In this document: positions 1 to 64,000 of the stretch, one piece after another | Numbering within the stretch: position 1 is the first letter of the stretch | Layout of the letters: each line of letters opens with the position of its first letter | Source of the DNA: a virus | Lineage: Duplodnaviria; Caudoviricetes | Strand: one strand, 5' to 3' | Virus record (IMG/VR): IMGVR_UViG_3300010167_001484 | Location: 150,047 to 214,046 of that record | Length of the DNA stretch: 64,000 nucleotides | Notes under the pieces: generated by a model | The model's database searches: none | What the model saw: only the letters and a program-made list of their open reading frames with translations | What the model was told of the DNA's origin: nothing | Program-made: the position numbers and the translations under genes

Positions 1-1644
1 GATATAACTGCACAACCTCGTGTAATAACATATAACATATTACCTCTTACAAATAGATTTGGTGCTCCTGAATCTAGAAGTCGTAGGCAAGTTAAAGACG
101 AAGGTTTGAATATGTTCACCGATGATGATAGAGTTATACTCGAACCTAATAAGAGTGTAACAAGGGTAGCGATAGAAGGAGAACTTCGTAGTTTTTCTAT
201 ATCTGTTAAAGCTATCAAGGAGAATAATTATATAATCAAATTACCTTCACAACATCTAGATACAACTGCTGTTTGGATTAAAGCTAGACCTTCTACAACT
301 AGTGGTATAGACAATAGTCAATATATTGCAACTCAATGGATACAGGTATTATCTCCTGCAGATTTTATAATACCTGAGCCTAGGTTTGCAGTTACGTATG
401 ATAATTATTCAAATGCTCAAATTCAGATAAGTAATTATCTTAATCAGCTAGATAATTATGATTCAAATTGGTTAGTTATATATTGGGTAGATTGTTCTGG
501 TATAATAGGTTCTGTAGGTTCTAATGTTTTAACAAATTTCTTACCTGCATGGCCAGATAAGAATTCTTTTGTTGCAGAGGATCTGACTATATCTAATTTA
601 TCTAATACAGTAGAATTACCTCATACAAATACAATAACAGGTAGAAGTCCTGAAACCGCTAAACAAGCATATCTTAATAGTAGAAATTATCATAATACTT
701 GGGACAGTTTGATAACATTGCCAGATTTTAATAGGTTTTTAAATAGAGAGCCTGGTATAGATTGTGGATTAGTTATTGATTGCCAGAAAGCTCTAGAAAT
801 AAATCTTGCAATTTATCATGACCCTAATTTAACTTTTGAGCAAAAAGCAAAGATGTATATTGGACCTGGTGATATACCTGCATTAGATGTACCTATGTTT
901 GATTGGAAGAATATATTAGAGCTTGGGTTTGATCCAGAAGATCCTTTGAAATTCATATTTCAAGCTGGATTCAAAACATATGAAGCTTTTTGTTTCGGAA
1001 TTCACAATGATTTTAATAATAGTAATTTTGGTACTAATCTAACAAGTCATGTGATTGTATCTACCTCAAGTGTTACAGTTCCTACAGAATTTAAATCAGA
1101 TATCTGTAAGCATATGAGATCTGAAGATGAACAACATATTAGAACACAAGGTCTACGCAAATCTTCTATAAATATACAAATGAAATCTAAAGATACACAA
1201 TTTATACAATATAGAATGCCTCCAATGTTTGAACAGATGGTTATTAGAGATTATAAACCTTTACAGGCTATGACAGTTAAGTTAAGATTCTGTTTCGCTA
1301 GAATATTTCCATGGTATGTTGTAGGGTTGATATATCCTCATAATCCTGTTTCACCTGATGTTGGTAGAAACATAATTGCTAAGGTTAAAGAAGATCTTGC
1401 GATTCATTTTGCTCCAGCTAATAGGCAGTTTGGTATTAAACCTACAGTTATGGAAGTAGTAGATGTAATTCAAAATGCAGATAGTAGAATCGATTATTTT
1501 GACGCTGGAAGTATAAATAATCCCATCATAAATTATAAAGATTGTGATACGTCTTATTTTAATCCCATCAGTTTTGCTCGATATTTAGACATCGGCGACA
1601 TTTCTCAAAATTTAAGAATTGCACCTGAGTATCTTTTGAAGTGA
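1..1644 (+). CDS. Baseplate wedge protein (T4 gp6 / baseplate J-like), 5'-truncated by the window edge
   Basis: Frame is open from base 1 (track start 106 is not the true start). TGRSPETAKQAY...TWDSLITLPDF resembles the gp6/J-type G-x-x-x-E-T...TxxD signature; lies among tail genes. Confidence 0.7.
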   Translation, partial: DITAQPRVITYNILPLTNRFGAPESRSRRQVKDEGLNMFTDDDRVILEPNKSVTRVAIEGELRSFSISVKAIKENNYIIKLPSQHLDTTAVWIKARPSTTSGIDNSQYIATQWIQVLSPADFIIPEPRFAVTYDNYSNAQIQISNYLNQLDNYDSNWLVIYWVDCSGIIGSVGSNVLTNFLPAWPDKNSFVAEDLTISNLSNTVELPHTNTITGRSPETAKQAYLNSRNYHNTWDSLITLPDFNRFLNREPGIDCGLVIDCQKALEINLAIYHDPNLTFEQKAKMYIGPGDIPALDVPMFDWKNILELGFDPEDPLKFIFQAGFKTYEAFCFGIHNDFNNSNFGTNLTSHVIVSTSSVTVPTEFKSDICKHMRSEDEQHIRTQGLRKSSINIQMKSKDTQFIQYRMPPMFEQMVIRDYKPLQAMTVKLRFCFARIFPWYVVGLIYPHNPVSPDVGRNIIAKVKEDLAIHFAPANRQFGIKPTVMEVVDVIQNADSRIDYFDAGSINNPIINYKDCDTSYFNPISFARYLDIGDISQNLRIAPEYLLK

Positions 1645-1654
1645 GGCTATTTAT

Positions 1655-1855
1655 ATGGAGATGAATGAAAATGAGATATTAGAGTATTTAGATTTTTGTA
1701 TTAATGAATGGCGTGATAGGAATGAAGATATTAACCATATACATCATAATATTTCGTTATATTATATAGATGCCTTTCAGTCTGTGAGAAGTTCCTTATT
1801 TGGATCTACATTACCATTGAGAGTAGAGGAGAAGGTTGATGAAAATTTATGCTAG
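1655..1855 (+). CDS. Small hypothetical protein, paralog of 2707..2910
   Basis: Shares YYIDAFQxVR..xFG and an upstream LD...WR pattern with 2707..2910. Confidence 0.6.
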   Translation: MEMNENEILEYLDFCINEWRDRNEDINHIHHNISLYYIDAFQSVRSSLFGSTLPLRVEEKVDENLC

Positions 1856-2621
1856 TTCAAATGTAAGGGTGAAGAAAATAGATGAGCCCGAATCTATGGA
1901 AATCAGACAACAACTTCTAAAAGAATTTTCAGACTATTCTAATATCATATTCTTAGGTACTTATCAAGATTATCGAGGTCGTCAAGCATATAAATATATT
2001 CTAAAGCACCCTGATTATGAAGATGATATCGAATGGGTTATTCCTGGTGAAGGTGTTCAAATCTTTGATATGGCTAATAATTTTAATGATATCGCTAAGA
2101 GGTTTTTGAATAAGGTGTATCCAAAAATGCCAAGAAGTGTACCTCCTAATGGTTGGGATACTGATAAAACTATTACACTTACAACTGAATGGGGAGATAA
2201 ATCTGATTTTGATATAATTAAATCAAAACAGAAAGCTATTAAATTCTTATATGGTGCATTGTATGATATTAATTTTCCTATGATGCGTCTAAGTTATCAT
2301 CAATATGATGAAACTGAATATATAGAACATATGCAGAAATTCGATACAGATGACGGAGTATATGGTAATGAGGGTGACGAAGATACTGTTACATATTTTT
2401 ATGCAGACGGTGAATTCTATTCAATAGATTATGAAACTACACTTGAAGAAGGTATTAAAATATATTATGCAATACCTAATGTAGAGTCATTACATCAATC
2501 AAATGCTAATAGTGCTGTTATATATAAAGGGTATATCTTCAAAGATGAAACAGGTTACTATTATAGCGAGATGGGTGAATGTGAGAATTCAGATGATTGG
2601 GAAGAAGTTATAGAAGTCTAA
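1839..2621 (+). CDS. Hypothetical acidic protein with a leader variant (MKIYASS); candidate internal head protein
   Basis: ATG at 1839 after AGGAGAAGG; I-Y-A-S motif; TTTCGTTATA motif upstream at 1752. Confidence 0.55.
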   Translation: MKIYASSNVRVKKIDEPESMEIRQQLLKEFSDYSNIIFLGTYQDYRGRQAYKYILKHPDYEDDIEWVIPGEGVQIFDMANNFNDIAKRFLNKVYPKMPRSVPPNGWDTDKTITLTTEWGDKSDFDIIKSKQKAIKFLYGALYDINFPMMRLSYHQYDETEYIEHMQKFDTDDGVYGNEGDEDTVTYFYADGEFYSIDYETTLEEGIKIYYAIPNVESLHQSNANSAVIYKGYIFKDETGYYYSEMGECENSDDWEEVIEV

Positions 2622-2706
2622 TATGGTTTTAGATATGTACGAACTATTTGTTGTAATCTTTATATGTGTTTGTATTAAAATTTATAAGAAACTATTGAAG
2701 AAATAA

Positions 2707-2910
2707 ATGTGTGATATGGTTGAAGTTGTAGATAATATTAGCACAATTGTTGGTGATGATGACTTATTGTATTTTCTGGATACAAAAATAGCTGATTGGA
2801 GAAAGATATTGAAGGATATTAATCATCCTCAATATTCAGTATCAATATATTACATTGATGCATTTCAAGCAGTTAGATGCTTTGTGTTTGGGGAACGGCT
2901 TGAAAATTAG
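2707..2910 (+). CDS. Small hypothetical protein, paralog of 1655..1855
   Basis: Shared YYIDAFQAVR motif. Confidence 0.55.
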   Translation: MCDMVEVVDNISTIVGDDDLLYFLDTKIADWRKILKDINHPQYSVSIYYIDAFQAVRCFVFGERLEN

Positions 2911-2923
2911 TTGAGGTGATAAA

Positions 2924-4606
2924 ATGATTATAAAAGATGTGCCCTTACCTGAAGAGTATTTGGTATCTCAAGATTTTCGATTTTTTGTCGATTGGGTGGC
3001 TCATACACTTGATAGATATAAATACGAGCATGAGAATTTCATGGATCTTTACGATCCGCTCAGAATACCTGAGCATCTGTTATGGGCATTAGCTGATACG
3101 ATGGGTTATAAATTTGATGATAGATTGCCCACATCTTTTAATAGATTAGTTCTTCTATATTTTATTTCTATGATTAAAAATAGGGGATCAAAAGATGGTG
3201 TGACATTAGCAGCTCAAACAAATTTAGCACAATTTAATATATTGATGAAGGCTCAAGGTTTCACCGATATTAATGGTAAAATCTATCCACCTAATGATAT
3301 ATTATATAATAGATTAGAAGATCCTACTATTCCTGTTAATGCAGTTTATGTATCTGTATATACAGAAAAAGGGTATATTGATATTGTTTATTTTTCTGAT
3401 AAAGTACCTTTGGATGCTTGTTTAGAATATGTACGACCTGTAGGAATGTATGCTTTTCAGCATGCAGGTGTGAGATTTGATGCTAAAACAAAGGTTTCTA
3501 TTGATTCCAGATTAACTAATACAAGGGATGCAGGTATGTCTTTTGGTCCTACACATGTTGGTCATTATCGTAGAAAGGATTATGCATCTATGCAATTAAC
3601 TCGTCAAAAATTGAATGATACTATGCCGTTATTCAGAGTTAGGAGAGTTCCAAATACTAGTAGAGGTAAGTGGTTCGTACAAGAATATATTGATAGAGAA
3701 GATAATCTTGGATGGAAATCAGTATATGGTCCATTTGAGTCAGAACGAATAGCAACATCATATTTTGAAGCAAACATGATTGAACCTAGACATACTAGAG
3801 AAAATGTGTGGTATAGAAATCGCGAAGGTGAAAGTGGTGTATTAGAGCCTCCTACAAGTTATGCATCTAATTCTTTCCAATATCAAGTGAATGGTGAAGA
3901 TTATGTGATGAATCCTGGATATAGAACATTATATTCATTGCAACTTTGTAATAATGAGAATATAACTAAATCTTTATTCGATGAGCCGATATTCAGTTTA
4001 GGTTATGGTCCCCAAGATGTTGAAACTAAAAGATATGATGATGATTATATGAAGTATCCTTATCGTGATAAGTATGAAGATGGTACATTTGAAGAACCTG
4101 AATCTTATATAGATAGAGAGGGTATATCAAATCGTCGTGTACTGGGTAGTAAGGTGTATAATTTACGTGTAGATAGGGATTTAGAAGAATCTAGAATAGT
4201 TCCTAATTTGACAACTTATGCTATTGATGGTGAGGGTGATGAATGGTATCTATTAAAAGATGGAAAACGTCTAGAGCCTGGTAAGGTTTATGCTGAGAGA
4301 AGGATAGCAGAGATTAGATTAGCTGTATTGGTTCCTCCAGATGTATACACTGTTGAAGCAAGGCATCCATCTCATCCTGAGAGAACAGATATAGCTGACC
4401 AAGGTACAGCTGATTATGAAGTAGAGCGTATTAATAAACCTAATGTTACTAAACCACGACCTGCAGTTAATCCTATAATGGCATCATTAGGTGACTCATT
4501 GTCAATGGATACGATGAATACAGAGTATATGATGAAAGAACGTAATACTGATGGGATAATCGAGGACGACACTAGTTTTGAGATAAAGCCCAACACAGAG
4601 TTATAA
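2924..4606 (+). CDS. Baseplate wedge / tail protein I-like
   Basis: N-terminal DPLRIPEHLLWALADTMG...KNRGSKDG resembles the P2 gpI family; follows the J-like gene; GAGGTG RBS. Confidence 0.6.
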   Translation: MIIKDVPLPEEYLVSQDFRFFVDWVAHTLDRYKYEHENFMDLYDPLRIPEHLLWALADTMGYKFDDRLPTSFNRLVLLYFISMIKNRGSKDGVTLAAQTNLAQFNILMKAQGFTDINGKIYPPNDILYNRLEDPTIPVNAVYVSVYTEKGYIDIVYFSDKVPLDACLEYVRPVGMYAFQHAGVRFDAKTKVSIDSRLTNTRDAGMSFGPTHVGHYRRKDYASMQLTRQKLNDTMPLFRVRRVPNTSRGKWFVQEYIDREDNLGWKSVYGPFESERIATSYFEANMIEPRHTRENVWYRNREGESGVLEPPTSYASNSFQYQVNGEDYVMNPGYRTLYSLQLCNNENITKSLFDEPIFSLGYGPQDVETKRYDDDYMKYPYRDKYEDGTFEEPESYIDREGISNRRVLGSKVYNLRVDRDLEESRIVPNLTTYAIDGEGDEWYLLKDGKRLEPGKVYAERRIAEIRLAVLVPPDVYTVEARHPSHPERTDIADQGTADYEVERINKPNVTKPRPAVNPIMASLGDSLSMDTMNTEYMMKERNTDGIIEDDTSFEIKPNTEL

Positions 4607-4642
4607 ACCTTTAATATTAATGTATTAAGTAGGTGATTCTGT

Positions 4643-5065
4643 ATGAAAGTAGGACAGTTCGACATATGTCCTGTGTGTAAATTTGTATTAGGACAGGAGA
4701 ATCAATTTCAAATAAGGGAATGTCCTAATTGTAATACACTAATACCTCCTAGAATGGGTCAAGGATATGCTGTTAGATTAGATCATGGTATGTTAGAATC
4801 TAATAGAGATGATTTAGGGTTTATCAACCCTAATCTACATAGAAGAATTATCTATTGTGAATGTATGGAACTGAATAGCTGGATTTGTCCTGTACATAAA
4901 GATGTAGGTGTCTGTAATTGTGAACCTTATGTTATACCTTGTGAATGTGGTGTGCGAAATAGGTCTAATGAAACTTACAAAGTCAGTATAAATGGAATTC
5001 AATCGTATCTTGAAACATCAATAAAAATTCGTGATGAAGATAGTGTTATTTCGGAGATACCTTAA
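4643..5065 (+). CDS. Cys-rich putative zinc-binding protein
   Basis: CPVC, CPNC, CEC, CPVH and CNC motifs; AGGTG RBS. Confidence 0.55.
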   Translation: MKVGQFDICPVCKFVLGQENQFQIRECPNCNTLIPPRMGQGYAVRLDHGMLESNRDDLGFINPNLHRRIIYCECMELNSWICPVHKDVGVCNCEPYVIPCECGVRNRSNETYKVSINGIQSYLETSIKIRDEDSVISEIP

Positions 5066-5301
5066 TGAAATCTAATAGAATTAGAGTAGTAACCAAGCAA
5101 CAAGTTGATTTTGAAACTTTACCTCAATTAAAGAAATATTTGTGGTTGAATATTAAAACCAACAAGCATTATCGTATTGTGAGTGTGTTTAAGGGTTATG
5201 ATGGTAATAGATATGTAGCTTTGATAAATATACCGGATGTTTCTGATAGACGTTTAATTCTATTTTCACAATTCTTGCAGAAATTCCAGTTAATTTTATA
5301 A
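5065..5301 (+). CDS. Hypothetical protein, paralog of 10326..10562
   Basis: F(K/V)G(Y/F)DG..Y(V/I)AL...IL(F/Y)..F...(F/Y)Q pattern shared with 10326..10562. Confidence 0.55.
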   Translation: MKSNRIRVVTKQQVDFETLPQLKKYLWLNIKTNKHYRIVSVFKGYDGNRYVALINIPDVSDRRLILFSQFLQKFQLIL

Positions 5302-5314
5302 AGGTGTTTATATA

Positions 5315-5503
5315 ATGGGAAGTTATTCAAATTCATTTATAGATTATCAGTTTGACAATGATTTTTGGAATTTAAATAAAGTCTCAAATAAGCGCTTATC
5401 TATATTCGTGTCGATACTTGTAATTTCTATAATTGTATTAGGAATACCTATTATAATATATAATGGAATCAGTGTTATATACTATAAGATTCGAGGTCAT
5501 TAG
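5315..5503 (+). CDS. Small membrane protein
   Basis: One long hydrophobic segment (IFVSILVISIIVLGIPIII). Confidence 0.45.
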   Translation: MGSYSNSFIDYQFDNDFWNLNKVSNKRLSIFVSILVISIIVLGIPIIIYNGISVIYYKIRGH

Positions 5504-6977
5504 ATTGATTCATAATAATTTAAAAGGTGAAATTAAGAATCTAGGTCCTATGCAGAATGTTTCAATTCAAGTAATTGATTCTGTTACAGATAGAATTGTT
5601 CATCAACATGTCGGACATAATGCTGCTACTAATGCACTTCTCGTAGGATTAGCACATTATTTGCAAGGAGATGGTGTACTTAATCAAGGTGTGCATCAAC
5701 TTTCAGCATTTGTACCAAGATTTATGTCTCTAGGTACAATGGGACTTGTAAATCAGCTTGAAGATGAAGATGGTTTACCTATGGGATTGGGCTATAAATC
5801 TTATAGAGATTATGACCCTGATAAAAAATGTTGGGTATATAATAGATGTAATCAGTTAACTGGAGAGCAGAGAGATTTTTTAGGTGTATTTAATAGTGAT
5901 CAACCTTTGACAGAAGAACAAGAAGAGGCATTACGATTTAAAGATTATATGGATATGATGCCTGGTTACGGTGCAGATGGTTATGATCTTAATATGAATA
6001 ACAGCCGAACTAGTAGTGCTGACGGTTATATCATGGCAGGTTTAGGTCCACCTTTTAGTAGACGTAGTGAAGTTGGAGCCCCTGCATTGGGGATGTTGCC
6101 TGTAACTAATGTTAAACCTTGTCCAGTGTGTGGTGATGTGAATTGTCCACATAGTCAACACGGTGAAATCACATTTGATCCTTATGATTATGATACAGTT
6201 CGATGTGAGTTGATATCTGATACTTTTCCTCGTCAACATATTTCATATAGAGATATAGTACCTGAGGAACAGGCTGAGTTACCTAAAACAATCGATGTTG
6301 TGTTTAGTTCTATGGTATCTACTGGAGCATTAAGACAATTCAGACGTACTGATCATGATTATGTATTTATAACAGAAGCAGGATTGTGGTCAAGACGTGA
6401 TTGGAACCTTAGTGGTAGTAACGGTCTCCTTGCAGGTTACAGAATTGCTCCTCCTAATAGTGATAATTGGGTGATGTACCCAGATCATTCAATCTTCATA
6501 GATAGATATTATAATGAAAATAATATCACCGGGATACCTACTTCTGATGATAGATTTAATGCTGTGATGCATGCTCGTATGATGATAAGTGAGATTGATT
6601 TTGAACGAGCTAGAGAGAATCGGCTAATTCTAAAGAAGAATATAATCAAAGTTGGTATAAATCAAATTGTTCAAATAATCTGGAAGGTACAACTTGGTGA
6701 AATAGAGCAGTTATTTCCTGGAGCGTATTGTCCAAATTGTCGAACAGAATATATACCAGAATTACCTGGAACATCTCCTAGAGAACCAAGTAATGTATGT
6801 TCATTCTGTTGTAGATTGGATGCAGGAAATATTGATTTAATAGATGAAGAGTTTTGTCCCCGTATTTGTGATATAGATGCTGGAGATTTAGAGATGGATA
6901 TAGCAGGTACAATATTATCTGGACAACATTCTGGTGCAGGAGTAAATAGTACTATTTATATGGAATATTCTGAATGA
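5463..6977 (+). CDS. Putative baseplate / tail-fibre attachment protein (exact start uncertain)
   Basis: GHNAATN near the N-terminus and ITEAGLW resemble tail-fibre anchor domains; lies directly before the long fibre gene. Confidence 0.5.
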   Translation: MESVLYTIRFEVIRLIHNNLKGEIKNLGPMQNVSIQVIDSVTDRIVHQHVGHNAATNALLVGLAHYLQGDGVLNQGVHQLSAFVPRFMSLGTMGLVNQLEDEDGLPMGLGYKSYRDYDPDKKCWVYNRCNQLTGEQRDFLGVFNSDQPLTEEQEEALRFKDYMDMMPGYGADGYDLNMNNSRTSSADGYIMAGLGPPFSRRSEVGAPALGMLPVTNVKPCPVCGDVNCPHSQHGEITFDPYDYDTVRCELISDTFPRQHISYRDIVPEEQAELPKTIDVVFSSMVSTGALRQFRRTDHDYVFITEAGLWSRRDWNLSGSNGLLAGYRIAPPNSDNWVMYPDHSIFIDRYYNENNITGIPTSDDRFNAVMHARMMISEIDFERARENRLILKKNIIKVGINQIVQIIWKVQLGEIEQLFPGAYCPNCRTEYIPELPGTSPREPSNVCSFCCRLDAGNIDLIDEEFCPRICDIDAGDLEMDIAGTILSGQHSGAGVNSTIYMEYSE

Positions 6978-6988
6978 GGTAAGATATA

Positions 6989-9900
6989 ATGGCAGATGTC
7001 ATAATGTTACTAACTAATAAAGGTAAAGAGTTGAAAGCTAAACTCGAAACCACTGGAGATAATCCTCCATTACAGTATACTAGAATAGTATCTGCTAGTG
7101 GTCGTTCTAGTGATCCTGTTAATGCTGTTGCACTCACTAATCCAAAATTACCTTTAAGTATAATTGATTCGTATAATGATGGTGTAGATACAATAATAAA
7201 GTGCCTTATAACAAATGCAGGTAATCCTGATTTGGGTATAGGTCCACTTGAAGAAAAGTATGGTATAGCTCAAATAGGTTTCTTCGCTCTTGATCCTGAT
7301 GAAGGTGAGATATTATATAGACTTTGTCAATATGATATGTCTATTCCTGTACCTAGTATATCTGACGGTATATTTAGATATGAACCCGAATTTAGAATAA
7401 CTACTGATAATGCTAATGTTGTTATATTCCCTCCACCTACAGGATTTATATCTTACGGTGATTTATCTAATGCTATGGATGAAGTAATCAGTAATAATCC
7501 GGAGATGGTTGGTAGAGAGGGTCCTAAGGGTGATAAAGGTGACAAGGGTGATCAAGGTCCTAAAGGTGAAGATGGTATTCAAGGTATTGATGGTAAAGAT
7601 GGCATTCAAGGTATTGATGGTAAAGATGGTCCAGCCGGTCCTAAAGGTGATAAAGGTGATAAAGGAGACAAAGGTGATAAGGGCGATAAAGGCGATACGG
7701 GACCTCCTGGTGAGTTAGGGCCTCCCGAAGGTTCTAGTAAGTTCTCTTTAGATTTTATATATCCAATTGGAGCTATATATTCATCTGTAGATCCTACACA
7801 TCCTTCAGAATTATTTGGTGGAGAGTGGATAGAATGGGGGCAAGGTAGAGTACCTGTTAGTGTTTCAACGTCAGGTACATTCAATACAGTTGAAAAAATT
7901 GGTGGTTCTGAAACAGAATCTTTGACAACAGCACAATTAGCACAACATAATCATACATTTGATGGTACATCTGATCAAACTACTAGTTCATCTGGTACTA
8001 ATAATACTAGCAGTACAACTCCAGGAGTAACAGGTGGAGTTAATACAGCTAATACAGGTAATCCTACCTCTAATCCAGCATCAGGTTCAACATCTGGAGT
8101 AACCGACGGAATGAGTGCTAATTCGACTGGTAGTTTTCACTTTAGAACAGTTGCTACAGACAGTCATGGTACAGGTAACTTTGGTATGCTCATTAATCCT
8201 GTAGGTGCATTTGGACCTCATCAATGGATACCTCCTATGGTTACTAGTGGTACTGGATATGGGAATAGTTTAATTGGTATAACTCCTGTAAGATTATCAC
8301 CTACAGGTACTGGAAATATTGGAGGAACACCAGTTCATAGTCATAGGATGGATCTTAATGTATCTCATACTCATAATTTCGGTAGTCATACTCACTCTAT
8401 TAGTAACCATGTACATACACAAGCACATACACATAATAGTGCTGCTCATACTCATACTGGTCCAAGTCATACACATACATTAACTCCTGCTGGTACTATC
8501 GGTAATACCGGTACTGGGATAGATCATAATAATTTACAGCCTTACATTACTTGTTATATGTGGAAACGTACTGGTGGGGTTATGAATGATGTAGCTGTTG
8601 GTGGAGAAGGATTTCAAGGTGAAACAGGTGAACAAGGACCTAAAGGTGATAAAGGTGATCAAGGAATTCAAGGCGAAGAGGGTATACAAGGTCCTAAAGG
8701 TGATAAAGGGGATAAGGGTGATAAGGGAGATCCAGGTATACAAGGACCTCCTGGTGAATTAGGACCTCCGGAAGGTTCTAGTAAATTCTCTCTTGATAAG
8801 ATATATCCTATCGGTGCTATATATTCTTCAGTAGATCCTACATCTCCTGAAACATTATTTGGTGGAGATTGGGTAGAATGGGGTCAAGGTCGTGTTCCAG
8901 TTGGTATAGCAGATTCGGGAACATTTGATACAGTTGAAAAAACAGGTGGAGCTGAAACACATACACATACAATAAGCAACCATATTCATACTATGGCACA
9001 TACACATACATTTGCACATACTCATACAATGGCTCATACTCATACCGGACCTTCACATACACATACTAGTGCAGCTCATACTCATACCGGACCATCTCAT
9101 TCCCATGTTTTAGGTAATTCAAGTTATGCTAAAATTGATATATCCGGAGGAGCTCATAAATATATAGCTAGTAAACTTATAAAAACTCCATCATATACTT
9201 TTGATTTGGCTACTTCTAGTATATCTTCTGCACCAGCTGCAAATATTAGTAATACTGACGGTACAGGGTTAGGTGGTAATACTGATGCAGCGGGTACAGG
9301 TGCAACAGGATCTACAACTCCAGGGGCAACAGGTTCAGCTGGTAATGGAGCTACAGGTGCAGCAAGTGTTGCCGATACAGGTGCAGCTAGTACAACTACT
9401 ACTAGTGATGTAAGTACAGCTAATACAGGTAATTCAACTACTAATCCAGTAAGTGGTTCTGAATCAAATTTACAGCCTTACATTACTTGTTATATGTGGA
9501 AACGTGTAGGCGGAGTGATGAAAGATGTAGATGTTGGTGGAACTGGAAATGTTGATATTCCTGAACTTGTTAATGAAATAAAAGAAACACTTTATTTAGA
9601 GATTCTAGATGAGATTACATCTTCTGTTAAAGCAAGTATATATCCTATAGGTTCAATATATATGTCATCTAGTCCAACTAATCCTTCTGTACAATTTGGA
9701 GGTACTTGGGTAGAATGGGGTCAAGGTAAAGTACCAATAGGTGTTGCAGATTCTGGTATATTCGATACGGTTGAAGTAACTGGTGGAGCTGAAACTCACA
9801 CACATACAATAAGTAACCATGTACATTCACAAGCACATACACATACATTAGCACATACACATGCAGGACCATCTCATACACATACTAGTGCAGCTCATAC

Positions 9901-10303
9901 TCATACTGGACCTAATCATACACATGGTTTAGTTGCAGGTTATGCTCGTCTAGATATTTCTTCAACTAGTGCTAACTTATATGTAGATTTACATGCAACT
10001 AAGTCCTTTAGAGCTACATATGGTGCTACACTTGCCAGTACAGGTTGGGGTGCAAATCGAAATAGTCCTAATGCACTTAATTTAGATGGTACTACAGATG
10101 CGGCAGGTACAGGTGCAACAGGATCTACAACCCCAGGGGCAACAGGTTCAGCAGGTAATGGAGCTACTGGTGGTGCAAGTGTTGAAACTACTAGCGGTGT
10201 AAGTACTGCTAACACAGGTAATCCAACAACTAATCCGGCAAGTGGTTCCGAGTCTACACTTCCTCCTTATATCACATGTTATATGTGGAAGAAGGTTGCA
10301 TAA
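6989..10303 (+). CDS. Long tail fibre: N-terminal anchor, two collagen segments, three gp10-C/collar-like modules with HxH-rich needles
   Basis: LTNKGKELKAK anchor; G-x-y runs (GPKGDKGDKG); three copies of IYPIG(A/S)IY...WGQG(R/K)VP and PYITCYMWK; many HTH/HSH motifs. Confidence 0.85.
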   Translation: MADVIMLLTNKGKELKAKLETTGDNPPLQYTRIVSASGRSSDPVNAVALTNPKLPLSIIDSYNDGVDTIIKCLITNAGNPDLGIGPLEEKYGIAQIGFFALDPDEGEILYRLCQYDMSIPVPSISDGIFRYEPEFRITTDNANVVIFPPPTGFISYGDLSNAMDEVISNNPEMVGREGPKGDKGDKGDQGPKGEDGIQGIDGKDGIQGIDGKDGPAGPKGDKGDKGDKGDKGDKGDTGPPGELGPPEGSSKFSLDFIYPIGAIYSSVDPTHPSELFGGEWIEWGQGRVPVSVSTSGTFNTVEKIGGSETESLTTAQLAQHNHTFDGTSDQTTSSSGTNNTSSTTPGVTGGVNTANTGNPTSNPASGSTSGVTDGMSANSTGSFHFRTVATDSHGTGNFGMLINPVGAFGPHQWIPPMVTSGTGYGNSLIGITPVRLSPTGTGNIGGTPVHSHRMDLNVSHTHNFGSHTHSISNHVHTQAHTHNSAAHTHTGPSHTHTLTPAGTIGNTGTGIDHNNLQPYITCYMWKRTGGVMNDVAVGGEGFQGETGEQGPKGDKGDQGIQGEEGIQGPKGDKGDKGDKGDPGIQGPPGELGPPEGSSKFSLDKIYPIGAIYSSVDPTSPETLFGGDWVEWGQGRVPVGIADSGTFDTVEKTGGAETHTHTISNHIHTMAHTHTFAHTHTMAHTHTGPSHTHTSAAHTHTGPSHSHVLGNSSYAKIDISGGAHKYIASKLIKTPSYTFDLATSSISSAPAANISNTDGTGLGGNTDAAGTGATGSTTPGATGSAGNGATGAASVADTGAASTTTTSDVSTANTGNSTTNPVSGSESNLQPYITCYMWKRVGGVMKDVDVGGTGNVDIPELVNEIKETLYLEILDEITSSVKASIYPIGSIYMSSSPTNPSVQFGGTWVEWGQGKVPIGVADSGIFDTVEVTGGAETHTHTISNHVHSQAHTHTLAHTHAGPSHTHTSAAHTHTGPNHTHGLVAGYARLDISSTSANLYVDLHATKSFRATYGATLASTGWGANRNSPNALNLDGTTDAAGTGATGSTTPGATGSAGNGATGGASVETTSGVSTANTGNPTTNPASGSESTLPPYITCYMWKKVA

Positions 10304-10325
10304 TATTTATATAGGTGGTAGAATA

Positions 10326-10562
10326 ATGAAAAAATTAATAAAAGCTGATAACAATTCTAGAAGTATACCTGCATTTGATGATATTGAACATGATAGTAGT
10401 GGATATATCTATACTAGAGGTGGAGGTATACAGTTTCAACTTGTAGGTAAATTTGTAGGGTTTGATGGTGAACAGTATATAGCTTTAGAAAAGCTAGGAT
10501 ATGGTGATAAAACTTATATATTGTATGATAAGTTTGTTAAACAATATCAAATTTTAGAATAG
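10326..10562 (+). CDS. Small protein with MKKLIKA leader; candidate internal head protein
   Basis: True start is likely the ATG at 10326 after AGGTGG, not 10242; paralog of 5065..5301. Confidence 0.65.
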   Translation: MKKLIKADNNSRSIPAFDDIEHDSSGYIYTRGGGIQFQLVGKFVGFDGEQYIALEKLGYGDKTYILYDKFVKQYQILE

Positions 10563-10575
10563 AGAGGTAAATATT

Positions 10576-10926
10576 GTGGAGATATTATTCACGCCTGCAG
10601 CAGTGTTAGATCTATTAAGTAGAGTAGAAGAATTCAATGATTATCATCTAGGTATAACGGAAACATTAGATGGTCAACTTCAATTACAAGTTGGAGAATC
10701 TTTCTATATAATAGATGATCAAGAAGCTACAAATATTGATGTAACTGATGATGTTGTCGAAACAATTGAAGAAGTTAATCTTGAAGCTTATGAGCAACTT
10801 GCTGATAATGATGTTATAGATCTGCAAGAGCCTGTAGAGTCAGGTATTTTAAGTGGGATGGCTAAAGCACTTGCTATAGGTGGCCTTGTTATGGTCGGTA
10901 GTAAGATGGCTAAGAAGTGGTTATAA
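10576..10926 (+). CDS. Acidic protein with a C-terminal hydrophobic helix; head-module associated
   Basis: GTG start after GAGGT; VES-G motif precedes a hydrophobic/basic tail. Confidence 0.55.
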   Translation: MEILFTPAAVLDLLSRVEEFNDYHLGITETLDGQLQLQVGESFYIIDDQEATNIDVTDDVVETIEEVNLEAYEQLADNDVIDLQEPVESGILSGMAKALAIGGLVMVGSKMAKKWL

Positions 10927-10935
10927 GGAGATATT

Positions 10936-11316
10936 ATGAAAAAATTAGTAAGAGCATTCACAGGTACGAAACAATATGAAGGGTTCAAATTACTTGATCC
11001 TAAAACAAAAGAACTTCATTACTTTCCATATAAATCTGGTAGAAAAAATACAGATGTTGAGAATGAAGCAATAAGTAAATTGAAAGAAGAAACAGGTTAT
11101 GGTGGCTTCATGGTATATGAACTTGTTAAGTCGAGTACAGATGCTAAAGTAACTGCAGCAAGTGGAGAGGATGTTTGTTTCAAAGTAACATTAGAAGTAA
11201 CTATGTCGGGAGAAGTGTTTGATAGATATTCTGATGATAGTGATGATATCCAAGAACAGATAATTCATCTGATAGAAATAGGTCAATTTGAATTTATTGA
11301 TTCAGAATATTGTTAA
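10936..11316 (+). CDS. Protein with MKKLVRA leader; candidate internal head protein
   Basis: AGGAG RBS; internal VKSS and VTAAS motifs. Confidence 0.65.
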   Translation: MKKLVRAFTGTKQYEGFKLLDPKTKELHYFPYKSGRKNTDVENEAISKLKEETGYGGFMVYELVKSSTDAKVTAASGEDVCFKVTLEVTMSGEVFDRYSDDSDDIQEQIIHLIEIGQFEFIDSEYC

Positions 11317-11346
11317 TAAAGTCGTATTAATTGGAGGTATTATAAA

Positions 11347-12795
11347 ATGGCTGCAAAAGTTAAATCTGCAAATATAACAAATTCAACTATTTTAGGAGTA
11401 TTCGATGGTGAAACAATGGATACAACTATAACTAATCTTAATGGATTGGATATCACTGCGGAAGTTATGGATGCTGTATTTGAGTCAGATGAATACAAAC
11501 AAGGTATAGATAAGGGTTGGTATATTGGTTTCTTAGGTCATCCTGAAGATCCTAATGAAATGGGATTCCAGGATGGTTGTATTGTGATGACTGAAGGTCA
11601 TATGGATGATAGTGGGAAGGTATATGGTAAATTTAATCTCATTGATACTCCTGTTGGTCGTGTTGTCAAGACATTCATAGATGCTGGAGTTAAATTCGGA
11701 ATATCTATTCGTGGTGCAGGAGATATTGAGAATAATTCTGTAGATCCCGAAACATTTGTATTCAGAGGATTTGATTTAGTATCTTTTCCTGCTTATCCTG
11801 ACTCAGTTCCAAAATTTACTGAAATTGCAGCAAGTACTGATGCTAAAGATAGAGCCAAGTATAAGAAAATCTGTGCTTCAATTGCAACCAACCTTCAAGA
11901 TATTAATAGTATTGAAGCTTTAGATATAATTCAAAGTAATTTTGCACCACAATCAAAAGAATTTAAAATGTTAGAAGATAGACGTAAGTCCATTGAAGCA
12001 TCTGATATAATATCTATAAATGACGCAAAGATAACCGGTATGACTGAGTTATATATAGAAGCAGTTGAAGCTAATAAGAATTTATTACTTGAAATTGAAT
12101 CACTCAAAAAACAAGTGTCAAAATACTCAGTTACGGCTAATCAGCGTCTAGCTAAAATTAGACGTATTGTAGGTAATCAACTTTCTGTTGTAACTACTAA
12201 TAGAGATGAGCTAGTTACTGCTAATGAAGAATTGGTTCAAGCTGCGTCTGAGTCTAAGTTGTATCAAAGAGAGTTAGAAAGAAACAATAGATTATTAGAA
12301 CAATCTATTGGAGAATTAGAAGCATATATTAAAGAATTAGAGTTAGATAATAAGAAATTATCTAAGAGAATAGCCTCTTCAGAGAATTCTAACCTTATAT
12401 ATAGTGATAAGATAGAAAGTCACAAAGCCGAAATTAGAAAACAAGCCGATGTTATCGCTAGTCTGAGAGCAGAGCTCGATGAAACTGTCAACGGTGCATC
12501 TGATTTGGAAGACCAGACATCAAACCTTGATGAAAGAAACAAAGACTTAGATTCTAAGATTAAAGCTTCAAATCGCCTTCTTAGAGCATACCAGAATGCT
12601 TATAGCAAATTGTATGCTTCTGCTATAGGTAGTGACTATCATCTTGATTCATTGTCTATAACAGCGTCAACATCTGTACCTGAGCTTCAGAAAATAATTT
12701 CTGCAAGTTCTAATAATCTATCTGGTATTTTCGCAGAACCTGAACAGATTGATCTAGTAGATGGTGACCTAGACAATAATGTTATCATTTTATAA
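11347..12795 (+). CDS. Prohead maturation protease (T4 gp21-like) fused to a coiled-coil scaffold domain
   Basis: GFLGHP, FGISIRGAG and FDLVSFPA match gp21-type catalytic His/Ser/Asp motifs; long heptad-rich C-terminus; immediately upstream of the capsid gene. Confidence 0.9.
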   Translation: MAAKVKSANITNSTILGVFDGETMDTTITNLNGLDITAEVMDAVFESDEYKQGIDKGWYIGFLGHPEDPNEMGFQDGCIVMTEGHMDDSGKVYGKFNLIDTPVGRVVKTFIDAGVKFGISIRGAGDIENNSVDPETFVFRGFDLVSFPAYPDSVPKFTEIAASTDAKDRAKYKKICASIATNLQDINSIEALDIIQSNFAPQSKEFKMLEDRRKSIEASDIISINDAKITGMTELYIEAVEANKNLLLEIESLKKQVSKYSVTANQRLAKIRRIVGNQLSVVTTNRDELVTANEELVQAASESKLYQRELERNNRLLEQSIGELEAYIKELELDNKKLSKRIASSENSNLIYSDKIESHKAEIRKQADVIASLRAELDETVNGASDLEDQTSNLDERNKDLDSKIKASNRLLRAYQNAYSKLYASAIGSDYHLDSLSITASTSVPELQKIISASSNNLSGIFAEPEQIDLVDGDLDNNVIIL

Positions 12796-12821
12796 AATAG
12801 AAGAATAGGAGTGTAAATACA

Positions 12822-14264
12822 ATGGCAATTATAACAAAGCGCAAATCTAAAACTCCTGTGACTGCTGCCCGTAAACCTGTTCAAGCTAGTAATAATATCA
12901 CATCAGGTGTACGTAGTAGATCTAATTCACAGCGAGTTGCTGCTAATTTTGCTAAGTTAGATCCGAATCAGCAAGCTTTTGCTCGTCAACTTCAGGCTAA
13001 CTGCCGCAAACATTCAGCAATAATGGGCGCAACAAATACATCGAATATTGCAGCGCGTCCTGATTTTATTGAACTGCTTCCGTTGTTCGTCCAGAAATTA
13101 CTCATTCTTGATGTATTCGGCTCAGTAGCGATGAAATCACGTCAACAAATTATCCCTTACTTCAAAGTAGTGAGTGAAACAACTAAAGGTGAAACGAATA
13201 AAGGCGATGTTTTCAATACACCGTTTGTTAACCGTCAAGGTTTAGACGGTAACTTCACAGGCCGTGTTGTAAAGAACGAAGTCATGGCTGCAGAAGGTGG
13301 ATTTACATCTGGTGCAGTTAATTATATCCCCGTACTTCCTGGTTCTGTAACAATCAATGCTAACATTAGTGGAGTTACTAATATCTATACAGATGATGGT
13401 GCTGGTACTATCCTTGGTGCTGATGGTTCCGAAGAAGGTACAATTGCATATGATACTGGACTTATCACAATGGGTGATCCTATCGACACAAATGTAGGTG
13501 ATACCGTTAAAGCTACTTACCAGTATGACAATGAGACTGTTGGTCCGGATGTCAATGGAGACTATGGCGCTAGAATGGGTAAAGTCTATCTCCAGTTAGA
13601 TGAATTCAATCTAGTAGCAACTGCCCACGAACTCGCAAGCTATTGGTCAATTTTCTCCGCGTTTGCAGCCCAGAATGAATGGGGTACAAACATCGGTGAT
13701 ATGGCTAAAGAAGCAGCTTTCTCCGAATTGACAGCTGAGATCAATACAAAAGGTTTCAAAGCTCTTGAAAAAGCAGCGACCTATAAACCTCAGTACAACT
13801 GGGATGCTTCTCCTGTTTTGTCAGGTAGCGTTGTACCGTCAGATTACTTGAACATGTTTAAACTTAAACTCGGTCAAGCGTCAGCTTCTATATATCAGGC
13901 AACAAGACTTACCCGTCCGAACCGACTTACAATGGGTGCTAATGCTGCAGAATATATGAAAATGATCAATGGATTCTCTGCTGATAATATTGACGATACG
14001 GTTGGTCCATATAAGCTTGGTACACTTGATAACTTCGAATGCTATGTTGAGCCTTCGTATGACCCGAACAAGTGGGTAATGTCCTGTAAGAGTACAGACA
14101 TTCGCAGGAATAGCGGATTGTTTGGGGAGTATATGCCCTTCACAGCTACTGATGCAATCGGCCTTGCGAACGCTAGTGTGCAGCAAGGATATGCTACGAT
14201 GTATTGCATGGAAGTGGTCAACCCGGCAACAATCGTTTCTGGAAAGATTGTTGGAGTATTCTAA
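12822..14264 (+). CDS. Major capsid protein (T4 gp23-like, HK97 fold) with a basic N-terminal propeptide
   Basis: Follows the protease; ELTAEIN and GEYMP motifs and an insertion domain (VLPGSVTI...GTIAYDTG) as in large T4-like myoviruses; visibly more GC-rich codons, consistent with high expression. Confidence 0.88.
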   Translation: MAIITKRKSKTPVTAARKPVQASNNITSGVRSRSNSQRVAANFAKLDPNQQAFARQLQANCRKHSAIMGATNTSNIAARPDFIELLPLFVQKLLILDVFGSVAMKSRQQIIPYFKVVSETTKGETNKGDVFNTPFVNRQGLDGNFTGRVVKNEVMAAEGGFTSGAVNYIPVLPGSVTINANISGVTNIYTDDGAGTILGADGSEEGTIAYDTGLITMGDPIDTNVGDTVKATYQYDNETVGPDVNGDYGARMGKVYLQLDEFNLVATAHELASYWSIFSAFAAQNEWGTNIGDMAKEAAFSELTAEINTKGFKALEKAATYKPQYNWDASPVLSGSVVPSDYLNMFKLKLGQASASIYQATRLTRPNRLTMGANAAEYMKMINGFSADNIDDTVGPYKLGTLDNFECYVEPSYDPNKWVMSCKSTDIRRNSGLFGEYMPFTATDAIGLANASVQQGYATMYCMEVVNPATIVSGKIVGVF

Positions 14265-14296
14265 ACAATATTCTATATCTCATTAATAATCACAAC

Positions 14297-14325
14297 CTCC
14301 CAATTGCAGTAATTGTAATTGGGAG
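14297..14325 (+). terminator. Stem-loop after the capsid gene
   Basis: CTCCCAATTGCAG / TTGTAATTGGGAG inverted repeat followed by T-rich sequence. Confidence 0.6.
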
Positions 14326-14374
14326 TTCTCATATTTCTTATAAATAATTTATTTTTATATAGGTGGAGTATTTT

Positions 14375-14385
14375 AACCTTATATA
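14375..14385 (+). promoter_or_regulatory. Phage-specific promoter-like motif, class B (AACCTTWWATA, putative late); representative copy
   Basis: Copies at 4606, 12391, 14375, 18553, 20428, 30329, 40591 and 50677, mostly before structural or lysis genes. Confidence 0.7.
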
Positions 14386-14500
14386 TGTATGTGATAAGAT
14401 AAGCCTGAGAACCTTATCTATTGATGAGATAGAATCGCAAAAGATGTTATTCTATCTATTACTTGTGTAATAGTAAAAATTTAAATGGAGGTAAAACACA

Positions 14501-14884
14501 ATGGCGTACAAAGTAACTATAACTTATGCTGGTGTAACTGCTGATGTTGAAGCGTTTGTAGCTCCTGTAATGCGACTTTACAGACCTAATCCTTCATACG
14601 TTGATACACTTGCATATGAAGGTACAGTGTATGACACAAATACACCAGGTATGGGCAGTCCGGAAGGTATATGGAATTATACGCTTGATCAAATGGAGCC
14701 GTTTGCAACTACATCTATTCCGTTCCCAGTGTCGTTGGCGCAGTTTAAACTTGCAGTTGTTGGGAAGGATAATGAGGTGTCGTTTGAAGTTGCAGATTAT
14801 AAGGAAGCGTTCTACTATATGCAGATCGGTGAGTCTATGGCAGATCAAGGTTTCAGCGTAAAAGTCGAAGAGATTGCAGCTTAA
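14501..14884 (+). CDS. Putative head decoration / virion protein
   Basis: Strong GGAGGT RBS, own AACCTTATATA motif upstream, position between capsid and neck genes. Confidence 0.5.
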   Translation: MAYKVTITYAGVTADVEAFVAPVMRLYRPNPSYVDTLAYEGTVYDTNTPGMGSPEGIWNYTLDQMEPFATTSIPFPVSLAQFKLAVVGKDNEVSFEVADYKEAFYYMQIGESMADQGFSVKVEEIAA

Positions 14885-14921
14885 TTTGAAAGGTGTGAGT
14901 GTGTAAGGAGGGTCTAGACTG

Positions 14922-15632
14922 GTGACTATGCAAGAAATTGTAGCAGAAATCAATTTTTCATTAGGTCTTCCTGCACATGATAATATTGAGGAAATTCAGA
15001 TTGATTTAGCTGTAATTAAAGCTTTTAGAGAACTTAAAAGGTATATGCGAACTCCTGTAGATAAAACCGTTCCGTTTTCAACACGAGTGAAACTTTCAGA
15101 TGTTGGAATAATTACCAGACGAGTAATCTATTGTTTTGCAGCTAGGCCTAGAGTAGGATTACATCTGAGCACCATTGAAGCGGGTACACCTTTTCAGATA
15201 GGCGCTGCTATTAATACCCAAGGTATGGTTGGTCAAACACGTAGACTTAATATTGATCCGATAATGACGGAAATGGCAATGGCTCAAGTAAGGAATACAC
15301 TTCAAACTGACTATCAGTGGCATTATGATCAACTTAACGATTGTGTGAGCATTACTCATAGAGATCCGAAACCTGCAATGGTTACAATCAGATATGTTCC
15401 AGAGTATAAGGATGTATCTGAAATAGTTAATCAAGCTTATATTGATTATCTTATACGGATGAGTGAAGCTTATGTTAAGAAAGCCCAAGGTCAAACGAGA
15501 TCTAAATATAGTATTGAAGGATCTAATGTTAAACTTAACGGTCCAGAATTATTAGCAGAAGCTAATGCAGAACTTGAAGCAATTCGTGCAGAGCTTGAAG
15601 GTAAACGAAATAAGCTAGTTGTATTAAATTAA
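14922..15632 (+). CDS. Neck / head-completion protein (T4 gp13-like)
   Basis: C-terminal RSKY...VKLNGPELLAEANAELEAIRAEL resembles the gp13 KY...LNG..I..EA..E...L pattern. Confidence 0.65.
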   Translation: MTMQEIVAEINFSLGLPAHDNIEEIQIDLAVIKAFRELKRYMRTPVDKTVPFSTRVKLSDVGIITRRVIYCFAARPRVGLHLSTIEAGTPFQIGAAINTQGMVGQTRRLNIDPIMTEMAMAQVRNTLQTDYQWHYDQLNDCVSITHRDPKPAMVTIRYVPEYKDVSEIVNQAYIDYLIRMSEAYVKKAQGQTRSKYSIEGSNVKLNGPELLAEANAELEAIRAELEGKRNKLVVLN

Positions 15633-15659
15633 AATTCAAATTGTAAAGGAGTATGTATA

Positions 15660-15992
15660 ATGGTTATCCAGAAGAAAACAGTTAGACCGATTAAAGCTGA
15701 AACAGAAGTAGCACCGGAAGTTACCGAGCTTCTATTTGAAGCTGAAGATGTAGCACAACTTATCGCTGAGGTAACAGGTGAAGATGTAACAGTTAGCGCA
15801 GAGCCTGATGCTGATGTTATTACATTCGAGGTTGCTGGCGAAGAATTCTCAGTTGAACCTGAAGGTGAAGAAGAAATGCTTGAAGCATCTACTCGTTTCA
15901 AGAAAGGTAAGAAGCCCGTAGCGGCATCAACAAGAAATCGCCGTCCAGCAGCTCCTGCTAGTCGTCCTGTCAAGAAAGTTGGACGTAGATAA
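15660..15992 (+). CDS. Acidic protein with basic tail; candidate core/internal head protein
   Basis: IKA, LEAS and VAAS motifs; Lys/Arg-rich C-terminus similar in character to the capsid propeptide. Confidence 0.6.
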   Translation: MVIQKKTVRPIKAETEVAPEVTELLFEAEDVAQLIAEVTGEDVTVSAEPDADVITFEVAGEEFSVEPEGEEEMLEASTRFKKGKKPVAASTRNRRPAAPASRPVKKVGRR

Positions 15993-16015
15993 TATTTTAG
16001 CATTGCAGAATGACT

Positions 16016-16054
16016 GAAGGAACTTGCTGGACTAATATTCCGGTAAGTTCCTTC
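16016..16054 (+). terminator. Long intergenic stem-loop (terminator or RNA-processing site)
   Basis: GAAGGAACTTGCTGGA / TTCCGGTAAGTTCCTTC inverted repeat. Confidence 0.55.
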
Positions 16055-16079
16055 TGTTAAATATTGTGGAGGTTTGATA

Positions 16080-17441
16080 ATGAAGATACAAGTTAATTCA
16101 TCTGCAGTTGAAGGTAAAGGTGAAATTAGAAACTTCTTTCGTAAATTGGCTGGTATAGTTGATACAGTTTTTAAAACATTAGATGATTGGTCTGTAGAAC
16201 AGCAGAAAGAAACAGATACAGGATGTAAGGTTCGTATTCGTAATACTGATTCTGATGATCTTCTAGATGTTGAATATATAAGAATTGAAGATGGTACACT
16301 TACTATCAAAATAAGAGATGAAGAAGGTAAAGAAACTATAAAGGAAGATGTACCTGACGATAAGGAGAGTGCATCAAATGCTCTTAAAGATATGTTAGAT
16401 AATATTGGTAATATAACTTCTAATACAGAATTGGATATTAATGATAATCCAATAGGTGATGATGACGTTGTCGAAGGTCTTGAAGGTATATTAGAAAAAT
16501 TATCAGGTATGTTGAATACTTTCTTCGACAGTACAGAAAACATTGAAGAAATTGATCATAAAGATATAACTAACGGTATTAAATATAGAGCTCAGCATAA
16601 TGATATATATGCAGATATTTCTATAACAAGTGAAGATGCTGGGGAATTGTGTAAAATTGAAGTTAAAGCGTCTACAGGTGATATACTTAGTTTAGATAAT
16701 ATTCCTAGAATAAAGGTGCTCAGTACTGTGAAGACTATGCTATGGCAGGTGTTTACAGGTTCTACTTCAGATGTTGATGCTTCTAGAGAGCTTCTAGTTA
16801 CTCTAAAACGTGTTGTAGGTAGTCGAGAAGATAGTATAGAACTTGTTGCAATCAATGCTAATTATTCTATAGAGGCTGCATTAGATACATTGGACGAAGT
16901 ATTAGAAGATGAAGAGATATTAGATCTTATTGATGAAGAACCTTTGAGTCTAGCAATCACTGATTTAGATGAATCCGATATGTTTGATGTAGAACAAATT
17001 GAGAGTGAAGAAGTTACTCAAGATAGTTCTTGTACTATCAATAATATACTTTCTGCTGTTTCAATATTTGCAAATAACATATTAATGATACATTGGAATG
17101 CTAAAGGTGATGATTTTAGTACAATTCATAATTTGACGGATTCCTGGTATTGGTCTGCTAGAAATGATTTAGATACAATAGGTGAATTGTCTGTTGAATT
17201 GTGTGGCTCTGCCCCCAATCCTGCTATGAGTTTAGATGATGTAGCTTTATTACAATCTAATACAGAATATACTATAGATGATGTCTATGTAGTTGTTGCT
17301 GCTCAGATGGATTCACTCATAACTACACTTGAAACATATTATGTTAATTTTGATCATGATGTTCAAAGTACTTTAGATAATATTATCCGTTATTGGAAGA
17401 AAGAGCGAGATTACAAGGTATTTCGTGTACTAAAAGATTAA
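16080..17441 (+). CDS. Acidic multidomain protein with a C-terminal Dps/ferritin-like domain
   Basis: IHWNAKGDDFSTIH...DTIGE resembles the Dps HWN-x-x-G-x-x-F-x-x-x-H...D-x-x-x-E signature; leader variant MKIQVNSS. Confidence 0.65.
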   Translation: MKIQVNSSAVEGKGEIRNFFRKLAGIVDTVFKTLDDWSVEQQKETDTGCKVRIRNTDSDDLLDVEYIRIEDGTLTIKIRDEEGKETIKEDVPDDKESASNALKDMLDNIGNITSNTELDINDNPIGDDDVVEGLEGILEKLSGMLNTFFDSTENIEEIDHKDITNGIKYRAQHNDIYADISITSEDAGELCKIEVKASTGDILSLDNIPRIKVLSTVKTMLWQVFTGSTSDVDASRELLVTLKRVVGSREDSIELVAINANYSIEAALDTLDEVLEDEEILDLIDEEPLSLAITDLDESDMFDVEQIESEEVTQDSSCTINNILSAVSIFANNILMIHWNAKGDDFSTIHNLTDSWYWSARNDLDTIGELSVELCGSAPNPAMSLDDVALLQSNTEYTIDDVYVVVAAQMDSLITTLETYYVNFDHDVQSTLDNIIRYWKKERDYKVFRVLKD

Positions 17442-17482
17442 TTTAGATATCTACCATAACCACTAAACTTTGGAGGTATGGT

Positions 17483-17896
17483 ATGTCATTGTTATATGAC
17501 GCTGAGATAAGAGAACGTATAATTAGATCAGAAAATCCATTCCAACATGTAATAGATATTGCTATATTAGCTAGGAAGAAAGCTAAAGAATCTGAGTATC
17601 ATATATTAGATTCTGAAGCACTTACATGGGTCATTCAAGGTATTGAACCTGTAGAAGATTCAACTTTGAATTTAAGTAGGACAATAACAAATTATGAAGA
17701 GAAATATCTTGATGATATGTTATGTTGTATTGATGATGCTCAAGTAAGAAATGCATTACAAGAATCATTCTATCAAAGTAAATCTGCAAATAAGCTTATA
17801 TATGAATATGGTAATATTACAGATAAACCACGTCAAACTAGAGTAAGAATTTTACTTAGAATGATCTGGTACAATACTGTATTAAAAGAAATATAA
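17483..17896 (+). CDS. Hypothetical protein; N-terminus resembles RNA polymerase omega subunit
   Basis: ENPFQHVIDIAILARK...ALTWVIQG resembles omega N-x-Y/F..V...A..AR....AL.E...G; weak similarity. Confidence 0.35.
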   Translation: MSLLYDAEIRERIIRSENPFQHVIDIAILARKKAKESEYHILDSEALTWVIQGIEPVEDSTLNLSRTITNYEEKYLDDMLCCIDDAQVRNALQESFYQSKSANKLIYEYGNITDKPRQTRVRILLRMIWYNTVLKEI

Positions 17897-17913
17897 TTTA
17901 AGGAGTGTATAAA

Positions 17914-18492
17914 ATGCCTAGAGGAGTAAGGAATCCTAAACCTGTAGAAGTTGAAGACGTAGTTGAAGAAGCAAAAGTTGAAGATGTGATAGTTGAAGAA
18001 GCAAAAGTTGAAGATGTAATAGTTGAAGAAGCAAAAGTTGAAGATGTAATAGTTGAAGAAGTAGTTAAGGAAGAGATTGAGTCTTTACAAGATGAGGTTG
18101 AAGAAGTTGTTGAAGAAATTGTTGAGGAAGTAGAAGTAGTTGTTGAAGATGTTGTTGAAGATGTAGTCGAAGAAGTTGTTGAACCTGAAGTAGAAGCTGA
18201 AATTATTGAGGTAGAGCCTGAGGTTGTTGAAGTAACACCTGAACCTGAAGTTGTTGAAATAATATCTGAATCTAAGGTTGTTGATGATGAATATAAGATT
18301 GGTCAAGAAATAACATTTAGATTACCCACGATAAGGACCTATGATACAAGTGTTGCTAAGCTACCTAGCCGTAAACCTGGACCCTTATATATTTACGATA
18401 CATTAGTGCAGAACGATCGCATAAGGGTATCTAATAGAGTTAATGGTGAGTATCTTGGATGGGTTTCATTGAATGATTTATCTAAGAATTAG
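17914..18492 (+). CDS. Glu/Val-rich low-complexity protein with a possible C-terminal SH3-like domain
   Basis: VEEAKVEDVI repeats; C-terminal RIRV...YLGWV. Confidence 0.55.
   Translation: MPRGVRNPKPVEVEDVVEEAKVEDVIVEEAKVEDVIVEEAKVEDVIVEEVVKEEIESLQDEVEEVVEEIVEEVEVVVEDVVEDVVEEVVEPEVEAEIIEVEPEVVEVTPEPEVVEIISESKVVDDEYKIGQEITFRLPTIRTYDTSVAKLPSRKPGPLYIYDTLVQNDRIRVSNRVNGEYLGWVSLNDLSKN
17961..18060 (+). repeat. 30-bp coding tandem repeat, ~3.3 copies
   Basis: Unit AGTTGAAGAAGCAAAAGTTGAAGATGTRAT. Confidence 0.85.
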
Positions 18493-18516
18493 ATAATATA
18501 CTTTAGTTTTAGATTA

Positions 18517-18546
18517 TGATGCAGAGCTGTAAGAAGTTCTGCATCA
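18517..18546 (+). terminator. Intrinsic terminator-like hairpin
   Basis: TGATGCAGAGCT / AGTTCTGCATCA, followed by GTTTGT. Confidence 0.6.
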
Positions 18547-18594
18547 GTTTGTAACCTTATATATTTTTATACTATACCTAGGTGGTGTGATACT

Positions 18595-19506
18595 ATGGAT
18601 AAAATACAGATACCTTCTAATATCAAATTAATAGATTCGGGTGAATTCCCTACAACGGAAAATTTACCAAAAGGTAATTTAGCTTTCGGTAAAATAACTG
18701 AGACTGATATGTACCATTTATTCGGTAATTCTGATGATAATATTGTAGATTATATGATGCAGGGTGAGCAAGGTGAACAAGGGGAATCTGCTTATCAATC
18801 ATGGTTGAATACGGGAAATAATGGGGATGAATCTGATTTCATTCGATGGGTAAAAGCTTCATCTGGAGGTCAAGCAAATGTAGGCGAAATATTTTGGTGG
18901 CCTTTATCTAACCCTCCTGGAGATTCTTTATATTGCAATGGAGATGAAATTAGTAGAATAGAATATTCTAAATTATTTGAAGTAATAGGAACTATGTTTG
19001 GTACAGGTAATGGATCTACTACATTCAATTTACCTGATATGCGATATAAGAAAGCTGATTTATATCCATGTATAAGATATAAAGTTGAAGCATTTCCTTA
19101 TGTTAAAGGTTATTTTGGTGATTCTAGTTTAGCTGCAAATGTACATAATATACCTACACCTATTATTACTAATGGTGATTCTAGTTTAATTGTAAATAAA
19201 AATTTTATAGTATCTGAAGATGGAGTATGGGCCTTAAGTTTCTCTGGTACTACTACTAATCAAAGTACTCCCTTTTCGGGTACTTTAAATTCTTATATTA
19301 CTGTTGATTGGACATTACCGTCACAACGTTGTATTACACAGTTGCAATCATCTCAATCTACAATGATATTACATGCATTAGGTATAGATACATTGTTAGC
19401 TAATGATATCATGAATGTCACTTTACTTCCATCTGTATCGATGACATCTTGGCAACATCCAATTTATGGTGCAGAACCCTCCTTCTGGTTTGGTAGAATA
19501 GTATAG
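18595..19506 (+). CDS. Short fibre protein with a tail-collar domain and a C-terminal C1q/TNF-like beta head
   Basis: VGEIFWW...CNG..ISR.EYSKLFEVIGT.FG.GNGSTTFNLPD is a collar motif; EDGVWALSF is typical of C1q-like heads; N-terminus paralogous to 20472..21971. Confidence 0.8.
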   Translation: MDKIQIPSNIKLIDSGEFPTTENLPKGNLAFGKITETDMYHLFGNSDDNIVDYMMQGEQGEQGESAYQSWLNTGNNGDESDFIRWVKASSGGQANVGEIFWWPLSNPPGDSLYCNGDEISRIEYSKLFEVIGTMFGTGNGSTTFNLPDMRYKKADLYPCIRYKVEAFPYVKGYFGDSSLAANVHNIPTPIITNGDSSLIVNKNFIVSEDGVWALSFSGTTTNQSTPFSGTLNSYITVDWTLPSQRCITQLQSSQSTMILHALGIDTLLANDIMNVTLLPSVSMTSWQHPIYGAEPSFWFGRIV

Positions 19507-19514
19507 GAGATAAT

Positions 19515-19961
19515 ATGAATATATCTTATCTAGGTATTGTAAATCCTGAATTTCCTTATGTAACAGGTTTACTTATCCCTAAGTCTTTAGCAGCATATAC
19601 ATTCAATATTATGACACCTGATATTACTACGCTTGATGGAAATATCAATATGGTGAATGGTGATAAATTTATAGCTCCTGAAAATGGGGTTTATAGATTT
19701 TGTTTTAGTGGAGCGAAGCTTAGTGTAGTTCATACTGCAGAAACTCAAACATTTGTTGTTTATAATAGTGAATCTGTTGGAAGTAATTTTAAAAATGTAG
19801 CTGTGAATCTTGGTAAATTCGGATTGGTATCATCTGTATCAGTAGAATTAACTTTGGAAACAGAGGATTTTCTAACACTTCATGTTTTCACTGATATTGC
19901 AACACATGGAATAAACTATGCCGAAATGATACCTGTATTTGCATTCGGACGTATATTTTAG
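19515..19961 (+). CDS. Stand-alone C1q/TNF-like receptor-binding subunit
   Basis: FIAPENGVYRF motif; N-terminal ISYLG...PEFP(Y/W) shared with the next gene. Confidence 0.6.
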   Translation: MNISYLGIVNPEFPYVTGLLIPKSLAAYTFNIMTPDITTLDGNINMVNGDKFIAPENGVYRFCFSGAKLSVVHTAETQTFVVYNSESVGSNFKNVAVNLGKFGLVSSVSVELTLETEDFLTLHVFTDIATHGINYAEMIPVFAFGRIF

Positions 19962-19970
19962 GAGTTTATT

Positions 19971-20411
19971 ATGGATATATCTTATTTAGGGATTACACAT
20001 CCCGAATTTCCTTGGTGTAGAGGCACGTTTGAGAATAGAAGTATTCCCGTTAGTGTAATAACAGAACTTAAACCTATTATTATGAACGGTAATATGACGC
20101 TAGATTCTACCTCTGTTAATGGCATTAAAATACCAGAAGATGGCATATATGCGTTTTATGTTAAAGCAGGTGGTCTTTCGATAAATAAATTTATCTTAGA
20201 GCGCACTGTGTATGGTGGAACTTATATAATGGGCGCTCAAGATGTAGTTATTAGAGATGATAATATGGCTGTACCGTCTTTATGCATTGTAAATCACTTT
20301 TCAAAAGGCGGATTATTTACTTATACTTATGCTTTAAATGTAGCCTCGACTACGATTACTTGGATGGACGCTGGTTATAATATGGCGTTCTTTTTTGGTA
20401 GAATAGCATAG
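19971..20411 (+). CDS. Stand-alone C1q/TNF-like receptor-binding subunit
   Basis: IKIPEDGIYAF motif; ends FFFGRI like its two upstream neighbours. Confidence 0.6.
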   Translation: MDISYLGITHPEFPWCRGTFENRSIPVSVITELKPIIMNGNMTLDSTSVNGIKIPEDGIYAFYVKAGGLSINKFILERTVYGGTYIMGAQDVVIRDDNMAVPSLCIVNHFSKGGLFTYTYALNVASTTITWMDAGYNMAFFFGRIA

Positions 20412-20471
20412 ATAAGATATGGGGTACAACCTTTTATATAGTTGTATATTACATTTAAGGGTGTGATGGTG

Positions 20472-21971
<1,500 letters not shown>

Positions 21972-21985
21972 TTGGAGGTAATTAT

Positions 21986-22408
21986 ATGAATAAGGCGTAT
22001 TTAGGTAACATTTCTACAGGATTACCTTATTGTTATGGAACATTTGTCAATAAAAGTATGGCAGCTAATGCATGGACAACTTTTGCTCCTAATATATTAG
22101 ATAGTAATTTTAATTTTGTAGTATCTGGCAATGATATAATTATTCCTAGTAAGGGGAGATGGAGTGTTAATGTATGGAGTATGAATCTTACTACAGCACC
22201 TGCAGCTAATTCTCAAAATGTTTATAGATGTGTTATGGGTATGAGATATCAATTACCGTTTTCTACTCCTAATCTTAGTTTAACACCTGATTTATATTTT
22301 GAACATGATGTTCCATCAGGAACTGTATTCAATTTTTCAGTATATCTACAAGCAGCTCAAACAGGCTTTTCACAGATACCGCAATTTATTCTTAAACGTA
22401 TTTTATAA
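21986..22408 (+). CDS. C1q/TNF-like receptor-binding subunit
   Basis: ATG after GGAGGT; MNKAYLG...LPY start and IIIPSKGRWSV motif parallel those of 19515 and 19971. Confidence 0.55.
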   Translation: MNKAYLGNISTGLPYCYGTFVNKSMAANAWTTFAPNILDSNFNFVVSGNDIIIPSKGRWSVNVWSMNLTTAPAANSQNVYRCVMGMRYQLPFSTPNLSLTPDLYFEHDVPSGTVFNFSVYLQAAQTGFSQIPQFILKRIL

Positions 22409-22413
22409 AGAAG

Positions 22414-22665
22414 GTGATTTTAATGAGAAAAGAGATAAGTTATTTTGATCCGCGTTGTCCTGAACTTGAAGTAGTAGATGGTCGTAATATTTTTGGAATA
22501 ATTGCTAATAGTCAAGAAGACTATGATAATATTATGGCGATTATTACTAATCCTGAACGAGAGATAACAAATATTGTTGAAGAAGATTTACCTCCAGCAG
22601 AGGGTTATACGGAAGAAGAAAAAGATGATTTTTTAACTAATGTTATGAAAGGGTTGGGATTATGA
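22414..22665 (+). CDS. Hypothetical protein (possible fibre chaperone)
   Basis: Short acidic ORF in the fibre operon. Confidence 0.45.
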   Translation: MILMRKEISYFDPRCPELEVVDGRNIFGIIANSQEDYDNIMAIITNPEREITNIVEEDLPPAEGYTEEEKDDFLTNVMKGLGL

Positions 22666-23117
22666 ATAAATACCAAGAAGCGGGATTTGGTATAGGTGAA
22701 GGTATGCGTATGGGTAGATATCATACGTCTGAAGGTAATGGTAGAATGTTATTACGTTTTCCTGCTACTGCATTTGATGAGTATGTACCTAATCCCAATA
22801 CAGAATATCCTGCTGGCTATGTATTGAAGATGTCTGATGATCCTGTTAGTAAATATATGTTTACACGTGATGGTAAACTTGATGTATCCCCATCCCAGAG
22901 TAATATGTGTAAGTTGTTTCGTAATGGTAATCGTTATCCATACGTTGAAGAAGAATTTCTTGAAAGTGGTTTTGAGCGCTATTGGGAGAATCCTAATAGG
23001 CCTGAAGAGGATGGGTGGTACAGAGTTAAACTAAGGAATGATGGAGAAGTAATGATTGTTTCTGATAAGACATCTCCACCTAATGCTCCAGATAGATGGG
23101 AGAAACTAGCTGAATAG
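22662..23117 (+). CDS. Hypothetical fibre-associated protein, possibly a carbohydrate-binding module
   Basis: C-terminal PPNAPDRWEKL resembles CBM5/12-like ends; overlaps the previous stop codon. Confidence 0.45.
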   Translation: MNKYQEAGFGIGEGMRMGRYHTSEGNGRMLLRFPATAFDEYVPNPNTEYPAGYVLKMSDDPVSKYMFTRDGKLDVSPSQSNMCKLFRNGNRYPYVEEEFLESGFERYWENPNRPEEDGWYRVKLRNDGEVMIVSDKTSPPNAPDRWEKLAE

Positions 23118-23126
23118 GAGTAAATT

Positions 23127-24746
23127 ATGGGTACTTATATCGGATCAGGTATTCTAAATATTGTTATGAATAATCTAAATATGTCTACAGATAATCATGA
23201 ATTTATTTGTGGTGAATTTACATATCCAGTTGAAGTAATAAATTATGATGACGATGTAGAATGGTCTACAAATCAAAATTTAGGTAATTCTACTGCAGAT
23301 GCAAGAATGTTGATTGTTATAGTTCAAGGTGATTTAGTAATAGATACAAATGTAATTATAATACCTCAAACACGTAAACGAGGTTTCTTGATATATGTAA
23401 CAGGTACACTCACTAATAACGGAACAATTAGTATGACTGCTAGGGGAGCTAGTGCACCTAATCAGATTGTATATTTATGGGCTCATAATAATAGAAATCT
23501 TGAATTAATTGAGGGATCTACACTAGGTGGAGTGAATAATGTTACTACAGCTCATAATGGTGTTGTTGGAGGACATGGTTCTAATAGAAGATGTGGCGGA
23601 GGAGGTTCAGGGGGAAGAAATGCAAATGGGAATGTACCAGGTACTACGGCTAAAGGAGGCAATTCTACATCTTATTCAGGTGGAACTGGTGGAGCAGGAT
23701 TATATGGAGCCGGAACTGTAGCATCTGATACAGGTGGAGTAGGTGGAAGTAGTACTGGAAGTGATGGTGGAGGCGCAGGTGGTGGAGGTGTAGGTAATCC
23801 TGGAGGTACAGGAGGTCTTCCTGCAGCAAATGGTGCAAATGGTACAGGAGGTCTATTAATAATTTATGCTAAAACTTTCATTAATGCTGGTTCTTTATTA
23901 TCCCAAGGTATAAGTAACAATACTTATACAAATGCTGCTGTTAGATGTGGAGGCTCTTCAGGTGGAGGTTCTATAAATCTATTTTATAGTGATATTATTT
24001 ATAATGTTGGAGTATGTAATGTGAATGGAGGACCTGCTGGAGCAACAGGTGCAGGAGTGAGTAATATTAGTGGTGCTGGAGGGAATGGATCTTTAACTAC
24101 AACTCAAATAGAACCTTATCTATTTGGAGATTTAGATTTTAGACGATTGCATGTTAGCGGTCGTTCATTAATTCATACTATCACTGAGAATCTATATCTA
24201 GTAACTACTGGAAATAGTTTCTTGAATTTCAATGGAGATTTAATTCATTCTGCAGAAACAATAGTATATGAAGGTAACCATGTATGGAGTGAAGATAAAT
24301 TATTAGGTCAAAACATATCAGATCATAGAATGTTAATAGTTATAGTTAAAGGCAATCTAAGAATAGATCCAGGAGTAACTATAAAATCTACAGCTACAAG
24401 AAGAGCATTTTTATTATTTGTATTAGGTAATTTAGAAAATTATGGTACCATTAATATGACTACTAGTGGTCAGATATTGGGTGGAATTATCAAAGTATTT
24501 CAAAATAATAATGAATCTTATGAAACTGTCGGATTAGCTCAGAAGAATGGAATAGCTCTAATAAGTACGGTTCGATTGATAAATAAAGGTGACATCTATA
24601 TGAAAGGTGATACACTTCAATTATATTATCAAGGATTATTAGAATTAGGTACTACAGAATTTAGAAAAATAGATGGTAATAAAAATAGTTTAATGGCGAA
24701 TAGAATAGTAGATGCAGATGAGGTTGAAACGCGAACATTTGTGTAG
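23127..24746 (+). CDS. Glycine-rich virion/fibre protein, paralog A
   Basis: GGxGG-rich core; duplicated RMLIVIV.G.L.I...GT(I)xM domain; closely paralogous to the next gene. Confidence 0.7.
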   Translation: MGTYIGSGILNIVMNNLNMSTDNHEFICGEFTYPVEVINYDDDVEWSTNQNLGNSTADARMLIVIVQGDLVIDTNVIIIPQTRKRGFLIYVTGTLTNNGTISMTARGASAPNQIVYLWAHNNRNLELIEGSTLGGVNNVTTAHNGVVGGHGSNRRCGGGGSGGRNANGNVPGTTAKGGNSTSYSGGTGGAGLYGAGTVASDTGGVGGSSTGSDGGGAGGGGVGNPGGTGGLPAANGANGTGGLLIIYAKTFINAGSLLSQGISNNTYTNAAVRCGGSSGGGSINLFYSDIIYNVGVCNVNGGPAGATGAGVSNISGAGGNGSLTTTQIEPYLFGDLDFRRLHVSGRSLIHTITENLYLVTTGNSFLNFNGDLIHSAETIVYEGNHVWSEDKLLGQNISDHRMLIVIVKGNLRIDPGVTIKSTATRRAFLLFVLGNLENYGTINMTTSGQILGGIIKVFQNNNESYETVGLAQKNGIALISTVRLINKGDIYMKGDTLQLYYQGLLELGTTEFRKIDGNKNSLMANRIVDADEVETRTFV

Positions 24747-24757
24747 GAGTTTGAGAT

Positions 24758-26392
24758 ATGTCAAAGTATTATGAATCAAGCATAATAAATATTGTTATGA
24801 GTAATATAGATATGCCCAACGGTGACCATGAATTTATTTGTGGAGAATTCACATATCCTGTTGAAGTGCTTAGTTATGATGGTGATGAAGATGGTAATGT
24901 TGTATGGTCATCTAATCAAAATCTTGGTAGTGCTATAGCAGATGCTAGAATGCTAGTAGTTATTGTACGAGGTAGTCTTATAATAAATACAGGAGTGACA
25001 GTTACACCTCAAACACGTAAGAGAGGGTTCTTATTATATGTGACAGATGTTCTGACAAATAGTGGAACAATCAGTATGACAGCTAGGGGAGCTAGTGCAC
25101 CTAATCAACCTGTTTGGTTATGGTCTCATGAAAATAGAGAAATTGAGATTATAAATGGAATATCTCTTGGAGGTGTGCATCCAAATACTGCTAATAATAC
25201 ACCAGGTGTTAGCGGTCAAGTAGGTTTGAATCGTAAATTAGGTGGAGGCGGTTCAGGAGGACGAAGTAGTAACGTCACAGGTCGTGGAGGTAATTCTACA
25301 TCTTATTCTGGAGGTCCTGGAGGGGGCGGCGGTCATGCCGGAACCGCTACTCAAGGTTCAGATACAGGTGGACCTGGTGGTAATGGATCAGGTAGTGATG
25401 GTGCAGGAACTAGTGGAGGTGGAGCAGGTAATCCTGGGGGAAGTGGTCCAGGAGGAGCTGGGAGTGCTGGAACAGGAGGATTACTTATTATAGCTTGTGA
25501 TGAATTCTATAACATTGGTACAATATCATCTAATGGTTCTAATGGTGCTAATACTTTCTGGTATAGTAATCCAGGAGGAGCTGCTGGTGGAGGTTCCGGT
25601 GGAGGTTCTATCAATATATTCTATATTAAAACCTTTCAACAATATGGTACAATATTGGCAAACGGAGGCCTTGGAGGTAATGCTCTTACAACATCAAATT
25701 CAAGAGGTGGAAATGGTGGAAATGGCTCTATAACACATACTCAGATCGATCCTTATAAATTTTCTACCTTTGAATATAATCGTAGATTTCTTGAAGGAAG
25801 GAGTTTACTTCAAACTATAACAGAAAATTTAAATAAGTTATTAACAGGAAATAGCTTTCTTGATTTCAATGAAGATGTTATATATTCTGCAGAAACTGTT
25901 GTGTATGAAGGAAACTATACATGGGATAATGATAAACTATTTGGAGAAGTACAACCTCAAGGAGTAGATCATAGAATATTAATTGTTTTAATTAAAGGTA
26001 ATTTGAAGATAAATGAAGGTGTGACAATATCAGCAAGAGATTCACGAAGAGCATTCATGTTGGTTGTATTAGGAACATTAGAAAATTATGGAACAATCAA
26101 TATGAAAACAACTGGTTCAATTTTAGGTGGAGATGTTAGAGTATTTCAGAATAATAATAAATCTTATGAAACAATATCAACTGTACAGAAGAATGGAATA
26201 GTTATTATTAGTACGGTACGTTTAATCAATGAAGGGAATCTTATTTTACAGGGAGATTCTATTAATTTATATTATCAAGGTCTTATGAAGTTAGGTAATC
26301 GTGTACTTAAAAAACAAGATGGTTCACCAAATGCGCTAATAGCTCATAGAATAATAGATGCAGATAGAGTAGATAAACTAACATTTGGCTAA
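24758..26392 (+). CDS. Glycine-rich virion/fibre protein, paralog B
   Basis: Same architecture as 23127..24746 (HEFICGEFTYPVEV, GTISMTARGASAPNQ). Confidence 0.7.
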   Translation: MSKYYESSIINIVMSNIDMPNGDHEFICGEFTYPVEVLSYDGDEDGNVVWSSNQNLGSAIADARMLVVIVRGSLIINTGVTVTPQTRKRGFLLYVTDVLTNSGTISMTARGASAPNQPVWLWSHENREIEIINGISLGGVHPNTANNTPGVSGQVGLNRKLGGGGSGGRSSNVTGRGGNSTSYSGGPGGGGGHAGTATQGSDTGGPGGNGSGSDGAGTSGGGAGNPGGSGPGGAGSAGTGGLLIIACDEFYNIGTISSNGSNGANTFWYSNPGGAAGGGSGGGSINIFYIKTFQQYGTILANGGLGGNALTTSNSRGGNGGNGSITHTQIDPYKFSTFEYNRRFLEGRSLLQTITENLNKLLTGNSFLDFNEDVIYSAETVVYEGNYTWDNDKLFGEVQPQGVDHRILIVLIKGNLKINEGVTISARDSRRAFMLVVLGTLENYGTINMKTTGSILGGDVRVFQNNNKSYETISTVQKNGIVIISTVRLINEGNLILQGDSINLYYQGLMKLGNRVLKKQDGSPNALIAHRIIDADRVDKLTFG

Positions 26393-26409
26393 AATCAATT
26401 TATATATTG

Positions 26410-26439
26410 TAGAGTCGCATATGTGGCTCTATTTTTATT
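26410..26439 (+). terminator. Intrinsic terminator ending the fibre operon
   Basis: TAGAGTCGCAT / ATGTGGCTCTA followed by TTTTTATT. Confidence 0.75.
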
Positions 26440-26447
26440 GTTAAAAA

Positions 26448-26457
26448 TTTCGTTATA
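26448..26457 (+). promoter_or_regulatory. Phage-specific promoter-like motif, class A (TTTCGTTATA); representative copy
   Basis: Copies at 1752, 26448, 30513, 45278, 45793, 47445, 49130, 53760 (variant), 57182 and 61521, each shortly upstream of a gene or RNA start. Confidence 0.75.
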
Positions 26458-26495
26458 TATAATATAATCAAAATAATCAAAAAGGAGTATGTATA

Positions 26496-27032
26496 ATGAG
26501 AAAGACTTCAAGTATAAATCAATTTCCATATAAACATACATCTATATGTTACATAGAAGTATTCAAAGATGGTAAAATTGAAAATCCGTTACATGCAAAT
26601 GAATGTGATCGTCACCAGTTGAAAGAAGCTTATGAAAGGGCAAAGTCTAAAGAAACTAAGTTATATTGTACATACTTGGGTACATATGCAGGCCATTTAT
26701 TTATTGTAGATGATTTAGATTCTCTTGCTAATGCATTCAAATTTAAAGAAGAATCAGAAAGAATTGAAGAAGCTTTATTACCTCAAGGTCGTAAAACATA
26801 TATTTCTAAGAATGAATTAATTCAAGGAGATACATATGATGTTAAAATTGTAACCTGTAATAGAGTTAATTCTTTAGATAATCTAAATATTGTTACCAGG
26901 ACATTCAGTAAATTTGAGGATGCTAAAGCTTACGTAGAGTTGAGATCGTCAAAAGTATCTGATAAATATTGGGTAGATGGTATGGTAAATTCTAAAACAA
27001 CTGGAGAGATCTGGTTTAGTATATCAAGATAG
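26496..27032 (+). CDS. Hypothetical protein; C-terminal domain paralogous to 27077..27493
   Basis: Shared Y(D/E)V(K/R)IVTC.RV...F..F.DA..Y...Y(W/Y)V.G pattern. Confidence 0.65.
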   Translation: MRKTSSINQFPYKHTSICYIEVFKDGKIENPLHANECDRHQLKEAYERAKSKETKLYCTYLGTYAGHLFIVDDLDSLANAFKFKEESERIEEALLPQGRKTYISKNELIQGDTYDVKIVTCNRVNSLDNLNIVTRTFSKFEDAKAYVELRSSKVSDKYWVDGMVNSKTTGEIWFSISR

Positions 27033-27076
27033 TAATCAAATTAATATCAAATTAATATCAATAGGAGGGCATATCA

Positions 27077-27493
27077 ATGAAATTCGAAGTAATAGGACCT
27101 AAAGGTAAAGTGAAGTTAATAACATGGGATGCAAATTGTGTTTATGATTTCCTTACATTAAAAAGAAAGGAAGCTCTTGGTTATACTTTTCGTCTTAATA
27201 AAAAAGTAGCAACCGCTGATATTGTGAATAACTATCTAAGACCTAAGTCTATCACTAAATTCGGTAAGGTAGATACAAGAGATATTTATGAAGTTAGGAT
27301 TGTAACTTGCACACGTGTTCGAAATATCCAGAGCGGTATATCTGAATCTGTTAAGGTTTTTGATACTTTCATCGATGCAGAATATTATCTTAAACAGAAG
27401 GTAGCCAAGATTGATAAAAACTATTATGTCAGTGGTGTTATCACATTGTTTAAGAAGGGTGAAGTAGCTTTAGAAATAGCTAGAGAGTGGTGA
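27077..27493 (+). CDS. Hypothetical protein, paralog of 26496..27032
   Basis: AGGAGG RBS; shared C-terminal domain. Confidence 0.65.
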   Translation: MKFEVIGPKGKVKLITWDANCVYDFLTLKRKEALGYTFRLNKKVATADIVNNYLRPKSITKFGKVDTRDIYEVRIVTCTRVRNIQSGISESVKVFDTFIDAEYYLKQKVAKIDKNYYVSGVITLFKKGEVALEIAREW

Positions 27494-27500
27494 GAGTCTA

Positions 27501-27656
27501 ATGTATTGTTCAAATTGTAAGGAAGTAGTGAAACCTAACGGACATTTAAGAAGTGGTATGCTATACTACACTTGTCCTCATTGTGGAGATATATTGACAG
27601 ATGTCAATAAAGTAGAGAAAATAGAAGATAATTCGGAGGTGAAAATTAGTTGTTAA
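27501..27656 (+). CDS. Small zinc-ribbon protein (51 aa, not in the ORF track)
   Basis: Read by hand: MYCSNCKE...YTCPHCGD. Confidence 0.55.
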   Translation: MYCSNCKEVVKPNGHLRSGMLYYTCPHCGDILTDVNKVEKIEDNSEVKISC

Positions 27657-30325
27657 ATATTATCCAAGAAGGTAAGTTATATAAGATTTCGTTCAAGTAT
27701 GACCCTCAGATAGTTTATTTTGTAAAAAATGTTCCAGGTAGAAGGTATAGTTCAAATCCCAAATCTTGGACAATTCCTATGGAGAACCTAGGTTTCTTCT
27801 TAAATGAGATCAAGGGTACAGAATATGAGAAGATAGTTAATATACAGTCTACAGAAGACCTCAATGTGAATCCAAAAATCGATACAACACATGTGATACC
27901 GAATATTGATATATCTAATGTGAATTTCAAGGTTAAAGAAGGTGCTACACCATTTGCACATCAATTAGATTTCATGAAATTTGCTATTCATAGATATAAT
28001 AAGGGTAATCATAATGGTTTCATACTCACTGACGAAATGGGGTGTGTTTCTGGGGATGCTGTTATATCTTTTAAAAAAGGGGGAGCTTCAAGTAAACTAT
28101 CGTTAAGGCAGTTTTATAATAGATATTATGGACCTAATATATCAGATAGTGTTGTATCTAGCCTTATAGAGGTTAGATGTTTAGACGAAATTTCTAAGTT
28201 ATTCCGGCATCGTACATGTGAAAATGTAATATATAGTGGCATCAAATCTGTGATTAGATTATCTTTAGATGATGGTAAGATTGTTGATTTAACTCCTGAT
28301 CATTTAGTACGTATAACTATAGAGGGAGATTATAAGGAGGCAGGTGAATTAGTTGTTGGTGACGAAGTAGTGATTAATGGGGAACCTGTATGTAGAAGGT
28401 GTGGTTCTAATGAAGATATGGTTGTGAGAACGGATGCTAAATTCTATGGTTATTGTCGAAGGTGTATGTATACTCTACGTGAGGGTACACGCCATAAACA
28501 TGGTGGAGGAATACATAGACGAATTGATTATGATGGTTATGTATTACTTAGTGGTCCAGAACTTAGAGATCATCCAAATTACAACTATCTTTGTGGTGTA
28601 CTGGAACATCATTATGTTATGTCTAAACATATTGGAAGAGGGATCAATACACCTTATGAAGTAGTTCATCATAAAGATCGAAATAAAACTAATAATGATA
28701 TAACTAATCTAGAATTGCTAACTACAGATAAACATTGGTTGGAACATTGTAATTCTGTTGATTATATAGGTAAGGGTGGACTAGTTGTAATGCGCCCAAA
28801 ATACGCTAAGATTATAGCTATTGAAGATGCCGGTAGTATTGATACCTATGATATACAGATGGAAGCTCCTCATCATAATTTTATAGCTAATGGGGTAGTT
28901 GTACATAATTGTGGTAAAACTGTTGAAGTTATGAATCTTGCTTTATATAGACGAGAGCATCAGAATTATAAACATTGTTTAGTTATTGTTTGTATAAATG
29001 GTGCTAAATATAACTGGGTAGAAGATATATTCTTACATACTAATGGTGAAGAATTACCTTATATCCTTGGTACAAGAATTAAACGCGATGGTAGATTAAA
29101 TCATGATGCAGGAAGTAAAGCTAAACTTGAAGATCTAAAATCTGGTTATTGTTATGGTAAAGAAGATATTAAATTACCTTATTTTCTTGTTATGAATATT
29201 GAAGCAATTAGGATGAAATCTGCGAGAAAAATGCCTATAATGGAAGAAATTATAAGATTGTGTAGATGTGGATACATTAATATGATTGCAATAGACGAAA
29301 TCCATCTTAATATGTCCCCTACTTCATTACAAGGTAAAACCATTCTTAAGATTAAACAACAAACATCTAATTTAGTTGAATGGCTACCTATGACAGGTAC
29401 ACCTATAATAAATAGACCTACAGATGTATTTACACCTCTTAAACTTGTTGGAGGACATGAATTCAGTAATTATTGGGTTTGGAATCAACATTTTGTAGTT
29501 TATGGAGGATTTCAAGGTCATGATATACTTGGATATAAGAATATCCCTCAATTAAAAACTATGCTTCAAACGAATATGCTTCGTAGATTAAAAAGAGATG
29601 TTTTAGATCTTCCTCCTAAGATATATTTTACAGAATATGTAGAGAATACATCTTATCAAAGAAGGTTATATCAAGATATTCAAATTGAACTTAAACAGAA
29701 GAAGGATGAAATAATAAATCAGATGAATCCTCTAGTTGCACTTCTTAGATTACGTCAAGTTAACGGTGCACCTGAATTAGTGGATGATAAACTGGTTATA
29801 GATAAAGATTATTTGAAGAAAAATGCTAAGATTTTAAGAATTCTGGAGATTTTAGCTGATATTCATGAGCGAGGAGAAAAGGTCATCATATATAGCAATT
29901 GGATTGAACCTCTCAAGACTCTCTATAGATTTATTTCTAAAAAATATAAAGTATGTTGTTACACAGGTACAATGAAGAGTTCTGAACGTGAACAGCATAA
30001 ACAAACATTCATTAATAATCCAGAATATACAATCATGATTGGTACAATCGGTGCTTTAGGTACAAGTCATACATTAACTGTAGCAAGAAATGTTATATTC
30101 TTCGATGAATGTTGGACACCTGCTCAGAAGATTCAGGCTGAAGATCGTATCCATCGCCCCGGCACAACACATAGTGTGAACATACATACAATTATAACAA
30201 AAGATACAATTGATGAAGTAGTTCATAATATATTAGCTGATAAGAAGGTGATGGCAGATTATATTGTAGATGGTAGTCTAAATCTTCGCCATAATTCTCA
30301 ATTGTTTGATAGATTGTTGATGTGA
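27650..30325 (+). CDS. SNF2-family helicase with an N-terminal HARP-like domain, interrupted by an intein
   Basis: DEMG/CGKT Walker A split by the intein; DEIH, MTGTP and QAEDRIHRPG motifs; N-terminal FKYDP...VPGRRY...W. Confidence 0.92.
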   Translation: MLNIIQEGKLYKISFKYDPQIVYFVKNVPGRRYSSNPKSWTIPMENLGFFLNEIKGTEYEKIVNIQSTEDLNVNPKIDTTHVIPNIDISNVNFKVKEGATPFAHQLDFMKFAIHRYNKGNHNGFILTDEMGCVSGDAVISFKKGGASSKLSLRQFYNRYYGPNISDSVVSSLIEVRCLDEISKLFRHRTCENVIYSGIKSVIRLSLDDGKIVDLTPDHLVRITIEGDYKEAGELVVGDEVVINGEPVCRRCGSNEDMVVRTDAKFYGYCRRCMYTLREGTRHKHGGGIHRRIDYDGYVLLSGPELRDHPNYNYLCGVLEHHYVMSKHIGRGINTPYEVVHHKDRNKTNNDITNLELLTTDKHWLEHCNSVDYIGKGGLVVMRPKYAKIIAIEDAGSIDTYDIQMEAPHHNFIANGVVVHNCGKTVEVMNLALYRREHQNYKHCLVIVCINGAKYNWVEDIFLHTNGEELPYILGTRIKRDGRLNHDAGSKAKLEDLKSGYCYGKEDIKLPYFLVMNIEAIRMKSARKMPIMEEIIRLCRCGYINMIAIDEIHLNMSPTSLQGKTILKIKQQTSNLVEWLPMTGTPIINRPTDVFTPLKLVGGHEFSNYWVWNQHFVVYGGFQGHDILGYKNIPQLKTMLQTNMLRRLKRDVLDLPPKIYFTEYVENTSYQRRLYQDIQIELKQKKDEIINQMNPLVALLRLRQVNGAPELVDDKLVIDKDYLKKNAKILRILEILADIHERGEKVIIYSNWIEPLKTLYRFISKKYKVCCYTGTMKSSEREQHKQTFINNPEYTIMIGTIGALGTSHTLTVARNVIFFDECWTPAQKIQAEDRIHRPGTTHSVNIHTIITKDTIDEVVHNILADKKVMADYIVDGSLNLRHNSQLFDRLLM
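28043..28909 (+). mobile_element. Intein (289 aa) with an HNH homing endonuclease
   Basis: Starts CVSGDA, has block B LTPDH, ends HNFIANGVVVHN followed by Cys; internal VVHHKDRNKTNNDITNL is an HNH motif. Confidence 0.93.
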
Positions 30326-30345
30326 TTAAACCTTTAATATATTGT

Positions 30346-30498
30346 ATGGATAAAAATCAAGTATTCAAAGGTAAGGATCTGATGCATTGGGCATGGATTG
30401 TATTGATATCAATAGGAAGTTTTATATTATTAATAATTATAGCTTGGTTTGTAATGGGATGTATATTTGCTTATCTAAGAGGTAAATATGGAGAGTAA
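30346..30498 (+). CDS. Small membrane protein (50 aa, not in the ORF track)
   Basis: Read by hand: MDKNQ...WAWIVLISIGSFILLIIIAWFVMG. Confidence 0.4.
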   Translation: MDKNQVFKGKDLMHWAWIVLISIGSFILLIIIAWFVMGCIFAYLRGKYGE

Positions 30499-30598
30499 AA
30501 ATATGTATTAAATTCGTTATAGTATATTGTCATACTTAATTGTATGTGGATTGAAATTAGTATATAAAATTATGCTATATAAGAAGGAGTAAATTAAG

Positions 30599-31450
30599 AT
30601 GAAAATATTAGTCAGTTCAGCAAGAAAAGATGATCTTATTAAACAAAGAGACCAATGGGAATCTGATAATGCTGCCCAGAAATCTAAATATGAAGCACAA
30701 AGTAAACAATTCTATGAAAAACAACAAGAAGTATTTGATGATATAAAAAATCAAGTACTTGGATATTTATCTGAGTGTAAGATAGATATTGTTGTTAATA
30801 TCATGCAGGCACTTTCATTTCAAGGTGGGGGTATAGAAGTTAGAGTCGAATCTAATGAACGCAACGTGCACGGTAAAGATAAAGCACTCAGTTGGAATTG
30901 GAGGGTTTCTTTAGATAGTGGAGGTGAGGTTGTTAAGGAAACATCATCTTGGTCAGGTTTACAAGCTACTACTCCTGCTCAACTTGATTCATTGAGAGAA
31001 ACTGTAAAAGCTTTAGAAATATTGAATGATATTGATTGGTCACATATGTTAAATGTAACTCTTCCTGATTATCGTGAATACGTGACTGAACCGTCTAGTA
31101 TTGGTCAACGTCCTAAATTTGAATCAGATATTCTTGATGAAGAATTGAAGGCTCTGATTGGTACTAATACACTAGTTAAGGGTATGTATAAGCCTGATGG
31201 TGATAGACATTCACGAGGTATGAATAAAAATTACTATCAATATTATCTGATATTGAAGGATTCTGGTAGTCAATATACAATAGCTGACGTATCTCGAGAT
31301 CAAGTTGAAAATGAGGAGTATCGTAGAGGTAAGACTCTTGCTGAACTTGTTGAAAGTGCTAAAAAGTATTCAAATAGAATCAGAAAAGATACATTCCAAC
31401 AGATGTTATTCAAACCTCTTGAAACTGTTGATGTTGGTGGTGTTGAATAA
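30599..31450 (+). CDS. Leader-bearing protein (MKILVSS); candidate internal head protein
   Basis: AGGAG RBS; first gene of the leader array. Confidence 0.65.
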   Translation: MKILVSSARKDDLIKQRDQWESDNAAQKSKYEAQSKQFYEKQQEVFDDIKNQVLGYLSECKIDIVVNIMQALSFQGGGIEVRVESNERNVHGKDKALSWNWRVSLDSGGEVVKETSSWSGLQATTPAQLDSLRETVKALEILNDIDWSHMLNVTLPDYREYVTEPSSIGQRPKFESDILDEELKALIGTNTLVKGMYKPDGDRHSRGMNKNYYQYYLILKDSGSQYTIADVSRDQVENEEYRRGKTLAELVESAKKYSNRIRKDTFQQMLFKPLETVDVGGVE

Positions 31451-31462
31451 AGGAGATATATA

Positions 31463-31828
31463 ATGAAGAGATTAATCAAAGCTGCAGATAATAATGATGT
31501 AATACTTTCATCTGAATATTTTGATTTAGTGTCTAGATCAGGTACAGGTATGGGTAATGTACCTTGGAGTAGTTATGAAATTTATTCTAAAGGTCTAGCT
31601 GAAGATTTGATAGTTAGAATTGATTTAAATAATCAAAATATTGATTTCAATAGTTGGAAAGAAGGTGAACCTCCTTTAAAATATATACCATATAGTATAT
31701 GTATTAATTGGGGATTTTCTTCTCAAGGTGATCCTGATGTAATTGGGATGATAACAGTACTTCAAGAAGCCATGAAATTTGGTAATGAAGTTGCTGAGCA
31801 TTTTGGTATTAAAACTATTAATTTTTAA
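31463..31828 (+). CDS. Leader-bearing protein (MKRLIKA)
   Basis: AGGAG RBS; leader motif. Confidence 0.7.
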   Translation: MKRLIKAADNNDVILSSEYFDLVSRSGTGMGNVPWSSYEIYSKGLAEDLIVRIDLNNQNIDFNSWKEGEPPLKYIPYSICINWGFSSQGDPDVIGMITVLQEAMKFGNEVAEHFGIKTINF

Positions 31829-31855
31829 TCAATTTAGAAGAAGGATAGATGTATC

Positions 31856-32068
31856 ATGAAGAAAGTTGTAAAATCTGAAATTGAAATATCTGATGATATG
31901 CTTAAGCGGTTGCTTAGAGAAGTTGCTAGATTGTCTAATAAGATATTAGATGATAAAAATTATGATGAGATTTATCATATGTCTGAAGAAACACGCAAAA
32001 AAGTTAAAACTCTTTGTAATAATTTCTTGGATACTATCATATATGAACTTGAATTAGATAGAGGCTGA
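31856..32068 (+). CDS. Leader-bearing protein (MKKVVKS)
   Basis: Leader motif; tight packing. Confidence 0.65.
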   Translation: MKKVVKSEIEISDDMLKRLLREVARLSNKILDDKNYDEIYHMSEETRKKVKTLCNNFLDTIIYELELDRG

Positions 32069-32070
32069 AT

Positions 32071-32334
32071 ATGAAAAAATTAATTAAATCATCCTCTTAT
32101 CCAGGAGAAACTTCTCTGGATAAACTTTCTTATATGTTAGGAGATTTAAGTAATCATATAACCGAAGTAAATCGTATAGTAAATGATATGTATGCAATAT
32201 CCACTGAATATAGTGAATTGAATGATATATTGGATAAAAGTACAATTCCATTTATTCAAAGTATGATTGAAGATGATAGGCCTGGAAGTATTCCTAGATT
32301 ACGTCAAGCAATTAAAGATGCAAAGTATTTATAA
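32071..32334 (+). CDS. Leader-bearing protein (MKKLIKS)
   Basis: Leader motif. Confidence 0.65.
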   Translation: MKKLIKSSSYPGETSLDKLSYMLGDLSNHITEVNRIVNDMYAISTEYSELNDILDKSTIPFIQSMIEDDRPGSIPRLRQAIKDAKYL

Positions 32335-32382
32335 GACTTTGTCATATTAATGTAGTATGTTGATTGAAGAAGGAGATATAAG

Positions 32383-32754
32383 ATGAAGAAGATCATAAGA
32401 GCGTCAGATGAAGCAAAATCATACAGAAAATTAATTAAATCTTCAACTATTGAAGATGAGGATGAAGAAGATCTTGAAGCATGTGACAGTGTTATGGGTG
32501 AAGATGGTGCTGATCAGTATGTAGAAGATGATATAATGGGTGCCGAAGGTGGTGGCTCTAAAGAAGAGGCTTTTGATGAGGGTCTATCTGATTTAAAATC
32601 TGATTTTGATTATGCTATGGATGGATTAGATAAGATGGCTCGCGATGGTAATACAGATGAAGCACTTTCTCTAGTACTTGAATTTAGTTCAGGTGTTGCA
32701 GGTATAATAAGTAAAATAGTAGATGGAATATCTGGAGAAGTTACTGAAGAGTAA
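32383..32754 (+). CDS. Acidic protein with a doubled leader (MKKIIRAS...RKLIKSS)
   Basis: Two leader copies plus LEA, VMG and IMGA motifs. Confidence 0.7.
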   Translation: MKKIIRASDEAKSYRKLIKSSTIEDEDEEDLEACDSVMGEDGADQYVEDDIMGAEGGGSKEEAFDEGLSDLKSDFDYAMDGLDKMARDGNTDEALSLVLEFSSGVAGIISKIVDGISGEVTEE

Positions 32755-32765
32755 GGAGATATATT

Positions 32766-33113
32766 GTGAAGAGATTAATAAGGGCTACGTCTGTAAAAGA
32801 TTGGGATTATAAGAAAGAAAATAGCATTGTAGATCCTTCTTATCTTGAATCTCAACTTCCTAATAGTATGAGATATAAAGAGTGGCATCTTGAGCCTAAA
32901 CGTGCTGACGAATCCACAATTGTTTTTACATGGATAACACAGGGAGAAGTTACAGATGAAGGATATATGTATATAGAACATTATGCAGATCAGATAGCAG
33001 ATGATCTTAGATACTATTATGAGGATGCTAAAACATTAGAAGTTGAAATATATCAAAAGGATTATCGCAATGATAAAACTAAATGGCACACCTTTAGTCA
33101 GCCCATTAGATAG
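32766..33113 (+). CDS. Leader-bearing protein (MKRLIRA)
   Basis: GTG start after AGGAG; leader motif. Confidence 0.65.
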   Translation: MKRLIRATSVKDWDYKKENSIVDPSYLESQLPNSMRYKEWHLEPKRADESTIVFTWITQGEVTDEGYMYIEHYADQIADDLRYYYEDAKTLEVEIYQKDYRNDKTKWHTFSQPIR

Positions 33114-33121
33114 GAGATATT

Positions 33122-35593
33122 ATGAGAAAAACAATATATGGAAAAAGGAGTACACCTGAAGATTTCTTAAATGCACTTGGTGATAAGATAACTGAATTGG
33201 AAGGAGGTATAACTTCTGCTCATAGAGCTGGAGATCCTTTTGATGATGAACTAGATGATTCAGATGAAATTACACTTCATGCACATTACACTTTACCTGA
33301 AGATGTTTATATGGAGATATTAAATCTAGAGTCTGAACAATCACAATATTCTGATAAGATTAGCAAAGCTGCTCAATTAGTATCAGAATATGATAGTCAT
33401 GCTTTCAATATATGGCAAAGGAATGTTGGTGAAGTAGGTAGTCCTGCATATCAATATAAAGAACTTACGGATTTACTTGTTATGAAGTATGAAGATATGT
33501 ATGGAGTACCAGATATAACTGCTGCAACAAATGTGAATACATCTACTAAGCGAATTATTCGTGCTACTAAGAAGGGTTCGCCTCAAGATTTTGAAGAAGC
33601 ACTTCATAGTCGTATATCTGAACTTGAGGGTGGAGTTCAATCTGCAGAATATGTAGAAGGTGTATTTCTTGATCAAAATGATGCGTATAATGCAAGTACA
33701 GGTCAATGGGATGATTATGAATCCGAAGAGCGAGGAGATAATTTCGAATATAAAGGATTCAATGTTCATAGAGATTGTTGGGATGGTGATGGTGAAACTG
33801 GTCCACAAGCCCCTCAAATATATTTTGAAATATATGGTCCTGAAGGTAATGATTATACAAATGAGGTAAATTTATCAGCATATTATGATGATAATAGTAT
33901 AACTGGATATAATTTTGATATATTCAAAGATGATGAAGTTAAACGTGTAATTGATGAACTTATATCAAATGGATATAGTTATGAAGAAGTATGTCCTAAC
34001 TGTCATGGTGGAGGTTGTCCAGATTGTATAGGATTAGATGATATAGATTCATCTGTGAAAGCCTCATCTGGTGGAGATATAGATCATATAACTGAAGACG
34101 ATATTCAGTTATGGATAGATGATGAATTGAATGCACTTGAAGATGATGATTGGGAAGGTTTACAGGATGTTATATGGGCTTGTCCAGATAGTGTTCTTGA
34201 GGATGATCTTCAACTTATGTATGATAGTTGTTTACATGATGGTGATTTTGATGATTGTGTATCATCCTTAGATGGTATTGCAAGTGATTATATAGATAAT
34301 TATATTACCTCTAGTGCAGATATAAATGATAAAATTCAAGGTCCTCAAACAAATGAAGATTTAGTTGGACTTGCAACAAAATATGGTTTGAATTATGATT
34401 ACGATGAAGCTGGTAATCTCATTGTATTTGATGAAACATATGATCTCAATCTTGCAGGATTAGAAGATGGTTACGGCCCTAATATAGATGCTTTCTTTGA
34501 TGAAGCAAGTCAGAACCCTTCATTCCATTATGAAGATTATGATGGTGAATTCGGTGTAGGATTCAAGGGAATAAGAGGTATAGCAGATGTGATGGGTGCT
34601 GATACATCTAATATTAATTACAATGTAGGTGATTTGTTTGAATTGACAGATACATCTCATCCTTATACTTTCGAGATATTGGAAATAACTGATGAACATG
34701 TTCAAATACAAAACTTCACCACAGGAGTTACACCTAGCCCTATATCTAAAGATGAATTTGATTCAAGATGGGGCTCAGGATATTATACTTATACTGGTAA
34801 TAAGGATACCGCATATGGTCCTATAGAATCTAGTGAATCCATATATGGTACAGGTGAAGGCGAAGTTGTTTTAAATAATACAAATACAGATGCAGAAGGT
34901 ATTCTAGCAGCTGATTTACTTAATGATAAAGATTATGTTGAAAGACTTGCATCTGAAACCGTTGATTGGGTCGCAAATTTTGGATATCAAGCAGGGTATC
35001 AAATACAGCCAGATGAAAATTATTTATACTTTGAAGTATTTGATGTAGATGATGTAGTTATACATGAATATCTTCAATCTATAGCTGATATTGAACCAAT
35101 TGAAGCCGATCTTTTTGATGATTCTAGAAAACTTGCAGAAGCTATAATGGAGGGTATACCTGGTTGGGAAGATAATATTGCTAATGATGAGGGTCTAGCA
35201 CTTGATCGTTCAGAATCTGGTTATGATAAATTTGGTATGCCTTTTGACGGAGTCGAAAGTTCTCAAGAAATTGTAGCAGATGATTATCCTGTTGAAGATG
35301 AATTCAATTCTGCAGTTCAAAGACCTAAGAAATTTAGAAAGTATGAAGCATTTCTTGATGAGTTAACAGCTATAGCATTTGATTGTGTAGATGTTGATGG
35401 TCTCAATTTTGAAAGTACTGCAGTTGATTGGCTTAGTAGTGAATTAAATAATCGTGATTTAGCTGAAAAATATGTCCGTCGTTTCATTAAAGAGAATGAT
35501 ATGGAGAATTCAGATACTGACTATGATATTGGAACTGATCATTATGGTGAACCTGAAATTCCTTATACTCCTCCTAACAGATATAGATATTAG
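33122..35593 (+). CDS. Large, very acidic modular protein; candidate processed internal-head polyprotein
   Basis: Duplicated P(E/Q)DF..AL...I.ELEGG(I/V)xSA module, internal KRIIRAT leader, more than 10 [IV]-x-[ASG] motifs. Confidence 0.7.
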   Translation: MRKTIYGKRSTPEDFLNALGDKITELEGGITSAHRAGDPFDDELDDSDEITLHAHYTLPEDVYMEILNLESEQSQYSDKISKAAQLVSEYDSHAFNIWQRNVGEVGSPAYQYKELTDLLVMKYEDMYGVPDITAATNVNTSTKRIIRATKKGSPQDFEEALHSRISELEGGVQSAEYVEGVFLDQNDAYNASTGQWDDYESEERGDNFEYKGFNVHRDCWDGDGETGPQAPQIYFEIYGPEGNDYTNEVNLSAYYDDNSITGYNFDIFKDDEVKRVIDELISNGYSYEEVCPNCHGGGCPDCIGLDDIDSSVKASSGGDIDHITEDDIQLWIDDELNALEDDDWEGLQDVIWACPDSVLEDDLQLMYDSCLHDGDFDDCVSSLDGIASDYIDNYITSSADINDKIQGPQTNEDLVGLATKYGLNYDYDEAGNLIVFDETYDLNLAGLEDGYGPNIDAFFDEASQNPSFHYEDYDGEFGVGFKGIRGIADVMGADTSNINYNVGDLFELTDTSHPYTFEILEITDEHVQIQNFTTGVTPSPISKDEFDSRWGSGYYTYTGNKDTAYGPIESSESIYGTGEGEVVLNNTNTDAEGILAADLLNDKDYVERLASETVDWVANFGYQAGYQIQPDENYLYFEVFDVDDVVIHEYLQSIADIEPIEADLFDDSRKLAEAIMEGIPGWEDNIANDEGLALDRSESGYDKFGMPFDGVESSQEIVADDYPVEDEFNSAVQRPKKFRKYEAFLDELTAIAFDCVDVDGLNFESTAVDWLSSELNNRDLAEKYVRRFIKENDMENSDTDYDIGTDHYGEPEIPYTPPNRYRY

Positions 35594-35607
35594 AAAGAAG
35601 CTAGATT

Positions 35608-36291
35608 ATGAAGGTATTGGTTAGAGCTGCAGTAGAAGATAATGATGATTATAGACAAGATGAATCTATTGAATCTAGATTAAATGATATTTATTTAATC
35701 TTCAATGATAAGCCTAATAAAGCTCTAGAAGCTAAATGGGAGAAAGCTTGGGATCTGTATGAATCTTGGCAAAGACACGGTGATGATAATGATTTACAAG
35801 CTGTTATTTCAATAATTTCAAAGGTAGAAAAGTCTAAGAAACAAACTGAGAGAGTTATCAAGAAAAAACGAGAGGCTGATCCTAATCATCCTGTAGATAC
35901 AATAGAATATATAGGTGATTTCTTCTATGATGGTAAGCATCTAACATTTAGGACTTTTGGTGCTTCTTATAGCTATCAGAATACTTATATATTACGTAAT
36001 GGTACTAAGATTGATATACCTGCTGCAAAAGATGCGATATCTAATGGAAATATTAGTGGGGACTATTTTCAAAAAGATGATAAGGTTGCCGAAGTATTGG
36101 AATCTATTGGATGGTTTTCACGTGAAAATTTAATCAAAGAATTTGCAAAACAATATCAAGGTTGGAGCAAAGAAGAGTTAGTTACAGAATTGAAGAGTAG
36201 AGATTCTAATAGATATAAGAAAGCAGAAGATTATAGTTCTACAGTTATTAGAGAGTGGTTAGCAGAATGTGATATAGGGAGTCAATGGTAA
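35608..36291 (+). CDS. Leader-bearing protein (MKVLVRA)
   Basis: Leader motif. Confidence 0.65.
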   Translation: MKVLVRAAVEDNDDYRQDESIESRLNDIYLIFNDKPNKALEAKWEKAWDLYESWQRHGDDNDLQAVISIISKVEKSKKQTERVIKKKREADPNHPVDTIEYIGDFFYDGKHLTFRTFGASYSYQNTYILRNGTKIDIPAAKDAISNGNISGDYFQKDDKVAEVLESIGWFSRENLIKEFAKQYQGWSKEELVTELKSRDSNRYKKAEDYSSTVIREWLAECDIGSQW

Positions 36292-36295
36292 TATA

Positions 36296-36592
36296 ATGAA
36301 ACGTGTTATTAGATCTGCATGGAAATCATCTTGGAATGATAAATTTGATGAAAATATTGCTGGTTCAATAATTCCAATTGAAGTAGCTCAAGAAATTGAT
36401 GATGCTGGTGGATATATAACACAAGAGAATAATCATACTTTTATTAGTTGTTCAAATGATGTGAATATCTTTAGATTATTAGATGATGCAGATATTGAAT
36501 ATTCTTGGAAACATGATTCTAGAGGTGATTTCAATTATAAAGATATGCCAGGATTTTATGATATAATAATTACAATTGATAATAATCAATAA
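36296..36592 (+). CDS. Leader-bearing protein (MKRVIRS)
   Basis: Leader motif. Confidence 0.65.
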   Translation: MKRVIRSAWKSSWNDKFDENIAGSIIPIEVAQEIDDAGGYITQENNHTFISCSNDVNIFRLLDDADIEYSWKHDSRGDFNYKDMPGFYDIIITIDNNQ

Positions 36593-36619
36593 ATACATTT
36601 TAAGGTAAGGTGAAGTAGT

Positions 36620-37756
36620 ATGAAAATATTGATAAAAGCTTCAGATAATAAATATAATGCAGGTCCATATAAATATATAACGACACATGGTATAGGTCCA
36701 GGCACATTACCTAAAGATGTTGAACTTGTTAAGGTTGTAGATCTTCCGAATTTTAGGTGTGAATTATATCTGGATAGACCTTTGACATCTGAAGAGCTTG
36801 ATTATTATGATATTCGTAGTGAAACAGGTGAAAGAGGTGGAGTCCAAGCATCTATTGGACTAAATACTGCGTTGAATGCAGCAATTAGAGCTATAACCTG
36901 TGATGATGACGATTATCGTTATAAAATTATGAATAAACTTGCAAGAGGTACTTATAAAATTCCTGAGGATATCTCCAGAAGAATTCATGATATCGTAGAT
37001 AGTTGTGATTCAATGCCTGATGAGTCTAATAATTATCACGGAGATTGTGTAGATAAATTGAAAAATATGATGGAAAATTCTGTTGAAGCGAGTCAACAAT
37101 ATATAAAATCAGATGAAACTTCTGATATAGTAGGGGATAGATATACTGGATCTGGTCTATATTCAGATAGGACTTGGAAAATATTGCCTGTAGATTTATT
37201 TAAAAGATTAGCGGAAGCTTTAGCTGATCCTCAAATTGTTGAAACTAAACCTAAGCACCCAAATCGAAGTGATCTGTATAAGAATAGATTTGAAGCATTT
37301 TCTAAAATAATTAATCTTCCAGAAGAATTCACCTCTGAAATTACTCAAACTTGGGATAGTGGATCACCTAGTGTTAAGATTAGTATAAAGTATGAAGATC
37401 AATCTGCTGGATATACTTATGAAGGGATTAGCCGTGAAGGTGAAGCAGGTATTAAAGATGCTATAAGTGTTATATATGAACGTATGTTAAGATACAGCGA
37501 ACCTGGTTTATTAGACGAAGATTCTGTAGAGCGTTGGATAATAGTTGACAAAGATGGTAAACAGACGTCTGATAAAGAATTTATCAGTGAAGAATCTGCT
37601 AACCAATGGAAAGAAGATGCAATCAGAACATGTTTACCTAACTTCAAATTGTCTTACTTATCAGAATATTATAATAGAGTTGTAAAAACATCTGATTCTA
37701 CTGTCAAAAGTTCTGTAGATATCGATGATAGTATGCATGTGGGGGTTACTTTATGA
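36620..37756 (+). CDS. Leader-bearing multidomain protein with an N-terminal DarA C-terminal-like domain
   Basis: MKILIKAS; HGIGPGTLPK...LDRPLTSEELDYYDI resembles the DarA_C pattern; VQAS and VEAS motifs separate domains. Confidence 0.65.
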   Translation: MKILIKASDNKYNAGPYKYITTHGIGPGTLPKDVELVKVVDLPNFRCELYLDRPLTSEELDYYDIRSETGERGGVQASIGLNTALNAAIRAITCDDDDYRYKIMNKLARGTYKIPEDISRRIHDIVDSCDSMPDESNNYHGDCVDKLKNMMENSVEASQQYIKSDETSDIVGDRYTGSGLYSDRTWKILPVDLFKRLAEALADPQIVETKPKHPNRSDLYKNRFEAFSKIINLPEEFTSEITQTWDSGSPSVKISIKYEDQSAGYTYEGISREGEAGIKDAISVIYERMLRYSEPGLLDEDSVERWIIVDKDGKQTSDKEFISEESANQWKEDAIRTCLPNFKLSYLSEYYNRVVKTSDSTVKSSVDIDDSMHVGVTL

Positions 37757-38445
37757 AAAGATTAGTCAGGACATCTAATGAAATTTTAGGAGTATCTGGA
37801 ACAATTCGTAGTCAGATTGTATCTAGAATAAGAGAAAGATTATCTTCTGAGCTTGAAGGTAAATTCAAACTTGCGGATATAGATTGTTATGACGATTACT
37901 TCTATTGTAAAGTCATATATTATATTCCTGGTGTTAAAGATGAATTTGTAAATAAATCAATATCAATTGAATGGGATGATAATAATTCCTCTGATACTAT
38001 TGATATGATTGATATTGAAGTTGATGCTGTAGTAGAATATTTTAATACTAAGTCTGGAGAAATTTCAGCTAGATATGATAAATATGCTAAAATTAATCCT
38101 CGTACAGAGAAAGCTATTGAAGATAGATTCCGTCTGCATAAAACTTTCAAAGAAGAGGATGAAGCGGTAGATGCTGCAATAAATATATTATCTAAATTCA
38201 ATTTTGAAGTTGATATTTCTTCTAGAAAAGAACGGGAAGAATTAGATAAAGGTATTGAGCCTAGTTCCTATGAACAGAGGATAAATTATGATGTATATCA
38301 TAATGATAAGTTAGTTAATGGAGGATTACAAGTTAAGAGATGTTTCCGGGATAAAGAGATGCCTTCGTTAAGTTGGGCTGTTAATGGGGCACCTTTCAAT
38401 TATTATCTTATACAAATGTATATGTTTGATAAAGCTTATAGATGA
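37753..38445 (+). CDS. Leader-bearing protein (MKRLVRTS)
   Basis: Leader motif; ATGA overlap with the previous stop. Confidence 0.65.
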   Translation: MKRLVRTSNEILGVSGTIRSQIVSRIRERLSSELEGKFKLADIDCYDDYFYCKVIYYIPGVKDEFVNKSISIEWDDNNSSDTIDMIDIEVDAVVEYFNTKSGEISARYDKYAKINPRTEKAIEDRFRLHKTFKEEDEAVDAAINILSKFNFEVDISSRKEREELDKGIEPSSYEQRINYDVYHNDKLVNGGLQVKRCFRDKEMPSLSWAVNGAPFNYYLIQMYMFDKAYR

Positions 38446-38459
38446 TGAGAGATGTTTTA

Positions 38460-38693
38460 ATGAAAAGATTAATACGTGCAGATAATAATATTTCACCTTA
38501 TAGTGTAGGTGATAGAGTTTCTTATGATGCTAATATAAGAGGAGTTACACCAAGATTAGGTGAGGGTGAAATTGTTAAAGTAAGTAGAGGTTATGCTACA
38601 AGTGGTCATTCTACATCTTGGGAATATTCTATAAAAGAAGACGATGGTCATATATGGGTAGCTGATGAACTTATGATAATAGACAAATTATAA
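38460..38693 (+). CDS. Leader-bearing small SH3/KOW-like protein (MKRLIRA)
   Basis: Start reassigned to the ATG at 38460; YSVGDRV...GEIVKV beta-barrel pattern. Confidence 0.6.
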   Translation: MKRLIRADNNISPYSVGDRVSYDANIRGVTPRLGEGEIVKVSRGYATSGHSTSWEYSIKEDDGHIWVADELMIIDKL

Positions 38694-38719
38694 TTTATAG
38701 GAATTGTGAGATTAGAATT

Positions 38720-39040
38720 ATGAAAAAATTAATTCGAGCTAGTGCAGATTATCGTAAATGTAGTAGATGTAGAGATTTATTACATATGGAGGAATTCGAT
38801 GGAGATAATCAAATATGTAACAGATGTATTGATTTACCTGATATAGAGGATGCCCCTGAATTAAGAATGTGTCAATATTGTCATAAAGAATTTCCTAAAG
38901 AAGATATGACTTGGACTATTGACTGTCAAGGTATAAATTACAGATATGTTGATGATAGTTGTTATGATAAATTGATGGCTAAAGGGTATGATGGGCAATA
39001 TTACGATGAGCGAGATGAAAATCTTGATTATGACTATTGA
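38720..39040 (+). CDS. Leader-bearing zinc-finger protein (MKKLIRAS)
   Basis: CSRC, CNRC and CQYC motifs. Confidence 0.65.
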   Translation: MKKLIRASADYRKCSRCRDLLHMEEFDGDNQICNRCIDLPDIEDAPELRMCQYCHKEFPKEDMTWTIDCQGINYRYVDDSCYDKLMAKGYDGQYYDERDENLDYDY

Positions 39041-39062
39041 TATATGTGAAATGAGGTAAATT

Positions 39063-39302
39063 ATGAAATTAGTTATTAAAGCAAATGCAGGTATCTCAGC
39101 TAATGGTAGATATTATGATTTGATAGATGATAATACTCAAACTGAATCTATAAGAATATTACGTGATGAGGGCTATTCTAATAATGAGATATTTGATGGA
39201 ATAGTTAATTATGAAGGTGGATTAGCATCTGGTTGGGAAATACGTAATCTGATTGAAAGCGTATATAATGTCAAAGTTGATATAATTGCTATGAAGAGTT
39301 AA
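39063..39302 (+). CDS. Leader-bearing protein (MKLVIKA)
   Basis: GAGGT RBS; leader motif. Confidence 0.6.
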   Translation: MKLVIKANAGISANGRYYDLIDDNTQTESIRILRDEGYSNNEIFDGIVNYEGGLASGWEIRNLIESVYNVKVDIIAMKS

Positions 39303-39316
39303 TATAGAATTTTGGG

Positions 39317-39796
39317 TTGATAAATATGCTAGATAATAGTCTCGGTAAAAAAGCAGAAAAGAAAATTAAAGAATGGTTAGATATACCTGAAGATGGTTAT
39401 TGTTTCGATCGTCTAAAGGATCAACAAACAGGTTTCTATGGTTCTAAGAATATATGTGATTTTACATTATTTAAATCACCATATTTTTATTATATAGAAT
39501 CTAAAAGTACTTGGGAGAATCGTATAGATTTCAGTGTGATAAGTGATTATCAATATGATAACCTTCTTAGAAAATCTAAGATAGAGAATGTATACGGTGT
39601 TGTTATAGTGTTATTTGCCACAGAGAAAAGGGCTTTTATTCTAGATATACAGGATATACATAAGGTTAAACAAGAAGGAACCAAATCATTGAATATCACA
39701 AAAATAGATAAGTGGTCAATTAAATATAGAGAAATACAAACAATACCAAATAATCGTAAAGAATTATTAGATTATATAGGTGAATTTGAGGTATGA
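39317..39796 (+). CDS. recU: RecU-like Holliday junction resolvase (PD-(D/E)xK nuclease)
   Basis: E near the N-terminus, CDF, IESKST and the Q...L motif of RecU. Confidence 0.8.
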   Translation: MINMLDNSLGKKAEKKIKEWLDIPEDGYCFDRLKDQQTGFYGSKNICDFTLFKSPYFYYIESKSTWENRIDFSVISDYQYDNLLRKSKIENVYGVVIVLFATEKRAFILDIQDIHKVKQEGTKSLNITKIDKWSIKYREIQTIPNNRKELLDYIGEFEV

Positions 39797-40011
39797 AGAG
39801 ATTAATTAGGGCATCTAAGACGATAGATCTTGAAGCTCAAGATGTTAAGCCTGGAGATCAATTGATTTTAGATAATCCGAGTGATGTAGAAGAGGTTATA
39901 GAATCTTTCACCAAAAATTCTAATAAGGGTTTAGAAACTACAATAATCACTTCTGGTAATATATATCATACATATGATTGTAATACATATGTATCAGTGA
40001 TACGAACTTAA
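39793..40011 (+). CDS. Leader-bearing protein (MKRLIRAS)
   Basis: Leader motif. Confidence 0.65.
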   Translation: MKRLIRASKTIDLEAQDVKPGDQLILDNPSDVEEVIESFTKNSNKGLETTIITSGNIYHTYDCNTYVSVIRT

Positions 40012-40031
40012 ACAGAAAGGGAATTCATATT

Positions 40032-40367
40032 ATGAAAAAATTAATTAAAACAGCTGAAGAGTTGAATCCTGTATTTAATCAGTTAGCTGATTCGGCAATT
40101 GCTGCTGGATATGATTTAAATGTTGATGGTCATGATATTATATTGACAACTGATAATGAGATGTTTCCAACTCTCGATGTTATATCTGAACCCTTTAAAG
40201 ATGGTTTCACATATGATGTTACTATGTCATTTCCTGTGTTGAATGCAGATAATATGGAATATGTTGATTCAGCTGAATATTATATAAAATTGTGGTTACA
40301 GATTGCAAAATTTGTTACACAAATACATAAATTTACATATTCTGAAACTGAGGAATCTGAAATATGA
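40032..40367 (+). CDS. Leader-bearing protein (MKKLIKTA)
   Basis: Leader motif. Confidence 0.65.
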   Translation: MKKLIKTAEELNPVFNQLADSAIAAGYDLNVDGHDIILTTDNEMFPTLDVISEPFKDGFTYDVTMSFPVLNADNMEYVDSAEYYIKLWLQIAKFVTQIHKFTYSETEESEI

Positions 40368-40561
40368 AGATATTTGTTAAAGCTAGTATGAAAAGTCGTT
40401 CAGGTGTATTCTTCAGATTAGATACCAGATTACAAGGATTTTTAACAGATCTGGAATATCTCAAACATCTATTTGATGAAGGAGAACTCACAGAAGAGGA
40501 TGCATATGAAATATTGAATTTAATCCAAGGTGCACATACTCAAATTCAAGAATATGTATAA
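40364..40561 (+). CDS. Leader-bearing protein (MKIFVKAS)
   Basis: Leader motif; overlaps the previous stop. Confidence 0.6.
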   Translation: MKIFVKASMKSRSGVFFRLDTRLQGFLTDLEYLKHLFDEGELTEEDAYEILNLIQGAHTQIQEYV

Positions 40562-40584
40562 ATAGAATATAGTATAAGAATATC

Positions 40585-40628
40585 TATTATAACCTTTTAT
40601 AGTTCTGTAAAGGGTTATAATAATTTTT
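40585..40628 (+). terminator. Hairpin terminator that overlaps an AACCTTTTATA motif
   Basis: TATTATAACCTTTTATAG / CTGTAAAGGGTTATAATA followed by ATTTTT. Confidence 0.55.
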
Positions 40629-40656
40629 GTAAATTATTAGGAAAGTAGTTACTATA

Positions 40657-40971
40657 ATAAAGAAATTAATTAAATCTGCATCAGCCAGTACATATCAAGG
40701 AACAATATCAATTAATACTGGTAATATCATGTCTGCTATGGAGAAGTTGTATGAATTTAGTGAGGATAATGTTAATTTAAGTGATGAATATGCATTTTTG
40801 ACAAGACAAGAACAAGTTGAATTATTTTCTATGTGTGCAAATGCGTCACAAGATATATATGATTTAGTCATTAAATTGAATAATGAGATTTATGACTATC
40901 TTAATGGGAAATACCAACAAAGTGATGAACATGATGATTCTTTAAATTTTAAACTTATGGGAGATCTATAA
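40657..40971 (+). CDS. Leader-bearing protein with a probable ATA start ((M)KKLIKSASAS)
   Basis: The 24 in-frame codons upstream of the track start (40729) begin ATA AAG AAA TTA ATT AAA TCT GCA. Confidence 0.55.
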   Translation: MKKLIKSASASTYQGTISINTGNIMSAMEKLYEFSEDNVNLSDEYAFLTRQEQVELFSMCANASQDIYDLVIKLNNEIYDYLNGKYQQSDEHDDSLNFKLMGDL

Positions 40972-40973
40972 TT

Positions 40974-43286
40974 ATGAGTACTACATTATCCGTTATACAG
41001 AATTCTATAGTTAAAGCGAATCTCAAGGGGATGTCAGATAGATTAGAACATATTGCAGGTATCATAGCTAATCTATTAGCAGAAGCTGGTAAGAATTTAT
41101 GTCCATTTCAACAAGAAATCAAAGCTAAAGTAGGATTAGGTTTGATGCAATGGAGTTATGGTCGTAGAGAATCATTAGAAGCATTCATGTGGAGTAATGG
41201 TATTGATAAGAATCAATTTATAGCTGAAATGAATAGACATCTTGATAAAGGATGTGCAGATACTTCAATACATCCAACAGAATTCTTCAATAAGGTTTTA
41301 GATGTTCAAATAAAATTCATGTTACATGAACTTACAACAACTTGGGAGAAGTTCTATTTCAATTTTGTTGATTATCCTACAAACAAAACAGGTGAAGCTG
41401 GAGCTAAAGCTTATGCAGAATTATTCTGCGTATTATCCTTACGTCCAAGTCAAGGAGGTACTAATGATAATATTCAAGATTTGGGAGTACAAAAAGCACT
41501 CAAAGAAAGCGATTTCGGTGGTAAAGGTGTACTCGGTAGAATAAATTATTCTCAATTAAATGTAAGACGTAATAATGCTGTTGATGTTCTTAAACAATTA
41601 ACTACTGTCCAAACTACTGTCCAAACTACTACACAACCCAGTGTACAAACTAATATATCAGGAGGAACAACTATAATGCAAGGTACAGCTATGACAAGAG
41701 CACAGGCGATAGCTAAATGGCCATCTAATTGCGATTTAACTATGGTCGATTTGAGAACAGGTAACACATTCAAAATTAGAGGAGGTCCGCCTAAAAATTA
41801 TAGCCATTCAGATTGGATGTATAAAGCAAAAACTGATTTTGATTTGCATCGTAGATTGAATGGTAGAGCTTGGACTGCTAGACCTGGATTGATTAAAGAA
41901 GTTGGATGTATAGTATCTTTTCATAGTTTCAATCATTCAATTCCTGTAGCATCTAATGTTTATATGATTGTATCTCCGACAATAACAAGAGCTACTGAAA
42001 GAAGTAACGGAGCATGGGTACCAGGTCATCATATGTGTATGCATTTTATTGATTCTCTTTCAGTTATGTCAAATACAGATTATAATAGAAAAATGAATGC
42101 CGCAATATATGAAGGTATCAAGCTTGTTCAAGCTCTTCCAGGTCAAGAATCTCATCCTAATATGCCGTTGTTGACGAATGGCAGTAAAGGTACATTTGTA
42201 ACTGAAGCTCAGAATTTAATCAATAAACATGGTTATACTCCTGCTTTGAATTCTGATGGTTCATTTGGTAATCTAACTAAAGCAGGTGTAGAGTGGTTCC
42301 AGAAACAGAACAAGTTAACAGTGAATGGTATGGTCACTGTTGAAACATGGAAAGTACTTCGTGGAGAATCAGTTTCTACTGTTGTACAAGTTGTTAATAC
42401 TACTCCTCTTCTTAAAAGTGGAGATAAAGGAACATATGTATTAGAAGCACAGAAAGCTATTAATAAATTGGGTTATGCACCTACATTAGATCTAGATAGT
42501 AGTTTTGGACCTAAAACTAAATCAGGTGTTGATTGGGTACAGAAGCAGCATAAACTCACAGTAACTGGTACAGTAACTCCTGAAACTTGGAAAGTACTTC
42601 GTGGACAGGTTACAGTATTAGATAAACCTGATACTGATATGCCGCTTCTAAAGAATGGAGATAAAGGTAGTTTTGTAAATGAAGCTCAGATGCACATAAA
42701 CAAAGCTGGATATACTCCTCCGTTGAATGTTGATGGTGGATTTGGACCATTGACTAAAGCTGGTGTAGAGTGGTTCCAGCAGCGATTTGGTTTAGCTGTC
42801 TCAGGTACAATTACTGAAGCTACATGGAAGATGATGCGTTCAGATAGAAATATTAATACACCTGATCTTAAACAAGGTGATAAAGGTGACTTTGTAAGAG
42901 AGATTCAAAAATTAATCAATGATGCAGGTTATGCACCTAAATTGAATATTGACGGTAGTTTCGGTGCTTTAACTAAAGCAGGTGTCGAATGGGTACAATC
43001 TAAGAATGGTTTAACAGTGAATGGTATAGTTGGTTATGCTGTTTGGTGTGTACTTAAGGGTATGCCTCTACTTAAACAAGGAGACAAGAATCCTTCTGTA
43101 GGGCAGGCACAAGGTTTGATTAATAGATTAGGTTACAAACCTCAACTTAATGTAGATAATAGTTTCGGTGCTTTAACTAAAGCAGGTGTCGAATGGGTAC
43201 AGAAACAAAGTAAATTACCTATCACAGGTACTGTAACATTAGATACTTGGTATATACTTAGAAGTGAAGAGGGCAACCCAATATAA
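40974..43286 (+). CDS. Endolysin / cell-wall hydrolase: phage-tail-lysozyme-like domain, second putative catalytic domain, five peptidoglycan-binding repeats
   Basis: IAGIIANLLAE...GLMQWS lysozyme motif; central GHHMCMHF His/Cys motif; five P.L..G.KG..V...Q...DG.FG..T..GV.W.Q...G.V...W..L repeats. Confidence 0.85.
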   Translation: MSTTLSVIQNSIVKANLKGMSDRLEHIAGIIANLLAEAGKNLCPFQQEIKAKVGLGLMQWSYGRRESLEAFMWSNGIDKNQFIAEMNRHLDKGCADTSIHPTEFFNKVLDVQIKFMLHELTTTWEKFYFNFVDYPTNKTGEAGAKAYAELFCVLSLRPSQGGTNDNIQDLGVQKALKESDFGGKGVLGRINYSQLNVRRNNAVDVLKQLTTVQTTVQTTTQPSVQTNISGGTTIMQGTAMTRAQAIAKWPSNCDLTMVDLRTGNTFKIRGGPPKNYSHSDWMYKAKTDFDLHRRLNGRAWTARPGLIKEVGCIVSFHSFNHSIPVASNVYMIVSPTITRATERSNGAWVPGHHMCMHFIDSLSVMSNTDYNRKMNAAIYEGIKLVQALPGQESHPNMPLLTNGSKGTFVTEAQNLINKHGYTPALNSDGSFGNLTKAGVEWFQKQNKLTVNGMVTVETWKVLRGESVSTVVQVVNTTPLLKSGDKGTYVLEAQKAINKLGYAPTLDLDSSFGPKTKSGVDWVQKQHKLTVTGTVTPETWKVLRGQVTVLDKPDTDMPLLKNGDKGSFVNEAQMHINKAGYTPPLNVDGGFGPLTKAGVEWFQQRFGLAVSGTITEATWKMMRSDRNINTPDLKQGDKGDFVREIQKLINDAGYAPKLNIDGSFGALTKAGVEWVQSKNGLTVNGIVGYAVWCVLKGMPLLKQGDKNPSVGQAQGLINRLGYKPQLNVDNSFGALTKAGVEWVQKQSKLPITGTVTLDTWYILRSEEGNPI

Positions 43287-43400
43287 TTTAGTTGTATCGT
43301 CTAGACCGTGAGATATATAAAAGTATATTCCACGGTGTAACAAATAAAGCAGCAATAAGCGAATTAAGTGAGATATTATAGATCATTAGGAGGGATAATA

Positions 43401-44852
43401 ATGAGTAAAGTACATTTAAACTGTAAGCACAATTTTAGTTCAGATCAAACTTATTTGATTACAACTACTCTATTAGAAGAAGGTTGGAACGAAGATAGTA
43501 GTAAATTCTTACAACAGATTGAAGTAGAAGATTTTGGTAAGTTAAATTTTATTGCGAAAGCTCTACCTGGAATTGATTTAGCTGTAGGGGTCTGGTTCTT
43601 AGATGAAGAAAAAGAAGAGATTGTTTGTACACTTATAATACCTGAAGGTGCTGATAAGCAAGTTATTGAAGAAGCTTTTGAAAACATAACAGAGGTTGAA
43701 GCTATTCCTGAAGAACCAGAGATAATGATACCGGATGCAATTTTCTTGAAGATTACATTGAATGATGAAAGTGTAGTGTATGCACTAAATGAAGATGATG
43801 TTAAGGCATGTTGTATTTCAGGAGGAGCAACTACTAATCTAACTATAAATGGAACTACATTCGTAAAAAATCAAGTAGTTTCAGTTGAATTTGGGGAAGA
43901 TTGGAATTTAACAACAGTATTTGATGATTTCTTTAGTAGTTGTAGTAATTTAGTATCATTATCAGAAATACCTAGTATGATTACAAATATGGGAATGTCT
44001 TTTCTCTCATATTGTACTTCATTCAATCAACCTATAAATATACCTGAAGGTGTTAAAGGTAATTATTGTCTTAATGGTTTCCTTAAGGGCTGTACTTCAT
44101 TCAATCAACCTATAACTATACCTAATGGAGTAACAGGAGAAGGTTGTCTTGGTGAGTTCCTATCACATTGTACTTCATTCAACCAATCTATTACTATATC
44201 TAATAGTGTAACTGGTGAATATTGTCTCTATAGATTTTTATTTTATTGTACTTCATTCAATCAACCTATAACTATACCTAATGGAGTAACAGGAGAAGGT
44301 TGTCTTGACAGTTTCCTATCACATTGTACTTCATTCAACCAATCTATTGTTATACCAAGTGGAGTAGCTGGTAATTACTGTCTTTATAATTTCCTTTGGG
44401 GCTGTACTTCATTCAATCAACCTATAACTATACCTAATGGAGTAACAGGTACTTATTGTCTTAGAGATTTCCTTAGGGGTTGTACATCATTCAATAGATC
44501 TATTAATATACCAGATGATCTAAATGGTGGTAATTGCCTCCAAGGTTTCCTTCGTGATTGTATATCCTTTAATCAATCATTAACTATATATGGTAGACCT
44601 GGTGGGTTTCCTTTTGTAGATTTCCTATATAATTGTAATAATTTCACAAATACTTTAACAGTGTATCCAGGTATAGAGACTATTAGTATTAGCAGTTTTT
44701 CTAATAATACATTAGCTACAGATTCTAATACAGCTCCAATGTATGTACAAGGAGTGAAGATAGCAGGATTAGATCAAACTCAGTTTAATACATTATTAAC
44801 TAAGGTACCTGATAGAACTACAAGTCCATTTAGAAAATTAGTAAGAGTGTAA
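43401..44852 (+). CDS. BspA/DUF285-like leucine-rich-repeat protein
   Basis: ATG after AGGAGG; eight 26-aa repeats FLxxCTSFNQ(P/S)IxIPxGVxGxxCL. Confidence 0.75.
   Translation: MSKVHLNCKHNFSSDQTYLITTTLLEEGWNEDSSKFLQQIEVEDFGKLNFIAKALPGIDLAVGVWFLDEEKEEIVCTLIIPEGADKQVIEEAFENITEVEAIPEEPEIMIPDAIFLKITLNDESVVYALNEDDVKACCISGGATTNLTINGTTFVKNQVVSVEFGEDWNLTTVFDDFFSSCSNLVSLSEIPSMITNMGMSFLSYCTSFNQPINIPEGVKGNYCLNGFLKGCTSFNQPITIPNGVTGEGCLGEFLSHCTSFNQSITISNSVTGEYCLYRFLFYCTSFNQPITIPNGVTGEGCLDSFLSHCTSFNQSIVIPSGVAGNYCLYNFLWGCTSFNQPITIPNGVTGTYCLRDFLRGCTSFNRSINIPDDLNGGNCLQGFLRDCISFNQSLTIYGRPGGFPFVDFLYNCNNFTNTLTVYPGIETISISSFSNNTLATDSNTAPMYVQGVKIAGLDQTQFNTLLTKVPDRTTSPFRKLVRV
44001..44590 (+). repeat. 78-bp coding tandem repeat, ~8 copies
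   Basis: Recurrent TGTACTTCATTCAAYCAA core at 78-bp spacing. Confidence 0.85.
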
Positions 44853-44865
44853 GGAAGGTACAAAA

Positions 44866-45255
44866 ATGAAGAGATTAATTATAGCTTCAACACAATCTGC
44901 ACCAGATTTAGGTAAGTGGTCTGAATTCTATAAGTATGCATCTCTACAAGATATAGATGATTTGGGAGATGATACATCTAACTATATTTCTAAATATACA
45001 GGAGCGTTCTTTCATATTGAAGATGAAACGATGTGTGTAGAGAGTGGGTTAGATCTTATAGGTGTTGTGGTTCCTTATGATCATCTTCAGGAAGATTTAG
45101 AGAATAATGGATTAGATGTTTTGATTGCCGTTTTCTCTTCTAGAGGTGAATTGGAATTAGTAATTCAACATCAAGATAGATTACTTCCTGTAAGTTTGAG
45201 TGAGGTTACAAGATCTATTCCAGGTTATGGTTTAGAGCCTGATTTAGAATCTTAG
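44866..45255 (+). CDS. Leader-bearing protein (MKRLIIAS)
   Basis: Leader motif; AGGAAGGT RBS. Confidence 0.6.
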   Translation: MKRLIIASTQSAPDLGKWSEFYKYASLQDIDDLGDDTSNYISKYTGAFFHIEDETMCVESGLDLIGVVVPYDHLQEDLENNGLDVLIAVFSSRGELELVIQHQDRLLPVSLSEVTRSIPGYGLEPDLES

Positions 45256-45330
45256 AGTATCAAGAATTTGTAATATATTTCGTTATAGTATATAGCTAAT
45301 AACTATATACTATATTTTTGGAGGTGTATT

Positions 45331-45792
45331 ATGAGAGAAGGATTCGTTTATAGTGATGGAGGAAGGGTTGAAGCAGGTTATAAAGGTAGAGCAGGAGATT
45401 GTGTATGCAGGTCTATTGCAATAGCAACAAATCAACCTTATAAAGAGGTTTATACTGCTTTAGGTAAATTGTATAAAGCATTACCTAAAGGTAGAGGTGT
45501 AAGTTCTGCTCGTGATGGTGTACCTAGAGAGGTGTATCAGCCTTATCTTGAGTCAATTGGTTGGAAGTGGGTACCTACTATGGGAATTGGTACAGGTTGT
45601 AAAATACATCTTGATGCTGATGAACTTCCTGAAGGTAGAATAATATGTAGGCTCACTAAACATCTTACAGCTGTAATTGATGGAGTTATATATGATACAC
45701 ATGATCCTAGACGTTACGGAGTAGAATATATAGATGGAGTTAAGAAAAAGTTACCTCAAAGATGCGTTTACGGATATTTTATTCAAAAATAA
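45331..45792 (+). CDS. Hypothetical phage protein, possible papain-like Cys-His-Asp fold
   Basis: GDCVCRSIAIA...HLTAVIDG..YDT pattern; GGAGGT RBS. Confidence 0.55.
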   Translation: MREGFVYSDGGRVEAGYKGRAGDCVCRSIAIATNQPYKEVYTALGKLYKALPKGRGVSSARDGVPREVYQPYLESIGWKWVPTMGIGTGCKIHLDADELPEGRIICRLTKHLTAVIDGVIYDTHDPRRYGVEYIDGVKKKLPQRCVYGYFIQK

Positions 45793-45844
45793 TTTCGTTA
45801 TATATTATATCAATAATCAATTAATCCAAAAGGAGAGTAGAATA

Positions 45845-46216
45845 ATGAATAAGGTAAGACGTACATTAATCACAGAATATGAAGGTCATTTCGGTGAATT
45901 TTTTCAGAAAGAAGCTCAGAAAGATGTTCAAAAATTTGATGAAACTGTTGTTATAAATGATATTCCTCGCTGGTCTTCAAATAATCATATACCTCCTGAA
46001 GATTTACTTCAACTTTGGAATCATGTTGGTAAGAATTTTAATCTTGATGCAGCTATAGTTCAACAAGATATTGAAGTAAGGGAATCTATAGAGCAGTATA
46101 AAATTCATCGGAGAAATCATCCACTTAATGATGAAGAGCTTCAAGAAATTGTAGCAACATTTGGTGTAGGTGCCGAAGTTGTAGATATACTTACAGGAGA
46201 AAGAATCCCAATATAA
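45845..46216 (+). CDS. Hypothetical protein
   Basis: ATG after AGGAG, downstream of a TTTCGTTATA motif. Confidence 0.6.
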   Translation: MNKVRRTLITEYEGHFGEFFQKEAQKDVQKFDETVVINDIPRWSSNNHIPPEDLLQLWNHVGKNFNLDAAIVQQDIEVRESIEQYKIHRRNHPLNDEELQEIVATFGVGAEVVDILTGERIPI

Positions 46217-46276
46217 AACTAATAAGATACAATATGATATACTGCAAAATAATTTACTAGTTATTAAAGAAAAGTC

Positions 46277-46305
46277 TTGACTTTTGACTTAGAATATATT
46301 ATAAT
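46277..46305 (+). promoter_or_regulatory. Host sigma70/sigmaA-type (early) promoter
   Basis: TTGACT-17 nt-TATAAT in an intergenic region. Confidence 0.8.
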
Positions 46306-46352
46306 AAGTATGAGATCAAAAATATATCAAAAAATCCAAAAGGAGAATTATT

Positions 46353-47102
46353 ATGAAAGAGATCAGAGGAATCACATTCGAAGAGCTTCGCAATAAATGT
46401 ATTGTAAATGTAGAGATTGATACAGGTAACGGTAGACATTGGAAACGCGGTACTATGGCGGAGATGGAATCTGTTATAGATGCTGCACAACATGAAGGTA
46501 CTTTAAGTGATATAGATTTTGCCGTAATAGAAAATCAACCAGAAGAAATTCGTGCATGTCTTACCGCATTAGATGAACTTGAAGATGAAGGTAAGATAAA
46601 TGGTATGCCGATAGAGAAAGTATTCGAGACCTACGGTTTTGATTATGAAAATGATAGTCATATAGAGGATAGGGAATATTTAACTCATAGACTGCCGAAA
46701 GATAATCTGCTAGATATAGTTAAGGCTGGAAGGGCTACAATCACTTTACAGAGTGGTGATACTGGTGTATATTACACATATAAGATTACAAAGTATACAG
46801 AAGCTGATGTATGGTTTGTTTCGTTATTGATTGGTACTAACAATGATGAAGATTTTGTATATATAGGTTGGTTTAATAATTGTAATAAATTTAGGACCTC
46901 GTCTAAATCCTATATGGGATTAGATGCAACTCCAGTTAAAGCATTTATCTATTTCATGCAACATATTGATAATATTCCTGAGAAATTAGGTGTATTCCAT
47001 GCAGGTAAATGTTGTCGATGTGGTAGAACTCTTACAACACCTACTTCCGTGAGCTTGGGAATAGGTCCGGAATGTATAAAGATGATGGGAGGTGTAGCGT
47101 AA
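46353..47102 (+). CDS. DUF6011-like protein with a C-terminal zinc finger
   Basis: CCRCGRTLTTPTSVSLGIGPEC motif. Confidence 0.7.
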   Translation: MKEIRGITFEELRNKCIVNVEIDTGNGRHWKRGTMAEMESVIDAAQHEGTLSDIDFAVIENQPEEIRACLTALDELEDEGKINGMPIEKVFETYGFDYENDSHIEDREYLTHRLPKDNLLDIVKAGRATITLQSGDTGVYYTYKITKYTEADVWFVSLLIGTNNDEDFVYIGWFNNCNKFRTSSKSYMGLDATPVKAFIYFMQHIDNIPEKLGVFHAGKCCRCGRTLTTPTSVSLGIGPECIKMMGGVA

Positions 47103-47299
47103 TGATGGTAAACAAGTTAGATTTACTCGTTACTATATATGATATGTTAGATAAATATAGTACGAAATTCATTGAAGCAACTTTATGTGAAGATGATTAT
47201 GATAGAGGTAGAAATTTTGGTAAGGTTGAAGCTATCAGTGAAGTATTGATTCTGCTAAAGGGTTGGAAAGCTGATGACAAAATGGATGAAAAAACATAA
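47102..47299 (+). CDS. Hypothetical protein
   Basis: ATG after GGAGGT, overlapping the previous stop. Confidence 0.5.
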   Translation: MMVNKLDLLVTIYDMLDKYSTKFIEATLCEDDYDRGRNFGKVEAISEVLILLKGWKADDKMDEKT

Positions 47300-47489
47300 G
47301 GATAGAGAATATGTAGATAACATAGTTGGCACACAGGGTGCTTCTTTTACATATTATGGTGAAAACAAGAATTGTAGAATAAAGATCACATCTGTTTATG
47401 GAAAATCTTTTTTGTTTCTATTAAAACATAATATTGTTTTATATTTTCGTTATAGAAGACGTAGGAGGATGATGAAAAATGGAAGATAG
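47274..47489 (+). CDS. Hypothetical protein
   Basis: ORF fits the packing; no recognisable motif. Confidence 0.35.
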   Translation: MTKWMKKHKDREYVDNIVGTQGASFTYYGENKNCRIKITSVYGKSFLFLLKHNIVLYFRYRRRRRMMKNGR

Positions 47490-47799
47490 TTGGTACGGTT
47501 ATATACATATTGATTGCGATAAGGGTGATCCTTATATGAATGTTAAAACTGAGTATAAGAATATGAATTTTACTGATATGATTAACATAGTTGCTGCGAT
47601 GTTTAAGGCTTTAGAAGCTGAATTAGATATAATACTGCCAGTCACAATATTAGCTATGAAGGAATTGTTTGAACGAGATGAGTGTTCATGTGACAATTGT
47701 GTTGAAAGGAGAAATCAAGGATTGAAGATTGAGTTTGATTTAAATGGAATGATAAGACAGATTAAACAGATGTTAGATGAAAAACTTGAGGGTAATTGA
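47479..47799 (+). CDS. Hypothetical protein
   Basis: AGGAGG RBS; TTTCGTTATA upstream; CSCDNC motif. Confidence 0.55.
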   Translation: MEDSWYGYIHIDCDKGDPYMNVKTEYKNMNFTDMINIVAAMFKALEAELDIILPVTILAMKELFERDECSCDNCVERRNQGLKIEFDLNGMIRQIKQMLDEKLEGN

Positions 47800-48122
47800 G
47801 TTTGGAGATAATAAATTTACAAATATTCACAGGTATAATGAGAATACTTCTATGTAATATAGTATCAAAAGATACAGTAGATTTCATGGTAAAAGATGCT
47901 ATACAATCTCAATTTGTTAAGAAAGATATTGTATTGAATTTAATAGATGGTAGATTATTATTCATAGTGAATAGAGATAATGGAAATAGTGAATTACTTG
48001 AAGCGATGGCTAAAACATATAATGATGCATTACAACAAATGATAGAATCAGGTATAATAACTATGCAGAGAGGTTCAAGTAAAGATATATTCAGGTTGAA
48101 GGGGTTTGAAAATGGATTTTAA
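47796..48122 (+). CDS. Hypothetical protein
   Basis: Overlapping operon packing. Confidence 0.45.
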   Translation: MSLEIINLQIFTGIMRILLCNIVSKDTVDFMVKDAIQSQFVKKDIVLNLIDGRLLFIVNRDNGNSELLEAMAKTYNDALQQMIESGIITMQRGSSKDIFRLKGFENGF

Positions 48123-48657
48123 AAATATGACGGATGTAGAATTAGAATCTACACTACAATTAATTGAAGTAGAGCGAGCTAATAGAGATGAAGCTAATAA
48201 GTTGCTGAAAAGACGTAAAGAGGGCTACTGTTTAAAAATACCTGAAGTTGTATACGAATATAATTATGAAGGTATGTGGACATCTGTATTTGCTAGAGTT
48301 TCAGAAGGTCAAACTGTTACAGCACCTATTGTAGATGAGATATTAAATAAATATTCATATAGAACTCAATTGAAATATGAAGAAATATATCCTTGCCCTG
48401 AATGTAATAGATTATATTTACGTATTGGTAATTTCGGTGATTTTCATTTACCTAAATATGCTGTGACTTGTAATAATTGTAATTTTGAGATGGGACATAA
48501 GAAGTCCGATGAGTTGAGTGCATGGAAGGTATTTCACAAATGGTTATGGAAAAGTAAGTATCTTCTAGACTATAAAGGTCAAGCGAAATATCCTGAAGAT
48601 TTCTCTAAACTAGATGCTTTCATATGGACGCTTCAGGATGGAGGAGTTGTAATATGA
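48112..48657 (+). CDS. Protein with a Lar-like (restriction-alleviation) zinc ribbon
   Basis: YPCPEC...VTCNNC...AW pattern; weak similarity. Confidence 0.45.
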   Translation: MDFKNMTDVELESTLQLIEVERANRDEANKLLKRRKEGYCLKIPEVVYEYNYEGMWTSVFARVSEGQTVTAPIVDEILNKYSYRTQLKYEEIYPCPECNRLYLRIGNFGDFHLPKYAVTCNNCNFEMGHKKSDELSAWKVFHKWLWKSKYLLDYKGQAKYPEDFSKLDAFIWTLQDGGVVI

Positions 48658-48681
48658 TAGTAGGGTTGGAGGAATCTTAAT

Positions 48682-49125
48682 ATGCTTGAAGTTAATGCAG
48701 CAACATCATCAATAAGAGAGATTAATTCTCAATTAGATACTATGCAAGAATTAGCACAAATTACTCAAAAGTTTGAATTCTTAGAATTATCTATGGGATT
48801 AACTGGTAGAATTGATGGGTTGTTGGATATAGAAGTAGAAGATATATCAATATTATTTGATATGATGAAGACATCTACAGCATATACAAAATGTTTTCAG
48901 ATGTTAGCAGGTATAACAGTAGATGGAATAGCTGGTAAACACACAGAATATTGTTTTAATCGTCTATTTAGGAGAATTGAATTGGAAGTTTCTAGGTTAT
49001 TGAAAACTGAATCTAAATCTTCTGATATACACTATGTATCAGATATACACTATGTATCAGATATACACTATGTATCAGATATGCCAGAATTACCTGATAT
49101 GCCAGAATTACCTAAATTATCTTAG
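48682..49125 (+). CDS. Hypothetical protein with a partial peptidoglycan-binding motif and a repetitive tail
   Basis: FQ...GITVDGIAG..T motif; SDIHYV x3 and DMPELP x2. Confidence 0.5.
   Translation: MLEVNAATSSIREINSQLDTMQELAQITQKFEFLELSMGLTGRIDGLLDIEVEDISILFDMMKTSTAYTKCFQMLAGITVDGIAGKHTEYCFNRLFRRIELEVSRLLKTESKSSDIHYVSDIHYVSDIHYVSDMPELPDMPELPKLS
49024..49113 (+). repeat. Two adjacent 18-bp tandem repeats
   Basis: GATATACACTATGTATCA x3, then GATATGCCAGAATTACCT x2. Confidence 0.9.
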
Positions 49126-49181
49126 ATTATTTCGTTATAATATATGGATAATATATATTATATTGAAGGAGGAATTTTACA

Positions 49182-50120
49182 ATGTTTGATTTCAATGATA
49201 TGAAAGCTACTATCATACCTCTTGAGGAATTCAAGTATAGATTCATAGGTGATATTCATAATGAATATTGGTATGTGAGTCGTAAAGATGTTGTAATTGA
49301 GGGTGAATGTGAAACTCAAGTTAAGCGAACTAATATGTACTTCATAGCTAGAGTTAAGGAAATTGTAATCAATGAAGTGATAGAACTTCAAGAAGACAAC
49401 GGTACACTCTTGGATAAGGATATAGTAGAAGAATTCATTAAATTCAAGGAAACTCGTCCAGAATATTATTATACTAAGCCTGTACTAAATACTATATCTG
49501 TTTTTGAAGATCTTATTAAAGTTTATGATATAATATTTGCTGGTGCTATACTTGTAAGAGCAAATACAGATGAAGCTATTCCTCAAATTGAGAAATGCCT
49601 TAAATGGCTTCACAGTACTGATTTCTATTCAGCTCCAGGTTCAACTATATATCATGATGCTTTTTTAGGTGGTTTACTTTCACACACTTTAGATGTTGTT
49701 GAGCGTATAAGAGATCTTTTGAATACAACATCATTCAGCACAGTTAATCCTGAAGATGCTATCATTGTTGCACTCGTTCACGATTGGTGTAAAATTGGTT
49801 CATATGAATCTTATATGAGGAATGTGAAAGATGATATCACAAAGAAATGGAATGAAGTTCCTGCATTTAGAGTGAAAGATGTTACTACTTTACCAACAGA
49901 TTTATTACTTCTCAAATCACAAGGTCATGGAGAAGCTTCAGAAGCTATTGCAAGTAGATATATAAGATTATCTCCTGAACAATCTCTTGCAATCCGTTGG
50001 CACATGGGTGAGTATCAATGCGTAAATGAATTATATAATCAATTACAGTGTGCTAATGAAAATTTTCCATTAGTACATCTAATACAGTTTGCTGACAGAT
50101 TAGCGATTACAAATTATTAG
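49182..50120 (+). CDS. HD-domain phosphohydrolase (YhaM-like)
   Basis: YHDA..GGLLSHT, LVHDWCK, GHG, IRWHMG and ADR motifs. Confidence 0.85.
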   Translation: MFDFNDMKATIIPLEEFKYRFIGDIHNEYWYVSRKDVVIEGECETQVKRTNMYFIARVKEIVINEVIELQEDNGTLLDKDIVEEFIKFKETRPEYYYTKPVLNTISVFEDLIKVYDIIFAGAILVRANTDEAIPQIEKCLKWLHSTDFYSAPGSTIYHDAFLGGLLSHTLDVVERIRDLLNTTSFSTVNPEDAIIVALVHDWCKIGSYESYMRNVKDDITKKWNEVPAFRVKDVTTLPTDLLLLKSQGHGEASEAIASRYIRLSPEQSLAIRWHMGEYQCVNELYNQLQCANENFPLVHLIQFADRLAITNY

Positions 50121-50131
50121 GAGGGTAATCT

Positions 50132-50614
50132 ATGACAATTTCTATTAGTATTCTTATTTTTGCTATAATCTTTGCAGTTATACATTTCATAGCGTTTAGA
50201 CCTAGATTTGTAGATTTTGGAGATATGTGTAACAGATACAGAGAAAAATTGAATAAAGGTATATTACTTCTAGAGTCTAGAGGTATTCCTTATACTGATA
50301 ATGTAAGATATCTTCATAGACGATTTGCACTTGTAATAACTACTATAATATATTTTATATTTATATCTTTCTATGTGATATCAGGTATATGGTTTTCTGA
50401 ACTATGGTTTTGGATAATTGTTATAACTCAAGTTGTAACAACTTTAATTTCTATATATTTTACATTTAAAAGACACAAGTTTGGTGTTGAAATAACTGAT
50501 TGGGAACCTGAATTTATTGATAGTAAAGATTATAAATTCTTATTCAATTTTCTAGTTGATATCTTATATTATAGTATTTTGATATTCTTCGCTATACATA
50601 GAATTTTTAGTTAA
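50132..50614 (+). CDS. Multi-pass membrane protein
   Basis: About four hydrophobic segments. Confidence 0.6.
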   Translation: MTISISILIFAIIFAVIHFIAFRPRFVDFGDMCNRYREKLNKGILLLESRGIPYTDNVRYLHRRFALVITTIIYFIFISFYVISGIWFSELWFWIIVITQVVTTLISIYFTFKRHKFGVEITDWEPEFIDSKDYKFLFNFLVDILYYSILIFFAIHRIFS

Positions 50615-50635
50615 TTCATTTCTTATATAAACTAA

Positions 50636-50679
50636 GTTGTAGTAGGTATCTGATTTTTTCAGATACCTATTCCTACAAC
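50636..50679 (+). terminator. Intergenic stem-loop
   Basis: TAGGTATCTGA / TCAGATACCTA core, extended by GTTGTAG / CTACAAC. Confidence 0.55.
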
Positions 50680-50716
50680 CTTTTATATTTATAGTACTAG
50701 TAAATAAGGAGATACT

Positions 50717-51136
50717 GTGATGAATTCTCATAAAGCTGTTAGATATACTGTTAAAGCTAGTAAAGGTAATACTTCTAGATCATTTAAACGTAGAATTGTA
50801 GCTGCAGATGGTGATGAAGATGATTTCGGAGAAGATGAAGGTTTTGGCGATGAAGGTGATTTCGGAGAAGAAGGTCTAGAAGAAGATATTGATGATATTT
50901 CTGATACTGTTGATGATATGCAAGATTGGCTCGATGATGTTGAAGAAGATGACATTGATATTGAATTAGATGCTAATATTGCAAATCATTATATTGTACA
51001 GTGTGATGGTTGTCATGATATATTTATATCAGCTTTAGTTGAAACAGATCAAGATGTAGAAAAATTATCCGGAGTTTGTCCTTGTTGTAATAAACCGACG
51101 GATCAGTATATAAAATGGATTGTAAGAGAGCTGTAG
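50717..51136 (+). CDS. Acidic zinc-ribbon protein with a basic leader (VKAS, RRIVAA)
   Basis: CDGC...CPCC; AACCTTTTATA motif upstream. Confidence 0.6.
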   Translation: MMNSHKAVRYTVKASKGNTSRSFKRRIVAADGDEDDFGEDEGFGDEGDFGEEGLEEDIDDISDTVDDMQDWLDDVEEDDIDIELDANIANHYIVQCDGCHDIFISALVETDQDVEKLSGVCPCCNKPTDQYIKWIVREL

Positions 51137-51151
51137 AAGGAGTTTCTAATT

Positions 51152-51910
51152 TTGACTTCATTGGAAAGATTACTCAATTTCTTAGAACAATTTCAACTTG
51201 TTATATATCCTTCATTGATAGGACTGTATGTTGTTGGATATAATCTATATAAGAAATTTCGTGAGAAACACAATGAACTTGTAGCTAAAGATAAAGCTAA
51301 AGAGATAAAAAATAAACAGGATAAATATACTGCTTGGGAACATGCCGCTTCACTTGAAATAATAGTGAGAATTAAAAACATGTGTAACTTATATAGAGAT
51401 AAAAGTTCGGCAGATAGAGTTTCTTATGTACAAATTGAGAATGTTTCAAATCAATCATCCAATATGGGTAATATATTTATATCTTGTTTAGCTGAAGATG
51501 ATAGATATGGTAAATTACCTAAAGATATAAGAAGATTACAGCGAATTGCATATAGCCATCTAGCCGAATGGGTAGATAAATTAAAAGTTATACATGAAGA
51601 GGGAAACGATGATGTATTAGAAATAACTAGTAACGATGATCTACTTAGAATTGTTAATTTTATATATACAATTCCTATAGGTAGTCAATTAGCTGTTTCT
51701 GTATATGATAATCACCATATATTCATTGGAGTATGTATATTTGAGTATGCTAAGGCGGATTTCAATAATGCTGAATCATCTGAAGAAAGAAGACATCTTA
51801 AAGATTTCAAAGCTGCTGTAGAAGCGGTTCTGTATAATTATCATATGATGCGTGAAGATCAAAGAGCTCAATATAGTATAACATCTGATTCAGATACATC
51901 AAAATCATAG
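51152..51910 (+). CDS. Putative holin-like protein (single N-terminal TM plus GAF-like soluble domain, T4 gpT-like topology)
   Basis: One TM followed by basic residues; SADRV...IGVCIFEY GAF-like pattern; adjacent to a second holin-like gene. Confidence 0.45.
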   Translation: MTSLERLLNFLEQFQLVIYPSLIGLYVVGYNLYKKFREKHNELVAKDKAKEIKNKQDKYTAWEHAASLEIIVRIKNMCNLYRDKSSADRVSYVQIENVSNQSSNMGNIFISCLAEDDRYGKLPKDIRRLQRIAYSHLAEWVDKLKVIHEEGNDDVLEITSNDDLLRIVNFIYTIPIGSQLAVSVYDNHHIFIGVCIFEYAKADFNNAESSEERRHLKDFKAAVEAVLYNYHMMREDQRAQYSITSDSDTSKS

Positions 51911-51936
51911 TAAATTTTTTAAAAGGAGATATTATA

Positions 51937-52347
51937 ATGGATATGGTCTTACAGTGGGTTCTAGGTGTTTTAGCTACAATAATCACAGCGATTATTTCAG
52001 GTGTTCTAATTCCTATGGTAGTCAAATATCTTAATGCTAAAACTAACAATGAGAATGTTCAAGCAGTAATAACAGAATTGGGTGAAACAGTTTCAACTAG
52101 TGTAGGTTACATCAATAAAACAATTGTTGATCAAGCTAAAGAAGGCGGTACATGGAATGATGAGGCTAAGAGTTTAGCACTTAAAGAAGCTGTGAAGAAT
52201 GTAATTGAAGGTTTATCTCTTACAACTAAGGAAATCATTGGACATGATAAACTTGATTTAGAAAATATTGTGATAAGGCGTATTGAGGCTGAATTAGATG
52301 CAAGAAATGCTACTAAAGAGCAATGGAAACTATTTGGTAATAACTAG
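51937..52347 (+). CDS. Holin (LL-H-like)
   Basis: Single N-terminal TM followed by an amphipathic region ending IEA, as in Bacillota phage holins. Confidence 0.6.
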   Translation: MDMVLQWVLGVLATIITAIISGVLIPMVVKYLNAKTNNENVQAVITELGETVSTSVGYINKTIVDQAKEGGTWNDEAKSLALKEAVKNVIEGLSLTTKEIIGHDKLDLENIVIRRIEAELDARNATKEQWKLFGNN

Positions 52348-52375
52348 CTCTTTAGATTAAGGAGGGTTAAGATAG

Positions 52376-53221
52376 ATGAAAATAAAAAGAAGTATAAAGT
52401 CGTCTAATTATGAATGGAATTATGAGGATATTCCGGAGGATATTAGTCGCAATGTTGATCCTGATGGTTATATTGATACTATAGGTGCAAGTATAACTGC
52501 TAATTGTATGTCTAGAGCTGCAGAGATGGGATATACTCTAAAAGATCTTGTTGATACATATAGAGATGAAACAGGTGAAGAACCTATGAGTGATGATCAA
52601 GGTGTTATGCGTAGATTTCGTCGATGGTGTGATGAATATGTTGGTGAAGATGAACCTATAGCAAGCTCTATTGATTGGGATGAAGATGATTTGAACTATA
52701 CAGATATTCCTGAAGATGTTAGCACTTTAGTTGATCCTGATGGTTATATAGATGAAATAACAGCTTCAGAAGCTCCTTATTACTGTTATAAAGATGGACC
52801 TACATATAATCCTGTAGGTATTCGGGAAGATGGTACATATGGTGATTTATCTCCTAATTATGATGAAGATGATCCTGACTATGATTCATCACCATTGGAT
52901 GACGATGAGATATATGGTGCTTATGAAGATGATAACATGGAGATGTGTAAACGGTGTGGAATTGCGTATGTTTCACCTGGAGTATTCTATTGCGATGAGT
53001 GTGAATCCACAATGAGTCCTGAAGAGCGTGAATATTTTGATGCTACATCAATCGATGTGTATGATAAAGATATATATAATGATGATTATGACGATGATTA
53101 TGAAACCCGAGATGATAGTAGTTATTACGGTGATGCCGAAGATCAGTATACTAGAATAATGGAAGATTACGATGACGAGGGCTATAATTATTATGATGAT
53201 TATGGTCTTGTAACAATGTGA
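52376..53221 (+). CDS. Very acidic leader-bearing protein (MKIKRSIKSS) with an internal duplication
   Basis: NY.DIPED.S..VDPDGYID twice; ITAN, IASS, ITAS and IYGA motifs; CKRC/CDEC finger. Confidence 0.65.
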   Translation: MKIKRSIKSSNYEWNYEDIPEDISRNVDPDGYIDTIGASITANCMSRAAEMGYTLKDLVDTYRDETGEEPMSDDQGVMRRFRRWCDEYVGEDEPIASSIDWDEDDLNYTDIPEDVSTLVDPDGYIDEITASEAPYYCYKDGPTYNPVGIREDGTYGDLSPNYDEDDPDYDSSPLDDDEIYGAYEDDNMEMCKRCGIAYVSPGVFYCDECESTMSPEEREYFDATSIDVYDKDIYNDDYDDDYETRDDSSYYGDAEDQYTRIMEDYDDEGYNYYDDYGLVTM

Positions 53222-53237
53222 AATAGGGAGTATTATT

Positions 53238-53669
53238 TTGAAAATACTTATTAGATCGTCAATTGAATCTTTAAATAGTGCTACAAATACTGTTAATATG
53301 GCAGCGTTTTCTGATATACCTGAACCTAATTTGAATCCTCCAGAATATGATGATGAAGATACTGATACATATGCAGAAATTGTAATCAATTTCACTGGAG
53401 ATGTATTAATAGAAGATAATACAAGTATAGATGACTCAGAAGTTTCTTATGATGTTGAAACAAACACTATCATGGACGATAATAGCATTATTGAAGATTT
53501 CTATGAAGTGTTATTTCGTAATTATGCTGATCAGATCCCAGGACCTGGTATTTATTTGATGTCAGGTGATGCAACAATTAAATATGTAATATCTGGTTTT
53601 GATTATGATATTAATACTGATTTAGATATGAATGGTTCAGAAATTAATGTAGGTTTCTCCCGTAAGTGA
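53238..53669 (+). CDS. Leader-bearing acidic protein (MKILIRSS)
   Basis: TTG start after GGGAG; leader motif. Confidence 0.6.
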   Translation: MKILIRSSIESLNSATNTVNMAAFSDIPEPNLNPPEYDDEDTDTYAEIVINFTGDVLIEDNTSIDDSEVSYDVETNTIMDDNSIIEDFYEVLFRNYADQIPGPGIYLMSGDATIKYVISGFDYDINTDLDMNGSEINVGFSRK

Positions 53670-53699
53670 ATGTACCTCAGCTGCATTCATTCTTTCCTT

Positions 53700-53751
53700 A
53701 TTATAGCGTTTGATGGTTGCGTCCGCCGTCAGGCGCTATAATTTTTTTTTT
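53700..53751 (+). terminator. Intrinsic terminator
   Basis: ATTATAGCGTTTGATGGT / GCCGTCAGGCGCTATAAT followed by a long T run. Confidence 0.85.
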
Positions 53752-53800
53752 GTAAAAAATTCGTTAAAGTATGTAATAAATCATATAAGGAGATAAAATC

Positions 53801-54061
53801 ATGGAGATGTTTATAGGTACAGGATTTTTAATAACTTGTATAGCTACTGTATGTATTCTGTTTGGTTATATTGTATGGGAAGCTGTTAGAGATTTTCCTG
53901 AAGTCCAGAATGTAATTGATAAATTACAAAAATTGCCGAAGGTAGGTCAAAATTGTCATAAATGTAGAAGTGGTTCCATCATATGTACGGAAGGACCTTC
54001 CACTTTTGTATTTGAATGTACGTATTGTAGTTATATTAGAGTATATGATAAGAAGAGGTGA
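53801..54061 (+). CDS. Membrane-anchored zinc-ribbon protein
   Basis: N-terminal TM; CHKC and CTYC motifs. Confidence 0.55.
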   Translation: MEMFIGTGFLITCIATVCILFGYIVWEAVRDFPEVQNVIDKLQKLPKVGQNCHKCRSGSIICTEGPSTFVFECTYCSYIRVYDKKR

Positions 54062-54064
54062 ATA

Positions 54065-54265
54065 ATGCAGTATTCTTATGCATCTACGAGGTTCAAAGAT
54101 AGATTTGCTTATATCGGCGAAACTTATGCTAGTAAACCTAATGGTAGGTTACCATTTCAGGTGTATGAAGGTTCAATATTTGTTAAAGATTTTGGTACAT
54201 TTAAGGGTGCAGATAGATATCTCAGAAATAAGGGTTTTGTTTCGATGACAAAAGATGAGGAGTAG
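54065..54265 (+). CDS. Hypothetical protein
   Basis: GAGGTG RBS. Confidence 0.5.
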   Translation: MQYSYASTRFKDRFAYIGETYASKPNGRLPFQVYEGSIFVKDFGTFKGADRYLRNKGFVSMTKDEE

Positions 54266-54273
54266 TAATTATT

Positions 54274-54504
54274 ATGGATGAGTTAACTTATAAGGCGTGT
54301 ATGAAAGAGTGGAAAGGTTGTCTATGTGAAGCATGTGATCCTGATGATACTTACTCCGAAGATGATACTATAAGTTTTATAACTATATTCACATGTAAAT
54401 ATAGACTTTATTATACGTTTACAGGTAAGTGTGAGTATTTCCGATGTAATCAGATATGTAGAAATTGTGATCCTGACTGTCCTCAGATGAAAGGGATAAA
54501 TTAG
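54274..54504 (+). CDS. Cys-rich hypothetical protein
   Basis: GAGGAG RBS; many Cys residues. Confidence 0.5.
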   Translation: MDELTYKACMKEWKGCLCEACDPDDTYSEDDTISFITIFTCKYRLYYTFTGKCEYFRCNQICRNCDPDCPQMKGIN

Positions 54505-56097
54505 ATGCTGAATAAACAACAACAAAAAGTAGTTGATTCTAAGTCAAAGAATTTATTAGTACTTGCTGGCGCCGGGACAGGGAAAACACACGTGATGCTA
54601 TCTCGTGTAAGTAGATTAGTTAAGGATGGAGTCAATCCTCATAATATTTTAGTATTAACTTTTACAAATGCGGCTGCTTTTGAAATGGAAGATAGATATA
54701 AATCCCAGCATAAGCGTAGAATACCACCTACATTCAATACTTTTCATGCATTTTGTTATAAATTAATTGTAGATAATGAGAAAATCAGAAAATTGATAGG
54801 ATATACAGATGTACCTACTATTCCAGATGAAGGTCAATTAAAGAATATAGATATAAAAGTTAGACAACAATTAGGTACTAAATTATCTAATGATAAGCTA
54901 CAAGGTAAGAAAACATTAAGTATGAAGGAGCAGTTTGATTATGATTTGTATTGGAAAAAATTCAAACAACTCCTCAAAATTGATAATTTCATAACATTTG
55001 ATATAATGTGTTATGATGTATGTATTCTATTTGCAGAGGATAATCCTATAATTGAAGAATATAAATCTAGATTCAAATATATATTTGTTGATGAGTTTCA
55101 AGATACGGATTCAAAACAGTGGGATTTTGTTCATAGTTTTAATGATGCTAATATCTGTGTGGTGGGTGATATATTTCAAGGAATATATGCTTTCCGTGGC
55201 GGTGACAGTTCTATAATCAAATCGTTAGCAACGGATAAGAATTGGGAAACAATTCGTTTAATTGAAAATTATAGATCAACTATACAAATATGTAATTTTG
55301 CTAATCAGATAAATATTGATGCTTATGATGCTTATAGATTAGATCTTGAAAGTATTAAAGAAGGCGATGATGTTGTTGTATTAGATTCACCTCAAACATC
55401 ATTCCCAAATCCTAAATTGTTTTCACTTATATCTGAAATTACATCTGATACATCTAATGAAATTGCTATTATTGTTAGAACTAATGCAGAAGTGTATGCA
55501 ATCAAACATATATTAGATTCATTAGAAGTAGTTTACAATACAAATAATGATACTACAGTCCAAGATTGTATCAATATTTTGAAGAGTGTATTAGATGATG
55601 ACTATATGGTCGGTTGGTTATCTACTAAATTAAATGTGTCTAAATATACAGAGTGGGTAAAGTTGTGTTCGTGGGATGAAGATTATAAAAAATTCGAGAA
55701 ATTTCATGAATTATACTATAATCAGATGTATATTCATAATATAATCAATAAAGTATCAATTATTAGAAAGATACTTCGTACTGAAGATTTATTAACATAT
55801 CAGAAATGTATGGAAATTATAAAAGAATTAGGTTTACCTAACATTGTTATTAATACTACAGCAATTGATCCAATAGATATCGTTAATTATCTTATAGGTA
55901 TTGCAGAGAATTCTAAAGAGTCAAATATCTATTGTGGAACTATACATTCGGTCAAAGGATTGGAGTATGATATAGTACATGTATTAGGTGTAGATGGAGA
56001 TTCTTTCTCAATCAGAAGTGAAGAGATGAGAAATCTGTATTATGTAGCTTGTACAAGGGCTAAATCTAAATTGTATGTATATAGAGGAGGTAATTAG
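54505..56097 (+). CDS. uvrD: UvrD/PcrA/Rep-family SF1 DNA helicase
   Basis: AGAGTGKT, TFTNAAA, VDEFQD, VGD..Q.IY.FRG, NYRS, TIHSVKGLEY and LYYVACTRAK motifs. Confidence 0.93.
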   Translation: MLNKQQQKVVDSKSKNLLVLAGAGTGKTHVMLSRVSRLVKDGVNPHNILVLTFTNAAAFEMEDRYKSQHKRRIPPTFNTFHAFCYKLIVDNEKIRKLIGYTDVPTIPDEGQLKNIDIKVRQQLGTKLSNDKLQGKKTLSMKEQFDYDLYWKKFKQLLKIDNFITFDIMCYDVCILFAEDNPIIEEYKSRFKYIFVDEFQDTDSKQWDFVHSFNDANICVVGDIFQGIYAFRGGDSSIIKSLATDKNWETIRLIENYRSTIQICNFANQINIDAYDAYRLDLESIKEGDDVVVLDSPQTSFPNPKLFSLISEITSDTSNEIAIIVRTNAEVYAIKHILDSLEVVYNTNNDTTVQDCINILKSVLDDDYMVGWLSTKLNVSKYTEWVKLCSWDEDYKKFEKFHELYYNQMYIHNIINKVSIIRKILRTEDLLTYQKCMEIIKELGLPNIVINTTAIDPIDIVNYLIGIAENSKESNIYCGTIHSVKGLEYDIVHVLGVDGDSFSIRSEEMRNLYYVACTRAKSKLYVYRGGN

Positions 56098-56099
56098 AA

Positions 56100-56453
56100 A
56101 TGGACGAAGTATTGGATAAGGTAGTATATAATGTATCTTTGAATAAAGGTACAAATGTTAGCATTAGTTCACTTGATTTAATTGATAAGGTTGTAGCTCA
56201 ATTTAATAAAAATATCATGATCTATTATTATAGGGGTGAGAGTCTTAATGAACAGGTATCTATACGTGATTATGAACTAGATAAACTAGTTTGTAAGAAT
56301 AATCGTGTGATTTGTAGAGAATCTGATATACCTGAGGCATTAAGGTTAATTAAAGAGTATAATGAAAATAAGTTGAAGAAAGAAAAAGCTAGTATAATTA
56401 GACGTGAAGAAATTATTCGGAATATTATATGTAAGATGGGTGAAAAATCTTGA
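56100..56453 (+). CDS. Hypothetical protein, paralog of 56450..56797
   Basis: N(N/G)RV(I/V)CR..DI..A...(I/L)...N...L.KE shared with the next gene. Confidence 0.6.
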   Translation: MDEVLDKVVYNVSLNKGTNVSISSLDLIDKVVAQFNKNIMIYYYRGESLNEQVSIRDYELDKLVCKNNRVICRESDIPEALRLIKEYNENKLKKEKASIIRREEIIRNIICKMGEKS

Positions 56454-56797
56454 TGATAGGTGAACCATTATATTCAGTATCTGTACGTGATGATGAAATT
56501 AAAATATTAGAATTAGAATATTTTGAGGAGTATTATAGATTTGTAGATATTAAGATCAAAGGATATCGTTCAGTATTACCTCCTCATAATAAACAGCACA
56601 ATATCAATGAAAATACATTGAACACGTATTTGAATGGGAGAGTTGTTTGTAGACAGTGTGATATAGGTAAGGCAATTGATATATTATATCAACATAATCT
56701 TAGAGAGTTGAGGAAAGAAGAACGATTAGTAGATATGCGTAAGAATAAGTTGAAGTTACTCAAATATGCAATTGATGAAAGTGGTGAGTTTGGATGA
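56450..56797 (+). CDS. Hypothetical protein, paralog of 56100..56453
   Basis: Shared motif with the previous gene. Confidence 0.6.
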   Translation: MMIGEPLYSVSVRDDEIKILELEYFEEYYRFVDIKIKGYRSVLPPHNKQHNINENTLNTYLNGRVVCRQCDIGKAIDILYQHNLRELRKEERLVDMRKNKLKLLKYAIDESGEFG

Positions 56798-57168
56798 TAT
56801 TAGGTAGTTTGCAATTAAGCGATAGGCTTGAGCTAACGAAGAAAGTATTGTATAGTATATCTTACCACCTATCTCGCAATAAAGATAGCAAAAGTCAGAT
56901 ATATAGAGTCATAATAGAGGAAGCAAAGTATACTGATATAATAACTCTAGAAACTGATGCGACATTTTGTTTTTGTACAGGTGGTAAGAGAACAAAAAGA
57001 AAAATATCTGCTATTCATCATATAATATTTAATCATTTTCCTGACTTACAGGAATTTGCAATGCAGAATAATAGATTCGAGATAAAGAGAAATACCTTAG
57101 AACATGGTATATATGAATATAGACCATCTATTACAGGTAAGAATAGAAGATGGTTTAAGATAGGTTGA
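56794..57168 (+). CDS. Hypothetical protein
   Basis: ATGA overlap packing. Confidence 0.5.
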   Translation: MILGSLQLSDRLELTKKVLYSISYHLSRNKDSKSQIYRVIIEEAKYTDIITLETDATFCFCTGGKRTKRKISAIHHIIFNHFPDLQEFAMQNNRFEIKRNTLEHGIYEYRPSITGKNRRWFKIG

Positions 57169-57267
57169 AAATTTACTAAATTTTCGTTATAGTAGATAGA
57201 GCTAAATTGTCGTGCTTATATCCTGTGATTTAAAAAATCAGTATAGGATACAAGAAAGGTATAGTAC

Positions 57268-57741
57268 ATGAAGATATTGAGACGTAATACATCTATATTT
57301 TGTATGGCAACGATAGGTAGAGATGAGGAATTGGGATTAAAACAAGTTATGGTTAATCCTGAACGACTTCATATTGGAGATACCTATTTTAAATCAATCA
57401 TAGAAGTATCTAAAGATAAGAAAGGTTATAAATTAGGTAGATTCAGTTTCACTGATTCAAGAGTATTCGTTCATAATAGTAATAATATGGGGTATCGTCC
57501 CCTGAAATCTAACGAAGTTAATTCAAAGATGGTTAAACGTTTACGTGAATTCATGAGTAATCAGAATAAGGATTTCCTTAAATATACAAATTGGGATGTG
57601 GCGAAATATTATTGGAATTATGAATATGATTTGATACCTCAAGGTATTGATGATTATATGGAAGGTATACATGATAATATTAGTCATGGATCTTATGTTC
57701 CATCTACACAAGAAATTCAAATCACTTGGGGTTTGAATTAA
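57268..57741 (+). CDS. Protein with a leader ending IFC-MA; possibly DUF4160-related
   Basis: MKILRR...IFC|MATIGR; architecture similar to the next gene (TNW.....WN vs NNW.....WN). Confidence 0.55.
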   Translation: MKILRRNTSIFCMATIGRDEELGLKQVMVNPERLHIGDTYFKSIIEVSKDKKGYKLGRFSFTDSRVFVHNSNNMGYRPLKSNEVNSKMVKRLREFMSNQNKDFLKYTNWDVAKYYWNYEYDLIPQGIDDYMEGIHDNISHGSYVPSTQEIQITWGLN

Positions 57742-57766
57742 TTTAAATAGAAGGAGTTCACTTGTT

Positions 57767-58192
57767 TTGAAGAAACTAGTATATACAGATAATCATAATA
57801 TATATGGAATGGCGTCTATAGGTCGTTTATCTGATACATTAACTATACGAGTATTTGAAGAACGTGAAAAAGTAGAACCTCATTTTCATCTAACAAAAGG
57901 TAAAGGACCTAATTTTGATTTTGAATGTTGTGTTAGTTTAAATGATAACAAATATTATGTACATACATTCAAAGGTGAACCTGTGAAGAGTAAGAATGGT
58001 AAATTAACTAAATCTCAGATGAACGAATTAGATGAATTCTTGAACGAAGTTAGATCTGATTTGAATGTAAACAATTGGAAATATCTTCTCGTTGAATGGA
58101 ATAACAATAATCTAGATAGTGTATATACATTAAGTATAGATAATAAACAACCTGATTATACAAAAATCTCAGGTAATATATCAGAAAAATAA
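57767..58192 (+). CDS. DUF4160-like protein with a leader ending IYG-MA
   Basis: IRVFEERE..EPHFHL and NNW...EWN resemble DUF4160. Confidence 0.6.
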   Translation: MKKLVYTDNHNIYGMASIGRLSDTLTIRVFEEREKVEPHFHLTKGKGPNFDFECCVSLNDNKYYVHTFKGEPVKSKNGKLTKSQMNELDEFLNEVRSDLNVNNWKYLLVEWNNNNLDSVYTLSIDNKQPDYTKISGNISEK

Positions 58193-58205
58193 AGGAGTCA
58201 AGAAA

Positions 58206-60194
58206 ATGTCAAAGATGCAATTATCATCAGTAAGAATTCAAGGTATGCACAACGTAAAAGATAAGACGTATGATCTCAATAATTTCAATTATCTTCATGG
58301 TATGAACGGCGCTGGGAAGACTACAATTATGCAAGCTATTCAGCTTTCACTTCTCGGATATATACCTGGTACAGATAAGGGTAAGACTGCAATATTCAAG
58401 CATGCAGGTGAGCCTGAAATGAGGGTTACACTTAGAATCAGTAGATCTGATGATACAGATATTCAAATAATTCGAGGATGGTCTAAAACATCTAAGGATA
58501 TTATATCTATGGTAGATATTCAACCTGACAATTTGTGTGTTGAAAATATCAGTGATTTAATGCAAGGTTTAGAGTTGCCTGTATTCAATTTCAATGAATT
58601 TGTTGGAATGACCTCTAATAAACTTAAAGATTGGTTTATGTGGTTCTTACCTGCAGCCGATTCAGATTTTGTTTGGGAAACAGTACTTCGTGATGCAATC
58701 AAAGAATATGGTAAAATTCTTGATCCTGAATTTGTCACAGAGATTGTAGATTATACTAAAGATTTACCAACAGGACTCGAAGGTATTCGTAAATTGAATG
58801 AATATTTGAAATCAGTTCAATCATTCAAGAAAAGTGAATCTTCGAGAGTACAAAGTACTATTCAAAGTCTTGTATTCTATGATGATTGTGAAGAAGGTTT
58901 AGATTCTAGTAAATTTCAAGCTGAAATTGCTGAGAATGTGATTCAAAGAGATAAATTGAATAAAGATAGACTTCTTGCTAGACAGAATAGGCAGATTAGA
59001 AGTGAGATTGATGGATTGAAATTATCTGCTAACTCTTTATTAGAAGATAGTGCTTATAACGATATGTCTGAAAGGTTCAAGGAACTTTCTGCTAAGGTTT
59101 TTGAATCTCCTGAATTTGAATCGCCCGATACTGTTGAATTAGAGGTTACTATAGAGGGATTGATAGGTCAACTTTCTAGTAAAGGGAATGAAATTACACG
59201 AAGGAGAGTTCTCATTGAGGAACGTCAGAAAGTATTGAAAGGACAAGGTATTTGCCCATATACTCAAGGTAAATGTGCTGAAATATCTAAACTTGTAGAA
59301 CAATATAAGCAAGATGTTATTCAATATGAAGAAGAGATTGATAATCTGACTACTGAAAGTGCAGATATAAATAATCAGATAACTTCTATAAAAGAGGAAA
59401 TAAATAAGATTCAATATGAATTTGATGTTGAAAGACGTAAAATTCAACAAGATTTTGATAAGGAAAGACGTGATCATGAAAAAGAATTAGCAAATGTTAA
59501 TCAGGTGATAAGAACTCTTGAATCTGCTTATGCTAGGTTACAGAGTTTAACATCAAAAATTGTTGATGGTGTTGAAGATAGAGATGATAGTTATTTTGCA
59601 ATTGAAATAGATAAATTACTTGAATCTTCTAATGATAAACAGGCCTTGATTACAAAGATTGCCGCTAATAAGAAATATAATGAATTGACGGAGACGTTAA
59701 CAAAGCAGAAATATCAAGTTGAGCAGAATATTGAAATACTCAAAGATTGGATAAGATTGACAGATGTTAATGGTCTTCAATCGAGAGTGATGGATAAACC
59801 TTTTGAACATCTTGCTACAGATATGACGATGTATTTACAGCAATTATTAAATGATAAGAACATTAAAGCTAGATTTTATCTTTCAGAGAAAGTTAATAGT
59901 TTTAGTTTCGGTATAGATACAAATGATATGAGTATTGGATATCGTCCATTTGATCTCTTGTCTACTGGTGAGCAGTGTATGTATACATTATCATTACTTC
60001 TTAGTATTGTTAAGAGCGGTGGAGTAGATATGCCATTGATTCTCGCAGATGATATATTAGACCATCTAGATAAAAACAATATTAAGAATCTATTTAAAAC
60101 CTTGTATGAAATAGAAGACATTCAAATATTACTTGCAGGTGTTCAAGGCTGTGCACATCCTAATGCAAAAGATTTTGTAATAGAAGTGAAATGA
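58206..60194 (+). CDS. Rad50/SbcC/gp46-like SMC ATPase
   Basis: GMNGAGKT Walker A, long coiled coil with a central CPY...C hook, LSTGE signature, LADD...LD Walker B/D-loop. Confidence 0.88.
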   Translation: MSKMQLSSVRIQGMHNVKDKTYDLNNFNYLHGMNGAGKTTIMQAIQLSLLGYIPGTDKGKTAIFKHAGEPEMRVTLRISRSDDTDIQIIRGWSKTSKDIISMVDIQPDNLCVENISDLMQGLELPVFNFNEFVGMTSNKLKDWFMWFLPAADSDFVWETVLRDAIKEYGKILDPEFVTEIVDYTKDLPTGLEGIRKLNEYLKSVQSFKKSESSRVQSTIQSLVFYDDCEEGLDSSKFQAEIAENVIQRDKLNKDRLLARQNRQIRSEIDGLKLSANSLLEDSAYNDMSERFKELSAKVFESPEFESPDTVELEVTIEGLIGQLSSKGNEITRRRVLIEERQKVLKGQGICPYTQGKCAEISKLVEQYKQDVIQYEEEIDNLTTESADINNQITSIKEEINKIQYEFDVERRKIQQDFDKERRDHEKELANVNQVIRTLESAYARLQSLTSKIVDGVEDRDDSYFAIEIDKLLESSNDKQALITKIAANKKYNELTETLTKQKYQVEQNIEILKDWIRLTDVNGLQSRVMDKPFEHLATDMTMYLQQLLNDKNIKARFYLSEKVNSFSFGIDTNDMSIGYRPFDLLSTGEQCMYTLSLLLSIVKSGGVDMPLILADDILDHLDKNNIKNLFKTLYEIEDIQILLAGVQGCAHPNAKDFVIEVK

Positions 60195-60370
60195 TGAAAA
60201 AGTATAATTTAACTCCAACGGAAGCAGAGCTCCTACAAGAGGTTAGAGATTTTAAATCAGGTTTGTTACGTAGAGCCACATATGGCGATTATGAAAAATT
60301 CAAACAGAAATTTATATCATTCGGTTGTTATGGTTGGGAAATTAAAATTTCAGATATATTAGAGGTATAA
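60191..60370 (+). CDS. Small hypothetical protein (not in the ORF track)
   Basis: Read by hand: MMKKYNLTPTEAELLQEV...; fills the gap with an ATGA overlap. Confidence 0.45.
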   Translation: MMKKYNLTPTEAELLQEVRDFKSGLLRRATYGDYEKFKQKFISFGCYGWEIKISDILEV

Positions 60371-60371
60371 A

Positions 60372-60968
60372 ATGGATAGTAAAGATATACGAGAATTTGA
60401 CAAGGAAATTTATACACAATTAGATACCGTTGATCATAATATTGTATATAGTGGGAATAAGATCAAACGAGCTGTTATAAAGATGGCGTATGTGAATATT
60501 GAACCTATAATACAATATTCTAGTGATGAATTATTATATGTATGTGTAATGAATGGTGCAGTCCAATTATTCTGTAATGTAACAAAACTTCTACCTCCAG
60601 CATATTGTCATTATATACGTGCATCAAGTTATCATGAAAACGAACAAAGTAGTGAAGTTAAAATTATACAACCTACAGATATGTATCTTGCAGCAGATAT
60701 TAAACAGATAATTATATTTGATGATATTTGTGATTCTGGTAAAACATTACAAGCAGTAGTTAAATATTATCAGAATACATATCCTAATACAGCTATAACT
60801 ACTGCAGTTCTTCTACACAGATTACGAGATGATGCAATATATAAACCTAATTTTGCTGCCATTCAAACAGATTCTACTGAATGGTTTGCAGGTTATGGTT
60901 TAGATAATAAAGGTAAAGATAGAACTTTAGATTACATTTATAGTATACCGCAGGATATAGGAGGATAG
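60372..60968 (+). CDS. hpt: Hypoxanthine/guanine phosphoribosyltransferase-like protein
   Basis: VCVMNGA, ASSY, PRPP-binding IIIFDDICDSGKTL, and WFAGYGLD. Confidence 0.85.
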   Translation: MDSKDIREFDKEIYTQLDTVDHNIVYSGNKIKRAVIKMAYVNIEPIIQYSSDELLYVCVMNGAVQLFCNVTKLLPPAYCHYIRASSYHENEQSSEVKIIQPTDMYLAADIKQIIIFDDICDSGKTLQAVVKYYQNTYPNTAITTAVLLHRLRDDAIYKPNFAAIQTDSTEWFAGYGLDNKGKDRTLDYIYSIPQDIGG

Positions 60969-60972
60969 TGAT

Positions 60973-61344
60973 ATGAGTCCGTATCGTATATTAGTTAAAT
61001 CAGAAGGTAAATCATATCGTCTACTTGTAGCAATGTTATCTGTAGATAAAATAACAAAGAGGCGAAAGATCTTCATCTGTGAAAAAGCTTTACCTGCTAT
61101 GTGGCATGCTACACGAGATGAAATGAAACAATTAGCCCACATGACGGTAACAAGGAAAAACTCTCTCATGTTAGCTGAATATGAGATATATAAAGATTTC
61201 TCCGGTCTCAAATATAAGATTGTAAGACGTAGTGGTGATTTTGATACATTACTTAAACAGGAATTAATTCAGTCAGATTGTCTTATAACTGCTATGGAGG
61301 ATTATCTTAGTTTGAATAAACTCAAGATGGAGCAGAGGTTGTAA
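60973..61344 (+). CDS. Hypothetical protein
   Basis: AGGAGG RBS. Confidence 0.55.
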   Translation: MSPYRILVKSEGKSYRLLVAMLSVDKITKRRKIFICEKALPAMWHATRDEMKQLAHMTVTRKNSLMLAEYEIYKDFSGLKYKIVRRSGDFDTLLKQELIQSDCLITAMEDYLSLNKLKMEQRL

Positions 61345-61520
61345 TGGAGAAAGAACAAGCTGCAGATATTATTCAAGAATATATTAATACTAGTAAAATT
61401 GATGATATAGAAATTTTAGGAGCATTACAAATGTCTGTAGTAGCTCTAAGAATAATGGGATGTGGTTGTGATTTATGTTTATCTCACAATAATATGAGAT
61501 GCCCAAAATATTTTAAATGA
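61344..61520 (+). CDS. Small Cys-containing protein (not in the ORF track)
   Basis: Read by hand: MEKEQAADII...GCGCDLC...RCPKYFK; GAGGT RBS. Confidence 0.45.
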   Translation: MEKEQAADIIQEYINTSKIDDIEILGALQMSVVALRIMGCGCDLCLSHNNMRCPKYFK

Positions 61521-61537
61521 TTTCGTTATAATATAGT

Positions 61538-61897
61538 GAATAGAGTGTGAACCTGTACAGTAAACTAGCGTCAGGGTGGAGTGATTATTTGTCGAACATT
61601 CGGCCGTCAGCCTTGAAAGCAATGCCGGAGAACGCCGCTTCTTGCACCAGTAGACCGGGCTTGTACAATCCGGAATAATCTACGCAAGATATTCGAGATG
61701 CGAATTAGAATGGGAATAGCATTAGCTGGAGCCTTCTGTACAGTGAAGCCCAAGGGAGATAAATAGGAGTACTTGGAGAATAGACTTAGTGAGCTATTCC
61801 GTTGATTAACCATTTTGAGTTCATGGTTATACATCGAGAATCTATGATTGAGGACACAAGTGAAATTAAACCTCATAAAAACAACTTCTATCTATTC
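61538..61897 (+). ncRNA. Candidate ~360-nt structured non-coding RNA of unknown family
   Basis: GC-richer than its surroundings, no plausible + strand ORF, starts just after TTTCGTTATA (61521); terminal GAATAGA / TCTATTC pairing and at least six internal stems. Confidence 0.65.
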
Positions 61898-61927
61898 TTC
61901 CTTGTAAAAAATATTTTTAATTTGGTA

Positions 61928-61956
61928 TTGACTTTTAGTTAGTTTTATTATACAAT
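61928..61956 (+). promoter_or_regulatory. sigma70/sigmaA-type promoter of the Ro60 gene
   Basis: TTGACT-17 nt-TACAAT. Confidence 0.75.
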
Positions 61957-61989
61957 GTAATACTTGATTCATTTCTAGTAGGAGTGTAT

Positions 61990-63633
61990 ATGATGAGTAA
62001 GATATCTAAAGTAGTAGCGGATATGGTCGAAGTACAATCTTTGCAACCAGATAAAATTGTAGAAAATTTTATGTGTGGTGATTCATATGTAATGACTGCA
62101 TTGACAACATTGAAGATGGTTTCTGCAAGTTCAATATTTGGTGAACCTGCTTATTATAGAGATGGATTATTCGGAAGAGCTAAGGTAAAAGATGCTATGT
62201 ATGATGTACATCATCTAATTGGTGAATTTGATTTGTTATCAGAATTTGATAATAAAACTACTTCTGAAATAATGGAAAAAGTTATAGATAACGCTCTCGA
62301 TGAGGATTTTGGTGCAGTGTTATATTGGGCAATTAAACTTCGTCATGAATATAATATGCGTTTGAATCCTCAAGTAATAATGGTTCGTGCAGCCATGCAT
62401 CCAAGAAGGAAAGAATGGACAGATAATAATCCAGGTAAATTTAATGAGATTCAAATGCAAGTTATGTCACGTGCTGATGAGCCTGCTACACAACTTACAT
62501 ACTATCTATTTAAACATGAAGGAAAGAAGAATAATATTCCATCTATTCTTAAACGTTCAATAGCGAAACGTCTTTCTGAGTTCGGTTTTTATCAGATTGC
62601 TAAATATAAGAATCATGAAATAGGTATTATAAATGCAGTTCGTTTGACTCATGCAAATTCTAAAGTTATCGATGAGTTAATGCAGAAGGGTACAATTGAA
62701 CTCAACACTGAGCAAAAAACATGGGAGAATCTACGTTCTGAAGGTAAATCTTGGATAGAAATTTATAATACTATAAATATCGGTCATATGGCCTTACTTA
62801 GAAATATCCGAGGAGTATTTGAAGAAGTTGATGATATCGATTTTTGTAAAGTTTATATGGAGAAACTTAAATCAGGTGTATTAGATGGAAAACAATTTCC
62901 GTTTAGATATTTATCAGCTATGAAAGCAATAACTAATTCTAATGTCAACCATAAAATTATAATAATGGATGAATTAGAGATTTGTATGGATATCGCAGTA
63001 AATAATATGCCTAAGATCAAAGGTAAAACAATGTGTTTATCTGATAACTCAGGCTCAGCTTGGGGTACATTTAATTCTGAATACGGTACAATTACAATAG
63101 CTGAAATTGATAATCTTTCATCAGTGATAGTTGCAGCATGTTCAGATGAAGGATATGTTGGAAAATTTGGAAATCGTTTAATTATCACACCTATAACTAA
63201 ACGTAGCGGTATATTGAATCATACAAAGAGTATTAATGATAATGAATCTGAAGATGTTGGTGGCAATACTGAAGGAGGTATATGGGAATTCTTTCGAGAT
63301 GCTATAGCTGATAAAGAACATTGGGATAATATATGTATTTTCAGTGATATGCAGTGTGGACATGGTCAACTTTATGGTACAAGTTACCAGAAATCAGAAT
63401 ATGAAAAAGCTGGATTTGATGAAGTAGGTCATATAAATGTTTTTGCACTTGTTAGAGAATATCGCAAGAAAGTTAACCCTAAAGTTAATGTATTCTGTAT
63501 ACAAACTGCAGGTTATGATAATTCATCAATACCTGAATTAGCTTACAGAACTCATCTGATGTATGGGTGGACTGGACGAGAATTAGTATATATGGATTCT
63601 GTTATAAAACTTTGGGATGAATCAGAAAATTGA
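61990..63633 (+). CDS. Ro60 / TROVE-domain RNA-binding protein with a vWA domain
   Basis: FGEPAYY, MRLNP, YQIAKY, TWE, MALLRN, QFPFRY, MIDAS-like DNSGS, SDMQ and YGW motifs typical of Ro60/Rsr. Start is 61984, 61990 or 61993. Confidence 0.92.
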   Translation: MMSKISKVVADMVEVQSLQPDKIVENFMCGDSYVMTALTTLKMVSASSIFGEPAYYRDGLFGRAKVKDAMYDVHHLIGEFDLLSEFDNKTTSEIMEKVIDNALDEDFGAVLYWAIKLRHEYNMRLNPQVIMVRAAMHPRRKEWTDNNPGKFNEIQMQVMSRADEPATQLTYYLFKHEGKKNNIPSILKRSIAKRLSEFGFYQIAKYKNHEIGIINAVRLTHANSKVIDELMQKGTIELNTEQKTWENLRSEGKSWIEIYNTINIGHMALLRNIRGVFEEVDDIDFCKVYMEKLKSGVLDGKQFPFRYLSAMKAITNSNVNHKIIIMDELEICMDIAVNNMPKIKGKTMCLSDNSGSAWGTFNSEYGTITIAEIDNLSSVIVAACSDEGYVGKFGNRLIITPITKRSGILNHTKSINDNESEDVGGNTEGGIWEFFRDAIADKEHWDNICIFSDMQCGHGQLYGTSYQKSEYEKAGFDEVGHINVFALVREYRKKVNPKVNVFCIQTAGYDNSSIPELAYRTHLMYGWTGRELVYMDSVIKLWDESEN

Positions 63634-63729
63634 GTACTGATGCAGCTAGATCGGTTACTTCATATAATGAATAAGACTGCTAATCTTACACCCGGAAGGG
63701 TTTACCGATCTAATTATTCTCAGTACTCA
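63631..63729 (+). ncRNA. Y-RNA-like RNA with a tRNA-like cloverleaf head (Ser GCU anticodon-type loop)
   Basis: Perfect stems TGAGTACTGA/TCAGTACTCA and TAGATCGGT/ACCGATCTA enclose three hairpins; directly follows the Ro60 gene. Confidence 0.8.
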
Positions 63730-63751
63730 GAATTTAAGAAGGAGTTATTTT

Positions 63752-64000
63752 GTGAAGAGATTATTAGGTATTTTACTTATTTTAATCTTAGTTGGAGTAT
63801 TGTTAAGTTTAGTGTATTATGATATTTCAAGTCATGCATCAGTTGATAGTCATTCTATATTTGATGAAATAATCCATTATGTGATACACATAGTAATTTG
63901 TGTTATATTCTGTACGTTATTTCATAATTCAATGCATAAATTCTTAAATTGGGTTATAAAACTTGTAGGTTTCAAAATCCAAGATAGTCATAAAGATTAG
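63752..64000 (+). CDS. Small membrane protein
   Basis: GTG start after AGGAG; two hydrophobic segments. Confidence 0.55.
   Translation: MKRLLGILLILILVGVLLSLVYYDISSHASVDSHSIFDEIIHYVIHIVICVIFCTLFHNSMHKFLNWVIKLVGFKIQDSHKD

Follow-up and report, generated by a model that had tools for sequence, protein, structure and literature searches.

Can a head maturation protease of the T4 gp21 type change the residue after which it cuts? To our knowledge, every gp21-type head protease studied, S80 relatives included, cuts after Glu, and this Glu rule serves to predict the mature virion proteins of new phages. For the window (the whole 64,000-nt stretch of DNA analysed here), which belongs to the 214-kb genome of an uncultured phage, an earlier note had proposed a gp21-like protease with Ala, Ser or Gly at P1. 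The proposal concerns a protease-scaffold gene and a capsid gene that starts 27 nt downstream of it, a layout repeated in 54 related loci:

11347..12795, plus strand: prohead protease-scaffold fusion gene, 482 aa (phrog_207, Pfam Peptidase_S77 and AF2 model)
11383..11826, plus strand: protease domain with the T4 gp21 fold, residues ~13-160 (Foldseek and VIA-align on the model)
12822..14264, plus strand: major capsid protein gene, 480 aa, gp23 family (Pfam Gp23, E 8.6e-11, above cut-off)

The 482-aa protein matches phrog_207, 'head maturation protease', at E 3.5e-20, and Pfam Peptidase_S77 (PF03420) at E 8.4e-5 with 22.6 bits, under the curated cut-off of 27. A precomputed PF03420 match is present on most of its homologues, which number more than 1200 and come, every one, from uncultured sources; the protein is a divergent member of S77, not a non-member. 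AF2 modelled it as a protease domain followed by long helices. The top Foldseek match of the protease model was T4 gp21 (5JBL; E 6e-6, probability 1.00), and VIA-align superposed model residues 15-151 on gp21 residues 37-173 (Z 14.9, rmsd 2.0 Å over 129 residues). The match to herpesvirus proteases (VZV, PrV, HCMV, EBV, HSV and KSHV; Z 8-10, rmsd ~3 Å, ~120 residues) was clearly weaker by VIA-align. Against PDB sequences, the full-length profile recovered coiled coils only and the single protease domain gave no match, so that the relation to gp21 is seen through the predicted fold only, by Foldseek and VIA-align. Alignment placed the catalytic residues as follows:

11539..11541, plus strand: catalytic His65 (GHP), invariant in 36 aligned homologues and equivalent to T4 gp21 His85 in NHP
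11704..11706, plus strand: catalytic Ser120 (G-I-S-I-R-G), invariant and equivalent to T4 gp21 Ser140 in G-V-S-S-R-G
11773..11775, plus strand: third triad residue Asp143 (G-F-D-L-V), invariant and aligned with the Asp of T4 G-V-D-A-V

The third triad position is thus an invariant Asp, as in gp21, whereas the herpesvirus proteases have a second His there. These comparisons establish the fold and the catalytic residues and, as modelled, the product of 11347-12795 joins a protease of the T4 gp21 fold to a coiled-coil scaffold. The fusion does set this phage apart from T4, as had been pointed out; it is, however, common in other phages with gp23-like capsids, adjoining the capsid gene in Bacillus SP-15 and HSE3, Listeria LIS04, Maribacter Molly, Rhizobium RHph_TM21B and Pseudomonas QdP_Psa3. 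The best cultured match of the fusion protein is SP-15, at 24% identity over 91% of the protein.

All of the tetrapeptides on which the proposal was built proved to be present, each in its place, in the scaffold part of the fusion protein (IAAS 160, ICAS 175, IEAS 216, VEAN 240, VTAN 262 and 290, VQAA 297, IASS 342, IKAS 405, LYAS 422, ITAS 438 and ISAS 451) and at the N terminus of the capsid protein (VTAA 13, VQAS 20, ITSG 26, VAAN 39, LQAN 57 and IMG-ATNTSNIA 67). The scaffold tail (residues 159-482) contains 11 copies of the strict form of the motif, [ILV]-x-A-[SN]; composition shuffles gave 1.5 and reached 11 in 0 of 5000 trials, and shuffles preserving the hydrophobic pattern gave 1.8, with a maximum of 8 in 10,000. 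Eleven of the 14 A-[SN] dipeptides of the tail have I, L or V at -2. Capsid residues 1-69 hold 3 copies against 0.31 expected (p=0.0014), while the protease domain holds none, and its N-terminal arm carries a loose form only, in 93 of 120 homologues. The density of the motif is 34 per 1000 aa in the tail and 43 in the capsid propeptide versus 2.0 across the genome, and every other 324-aa window of the 214-kb genome contains at most 5 copies. Homologous tails keep the excess, with a mean of 5.7 sites versus 1.2 expected, at positions that mostly shift. Apart from the tail and the propeptide, only a nearby core protein, described below, shows the excess.

Phages that follow the Glu rule show the reverse. 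In the tails of SP-15, LIS04, HSE3, QdP_Psa3, Molly and RHph_TM21B and in T4 gp22, [ILV]-x-E[AST] is enriched (for example, 12 versus 2.8) and [ILV]-x-A-[SN] is present in 0-1 copies, whereas the tail studied here shows no enrichment of [ILV]-x-E (7 versus 7.75 expected). Because the tail is predicted to be a long helix in which I, L, A, S and N abound, composition or coiled-coil heptads might be thought to generate such words, but both kinds of shuffle fall short of the observed count, the coiled-coil tails of the seven Glu-type phages are nearly devoid of the motif and the non-helical capsid propeptide has the same excess. An artefact of this kind is scarcely credible, and we regard it as ruled out by the shuffles, the genome windows and the Glu-type scaffolds.

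Several of the words are also fixed in position. Across 120 homologues, we found seven conserved sites with A, S or G at P1 and I, V or L at P3, although the counts at individual sites do not all reach 120/120. Those in the scaffold protein are listed here with the tail itself (arrows mark scissile bonds, predicted for this phage):

11824..11835, plus strand: predicted self-release site I160-A161-A162↓S163 at the protease/scaffold boundary ([IV]-A-A-S in 120/120 homologues)
11836..12792, plus strand: scaffold tail, residues 164-482, with ten more [ILV]-x-A-[SN] sites (motif counts)
12610..12621, plus strand: conserved predicted scaffold site L422-Y423-A424↓S425 (conservation in 120 homologues)
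12658..12669, plus strand: conserved predicted site I438-T439-A440↓S441 near the C terminus (conservation in 120 homologues)

The first of these lies in a linker with pLDDT <50 in the AF2 model, and T4 gp21 has a known counterpart: its E-I-T-E↓S aligns column for column with E-I-A-A↓S here, and the same columns read [IVLM]-x-E in 12 other relatives. At L422-S425, P3 is I, L or V in 107/120 homologues, P1 is Ala, Ser or Gly in all 120 and P1' is N, S, A, T or G in 116/120. At I438-S441, P3 is V or I in 112/120, P1 is Ala or Ser in 105/120 and an invariant Thr follows. By analogy with the herpesvirus M-site, we infer that a cut at I438-S441 would release a capsid-binding tail comprising the last 42 residues. 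The C-terminal tail of the scaffold is acidic and, in the homologue consensus, has a conserved hydrophobic stretch at its end.

The capsid protein, for which we collected 855 homologues, offers a second substrate:

12822..13028, plus strand: predicted capsid propeptide, residues 1-69, basic and Glu-free (composition and conservation)
13020..13031, plus strand: predicted maturation site I67-M68-G69↓A70 (conservation in 120 homologues)

This protein has no [ILV]-x-E ahead of residue 117. Of 120 homologous propeptides, 86 contain no Glu and thus offer a Glu-specific enzyme nothing to cut; overall, Glu makes up 0.4% of these propeptides versus 4.9% of the mature part. Within the propeptide, a small P1 is conserved at residue 22 ([IV]-x-A; A, S or G in 120/120 homologues), at residue 28 (I-T-[SA], 117/120) and at residue 41 ([VI]-x-A, 111/120). 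At the junction, P3 is I or V and P1'-P3' is A-T-N in all 120 homologues, with Gly (73), Ala (46) or Ser (1) at P1; a difficulty for the small-residue rule is that, with Gly at 73/120 junctions and Ala at most other sites, one pocket must take both. Conservation of the capsid protein climbs sharply from Ala70. Among 94 distant capsid representatives, the junction column holds Glu with a hydrophobic P3 in 49, and 33 more have a hydrophobic-x-Glu site at most 14 residues upstream; aligned junctions read IME↓ATNSG in Molly, MTE↓STQ in HSE3 and LLE↓TTQ in LIS04, and IMG↓ATNTS here. Ala70, which had been put forward as the mature N terminus, fits both the rise in conservation and the Glu sites of relatives, but a third of the distant lineages have their Glu site ~8 residues further upstream than the aligned column, so the mature N terminus here could differ, for example by cleavage after L-Q-A59.

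It is conceivable, though quite unlikely, that the capsid protein stays whole, its 69 basic residues remaining in the virion (for example, touching DNA) while the protease acts on the scaffold only. The composition of the propeptides, at 18% Arg+Lys, would suit that role, but four or five conserved motif copies fall within these 69 residues, the last of them at the conservation jump and at the Glu site of relatives, and T4 removes the homologous 65 residues (PMC9958956). Another reading, in which the enzyme keeps its ancestral Glu specificity and a host or second phage protease cuts the small-residue words, seems very improbable to us: [ILV]-x-E sites are not in excess in the tail, the propeptide is Glu-free, the invariant word stands directly after the protease domain, where relatives self-cleave, and we saw no second head protease in the head module of the genome.

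Two further uncultured lineages appear, from their sequences, to use small residues as well, mainly Ser. In L087/P0243, of which P0243 did not turn up among viral contigs and was recovered on a 2.8-kb metagenome contig lacking the protease domain, [ILV]-x-S-[SA] occurs 11 times in the tail (1.3 expected) and 4 times in the propeptide (0.43 expected), and the capsid junction reads IQS↓ATNTT. The L066 clade has an unfused protease with L-A-A-S just after the protease domain, and its capsid junction is IPS↓ATQ. By tblastn, we found no small-residue-type protease in cultured phages, and a search for shorter homologues of the protease returned truncated clade members only, with no diverse unfused proteases.

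A third likely substrate is encoded further downstream:

15660..15992, plus strand: 110-aa acidic core protein, likely a further substrate (I11-K12-A13↓E14, L74-E75-A76↓S77 and V87-A88-A89↓S90)

All three sites are positionally conserved, the word at residues 11-13 as [VI]-x-A, and the 22 homologues together carry 28 strict motifs versus 4.8 expected. The same kind of tripeptide had been said to end a leader on candidate cargo proteins, and we found such a leader, M-K-[KR]-L-[IV]-[KR]-[AS], on 37 ORFs of the genome. It ends in a tripeptide that fits the predicted cut word, with I, V or L at position 5 in 37/37 and Ala or Ser at position 7 in 28/37. The literature gave no match to this leader peptide, and relatives rarely have leader ORFs beside their head genes (5 in 528 kb). 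That a small-residue P1 might let very acidic cargo come through maturation intact, as the earlier note suggested, is a weaker claim, and the putative cargo does not avoid the new motif. If the leader does target proteins to the capsid, the predicted cut rule would supply the cleavage site it needs, in ~37 proteins.

Conservation and excess alone do not amount to proteolysis, and the words [IV]-x-[AGS]-[SN] could instead be binding or packing motifs between scaffold and capsid or within the scaffold, with cleavage at another bond, or at only a few of them and one residue out of register. Consistent with this, the motif is avoided neither in the mature capsid protein (1 copy versus 1.0 expected) nor in the bodies of the leader-bearing putative cargo (7 sites versus 5.7 expected), so that selection against unwanted cuts has left no trace in these proteins. 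The words, however, fill the columns of experimentally established T4-type [LI]-x-Glu sites, including the gp21 C-terminal site and the capsid junction; homologues preserve how many scaffold sites there are but not where they lie, as is usual for cleavage sites and not for fixed contacts; and another small residue, Ser, takes the same role in L087. We therefore consider a purely structural role unlikely, and from conservation and alignment we infer that the sites are cut and that the scissile bond follows the small residue.

The reading we favour, and think probable, is that this is a gp21-type protease and scaffold in which hydrophobic-x-Glu↓ has been replaced as the cleavage rule by [IV(L)]-x-[Ala/Ser/Gly]↓[Ser/Asn/Ala]. 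Five independent comparative lines support the change at P1, and with it the central claim of the earlier note: the motif excess is limited to head-core substrates; the sites are conserved in position, with P1 restricted to Ala, Ser or Gly in 120 homologues; in T4 and further relatives, [LIVM]-x-Glu stands where these sites align; the seven Glu-type scaffolds, unlike this one, are enriched in [ILV]-x-E, a mirror image of the excess seen here; and the capsid propeptide is nearly Glu-free. Under the small-residue rule, the enzyme would free itself inside the assembled prohead at I-A-A↓S163, then cut the coiled-coil scaffold at about ten sites, one of them removing the C-terminal tail. The capsid propeptide, 69 residues long and basic, would be cut several times, with I-M-G↓A70 as the last site, and the small acidic core protein would be trimmed; the resulting small peptides could then leave the prohead, making room for DNA. 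A large clade of uncultured gut phages thus appears to follow another rule, to which every substrate site has been adapted, which would be a clear natural case of protease-substrate co-evolution and would make the mature capsid and core proteins of the clade predictable. Our literature search found no gp21-type protease with a specificity other than Glu.

The alignment also offers a candidate determinant of the change:

11440..11454, plus strand: loop N32-G33-L34-D35-I36, candidate specificity determinant (alignment; invariant within the clade)

All 16 Glu-type relatives examined have G/K-R-x-Y at this loop (Arg55 and Tyr57 in T4), whereas all 14 small-residue-type enzymes have G-L-[DT]-[IF], a contrast that represents at most two independent lineages. 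The capsid tree sets the L066/P0269 clade apart from the clade of this phage. The Arg-to-Leu change in the N32-I36 loop may cause the new specificity. Tentatively, a single loop change from Arg-x-Tyr to Leu-x-Ile/Phe might have converted the P1 pocket from accepting Glu to accepting small residues, possibly twice (in this clade with P0243 and in L066/P0269), after which all head substrate sites were rewritten; we give this less than even chances. The idea narrows the specificity switch to one loop, which can be tested, and, if true, would represent a natural, reversible recoding of a protease and its substrates, showing how the Ala↓Ser rule of assemblin could derive from, or yield, the Glu rule of phages.

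The closest known system is T4, in which gp21 (MEROPS S77, PDB 5JBL) processes gp22, gp23, gp24, gp67, gp68, the internal proteins and Alt. The two share the fold, the His/Ser/Asp triad, the gene order protease-scaffold-capsid, homologous sites after the protease domain and at the capsid junction, many scaffold sites, a hydrophobic P3 and a small P1'. They differ in P1 (Glu in T4; Ala, Ser or Gly predicted here), in the loop (Arg55/Tyr57 versus Leu34/Ile36) and in that protease and scaffold are separate in T4 and a single polypeptide here. In 5JBL, the gp21 active site is filled by an N-terminal peptide whose last residue is Glu9 (PMC9958956). In T4, a capsid targeting sequence of ~10 N-terminal residues in IPI-III and 6 in Alt is removed by gp21. 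The leaders of the 37 ORFs, whose products are candidates for packaging, resemble this sequence in ending in the predicted cut word, as does the N terminus of the core protein with its [VI]-x-A word, but leader ORFs are rare near the head genes of relatives and the protein bodies do not avoid the motif. The six cultured phages named above share the fusion beside a gp23-like capsid gene; unlike this phage, they have [ILV]-x-Glu in their tails and capsid junctions.

Cleavage after Glu is common to the proteases of T4, phiKZ, 201phi2-1 and SPN3US, which also cleave themselves and often cut a propeptide at more than one site (PMC5694885, PMC9026906, PMC10052503). Among these, phiKZ gp175 and SPN3US gp245 (MEROPS S80), distant gp21 relatives from giant phages, recognise a three-residue word in many head proteins, with several sites per propeptide and C-terminal self-cleavage (PMC5694885, PMC10052503). 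The multi-site, three-residue word is common to these enzymes and, by prediction, the one studied here, but theirs is [S/A/G]-x-Glu, with a small P3 and Glu at P1, whereas here P3 is hydrophobic and P1 small.

In the word itself, the nearest parallel is the herpesvirus assemblin, whose consensus is (V/L/I)-x-A↓S. The release site of pUL26 follows the protease domain, and a second site near the scaffold C terminus frees the capsid-binding tail. PrV protease cuts after Ala with hydrophobic residues at P3-P4, as in YLQA↓T and VQA↓S (PMC4498786). The protein of this phage resembles pUL26 (MEROPS S21) in an apparently related fold, in having the protease N-terminal in a scaffold fusion and in the arrangement of its predicted sites, with I-A-A↓S163 invariant and I-T-A↓S441 conserved, a likeness read here from sequence. 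It differs in its Ser-His-Asp triad (Ser-His-His in assemblin) and in that the capsid protein here is predicted to be cut, whereas that of herpesviruses is not. We also looked for a nested scaffold gene of the UL26.5 type and found no in-frame start with a Shine-Dalgarno sequence in residues 150-260, where the internal ATGs (208 and 232) lack one. The likeness to assemblin is one of function, not of membership, since sequence and fold are nearer to gp21; the predicted rule and the fused architecture nonetheless mirror assemblin, a parallel relevant to the common origin of capsid assembly in phages and herpesviruses.

The window covers the final 64 kb of one contig, 214,046 bp long (G+C 33%, genes almost all on the same strand), from an uncultured jumbo phage. 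Two of its genes are central here:

11347-12795, plus strand: protease-scaffold gene, 482 aa, with a weak match to Pfam Peptidase_S77 and a match to PHROG 207
12822-14264, plus strand: major capsid gene, 480 aa, gp23 family (Pfam, E 8.6e-11), concerned through its first 70 codons

The Peptidase_S77 match (residues 20-160, E 8.4e-5, 22.6 bits) lies below the cut-off of 27, and that to PHROG 207, "head maturation protease", is good (E 3.5e-20). Cultured phages offer only remote relatives: the protease best matches that of Bacillus phage SP-15 (24% identity), and the capsid protein those of Bacillus phage HSE3, Streptococcus phage GXN1 and Listeria phage LIS04 (24-27%). Public metagenomes hold >1200 protease and 855 capsid homologues, and conservation was assessed in the best 120 of each (45-69% and 63-84% identical, respectively).

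In an AlphaFold2 model of the 482-aa protein, built from 36 homologues, a short linker of low confidence carrying I160-A-A-S163 joins a confident domain (residues 13-160) to long helices (225-378 and 394-427). The best Foldseek match of the model was T4 gp21 (5JBL, E 6e-6), which VIA-align placed at Z 14.9 (rmsd 2.0 Å, 129 residues), with herpesvirus proteases next in rank (Z 8-10). His65, Ser120 and Asp143 are invariant within the clade and fall, in the alignment, on the H-P, G-x-S-x-R-G and x-D-x-V motifs that T4 gp21 and 15 other relatives carry. The protein is thus a gp21-type protease and a coiled-coil scaffold in one chain. Such fusion, which the earlier note had set apart from the separate genes of T4, is indeed unlike T4 but not unusual outside the T4 group, occurring also in SP-15, LIS04, HSE3, Molly, RHph_TM21B and QdP_Psa3.

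We located all 17 small-residue words that the earlier note had read as cleavage sites, each at its place, and condensed them to the pattern [ILV]-x-A-[SN]. It occurs 11 times in the scaffold tail (residues 159-482), against 1.5 expected from composition shuffles (0 of 5000 reached 11) and 1.8 when the hydrophobic pattern was kept (maximum 8 in 10,000); 11 of the tail's 14 Ala-[Ser/Asn] dipeptides have Ile, Leu or Val at -2. There are three in capsid residues 1-69 (0.31 expected, p=0.0014), one in the mature capsid protein (1.0 expected) and none in the protease domain. Across the whole genome the density is 2.0 per 1000 residues, the protease-scaffold protein ranks first among the 285 ORFs, and five is the most in any other window of 324 residues. 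The earlier note held that equal density in other proteins would refute its proposal; the densities are unequal, with scaffold tail and propeptide above the genome-wide value.

The strongest evidence for the predicted change of specificity is the homology of these sites to glutamate sites. In the protease-domain alignment, E-I-A-A↓S of the 482-aa protein (arrow, cut point) shares columns with E-I-T-E↓S of T4, one of two self-cleavages suggested for gp21 (PMC5694885), and 12 further relatives have [IVLM]-x-E at the post-protease columns. For the capsid junction, we aligned the 94 distant capsid representatives (50% clusters) alignable there. In 49 of them, Glu occupies the Gly69 column and P3 is hydrophobic, and another 33 have such a word up to 14 residues upstream; only the window's clade (three representatives), P0243 and P0269 combine a small residue with no Glu word nearby. 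At the same place, Maribacter phage Molly has I-M-E↓A-T-N-S-G and the window's phage I-M-G↓A-T-N-T-S. Glu is absent from the window's capsid propeptide and from the propeptides of 86 of the best 120 homologues. An excess of [ILV]-x-E-[AST] (5-12 versus 1.8-3.0 expected) marks T4 gp22 and the scaffold tails of SP-15, LIS04, HSE3, QdP_Psa3, Molly and RHph_TM21B, all with only 0-1 [ILV]-x-A-[SN]; the window's scaffold tail has no excess of [ILV]-x-E (7 versus 7.75). In about one-third of gp23-like capsid lineages (P0260-P0376), [LF]-x-E precedes the A-T-Q motif by some 8 residues (L-N-E↓A-F-x-N-S-V-G-T-Q), so the maturation point has moved within the family.

Conservation follows the predicted sites. 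Among the best 120 protease homologues, the word right after the domain is [IV]-A-A-S-[TS]-[DN] in all; other scaffold sites are partly kept, with Ala, Ser or Gly at P1 where kept, including L-Y-[AS]↓[NS] at residue 424 (small P1 in 120/120) and [VI]-T-[AS]↓[ST] at residue 440 (105/120). Positions shift, and word number is kept up (mean 5.7 per tail, 1.2 expected). Among the best 120 capsid homologues, [IV]-[MT]-[GA] precedes an invariant A-T-N-T-S-N-I, conservation jumps exactly at Ala70, and three upstream words (P1 at residues 22, 28 and 41) have a small P1 in 111-120. The post-protease and junction sites recur in the 54 IMG/VR loci with both genes.

Two other lineages carry small-residue words. 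L087, a 2.8-kb metagenome contig, encodes a capsid protein sharing 83% identity with P0243, which in turn shares 34% with that of the window. On this contig, [ILV]-x-S-[SA] appears 11 times in the scaffold tail (1.3 expected), four times in the capsid propeptide (0.43 expected) and never in the mature part, and the junction is I-Q-S↓A-T-N-T-T. In the L066 clade (capsid 31% identical, junction I-I-P-S↓A-T-Q), the protease is unfused, has 200 residues and ends in V-Q-L-A-A-S. Its IMG/VR contigs L066-L075 (111-167 kb) have consecutive terminase, portal, protease and capsid genes, with no recognisable scaffold gene between them; the 64-residue capsid N-terminus may act as scaffold. A FastTree phylogeny of mature capsid parts groups the window's clade with P0243 (support 98) and places P0269/P0263 apart, with weak deep nodes (81). 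We treated both lineages as independent replicates; the small-residue rule may have had one origin or two.

A loop after the first strand parallels this division. It reads Arg-x-Tyr (T4 Arg55, Tyr57) in all 16 Glu-type enzymes aligned, drawn from T4, a Vibrio phage, three cyanophage/Pelagibacter phages, Xoo-sp13, Callisto, SCTP-2, CP21, Lak-A1, phiM19, SP-15, LIS04, HSE3, Molly, RHph and QdP, and Leu-x-Ile/Phe in all 14 small-residue-type enzymes (Leu34 and Ile36 in the window's protein). Loss of the Arg would fit loss of a Glu pocket, making the loop a candidate determinant, on at most two independent switches.

The best-supported reading is that the protease has probably been retuned from Glu to a small P1 residue, as the earlier note proposed: the sites share columns with Glu sites of T4 and relatives, [ILV]-x-E is not enriched and the propeptide lacks Glu. 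Ala70 as the mature capsid N-terminus is somewhat less certain, though still probable from the alignments. Our literature search turned up no gp21-type protease described as cutting after a residue other than Glu.

Two neighbouring genes encode further candidate substrates:

15660-15992: small acidic protein, 110 aa, acidic core and basic tail, three positionally conserved cut words
16074-17441: Dps/ferritin-like protein, 455 aa, phrog_3636 "DNA binding protein" (E 1.5e-13) over the C-terminal third, weak Pfam Ferritin match

The first has a leader-like I-K-A↓E (11-14), L-E-A↓S (74-77) and V-A-A↓S (87-90); its 22 homologues hold 28 words (4.8 expected). It is probably a further substrate and looks like a small head-core protein such as T4 gp67/gp68. 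The second has, in its acidic N-terminal part, the densest word cluster outside protease and capsid (V-K-A-S 197, V-D-A-S 234, I-N-A-N 260), with 23 words in its homologues (11.5 expected), and may be an internal head protein that is processed. At 17905-18492 lies a 195-aa protein, mostly Glu/Val repeats of the V-E-D-V-I-V-E-E-A-K type, with no family match.

The leader M-K-[KR]-L-[IV]-[KR]-[AS] opens 37 ORFs and ends in [IV]-[KR]-[AS], so its last three residues fit the cut word, as had been noted earlier. The leader-bearing proteins may be packaged, and the new rule might protect acidic cargo, as the earlier note suggested. The word is not avoided within these proteins (7 versus 5.7 expected), and the leader is rare near head genes of relatives. 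Small leader ORFs lie immediately upstream of the protease gene at 10326-10562 (MKKLIKADNN...) and 10936-11316 (MKKLVRAFTG...), the latter without a homologue in 62 related head-module loci. The 116-aa acidic protein at 10576-10926, also upstream, is kept in 58 related loci, and its family is depleted in the word (6 versus 14 expected), unlike the core proteins, which are enriched in it. The 1104-aa product of 6989-10303, presumably a tail fibre, has collagen-like G-x-y runs, a conserved Y-P-I-G-(A/S)-I-Y motif and a module repeated three times, ending in His-Thr-rich H-T-H-T stretches.

T4 gp21 cleaves itself, degrades gp22, gp67 and gp68, and shortens gp23 by 65 residues (PMC9958956, PMC5694885). 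By analogy, we propose four steps: the enzyme would release itself at Ala162↓Ser163; it would shred the scaffold; a cut at Ala440↓Ser441 would free the acidic C-terminal scaffold tail; and the capsid propeptide would be cut at several words, the final cut yielding Ala70. Herpesvirus pUL26 has a release site after the protease and, towards the end of the scaffold, a maturational site, with Ala at P1 (PMC4498786); the window's protein matches it in architecture and in its predicted sites and cut rule. Unlike pUL26, the window's protease has a Ser-His-Asp triad, and its gene has no nested scaffold start (none in frame with a Shine-Dalgarno sequence at residues 150-260); the resemblance is therefore a functional one.

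Follow-up and report, generated by a model that had tools for sequence, protein, structure and literature searches.

A short N-terminal leader shared by unrelated small acidic proteins of an uncultured large phage: a candidate tag for loading cargo into the head

Introduction

The internal proteins of T-even phages are diverse and counter host defences, and their only common feature is a 10-residue capsid targeting sequence (PMC3012670, PMC9026906). This sequence (CTS) is carried by IPI, IPII, and IPIII of T4, and the T-even loci concerned are polymorphic (Mullaney & Black 1996; Repoila et al. 1994; PMC3012670, PMC9026906). In T4 itself, the tag ends at a protease cleavage site (L/I-x-E), and the cargo counters host restriction. 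The anti-defence proteins DarA and DarB of phage P1 also enter the head via an N-terminal signal, which in DarB comprises the first 30 residues (PMC9024508). In phiKZ, 201phi2-1, and SPN3US, many proteins are loaded into the head with propeptides that bear a cleavage motif and are trimmed by a T4 gp21-like protease that cuts at S/A-X-E (PMC9026906, PMC5694885, PMC7411985). Herpesvirus UL26 encodes a polyprotein of protease and scaffold in which release (R) and maturational (M) sites occur (PMC4498786).

Here, we describe a leader peptide that heads a large set of otherwise unrelated genes in an uncultured phage with a 214,046-bp genome. The window analysed is the last 64 kb of this genome; the remainder of the genome and those of its relatives were used for comparison. 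An earlier sequence-only reading of the window had noticed the leader on about 21-30 proteins and had proposed that it is a capsid-targeting code.

Leader sequence and its statistics

The gene set consisted of the longest ORFs, called without a trained gene finder, and 283 genes entered the leader statistics. The leader follows the pattern M-K-[KR]-[LIV]-[IV]-[KR]-[AST] and is present on 20 genes within the window (starts in Table 1) and on 35 across the whole genome, so that the set is real and larger than had been claimed. All the N-termini listed by the sequence-only reading were found where it had placed them, although (M)KKLIKS at 40657, which is not among the 20, has an ATA start, and the leader at 38460 starts from a Met inside the 38442 ORF. 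There is also constraint at position 8, which is S, A, or N in 62 of the 75 leader proteins of five genomes.

The pattern occurs at position 2 in 35 genes, compared with 0.015 expected from the proteome composition and 0.13 expected from the position-specific N-terminal frequencies of non-leader genes, and a chance origin is excluded. In a six-frame scan, all 35 matches lay on the coding strand and none on the opposite strand, and a reversed-pattern control on the DNA gave 0 matches vs 25 for the real pattern. The codons vary freely among synonyms: Lys is encoded by AAA or AAG, Leu by TTA, TTG, CTG, or CTT, Arg by AGA, AGG, CGT, or CGA, Ala by GCN, and Ser by both TCN and AGY. Selection therefore acts on the peptide, and codon bias as the source of the leader is ruled out. 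Polar residues are enriched and hydrophobic residues depleted at positions 8-15 (p about 1e-5 to 1e-7), as would be expected of a tag with a linker behind it. Judged by its sequence, the pattern is a tag and not a domain.

Proteins behind the leader

The bodies of the 35 leader proteins are unrelated and acidic, as the sequence-only reading had stated: a single weak BLAST pair was found among all of them, and their median pI is 4.8 vs 5.6 for other small proteins (p = 1.6e-5). Most are ORFans of 60-130 aa without adhesin-like features and with nearly no Pfam or PHROG matches. A hydrophobic h-region was likewise said to be missing, and the Kyte-Doolittle 11-residue maximum exceeded 1.6 in only 1 of the 35 proteins (1.77, marginal), compared with 3.7 for the true membrane N-terminus at 63752. 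A Sec or lipoprotein signal peptide was rejected, given the missing h-region after the basic n-region and the polar residues 8-15.

A few leader proteins have recognisable domains. The product of 36620 contains, at residues 16-65, a domain that resembles DarA_C at a sub-threshold score (17.7 bits vs the Pfam cut-off of 27), and 11 of the 17 members of its domain family match DarA_C, also sub-threshold (best E 1.5e-4). A distant kinship to DarA_C, short of family membership, is possible. In relatives, one leader protein is a SAM lyase (G001; 33 bits vs the cut-off of 28), which with the DarA_C-like domain hints at the nature of the cargo, and another is of the BspA-type LRR class; a role in the cytoplasm or at the surface would suit these two as well.

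Leader arrays and promoter-like motifs

Most leader genes of the window form one array, and a second array is located at 96-103 kb of the genome (Table 1). The array is interrupted by the RecU gene, which is conserved in the relative L062 and lacks the leader, as does the SNF2 helicase gene; RecU therefore serves as an internal control inside the array, as had been proposed. The fusion protein encoded at 33122 has an internal leader-like sequence, T-K-R-I-I-R-A-T, at residue 143; in L062, the sequence aligned with it is the N-terminal leader of a gene of its own. In addition, the product of 32383 carries an extra leader-like copy at residues 15-21. At 40657, leader codons are in frame with the 40729 ORF, with ATA at the expected ATG.

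Table 1. Features of the window (positions in the 64-kb stretch)
Position	Strand	Feature	Database match
10326..10562	+	78-aa leader gene of the head module; a conserved 116-aa gene and the protease gene follow downstream	
10936..11316	+	126-aa leader gene, directly followed by the protease gene	
11347..12795	+	Fusion of prohead protease (about residues 1-160) and coiled-coil scaffold (roughly 300 aa)	phrog_207, E 3.5e-20; Pfam S77, E 8e-5
12822..14264	+	Major capsid protein, Gp23 family	Pfam PF07068, E 8.6e-11
15660..15992	+	110-aa conserved head-module protein, acidic core between two conserved sites	
16074..17441	+	455-aa head-module protein	
30513..30536	+	Promoter-like motif of the TTTCGTTATAGTA type, 86 nt before the first gene of the array	
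30599..33113	+	Run of six leader genes (30599, 31463, 31856, 32071, 32383, 32766)	
33122..35593	+	Fusion protein of 823 aa, very acidic, leader degenerate	
35608..39302	+	Run of seven leader genes (35608, 36296, 36620, 37753, 38460, 38720, 39063)	
39317..39796	+	RecU-type Holliday junction resolvase, leaderless, within the array	phrog_843, E 3.5e-19
39793..40561	+	Three leader genes (39793, 40032, 40364)	
40590..40971	+	Late-promoter-like motif (40590-40602), then ATA-start leader gene	
44866..45255	+	129-aa leader gene; L062 ortholog within the L062 array	
53238..53669	+	143-aa leader gene, TTG start	

The next copy of the TTTCGTTATAGTA-type motif after the one that precedes the array is found only at 45279. 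Elsewhere, this motif precedes non-structural genes, and the structural module holds one copy, within the gene at 1655-1855. A late-type promoter-like motif, TAACCTTWTATAT, is found elsewhere before structural genes; motifs of this type also precede the leader gene at genome position 128735 and the ATA-start leader gene of the window. Both big arrays sit among non-structural genes, and this position, together with the TTTCGTTATAGTA-type promoter, counts against a role in head loading.

Head module and candidate processing sites

Two leader genes are located in the head module, one on either side of the conserved 116-aa gene and shortly before the protease gene, and a small leader ORF is present at the equivalent position in the relatives L017 and L020. 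The protease, which is N-terminal to the scaffold, has the T4 gp21 fold according to its AF2 model: in a Foldseek search, T4 gp21 (5JBL) was matched with E 2.4e-5 and TMt 0.66, and herpesvirus proteases came next.

Leader-like sites recur within the head proteins (↓, candidate cut). The protease/scaffold junction reads I-A-A↓S-T at residues 160-164, with the candidate cut at residue 162, in 22 of 22 orthologs; further leader-like sites lie at residues 213-219 and 449-455, and many orthologs have S-A↓T-N-T near the scaffold C-terminus (around residue 454). The capsid protein begins with a basic, variable stretch of about 75 aa, in which [KR]-P-[IV]-x-A↓[SG] (residues 17-23) is kept in 19 of 20 orthologs, and a conserved I-M-G-A↓T-N-T immediately precedes the conserved core; no T4-type Glu site is conserved near this propeptide boundary in the ortholog alignment. 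The 110-aa protein contains R-P-I-K-A↓E (9-14) and K-K-P-V-A-A↓S-T (84-91), each kept in 18 of 18 orthologs, the second appearing in orthologs as the leader-like K-R-x-V-K-A↓S-T. Orthologs of the 455-aa protein have a short basic N-terminal peptide that ends in [IV]-x-A↓[GE]. The conserved sites appear to point to cleavage after a small residue, at [IV]-x-A↓[STG], and not after Glu.

The expression [KR][KR].[IV].A[STG], which is partly circular because it was shaped after two head sites already seen, gave 13 matches in the proteome vs 1.07 expected. These include eight leaders, three sites in the protease-scaffold, capsid, and 110-aa proteins, and one internal leader remnant in the product of 33122. 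With an unbiased position-specific scoring matrix of the leader, 4 of the 30 top internal matches fell in the head module vs 1.1 expected (p = 0.024), an enrichment of only about 3-fold (p about 0.02-0.04). This modest figure and the nature of [IV]-x-A, a degenerate motif of few residues, count against the head-loading reading.

Conservation and turnover in relatives

Among N-terminal class patterns, the leader ranks first in each of the five full genomes, namely this phage and four relatives. The relatives have 3 to about 28 copies, compared with 35 here, and the leader is kept at a capsid-protein identity of only 54-68%. Its residue 4 is L, Y, or V according to lineage. The sites in the head proteins do not change along with these variants, which counts against the head-loading reading: residue 4 would have to be read by something besides the protease pocket, or it reflects common descent. 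Homologous domains that lie at differing distances from the N-terminus are still headed by the leader (G000_55106 vs G005_11306; G005_99893 vs G002_5434).

The array loci differ in content between relatives. About half of the leader genes in the syntenic array of L062 have an ortholog in the window, and fusions and splits occur, as at 33122. This turnover resembles that of the T-even loci for internal proteins.

Comparison with described systems

The closest parallel is the T4 CTS, likewise a short M-K N-terminal peptide (about 7-10 residues) on otherwise unrelated proteins, whose genes occupy rapidly changing loci away from the core head operon; both phages also possess a scaffold core and a prohead protease of the gp21 fold. 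The differences are also considerable. The leader is unrelated in sequence and has no terminal Glu, so that a T4-type L/I-x-E cut is impossible; at least 35 genes are tagged here vs three to a handful; most bodies are acidic; and protease and scaffold form one fused protein. The P1 Dar system loads anti-defence proteins into the head through an N-terminal signal, as may be the case here, and the DarA_C-like domain of the 36620 protein gives it a weak resemblance to the present set, but the P1 signal exceeds nine residues and no large gene set has it in common. The phiKZ-like phages are also large, but their propeptides are long, lack a common short leader, and are cut after Glu, and their capsid and protease are only distantly related to those found here.

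The sites can also be compared with those of herpesvirus proteases, for which the consensus is (V/L/I)-x-A↓S. The leader, L-I-[KR]-A↓S, has this form; the UL26 protease is of the same fold class and is fused N-terminally to the scaffold, and the candidate sites in the present protein lie at the junction and about 30 residues from the C-terminus. Herpesviruses, however, are not known to place the site at the head of a set of cargo proteins.

Alternative explanations

The leader might instead be a cytoplasmic control tag, i.e. an N-terminal degron or adaptor-docking peptide that delivers early or middle takeover proteins to a ClpXP-like AAA+ protease or a common partner, so that the cohort would be removed or regulated together. 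ClpX recognises short basic-hydrophobic N-terminal motifs, such as that of Escherichia coli Dps, and the classic SAMase of T3 is an early cytoplasmic enzyme. The non-structural promoter type of the arrays, their interleaving with RecU, the small acidic ORFan bodies typical of early phage genes, and the SAM lyase of one relative all agree with such a tag. We nevertheless consider it unlikely, because it leaves unexplained the leader genes in the head module and behind late-type motifs, as well as the leader-like sites within the capsid, scaffold, and 110-aa proteins. That likeness to internal head-protein sites is equally unaccounted for if the leader serves for docking or oligomerisation and attaches interchangeable proteins to a common phage-encoded hub, for example at the virion surface or on another assembly, outside the capsid interior. 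The BspA-type LRR protein, a typical binding module, and the lineage-specific residue 4, which suggests co-evolution with a receptor protein, speak for docking, but most bodies lack adhesin-like features, and no hub candidate was identified; we regard this account as improbable.

The leader may have no function of its own at the protein level and simply accompany a 5' cassette, made up of promoter or hairpin, ribosome-binding site, and first codons, which is mobile and captures new genes through recombination, or it may improve the translation start and early elongation, given that A-rich codons after ATG favour expression. Within the array at 97-101 kb of the genome, the leader codons do lie inside a near-identical 50-80 nt block with a hairpin and a ribosome-binding site. 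In the window array, however, the upstream regions differ from gene to gene, and the codons vary synonymously while the residue classes are fixed (Ser drawn from its two codon boxes, Arg from AGR as well as CGN); the peptide, including its constrained position 8, is kept in the diverged relatives, and highly expressed structural genes lack the leader. Both forms are distinctly improbable in our estimation. Least probable is recognition by some enzyme besides the head protease that modifies or processes the tagged proteins, with one enzyme acting on many substrates as in RiPP systems: the constrained small residues at positions 7-8 would suit a peptidase or transferase, but no enzyme gene consistently adjoins the arrays, which are flanked by genes for the SNF2 helicase, RecU, and a lysin.

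A candidate head-assembly propeptide

We give about an even chance to the reading that we regard as the best available, in which the leader is an address-and-cutting tag that loads cargo into the phage head in a T4-like manner. The capsid-targeting proposal of the sequence-only reading thus stands in part. The head-module leader genes, the gp21-fold protease-scaffold, the leader-like head sites, the array turnover, the DarA_C-like domain, and the SAM lyase speak for it, whereas the shared non-structural promoter type of the main arrays speaks against it, and the T4 rule of cleavage after Glu is inapplicable. In this reading, M-K-[KR]-[LVY]-[IV]-[KR]-[AST]-[SAN] would be a head-assembly propeptide that brings small acidic proteins, a large set with rapid turnover, into the prohead filled with scaffold and presents the gp21-fold protease with a site to cut; the cut in this clade would fall at [IV]-x-A↓[STG]. 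Once trimmed, these proteins would accompany the DNA into the next host, where they may counter its defences. That the leader could serve as a portable packaging tag, and that 20-30 cargo proteins form an anti-defence set, are conjectures.

The leader contains no Glu, and any cleavage here therefore cannot follow the T4 rule. The known gp21-family proteases, those of T4, phiKZ, and SPN3US, cleave after Glu (PMC9026906). If the proposed processing is true, specificity for a small residue would be new for this protease family.

Occurrence and nature of the leader

All of the N-termini listed in the sequence-only reading are present in the sequence, and 20 genes in the window start with M-K-[KRILV]-[LIVF]-[LIV]-[KRSI]-[AST]. 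A further case occurs at 40657, where leader codons are in frame with the ORF at 40729 and ATA stands where ATG would be expected. The genome contains 35 leader genes in total, with a second array at 96–103 kb, compared with 0.015 expected from the amino-acid composition or 0.13 from the position-specific N-terminal frequencies of the other genes. In a six-frame scan, all leader matches are on the coding strand; among 39 occurrences of the core motif, eight are internal, two of them directly after an alternative upstream start. Leader codons vary synonymously at all positions (TTA, TTG, CTG, and CTT for Leu; AGA, AGG, CGT, and CGA for Arg), with Ser codons drawn from both codon boxes, from which it follows that selection acts on the peptide. 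Together with the expectation from N-terminal frequencies, this variation refutes AT-rich codon bias as the cause of the leader.

The remainders of these proteins (the bodies) were described earlier as unrelated and mostly acidic. Both descriptions hold: a single weak BLAST pair was detected among 35 bodies, and their median pI is 4.8 versus 5.6 in other small proteins (p = 1.6e-5). The bodies are nearly devoid of Pfam or PHROG matches. As also claimed, RecU (phrog_843, E 3.5e-19) has no such leader, nor does the helicase, and where the leader occurs, no hydrophobic h-region follows it, which rules out signal peptide and lipoprotein readings. Full-text literature searches for twelve of the leader strings found no paper.

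Genome context and related phages

The virus record is 214,046 bp long (33% G+C), with nearly all genes on one strand; the window comprises its final 64 kb and includes a T4-like head module. Downstream of the module follow, in this order, tail-fibre-like genes, an SNF2 helicase gene, the array of leader genes, and a lysin gene (see table). Megablast of the array against cultured phages gave zero matches. The capsid protein is about 25%, and at most 27%, identical to that of any cultured phage, and the phage therefore has no proteomically characterized relative.

Features of the window, with motif copies and candidate processing sites (| marks the candidate cut)
Feature	Position (window, unless stated)	Remarks
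Conserved 116-aa gene	10576	head module
Prohead protease	11347	phrog_207 E 3.5e-20; Pfam Peptidase_S77 E 8e-5
Major capsid protein, Gp23 family	12822	E 8.6e-11
Head-tail adaptor-like gene	14922	head module
Conserved gene, 110 aa	15660	head module
Conserved gene, 455 aa	16074	head module
195-aa product	17905-18492	tandem acidic ~13-residue repeat (V-E-E-A-K-V-E-D-V-I ...)
Paralogous tail-fibre-like genes	18595-26392	between head-neck module and helicase; Collar domain at 18595; N-termini alike at 19515/19971/21968, likewise at 23127/24758
SNF2 helicase	27650-30325	891 aa
Array of leader genes	30599-40561	
Lysin, 770 aa	40974-43286	Phage_lysozyme2 domain and five PG_binding_1 repeats
Second lysin paralogue, partial	genome 145783	
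TTTCGTTATAGTA copies	26449, 30513, 45279, 49131, 57183, 61522	21 more in genome
TAACCTTWTATAT class copies	12391, 14375, 18553, 20428, 40590, 50677; genome 122812, 126524, 128688, 130534	
Sigma-70-like host promoters	46217-46352; 61521-61983 (463-nt gap)	TTGACT ... TATAAT / TATACAAT; long intergenic regions
Site I-A-A|S-T	directly past protease fold	22/22 orthologs
Site [KR]-P-[IV]-x-A|[SG]	near capsid protein N-terminus	19/20 orthologs
Site I-[MT]-[GA]-A|T-N-T	adjoins highly conserved capsid protein core, upstream side	
Two sites in 110-aa protein	either side of acidic core	18/18 orthologs each
Site S-A|T-N-T	near scaffold C-terminus	many orthologs

In IMG/VR, 23 loci encode capsid proteins 54–68% identical to that of the window, and four of those genomes (G001, G002, G004, and G005) were fetched whole. 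In each of the four, the commonest reduced-alphabet N-terminal pattern is that of this phage, with approximately 25–28, 9, 5, and 3 leader copies; the leader, judged from these genomes, characterizes a clade. Its fourth residue differs by lineage: this phage has Leu, G001 and G002 have Tyr, and G004 and G005 have Val. Scanning at DNA level for the Tyr variant revealed more arrays in approximately 20 other viral contigs, reaching 9 leader genes within 9 kb. In a closer relative (L062, a 218.8-kb contig), the locus order SNF2 helicase-array-RecU-lysin matches that of the window, and the array contains 12–13 leader genes, of which only about half have orthologs in the window.

Of 75 leader proteins, 62 have S, A, or N at position 8, and residues 8–15 of the 75 are enriched in polar and depleted in hydrophobic residues, a bias not seen in other proteins. 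Homologous domains lie at varying distances from the N-terminus in different phages, with the leader still at the head of the protein. The 33122 gene encodes an 823-aa fusion, whose internal leader-like stretch (residue 143) corresponds in the alignment to the leader that starts the product of a separate gene in L062.

G002 and L062 lack most of the tail-fibre-like gene run at the corresponding place, and only the C-terminal part of the 195-aa product is conserved in L062, where the lysin ortholog shares 64% identity. The helicase of L062 has 603 aa and aligns with residues 1–141 and 422–890 of the window protein; this gap indicates that the window gene carries an in-frame insert of approximately 280 aa, rich in Cys/His motifs and resembling an intein that includes a homing-endonuclease part.

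Protease-scaffold and candidate processing sites

Immediately ahead of the protease gene, two small leader genes (10326 and 10936) lie on either side of the conserved 116-aa gene, and a small leader ORF is present at the equivalent site in two relatives (L017 and L020). The protease gene product has 482 residues. Its AF2 model (18 orthologs, mean pLDDT 72) consists of a compact N-terminal domain followed by a single very long helix, and the best Foldseek matches are three chains of gp21, the T4 prohead protease (5JBL, E 2.4e-5, probability 1.0, TMt 0.66, rmsd 2.4 Å), with herpesvirus proteases ranking next at weaker scores. This likeness surfaced by fold search; a profile search against PDB sequences returned nothing but coiled-coil noise, and for the C-terminal half, coiled coils only. 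The compact domain, the long helix, and the coiled-coil half therefore show that protease and scaffold are present in a single chain, as in herpesvirus UL26 (PMC4498786). A complex prediction that paired protease residues 1–158 with residues 1–40 of the 39793 product, run without controls, scored 0.01 and carries no weight either way.

Ortholog alignments of the head proteins revealed short conserved motifs, namely a small residue with Ile or Val two positions earlier, within otherwise variable stretches in places where head proteins are usually trimmed. The second site of the 110-aa protein, [KR][KR]-x-V-[KSA]-A|S-T, is close to the leader. The form [IV]-x-A|S resembles the consensus of herpesvirus protease sites. 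A T4-type L/I-x-E site was sought at the capsid protein propeptide boundary and in the leader and is not conserved in either. The proteases of T4 and phiKZ cleave after Glu (PMC9026906); no Glu is conserved near the propeptide boundary in the ortholog alignment, and a cut of this type is therefore unlikely there.

The regular expression [KR][KR].[IV].A[STG] has 13 matches in the proteome of 66,767 residues, versus 1.07 expected. Eight are leaders, one is the fused leader in the 33122 product, and three are found in the protease-scaffold (residue 213), the capsid protein, and the 110-aa protein. The expression was shaped partly by two head sites, the site at residue 213 having played no part in its design; because of this, an unbiased PSSM built from leaders only was also run. 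The head module accounts for four of the top 30 internal PSSM matches (1.1 expected, p = 0.024) and eight of the top 100 (3.7 expected, p = 0.03), which lends modest support to a putative link between leader and head.

Promoter-like motifs

The TTTCGTTATAGTA motif, preceded by an (A/T)-rich stretch, has 27 copies in the genome, mostly intergenic and 25–90 nt upstream of non-structural genes. One copy is located 86 nt ahead of the array, and the next is found only at 45279; the structural part of the window has a single copy, at 1753, and this one falls within a gene (1655-1855). The TAACCTTWTATAT class, TAACCTT(A/T)TATA(T/A), is found ahead of structural genes and is likely a late promoter class. 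Two leader genes also have this motif in front of them, the one at genome 128735 and the ATA-start one at 40657, where it takes a near-identical form. Given this distribution, transcription from structural-gene promoters is improbable for most leader genes. T4 internal-protein genes are transcribed before and during late times, and we regard the promoter pattern as neutral to mildly negative evidence on a head-cargo role.

In the second array, five leader genes (genome 97.3–101.1 kb, L025) share a near-identical upstream block, in which a CAACTC-N6-GAGTTG hairpin and TATATAAGAAA are followed by an RBS and the leader codons; here the leader seems to have been copied along with a 5' cassette.

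Possible functions of the leader proteins

Among 87 leader proteins scanned against Pfam and PHROG, only isolated matches occurred: DUF4116, FmdB-like zinc ribbon, LRR, SAM lyase, and DarA_C-like. Residues 16–65 of the 36620 product form a domain shared with numerous modular phage proteins of very acidic composition, most of which lack a leader; 11 of 17 members of this family have a sub-threshold match to Pfam DarA_C. The leader proteins of G001 include an S-adenosylmethionine lyase (33.3 bits, cut-off 28) and a BspA-type LRR protein. A 626-aa multidomain protein of G004 (L056:7453-9330) joins pieces that elsewhere are separate leader proteins; it contains a DarA_C-like domain, a domain of a G005 leader protein, and a weak methyltransferase match, and has the look of a small 'polyvalent' protein built from modules of leader proteins. 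These hints are in keeping with counter-defence roles without demonstrating them.

Interpretation and significance

The sequence-only reading proposed a capsid-targeting code. The leader genes in the head module, the gp21-fold protease, and the leader-like head sites speak for this proposal, and the TTTCGTTATAGTA promoter type at the array speaks against it. The known precedent is the capsid targeting sequence (CTS) of T4 internal proteins (PMC3012670; PMC9026906). A head-assembly propeptide of the CTS kind is the most economical reading of the leader, and we give it about even chances. Such a propeptide would differ from that of T4 in its own sequence, in a cut that would follow a small-residue rule, and in a far larger and rapidly changing cargo set. 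A fuller form of this reading is put forward more tentatively: in a clade of large uncultured phages, a 7–8-residue N-terminal code may load the prohead and be removed by a gp21-fold protease with herpesvirus-like A|S specificity; this phage would then carry approximately 35 different proteins for injection, counter-defence factors among them.

The leader could instead be a cytoplasmic degron or adaptor tag, which we consider unlikely, or a docking tag for some other hub, which seems slightly less likely again. That it travels as a passenger on a mobile 5' cassette, or assists translation, is improbable; this alternative is weakened both by the synonymous variation of the leader codons and by the conservation of the leader across the clade. 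The least probable alternative, and a very improbable one, is that the leader is a site for some other modifying enzyme. If the leader were a cytoplasmic or docking signal, it would represent an undescribed addressing of approximately 12% of a phage proteome by a single peptide.

Returning to the propeptide reading, if the tag loads cargo, the full injected protein set of these phages would be readable from sequence alone, and would provide a list of candidate counter-defence or host-takeover factors among otherwise unrecognizable ORFans. Cargo loading would also offer a very short tag for putting foreign proteins into phage heads, and would make the capsid-targeting principle of T4 general and scalable in large phages, here with a protease specificity nearer to that of herpesviruses. 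In its fuller form, the reading would imply by far the largest cargo set on one short capsid-targeting tag, which would be compact and portable as a packaging tag.

What the first reader, a model, noticed from the sequence alone, without database searches (positions are those of the whole stretch)
61521..61897. ~360-nt unannotated structured RNA with its own promoter motif and three palindromic UGUACA elements, upstream of Ro60
Seen: the longest non-coding gap in a densely packed window, clearly GC-richer than its flanks and starting right after TTTCGTTATA. Pairings: GAATAGA 61538-44 / TCTATTC 61891-97 (closes the molecule); GATTATT 61583-89 / AATAATC 61674-80; CCGG 61655-58 / 61670-73; ATTCG / CGAAT hairpin at ~61691-705; GGAATAGC 61713-20 / GCTATTCC 61793-800; CCAAG / CTTGG; TAACCAT 61807-13 / ATGGTTA 61823-29; TGAGG 61849-53 / CCTCA 61871-75. 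Self-complementary TGTACA occurs at 61554, 61662 and 61737, the last two at hairpin tips. I cannot recognise tmRNA, RNase P, SRP or group I/II intron hallmarks. Inference: a large phage ncRNA whose palindromic loops could form pseudoknots or intermolecular kissing contacts, as in multimerising RNAs such as phi29 pRNA or ROOL/GOLLD. It may be a second Ro60 ligand.
Basis: partly seen in the sequence, partly recalled or inferred. Interest (0 to 1): 0.82.

Follow-up and report, generated by a model that had tools for sequence, protein, structure and literature searches.

The report
Conserved phage leader RNA, not Ro60-linked
The flagged gap does hold a real folded non-coding RNA of an uncatalogued family, but it is about 190 bases long rather than 360, its three UGUACA palindromes are not conserved, and it was there before the Ro60-like gene was inserted next to it.

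Summary
The gap at 61521-61983 is real. It has stops in every frame, shows no codon periodicity, and is the only GC-rich intergenic gap in the window. It starts at an exact copy of the phage's own promoter motif, TTTCGTTATA (22 copies in the genome, all on the + strand).

No Rfam family matches it. About 200 loci and 29 genomes that carry the same Ro60-like (TROVE) gene have nothing like it. Homologs appeared only in the phage's true relatives, found through neighbouring genes: two metagenome contigs (L221, L231). Each has the same promoter, then this RNA, then a small membrane-protein gene, with no TROVE gene in the DNA available.

The conserved RNA is 61553-61743. Two blocks in it are 42/45 and 41/45 identical to L221, more conserved than any coding window nearby. 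There are 61 consensus pairs, 12 with compensatory changes. The closing helix differs completely in sequence in each phage.

None of the three TGTACA sites is conserved, and two of them are simply the two strands of the closing helix. The RNA lacks the handle shared by this TROVE family's Y-like RNAs.

Function is unknown. My best guess is a cis-acting 5' leader, and the next best is a stable small RNA.

The parts
61521..61538 (+). Phage-specific promoter motif TTTCGTTATAATATAG. It contains a -10-like TATAAT at 61527-61532. The transcription start is inferred near 61539.
   Evidence: 22 exact copies of TTTCGTTATA in the genome, all on the + strand. Twenty precede ORFs and one heads the tRNA cluster. 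The same motif directly precedes the RNA in L221 (13057) and L231 (2124). The start site is an inference.
61553..61743 (+). Conserved structured RNA core (called RNA-X here), closed by helix P1.
   Evidence: nhmmer gives E 9.7e-22 to L221 and 8e-54 to L231. Covariance model R2 scores 187.9 bits (training sequence). 61 consensus pairs, 92% of cells paired, 12 pairs with changes on both sides against 4.4 +/- 1.7 in shuffles and 1-3 in slid controls.
61553..61560 (+). P1 5' strand CUGUACAG. It pairs with 61736-61743 (CUGUACAG).
   Evidence: Pairing probability 0.76-0.99. L221 and L231 have a closing helix of unrelated sequence at the same place: 18 bp in the fold of L221 and 12 bp in L231.
61570..61617 (+). 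P2 (61570-61580 with 61607-61617), enclosing hairpin P2a (61591-61595 with 61600-61604).
   Evidence: Three pairs in P2 and one in P2a changed on both sides.
61599..61643 (+). Conserved block A. It includes the small hairpin P3 (61624-61628 with 61635-61638).
   Evidence: 42 of 45 bases identical to L221. This is the best 45-nt window in 3.5 kb of synteny, where coding windows reach at most 39 and average 23.
61640..61689 (+). P4 (61640-61646 with 61683-61689) and its distal part. The distal part is lineage-specific and in this phage ends in the loop CUUGUACAA.
   Evidence: Two pairs in P4 changed on both sides. The distal part is 22 nt shorter here than in L221 and L231, and its loop sequence is not conserved.
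61688..61733 (+). Conserved block B, with hairpin P5 (61691-61695 with 61701-61705) and P6 (61712-61714 with 61732-61734; 61717-61720 with 61725-61728).
   Evidence: 41 of 45 bases identical to L221. P5 and P6 are almost invariant, so they offer no covariation test.
61744..61983 (+). AT-rich spacer, not conserved in relatives, with local hairpins (61807-61829, 61849-61875) and a sigma-70-like promoter TTGACT-17-TACAAT at 61928-61956. I read it as the left part of the inserted TROVE cassette.
   Evidence: Absent from L221 and L231, where the next gene's ribosome-binding site follows P1 within about 10-15 nt. Promoter match.
61984..63633 (+). TROVE/Ro60-like gene. It is a neighbour, not a partner, of RNA-X.
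   Evidence: PHROG 850, E 5.9e-39. Pfam TROVE E 1e-4, below its cutoff. 2842 homologs.
63632..63730 (+). Y-like RNA carrying the family handle (GATGCAG ... GTTACTTC ... ATTCTCAG). This is the likely TROVE partner.
   Evidence: Model R1 scores 56.8 bits (training sequence). The handle motif GTTACTTC occurs 361 times on the + strand of 197 TROVE loci, against 17 expected and 7 on the - strand.
63752..64000 (+). Small membrane-protein gene. In L221 and L231 it lies directly after RNA-X.
   Evidence: tblastn gives 40% identity to L221 13387-13620. The ribosome-binding site and start region resemble those of L231.

Best explanation
Window 61553-61743 encodes an independently folding RNA domain of about 190 nt. 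It has a multi-helix junction closed by P1 and belongs to an uncatalogued family with three known members, all in one small lineage of roughly 215-kb gut-type phages. (Only two of the three contigs reach that size; L231 is a 3.8-kb fragment.)

The RNA is transcribed from the phage's own promoter at 61521 and forms the 5' end of that transcript. In the relatives the next gene is a small membrane protein. In this phage a 2-kb cassette (sigma-70-like promoter, TROVE gene, Y-like RNA) has been inserted between the two, so the closeness to Ro60 is secondary.

Shown: conservation, synteny, the shared promoter, compensatory pairs, and the lack of the Y-RNA handle.

Inferred: the RNA acts in cis as a 5' leader. 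Its two nearly invariant blocks would bind a specific factor (a protein, RNA polymerase or a small ligand) and so affect transcription, stability or expression of whatever lies downstream.

I put about 0.9 on 'real conserved structured RNA, not a Ro60 partner' and about 0.45 on the cis-leader mechanism.
For: Non-coding and compositionally distinct:
- ORF-free, no codon periodicity, GC-rich.
- The antisense 89-aa ORF has no true homolog among 1.84 billion proteins.

Promoter:
- The motif is real and sits at the same position in all three loci.
- The only other copy of the motif in the genome followed by a long ORF-free stretch heads the tRNA cluster.

Homologs and synteny:
- Found in the true relatives (SbcC-like gene 51% identical, 123-aa gene 69-70%). 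Gene order is 123-aa gene, small ORF, promoter, RNA, membrane-protein gene.
- Blocks A and B are the most conserved 45-nt windows in 3.5 kb of synteny.

Structure:
- 61 pairs, 12 compensatory; 0 of 500 shuffles reach that, and slid controls give 1-3.
- The relatives' copies fold far better than shuffles: z -4.24 and -3.20.

Leader position:
- In the relatives P1 starts within a few nt of the inferred transcription start, and the next gene's ribosome-binding site follows P1 by 10-15 nt with no terminator.
Against: - There are only three sequences, so covariation statistics are thin, and the most conserved helices (P3, P5, P6) do not vary.
- This phage's own copy folds no better than shuffles (z -0.59).
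- In the folds of L221 and L231 the downstream ribosome-binding site is not sequestered by the RNA, and no terminator/antiterminator alternative was seen. There is thus no visible expression platform, which fits a free-standing RNA as well as a leader.
- The rest of the 218.8-kb L221 contig could not be searched for a TROVE gene.
Confidence: 0.5

Rival explanations
1. A stand-alone, stable, trans-acting small RNA. The P1-closed domain would be released from the primary transcript, for instance by cleavage at or next to P1. It would then act on a host or phage factor through its invariant blocks, like other stable RNAs of phage RNA islands.
For: - P1 brings the 5' and 3' ends together and is 12-18 bp long in the relatives, long enough to be a double-strand-specific nuclease site.
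- The domain folds independently of downstream sequence and leaves the next ribosome-binding site free.
- It lies at the head of the phage's RNA island (TROVE gene, Y-like RNA, tRNAs), and the same promoter type drives the tRNA cluster.
Against: - No terminator follows it in any of the three loci.
- In this phage P1 is only 8 bp.
- There are no expression or processing data.
Confidence: 0.35
2. One reading: a second RNA ligand of the phage Ro60-like protein.
For: - It lies directly upstream of the TROVE gene in this phage.
- Bacteria often have two or more Y RNAs near the Ro60 gene rsr (PMC4201824).
- Ro60 can also bind misfolded structured RNAs, and that was not tested here.
Against: - The two homologous loci have no TROVE gene and no adjacent Y-handle motif in the DNA available.
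- 0 of 21 TROVE-bearing phage genomes hold it by covariance model R2. nhmmer found nothing in about 200 TROVE loci.
- It lacks the handle that marks this family's partner RNAs: R1 scores at most 3.7 bits.
- The TROVE cassette brings its own promoter and its own Y-like RNA.
Confidence: 0.06
3. A multimerising RNA whose palindromic UGUACA loops form kissing contacts, as in phi29 pRNA, ROOL or GOLLD.
For: - Three TGTACA sites in 190 nt is unusual for this sequence.
- One of them (UUGUACAA) sits in a hairpin loop with stem probability about 0.99.
Against: - None of the three sites is conserved in L221 or L231.
- Two of them form the intramolecular helix P1.
- In the consensus-structure alignment the corresponding loop is UAAUGU in L221 and CACUGU in L231, neither palindromic.
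- No Rfam match to ROOL, GOLLD or pRNA at E up to 10, although the ROOL model readily finds ROOL in a related locus (284 bits).
Confidence: 0.03
4. Not an RNA gene at all: a decayed coding sequence, foreign DNA scrap, replication origin or operator region.
For: - This copy has no thermodynamic signal.
- The 12-nt direct repeat CTGTACAGTAAA / CTGTACAGTGAA and a flanking pair of AAAATATTTT could be protein sites.
Against: - The conservation pattern is blocks plus compensatory helices, and a closing helix replaced entirely in sequence.
- No iterons and no change in GC skew.
- No reading frame or codon periodicity.
- No host match for a 23-mer in 185,579 species genomes.
Confidence: 0.04

Closest known systems
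Cis-acting 5' leader RNAs (riboswitch aptamers; processive-antitermination leaders such as HK022 putL/putR)
   Same: It lies directly after a promoter and just before the next gene. It has a multi-helix junction closed by a P1 whose sequence is free to vary, while internal blocks are nearly invariant. Its size is in the range of large aptamers.
   Different: No Rfam family matches. No expression platform (terminator/antiterminator or ribosome-binding-site sequestration) was found. It is known only from three phage contigs and no bacteria. No ligand or effect is known. The comparison with put RNAs and riboswitch architecture rests on my own knowledge, not on a test.
Bacterial and phage Y RNAs (YrlA/YrlB; Rfam RF02553; PMC4201824)
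   Same: A structured RNA next to a Ro60/TROVE gene, with 5' and 3' ends paired.
   Different: It lacks this TROVE family's handle (GAWGCRG ... GTTACTTC ... ATTCTCAG) and any tRNA-like T or D arm. It is roughly twice the size. It is conserved at loci without a TROVE gene and absent from TROVE-bearing genomes.
ROOL and GOLLD RNAs (large ornate phage and prophage RNAs; PMC5737381, PMC12286853)
   Same: A phage-borne structured RNA of unknown function located in or near tRNA/RNA islands. A TROVE-carrying phage, L010, has ROOL about 1.5 kb from its TROVE gene.
   Different: About 190-235 nt against about 580 and 800 nt. No match to either model. There is no evidence of self-assembly.
tmRNA
   Same: Phages with a related TROVE gene carry tmRNA right beside it (L009, L014).
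   Different: No tRNA-like domain, tag reading frame or pseudoknots were detected. ARAGORN and Rfam are both negative.

Membership tests
Y RNA / YrlA-like partner RNAs of this TROVE family | 5' and 3' handle: stem, GAWGCRG, stem, GTTACTTC ... stem, ATTCTCAG, stem | tested here: not met
   Model R1, built from 50 modules, gives at most 3.7 bits (- strand) and 0 bits (+ strand) in 61535-61900 with filters off. The window's Y-like RNA scores 56.8 bits, though it was a training sequence. There is no GTTACTTC in the region.
Y RNA / YrlA-like partner RNAs of this TROVE family | Encoded next to a Ro60/TROVE gene across genomes | tested here: not met
   Both other members lie at loci with no TROVE gene in the DNA available. 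0 of 21 TROVE-bearing phage genomes and about 200 TROVE loci hold the RNA.
Y RNA (general, PMC4201824) | GNCGAAN0-1G motif near the 5' end; tRNA-like T and D stem-loops in YrlA | tested here: not met
   GTCGAA occurs at 61591, but no G follows within the allowed spacing, and the equivalent in L221 and L231 reads GCCGGA. No match to any Rfam family, YrlA and tRNA included, and no tRNA by ARAGORN.
Y RNA (general) | Bound by Ro60 | not testable with these tools
   Needs co-immunoprecipitation or a gel-shift assay.
ROOL (RF03087), GOLLD, phi29 pRNA | Match to the family covariance model | tested here: not met
   No hit at E up to 10 in 61400-62050 or in L221 13030-13330. As a positive control, ROOL was found at 284 bits in L010.
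ROOL / GOLLD / pRNA-like multimers | Conserved self-complementary loops that mediate intermolecular contacts | tested here: not met
   None of the TGTACA sites is conserved. The equivalent loop is not palindromic in L221 or L231.
tmRNA | tRNA-like domain plus a tag reading frame | tested here: not met
   ARAGORN found none in the window or the genome. No Rfam tmRNA hit. As a positive control, tmRNAs were found in L009 and L014.
Riboswitch / cis-regulatory leader | Conserved aptamer-like core between the promoter and the regulated gene | tested here: met
   Promoter, then a P1-closed conserved core, then a ribosome-binding site within 10-15 nt in L221 and L231.
Riboswitch / cis-regulatory leader | Expression platform (alternative terminator, or sequestration of the ribosome-binding site) | tested here: inconclusive
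   No terminator-like site. The ribosome-binding site is unpaired with the RNA in the minimum-energy folds of L221 and L231. Minimum-energy folds alone cannot exclude a switch.
Riboswitch / cis-regulatory leader | Ligand or factor binding that changes expression | not testable with these tools
   Needs in-line probing and reporter assays.

The most novel reading that the evidence does not exclude
RNA-X is the founding member of a new class of phage cis-regulatory RNA. It would be a large aptamer-like leader that senses a metabolite or captures a host factor, such as RNA polymerase or a ribonuclease, at the 5' end of a phage middle or late transcript. In this phage it would now also gate expression of an acquired Ro60/Y-RNA cassette.
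Probability: 0.25. Interest if true: 0.65.

Novelty: new variant of a known kind. Interest (0 to 1): 0.45.

Why it matters
- It adds an uncatalogued, comparatively supported structured RNA to the poorly charted RNA islands of large gut phages.
- It shows that the apparent pairing of Ro60 with two flanking ncRNAs is an accident of cassette insertion, which stops a wrong functional link from spreading.
- It gives a sharp signature for the real partner RNAs of this large TROVE family (2842 homologs).
- The family is small (three members) and its function is unknown, so its present value is as a lead for RNA-motif discovery and for studying how phage RNA-repair cassettes move.

Tried and rejected
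Searches for a known family:
- Rfam at gathering thresholds on the window and on 140 kb more of the genome (150.2 kb of the 214 kb lie outside the window), and at E up to 10 on the region and on L221. Only chance hits appeared: snR48, mir-450 and Sphinx_2.
- ARAGORN found no tRNA or tmRNA.

Searches for homologs that found nothing:
- BLASTN against 50,697 phage records.
- nhmmer and BLASTN against 37 + 80 + 80 TROVE loci and 29 whole TROVE-bearing phage genomes. They gave only short chance hits inside coding genes, including L150 at E 0.2 inside a hydrolase gene.
- Pattern scans of IMG/VR for the triple palindrome, three core 18-19-mers and a two-block pattern. They gave nothing or chance hits (L131, L224, L225).
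- A 23-mer scan of 185,579 species genomes found nothing.
- Model R2 on 156 Clostridia genomes found nothing.
- More distant phage relatives (SbcC-like gene 40-50% identical: L222, L223, L226-L230) lack the RNA.

Other ideas tested:
- Antisense 89-aa ORF. No Pfam or PHROG match. Its two database hits are repeat-inflated matches, the one traced (P0123) to a satellite array on an 87.5-Mb chromosome.
- Base pairing between RNA-X and the Y-like RNA, the tRNAs, the tRNA leader or the TROVE 5' UTR was no better than shuffles.
- A T5-type '210-aa gene plus RNA' link. The nearby phosphoribosyltransferase is Hpt-like, and none of its nine phage matches is T5 or T5-like.

Steps that could not be run:
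- The closest relative by the SbcC-like gene (P0126, 55%) has no DNA on hand.
- The whole L221 record is not held for genome search.

Full report
**What is at the coordinates**

The window is the last 64 kb of a 214-kb phage record with 33% GC. Between the stop of a 58-aa ORF (61520) and the TROVE gene (61984) there are 463 nt with stops in all six frames. The first 280 nt are the only GC-rich intergenic gap in the window. GC is equal at all three codon positions, unlike the neighbouring genes.

The one long ORF in the gap is 89 aa on the antisense strand. It has no Pfam or PHROG match. Its only hits among 1.84 billion proteins are repeat-inflated matches, the one traced (P0123) to a satellite array on an 87.5-Mb chromosome. 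The stretch is therefore non-coding.

**The promoter motif**

TTTCGTTATA occurs 22 times in the genome, always on the + strand (extended form TTTCGTTATAnnAtATAg). Almost every copy lies 28-90 nt before a start codon. The two copies followed by long, GC-richer, ORF-free sequence are this one and the one heading the phage's tRNA cluster. The motif contains a -10-like TATAAT, which puts the start near 61539. That start position is an inference.

All the listed complementary segments exist. However, the 380-nt stretch folds no better than dinucleotide shuffles (z +0.47), and no 120-nt window stands out. Moving the ends by a few bases removes four of the proposed helices (probability 0). Only the local hairpins and a long-range CUGUACAG/CUGUACAG helix are stable. 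There is no Rfam hit, even at E up to 10.

**Searching through the Ro60-like gene led nowhere for the RNA, but was informative**

The TROVE protein has thousands of relatives. I fetched 37 viral, 80 metagenomic and 80 genomic loci. In them the gene sits among tRNAs, tmRNA (L009, L014) and ROOL (L010). None of the loci, and none of 29 whole genomes, has anything like the target.

Those loci did reveal the family's real partner RNAs. These are modules of about 75-140 nt with the handle stem-GAWGCRG-stem-GTTACTTC ... stem-ATTCTCAG-stem, often carrying tRNA-like T and D arms, and arranged in arrays of three to six. GTTACTTC occurs 361 times on the TROVE strand against 17 expected and 7 on the other strand. 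A covariance model of the handle (R1) finds the window's own copy at 63632-63730 (56.8 bits; it was in the training set). It gives at most 3.7 bits anywhere in 61535-61900.

**Searching through the phage's own backbone found the homologs**

The SbcC-like gene upstream has few close relatives.
- One is a 218.8-kb JGI contig (L221, 51% identical). Its gene order is SbcC-like gene, 58-aa, 75-aa, 125-aa and 83-aa genes, then TTTCGTTATA and a 240-nt homolog of the target (nhmmer E 9.7e-22). That is followed directly by the homolog of the membrane-protein gene that in my window lies after the TROVE gene and the Y-like RNA.
- The 123-aa gene led to a third copy (L231, E 8e-54) in the same arrangement.
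- Neither locus has a TROVE gene or an adjacent handle motif in the DNA available.

The sequence just before the membrane-protein gene's start is still similar between the window and L231. So in this phage about 2 kb (61744 to about 63735: AT-rich spacer with a sigma-70-like promoter, TROVE gene, Y-like RNA) was inserted between the RNA and its ancestral downstream gene.

**Evidence that it is a selected, folded RNA**

- Across 3.5 kb of synteny with L221 (52% identity overall), the best-conserved 45-nt windows are two blocks inside the RNA: 42/45 at 61601 and 41/45 at 61688-61690. No coding window exceeds 39/45, and the mean is 23.
- The three-sequence consensus has 61 pairs in ten helices, with 92% of cells paired.
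- Twelve pairs changed on both sides, against 4.4 +/- 1.7 in shuffles (0 of 500 reach 12) and 1-3 when partners are slid.
- P1 has a different sequence in each phage: 8 bp CUGUACAG/CUGUACAG here, 18 bp in L221 and 12 bp in L231.
- The relatives' copies fold with z -4.24 and -3.20. This phage's copy gives z -0.59.
- Three sequences are few, and P3, P5 and P6 are invariant and so uninformative.

None of the three TGTACA sites is conserved. Two are the strands of P1. The third sits in a distal loop that reads UAAUGU and CACUGU in the relatives' consensus-structure alignment. Model R2 finds the RNA in 0 of 21 TROVE-bearing phage genomes and 0 of 156 sampled Clostridia genomes. The Ro60-ligand and kissing-loop ideas are therefore unsupported, although binding itself was not testable.

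**Mechanism**

Shown: the RNA starts at or near the transcript's 5' end, folds on its own, and in the relatives is followed within 10-15 nt by the next gene's ribosome-binding site with no terminator.

Inferred: it is a cis-acting leader whose invariant blocks bind a specific factor (about 0.45). A stable RNA released at P1 is nearly as likely (about 0.35), because no expression platform is visible. One weak hint for a cis link is that the relatives have a CUCC-containing linker in distal P4 that could pair with the downstream GGAG, and this 22-nt segment is missing in the phage where the downstream gene was displaced. That is speculation.

**Novelty**

No catalogued family matches. Earlier notes of this scan describe other uncatalogued RNAs in phage tRNA islands. 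I could not test whether any of them is the same family, and a word-based look-up found no look-alike.

Noticed in passing
window 63632-63730, and L002-L216 next to their TROVE genes: This TROVE family's partner RNAs share a sharp handle (GAWGCRG-N6-10-GTTACTTC ... ATTCTCAG). They form arrays of 3-6 modules, and many carry T-arm and D-arm inserts in the T-then-D order. 145 of 197 loci have at least one. This phage has a single copy.
   Followed up: partly
window about 61744-63735: The TROVE gene, its sigma-70-like promoter (61928-61956) and the Y-like RNA behave as one inserted cassette, because two related phages have the flanking sequences adjacent. None of the window's neighbouring genes recurs within 2.5 kb of the TROVE gene in about 200 other loci.
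   Followed up: partly
G000 556-1124 (L039), outside the window: A second copy of the promoter motif is followed by 560 nt of ORF-free sequence at 41% GC, directly before the seven tRNA genes (1125-1920). It has no Rfam hit at E up to 10 and no similarity to RNA-X. It may be another unannotated RNA or a tRNA-operon leader.
   Followed up: partly
window 61505-61514 and 61908-61917: The palindromic 10-mer AAAATATTTT occurs only twice in the 64-kb window (0.72 expected), one copy on each side of the flagged region. The right copy lies in the inserted spacer. This is unexplained.
   Followed up: partly
G000 556, 7204 and 61737 (genome coordinates): Three copies of the promoter motif are followed about 20-40 nt later by a shared motif, GTATGTGGATTGAAA (with variants). 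It may be a common 5' UTR element.
   Followed up: no
G000 125378 (genome coordinate): A promoter motif followed at once by a GC-rich start (GGGGAAGGAAAACCCTGGCCAGGGCGG...), about 100 nt before the next ORF. Rfam at gathering thresholds found nothing there.
   Followed up: no
L220 110-1657 and 1763-3439: Two TROVE-family genes lie in tandem on one metagenome contig. The first has clear TROVE and vWA_Ro60 Pfam hits and the second belongs to the divergent family studied here.
   Followed up: no
L009 1880-2284; L014 5634-6034; L010 381-1024: Phages with a related TROVE gene carry tmRNA or ROOL RNA within 1.5 kb of it. The TROVE gene is thus part of a mixed RNA island.
   Followed up: no
G000 1-489 (L039) and L221 16871-17359: A 162-aa RNaseH_like protein (PF04308, E 1e-43) lies among the tRNA genes in L221 and just upstream of the tRNA cluster in G000. 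The two are 60% identical.
   Followed up: no
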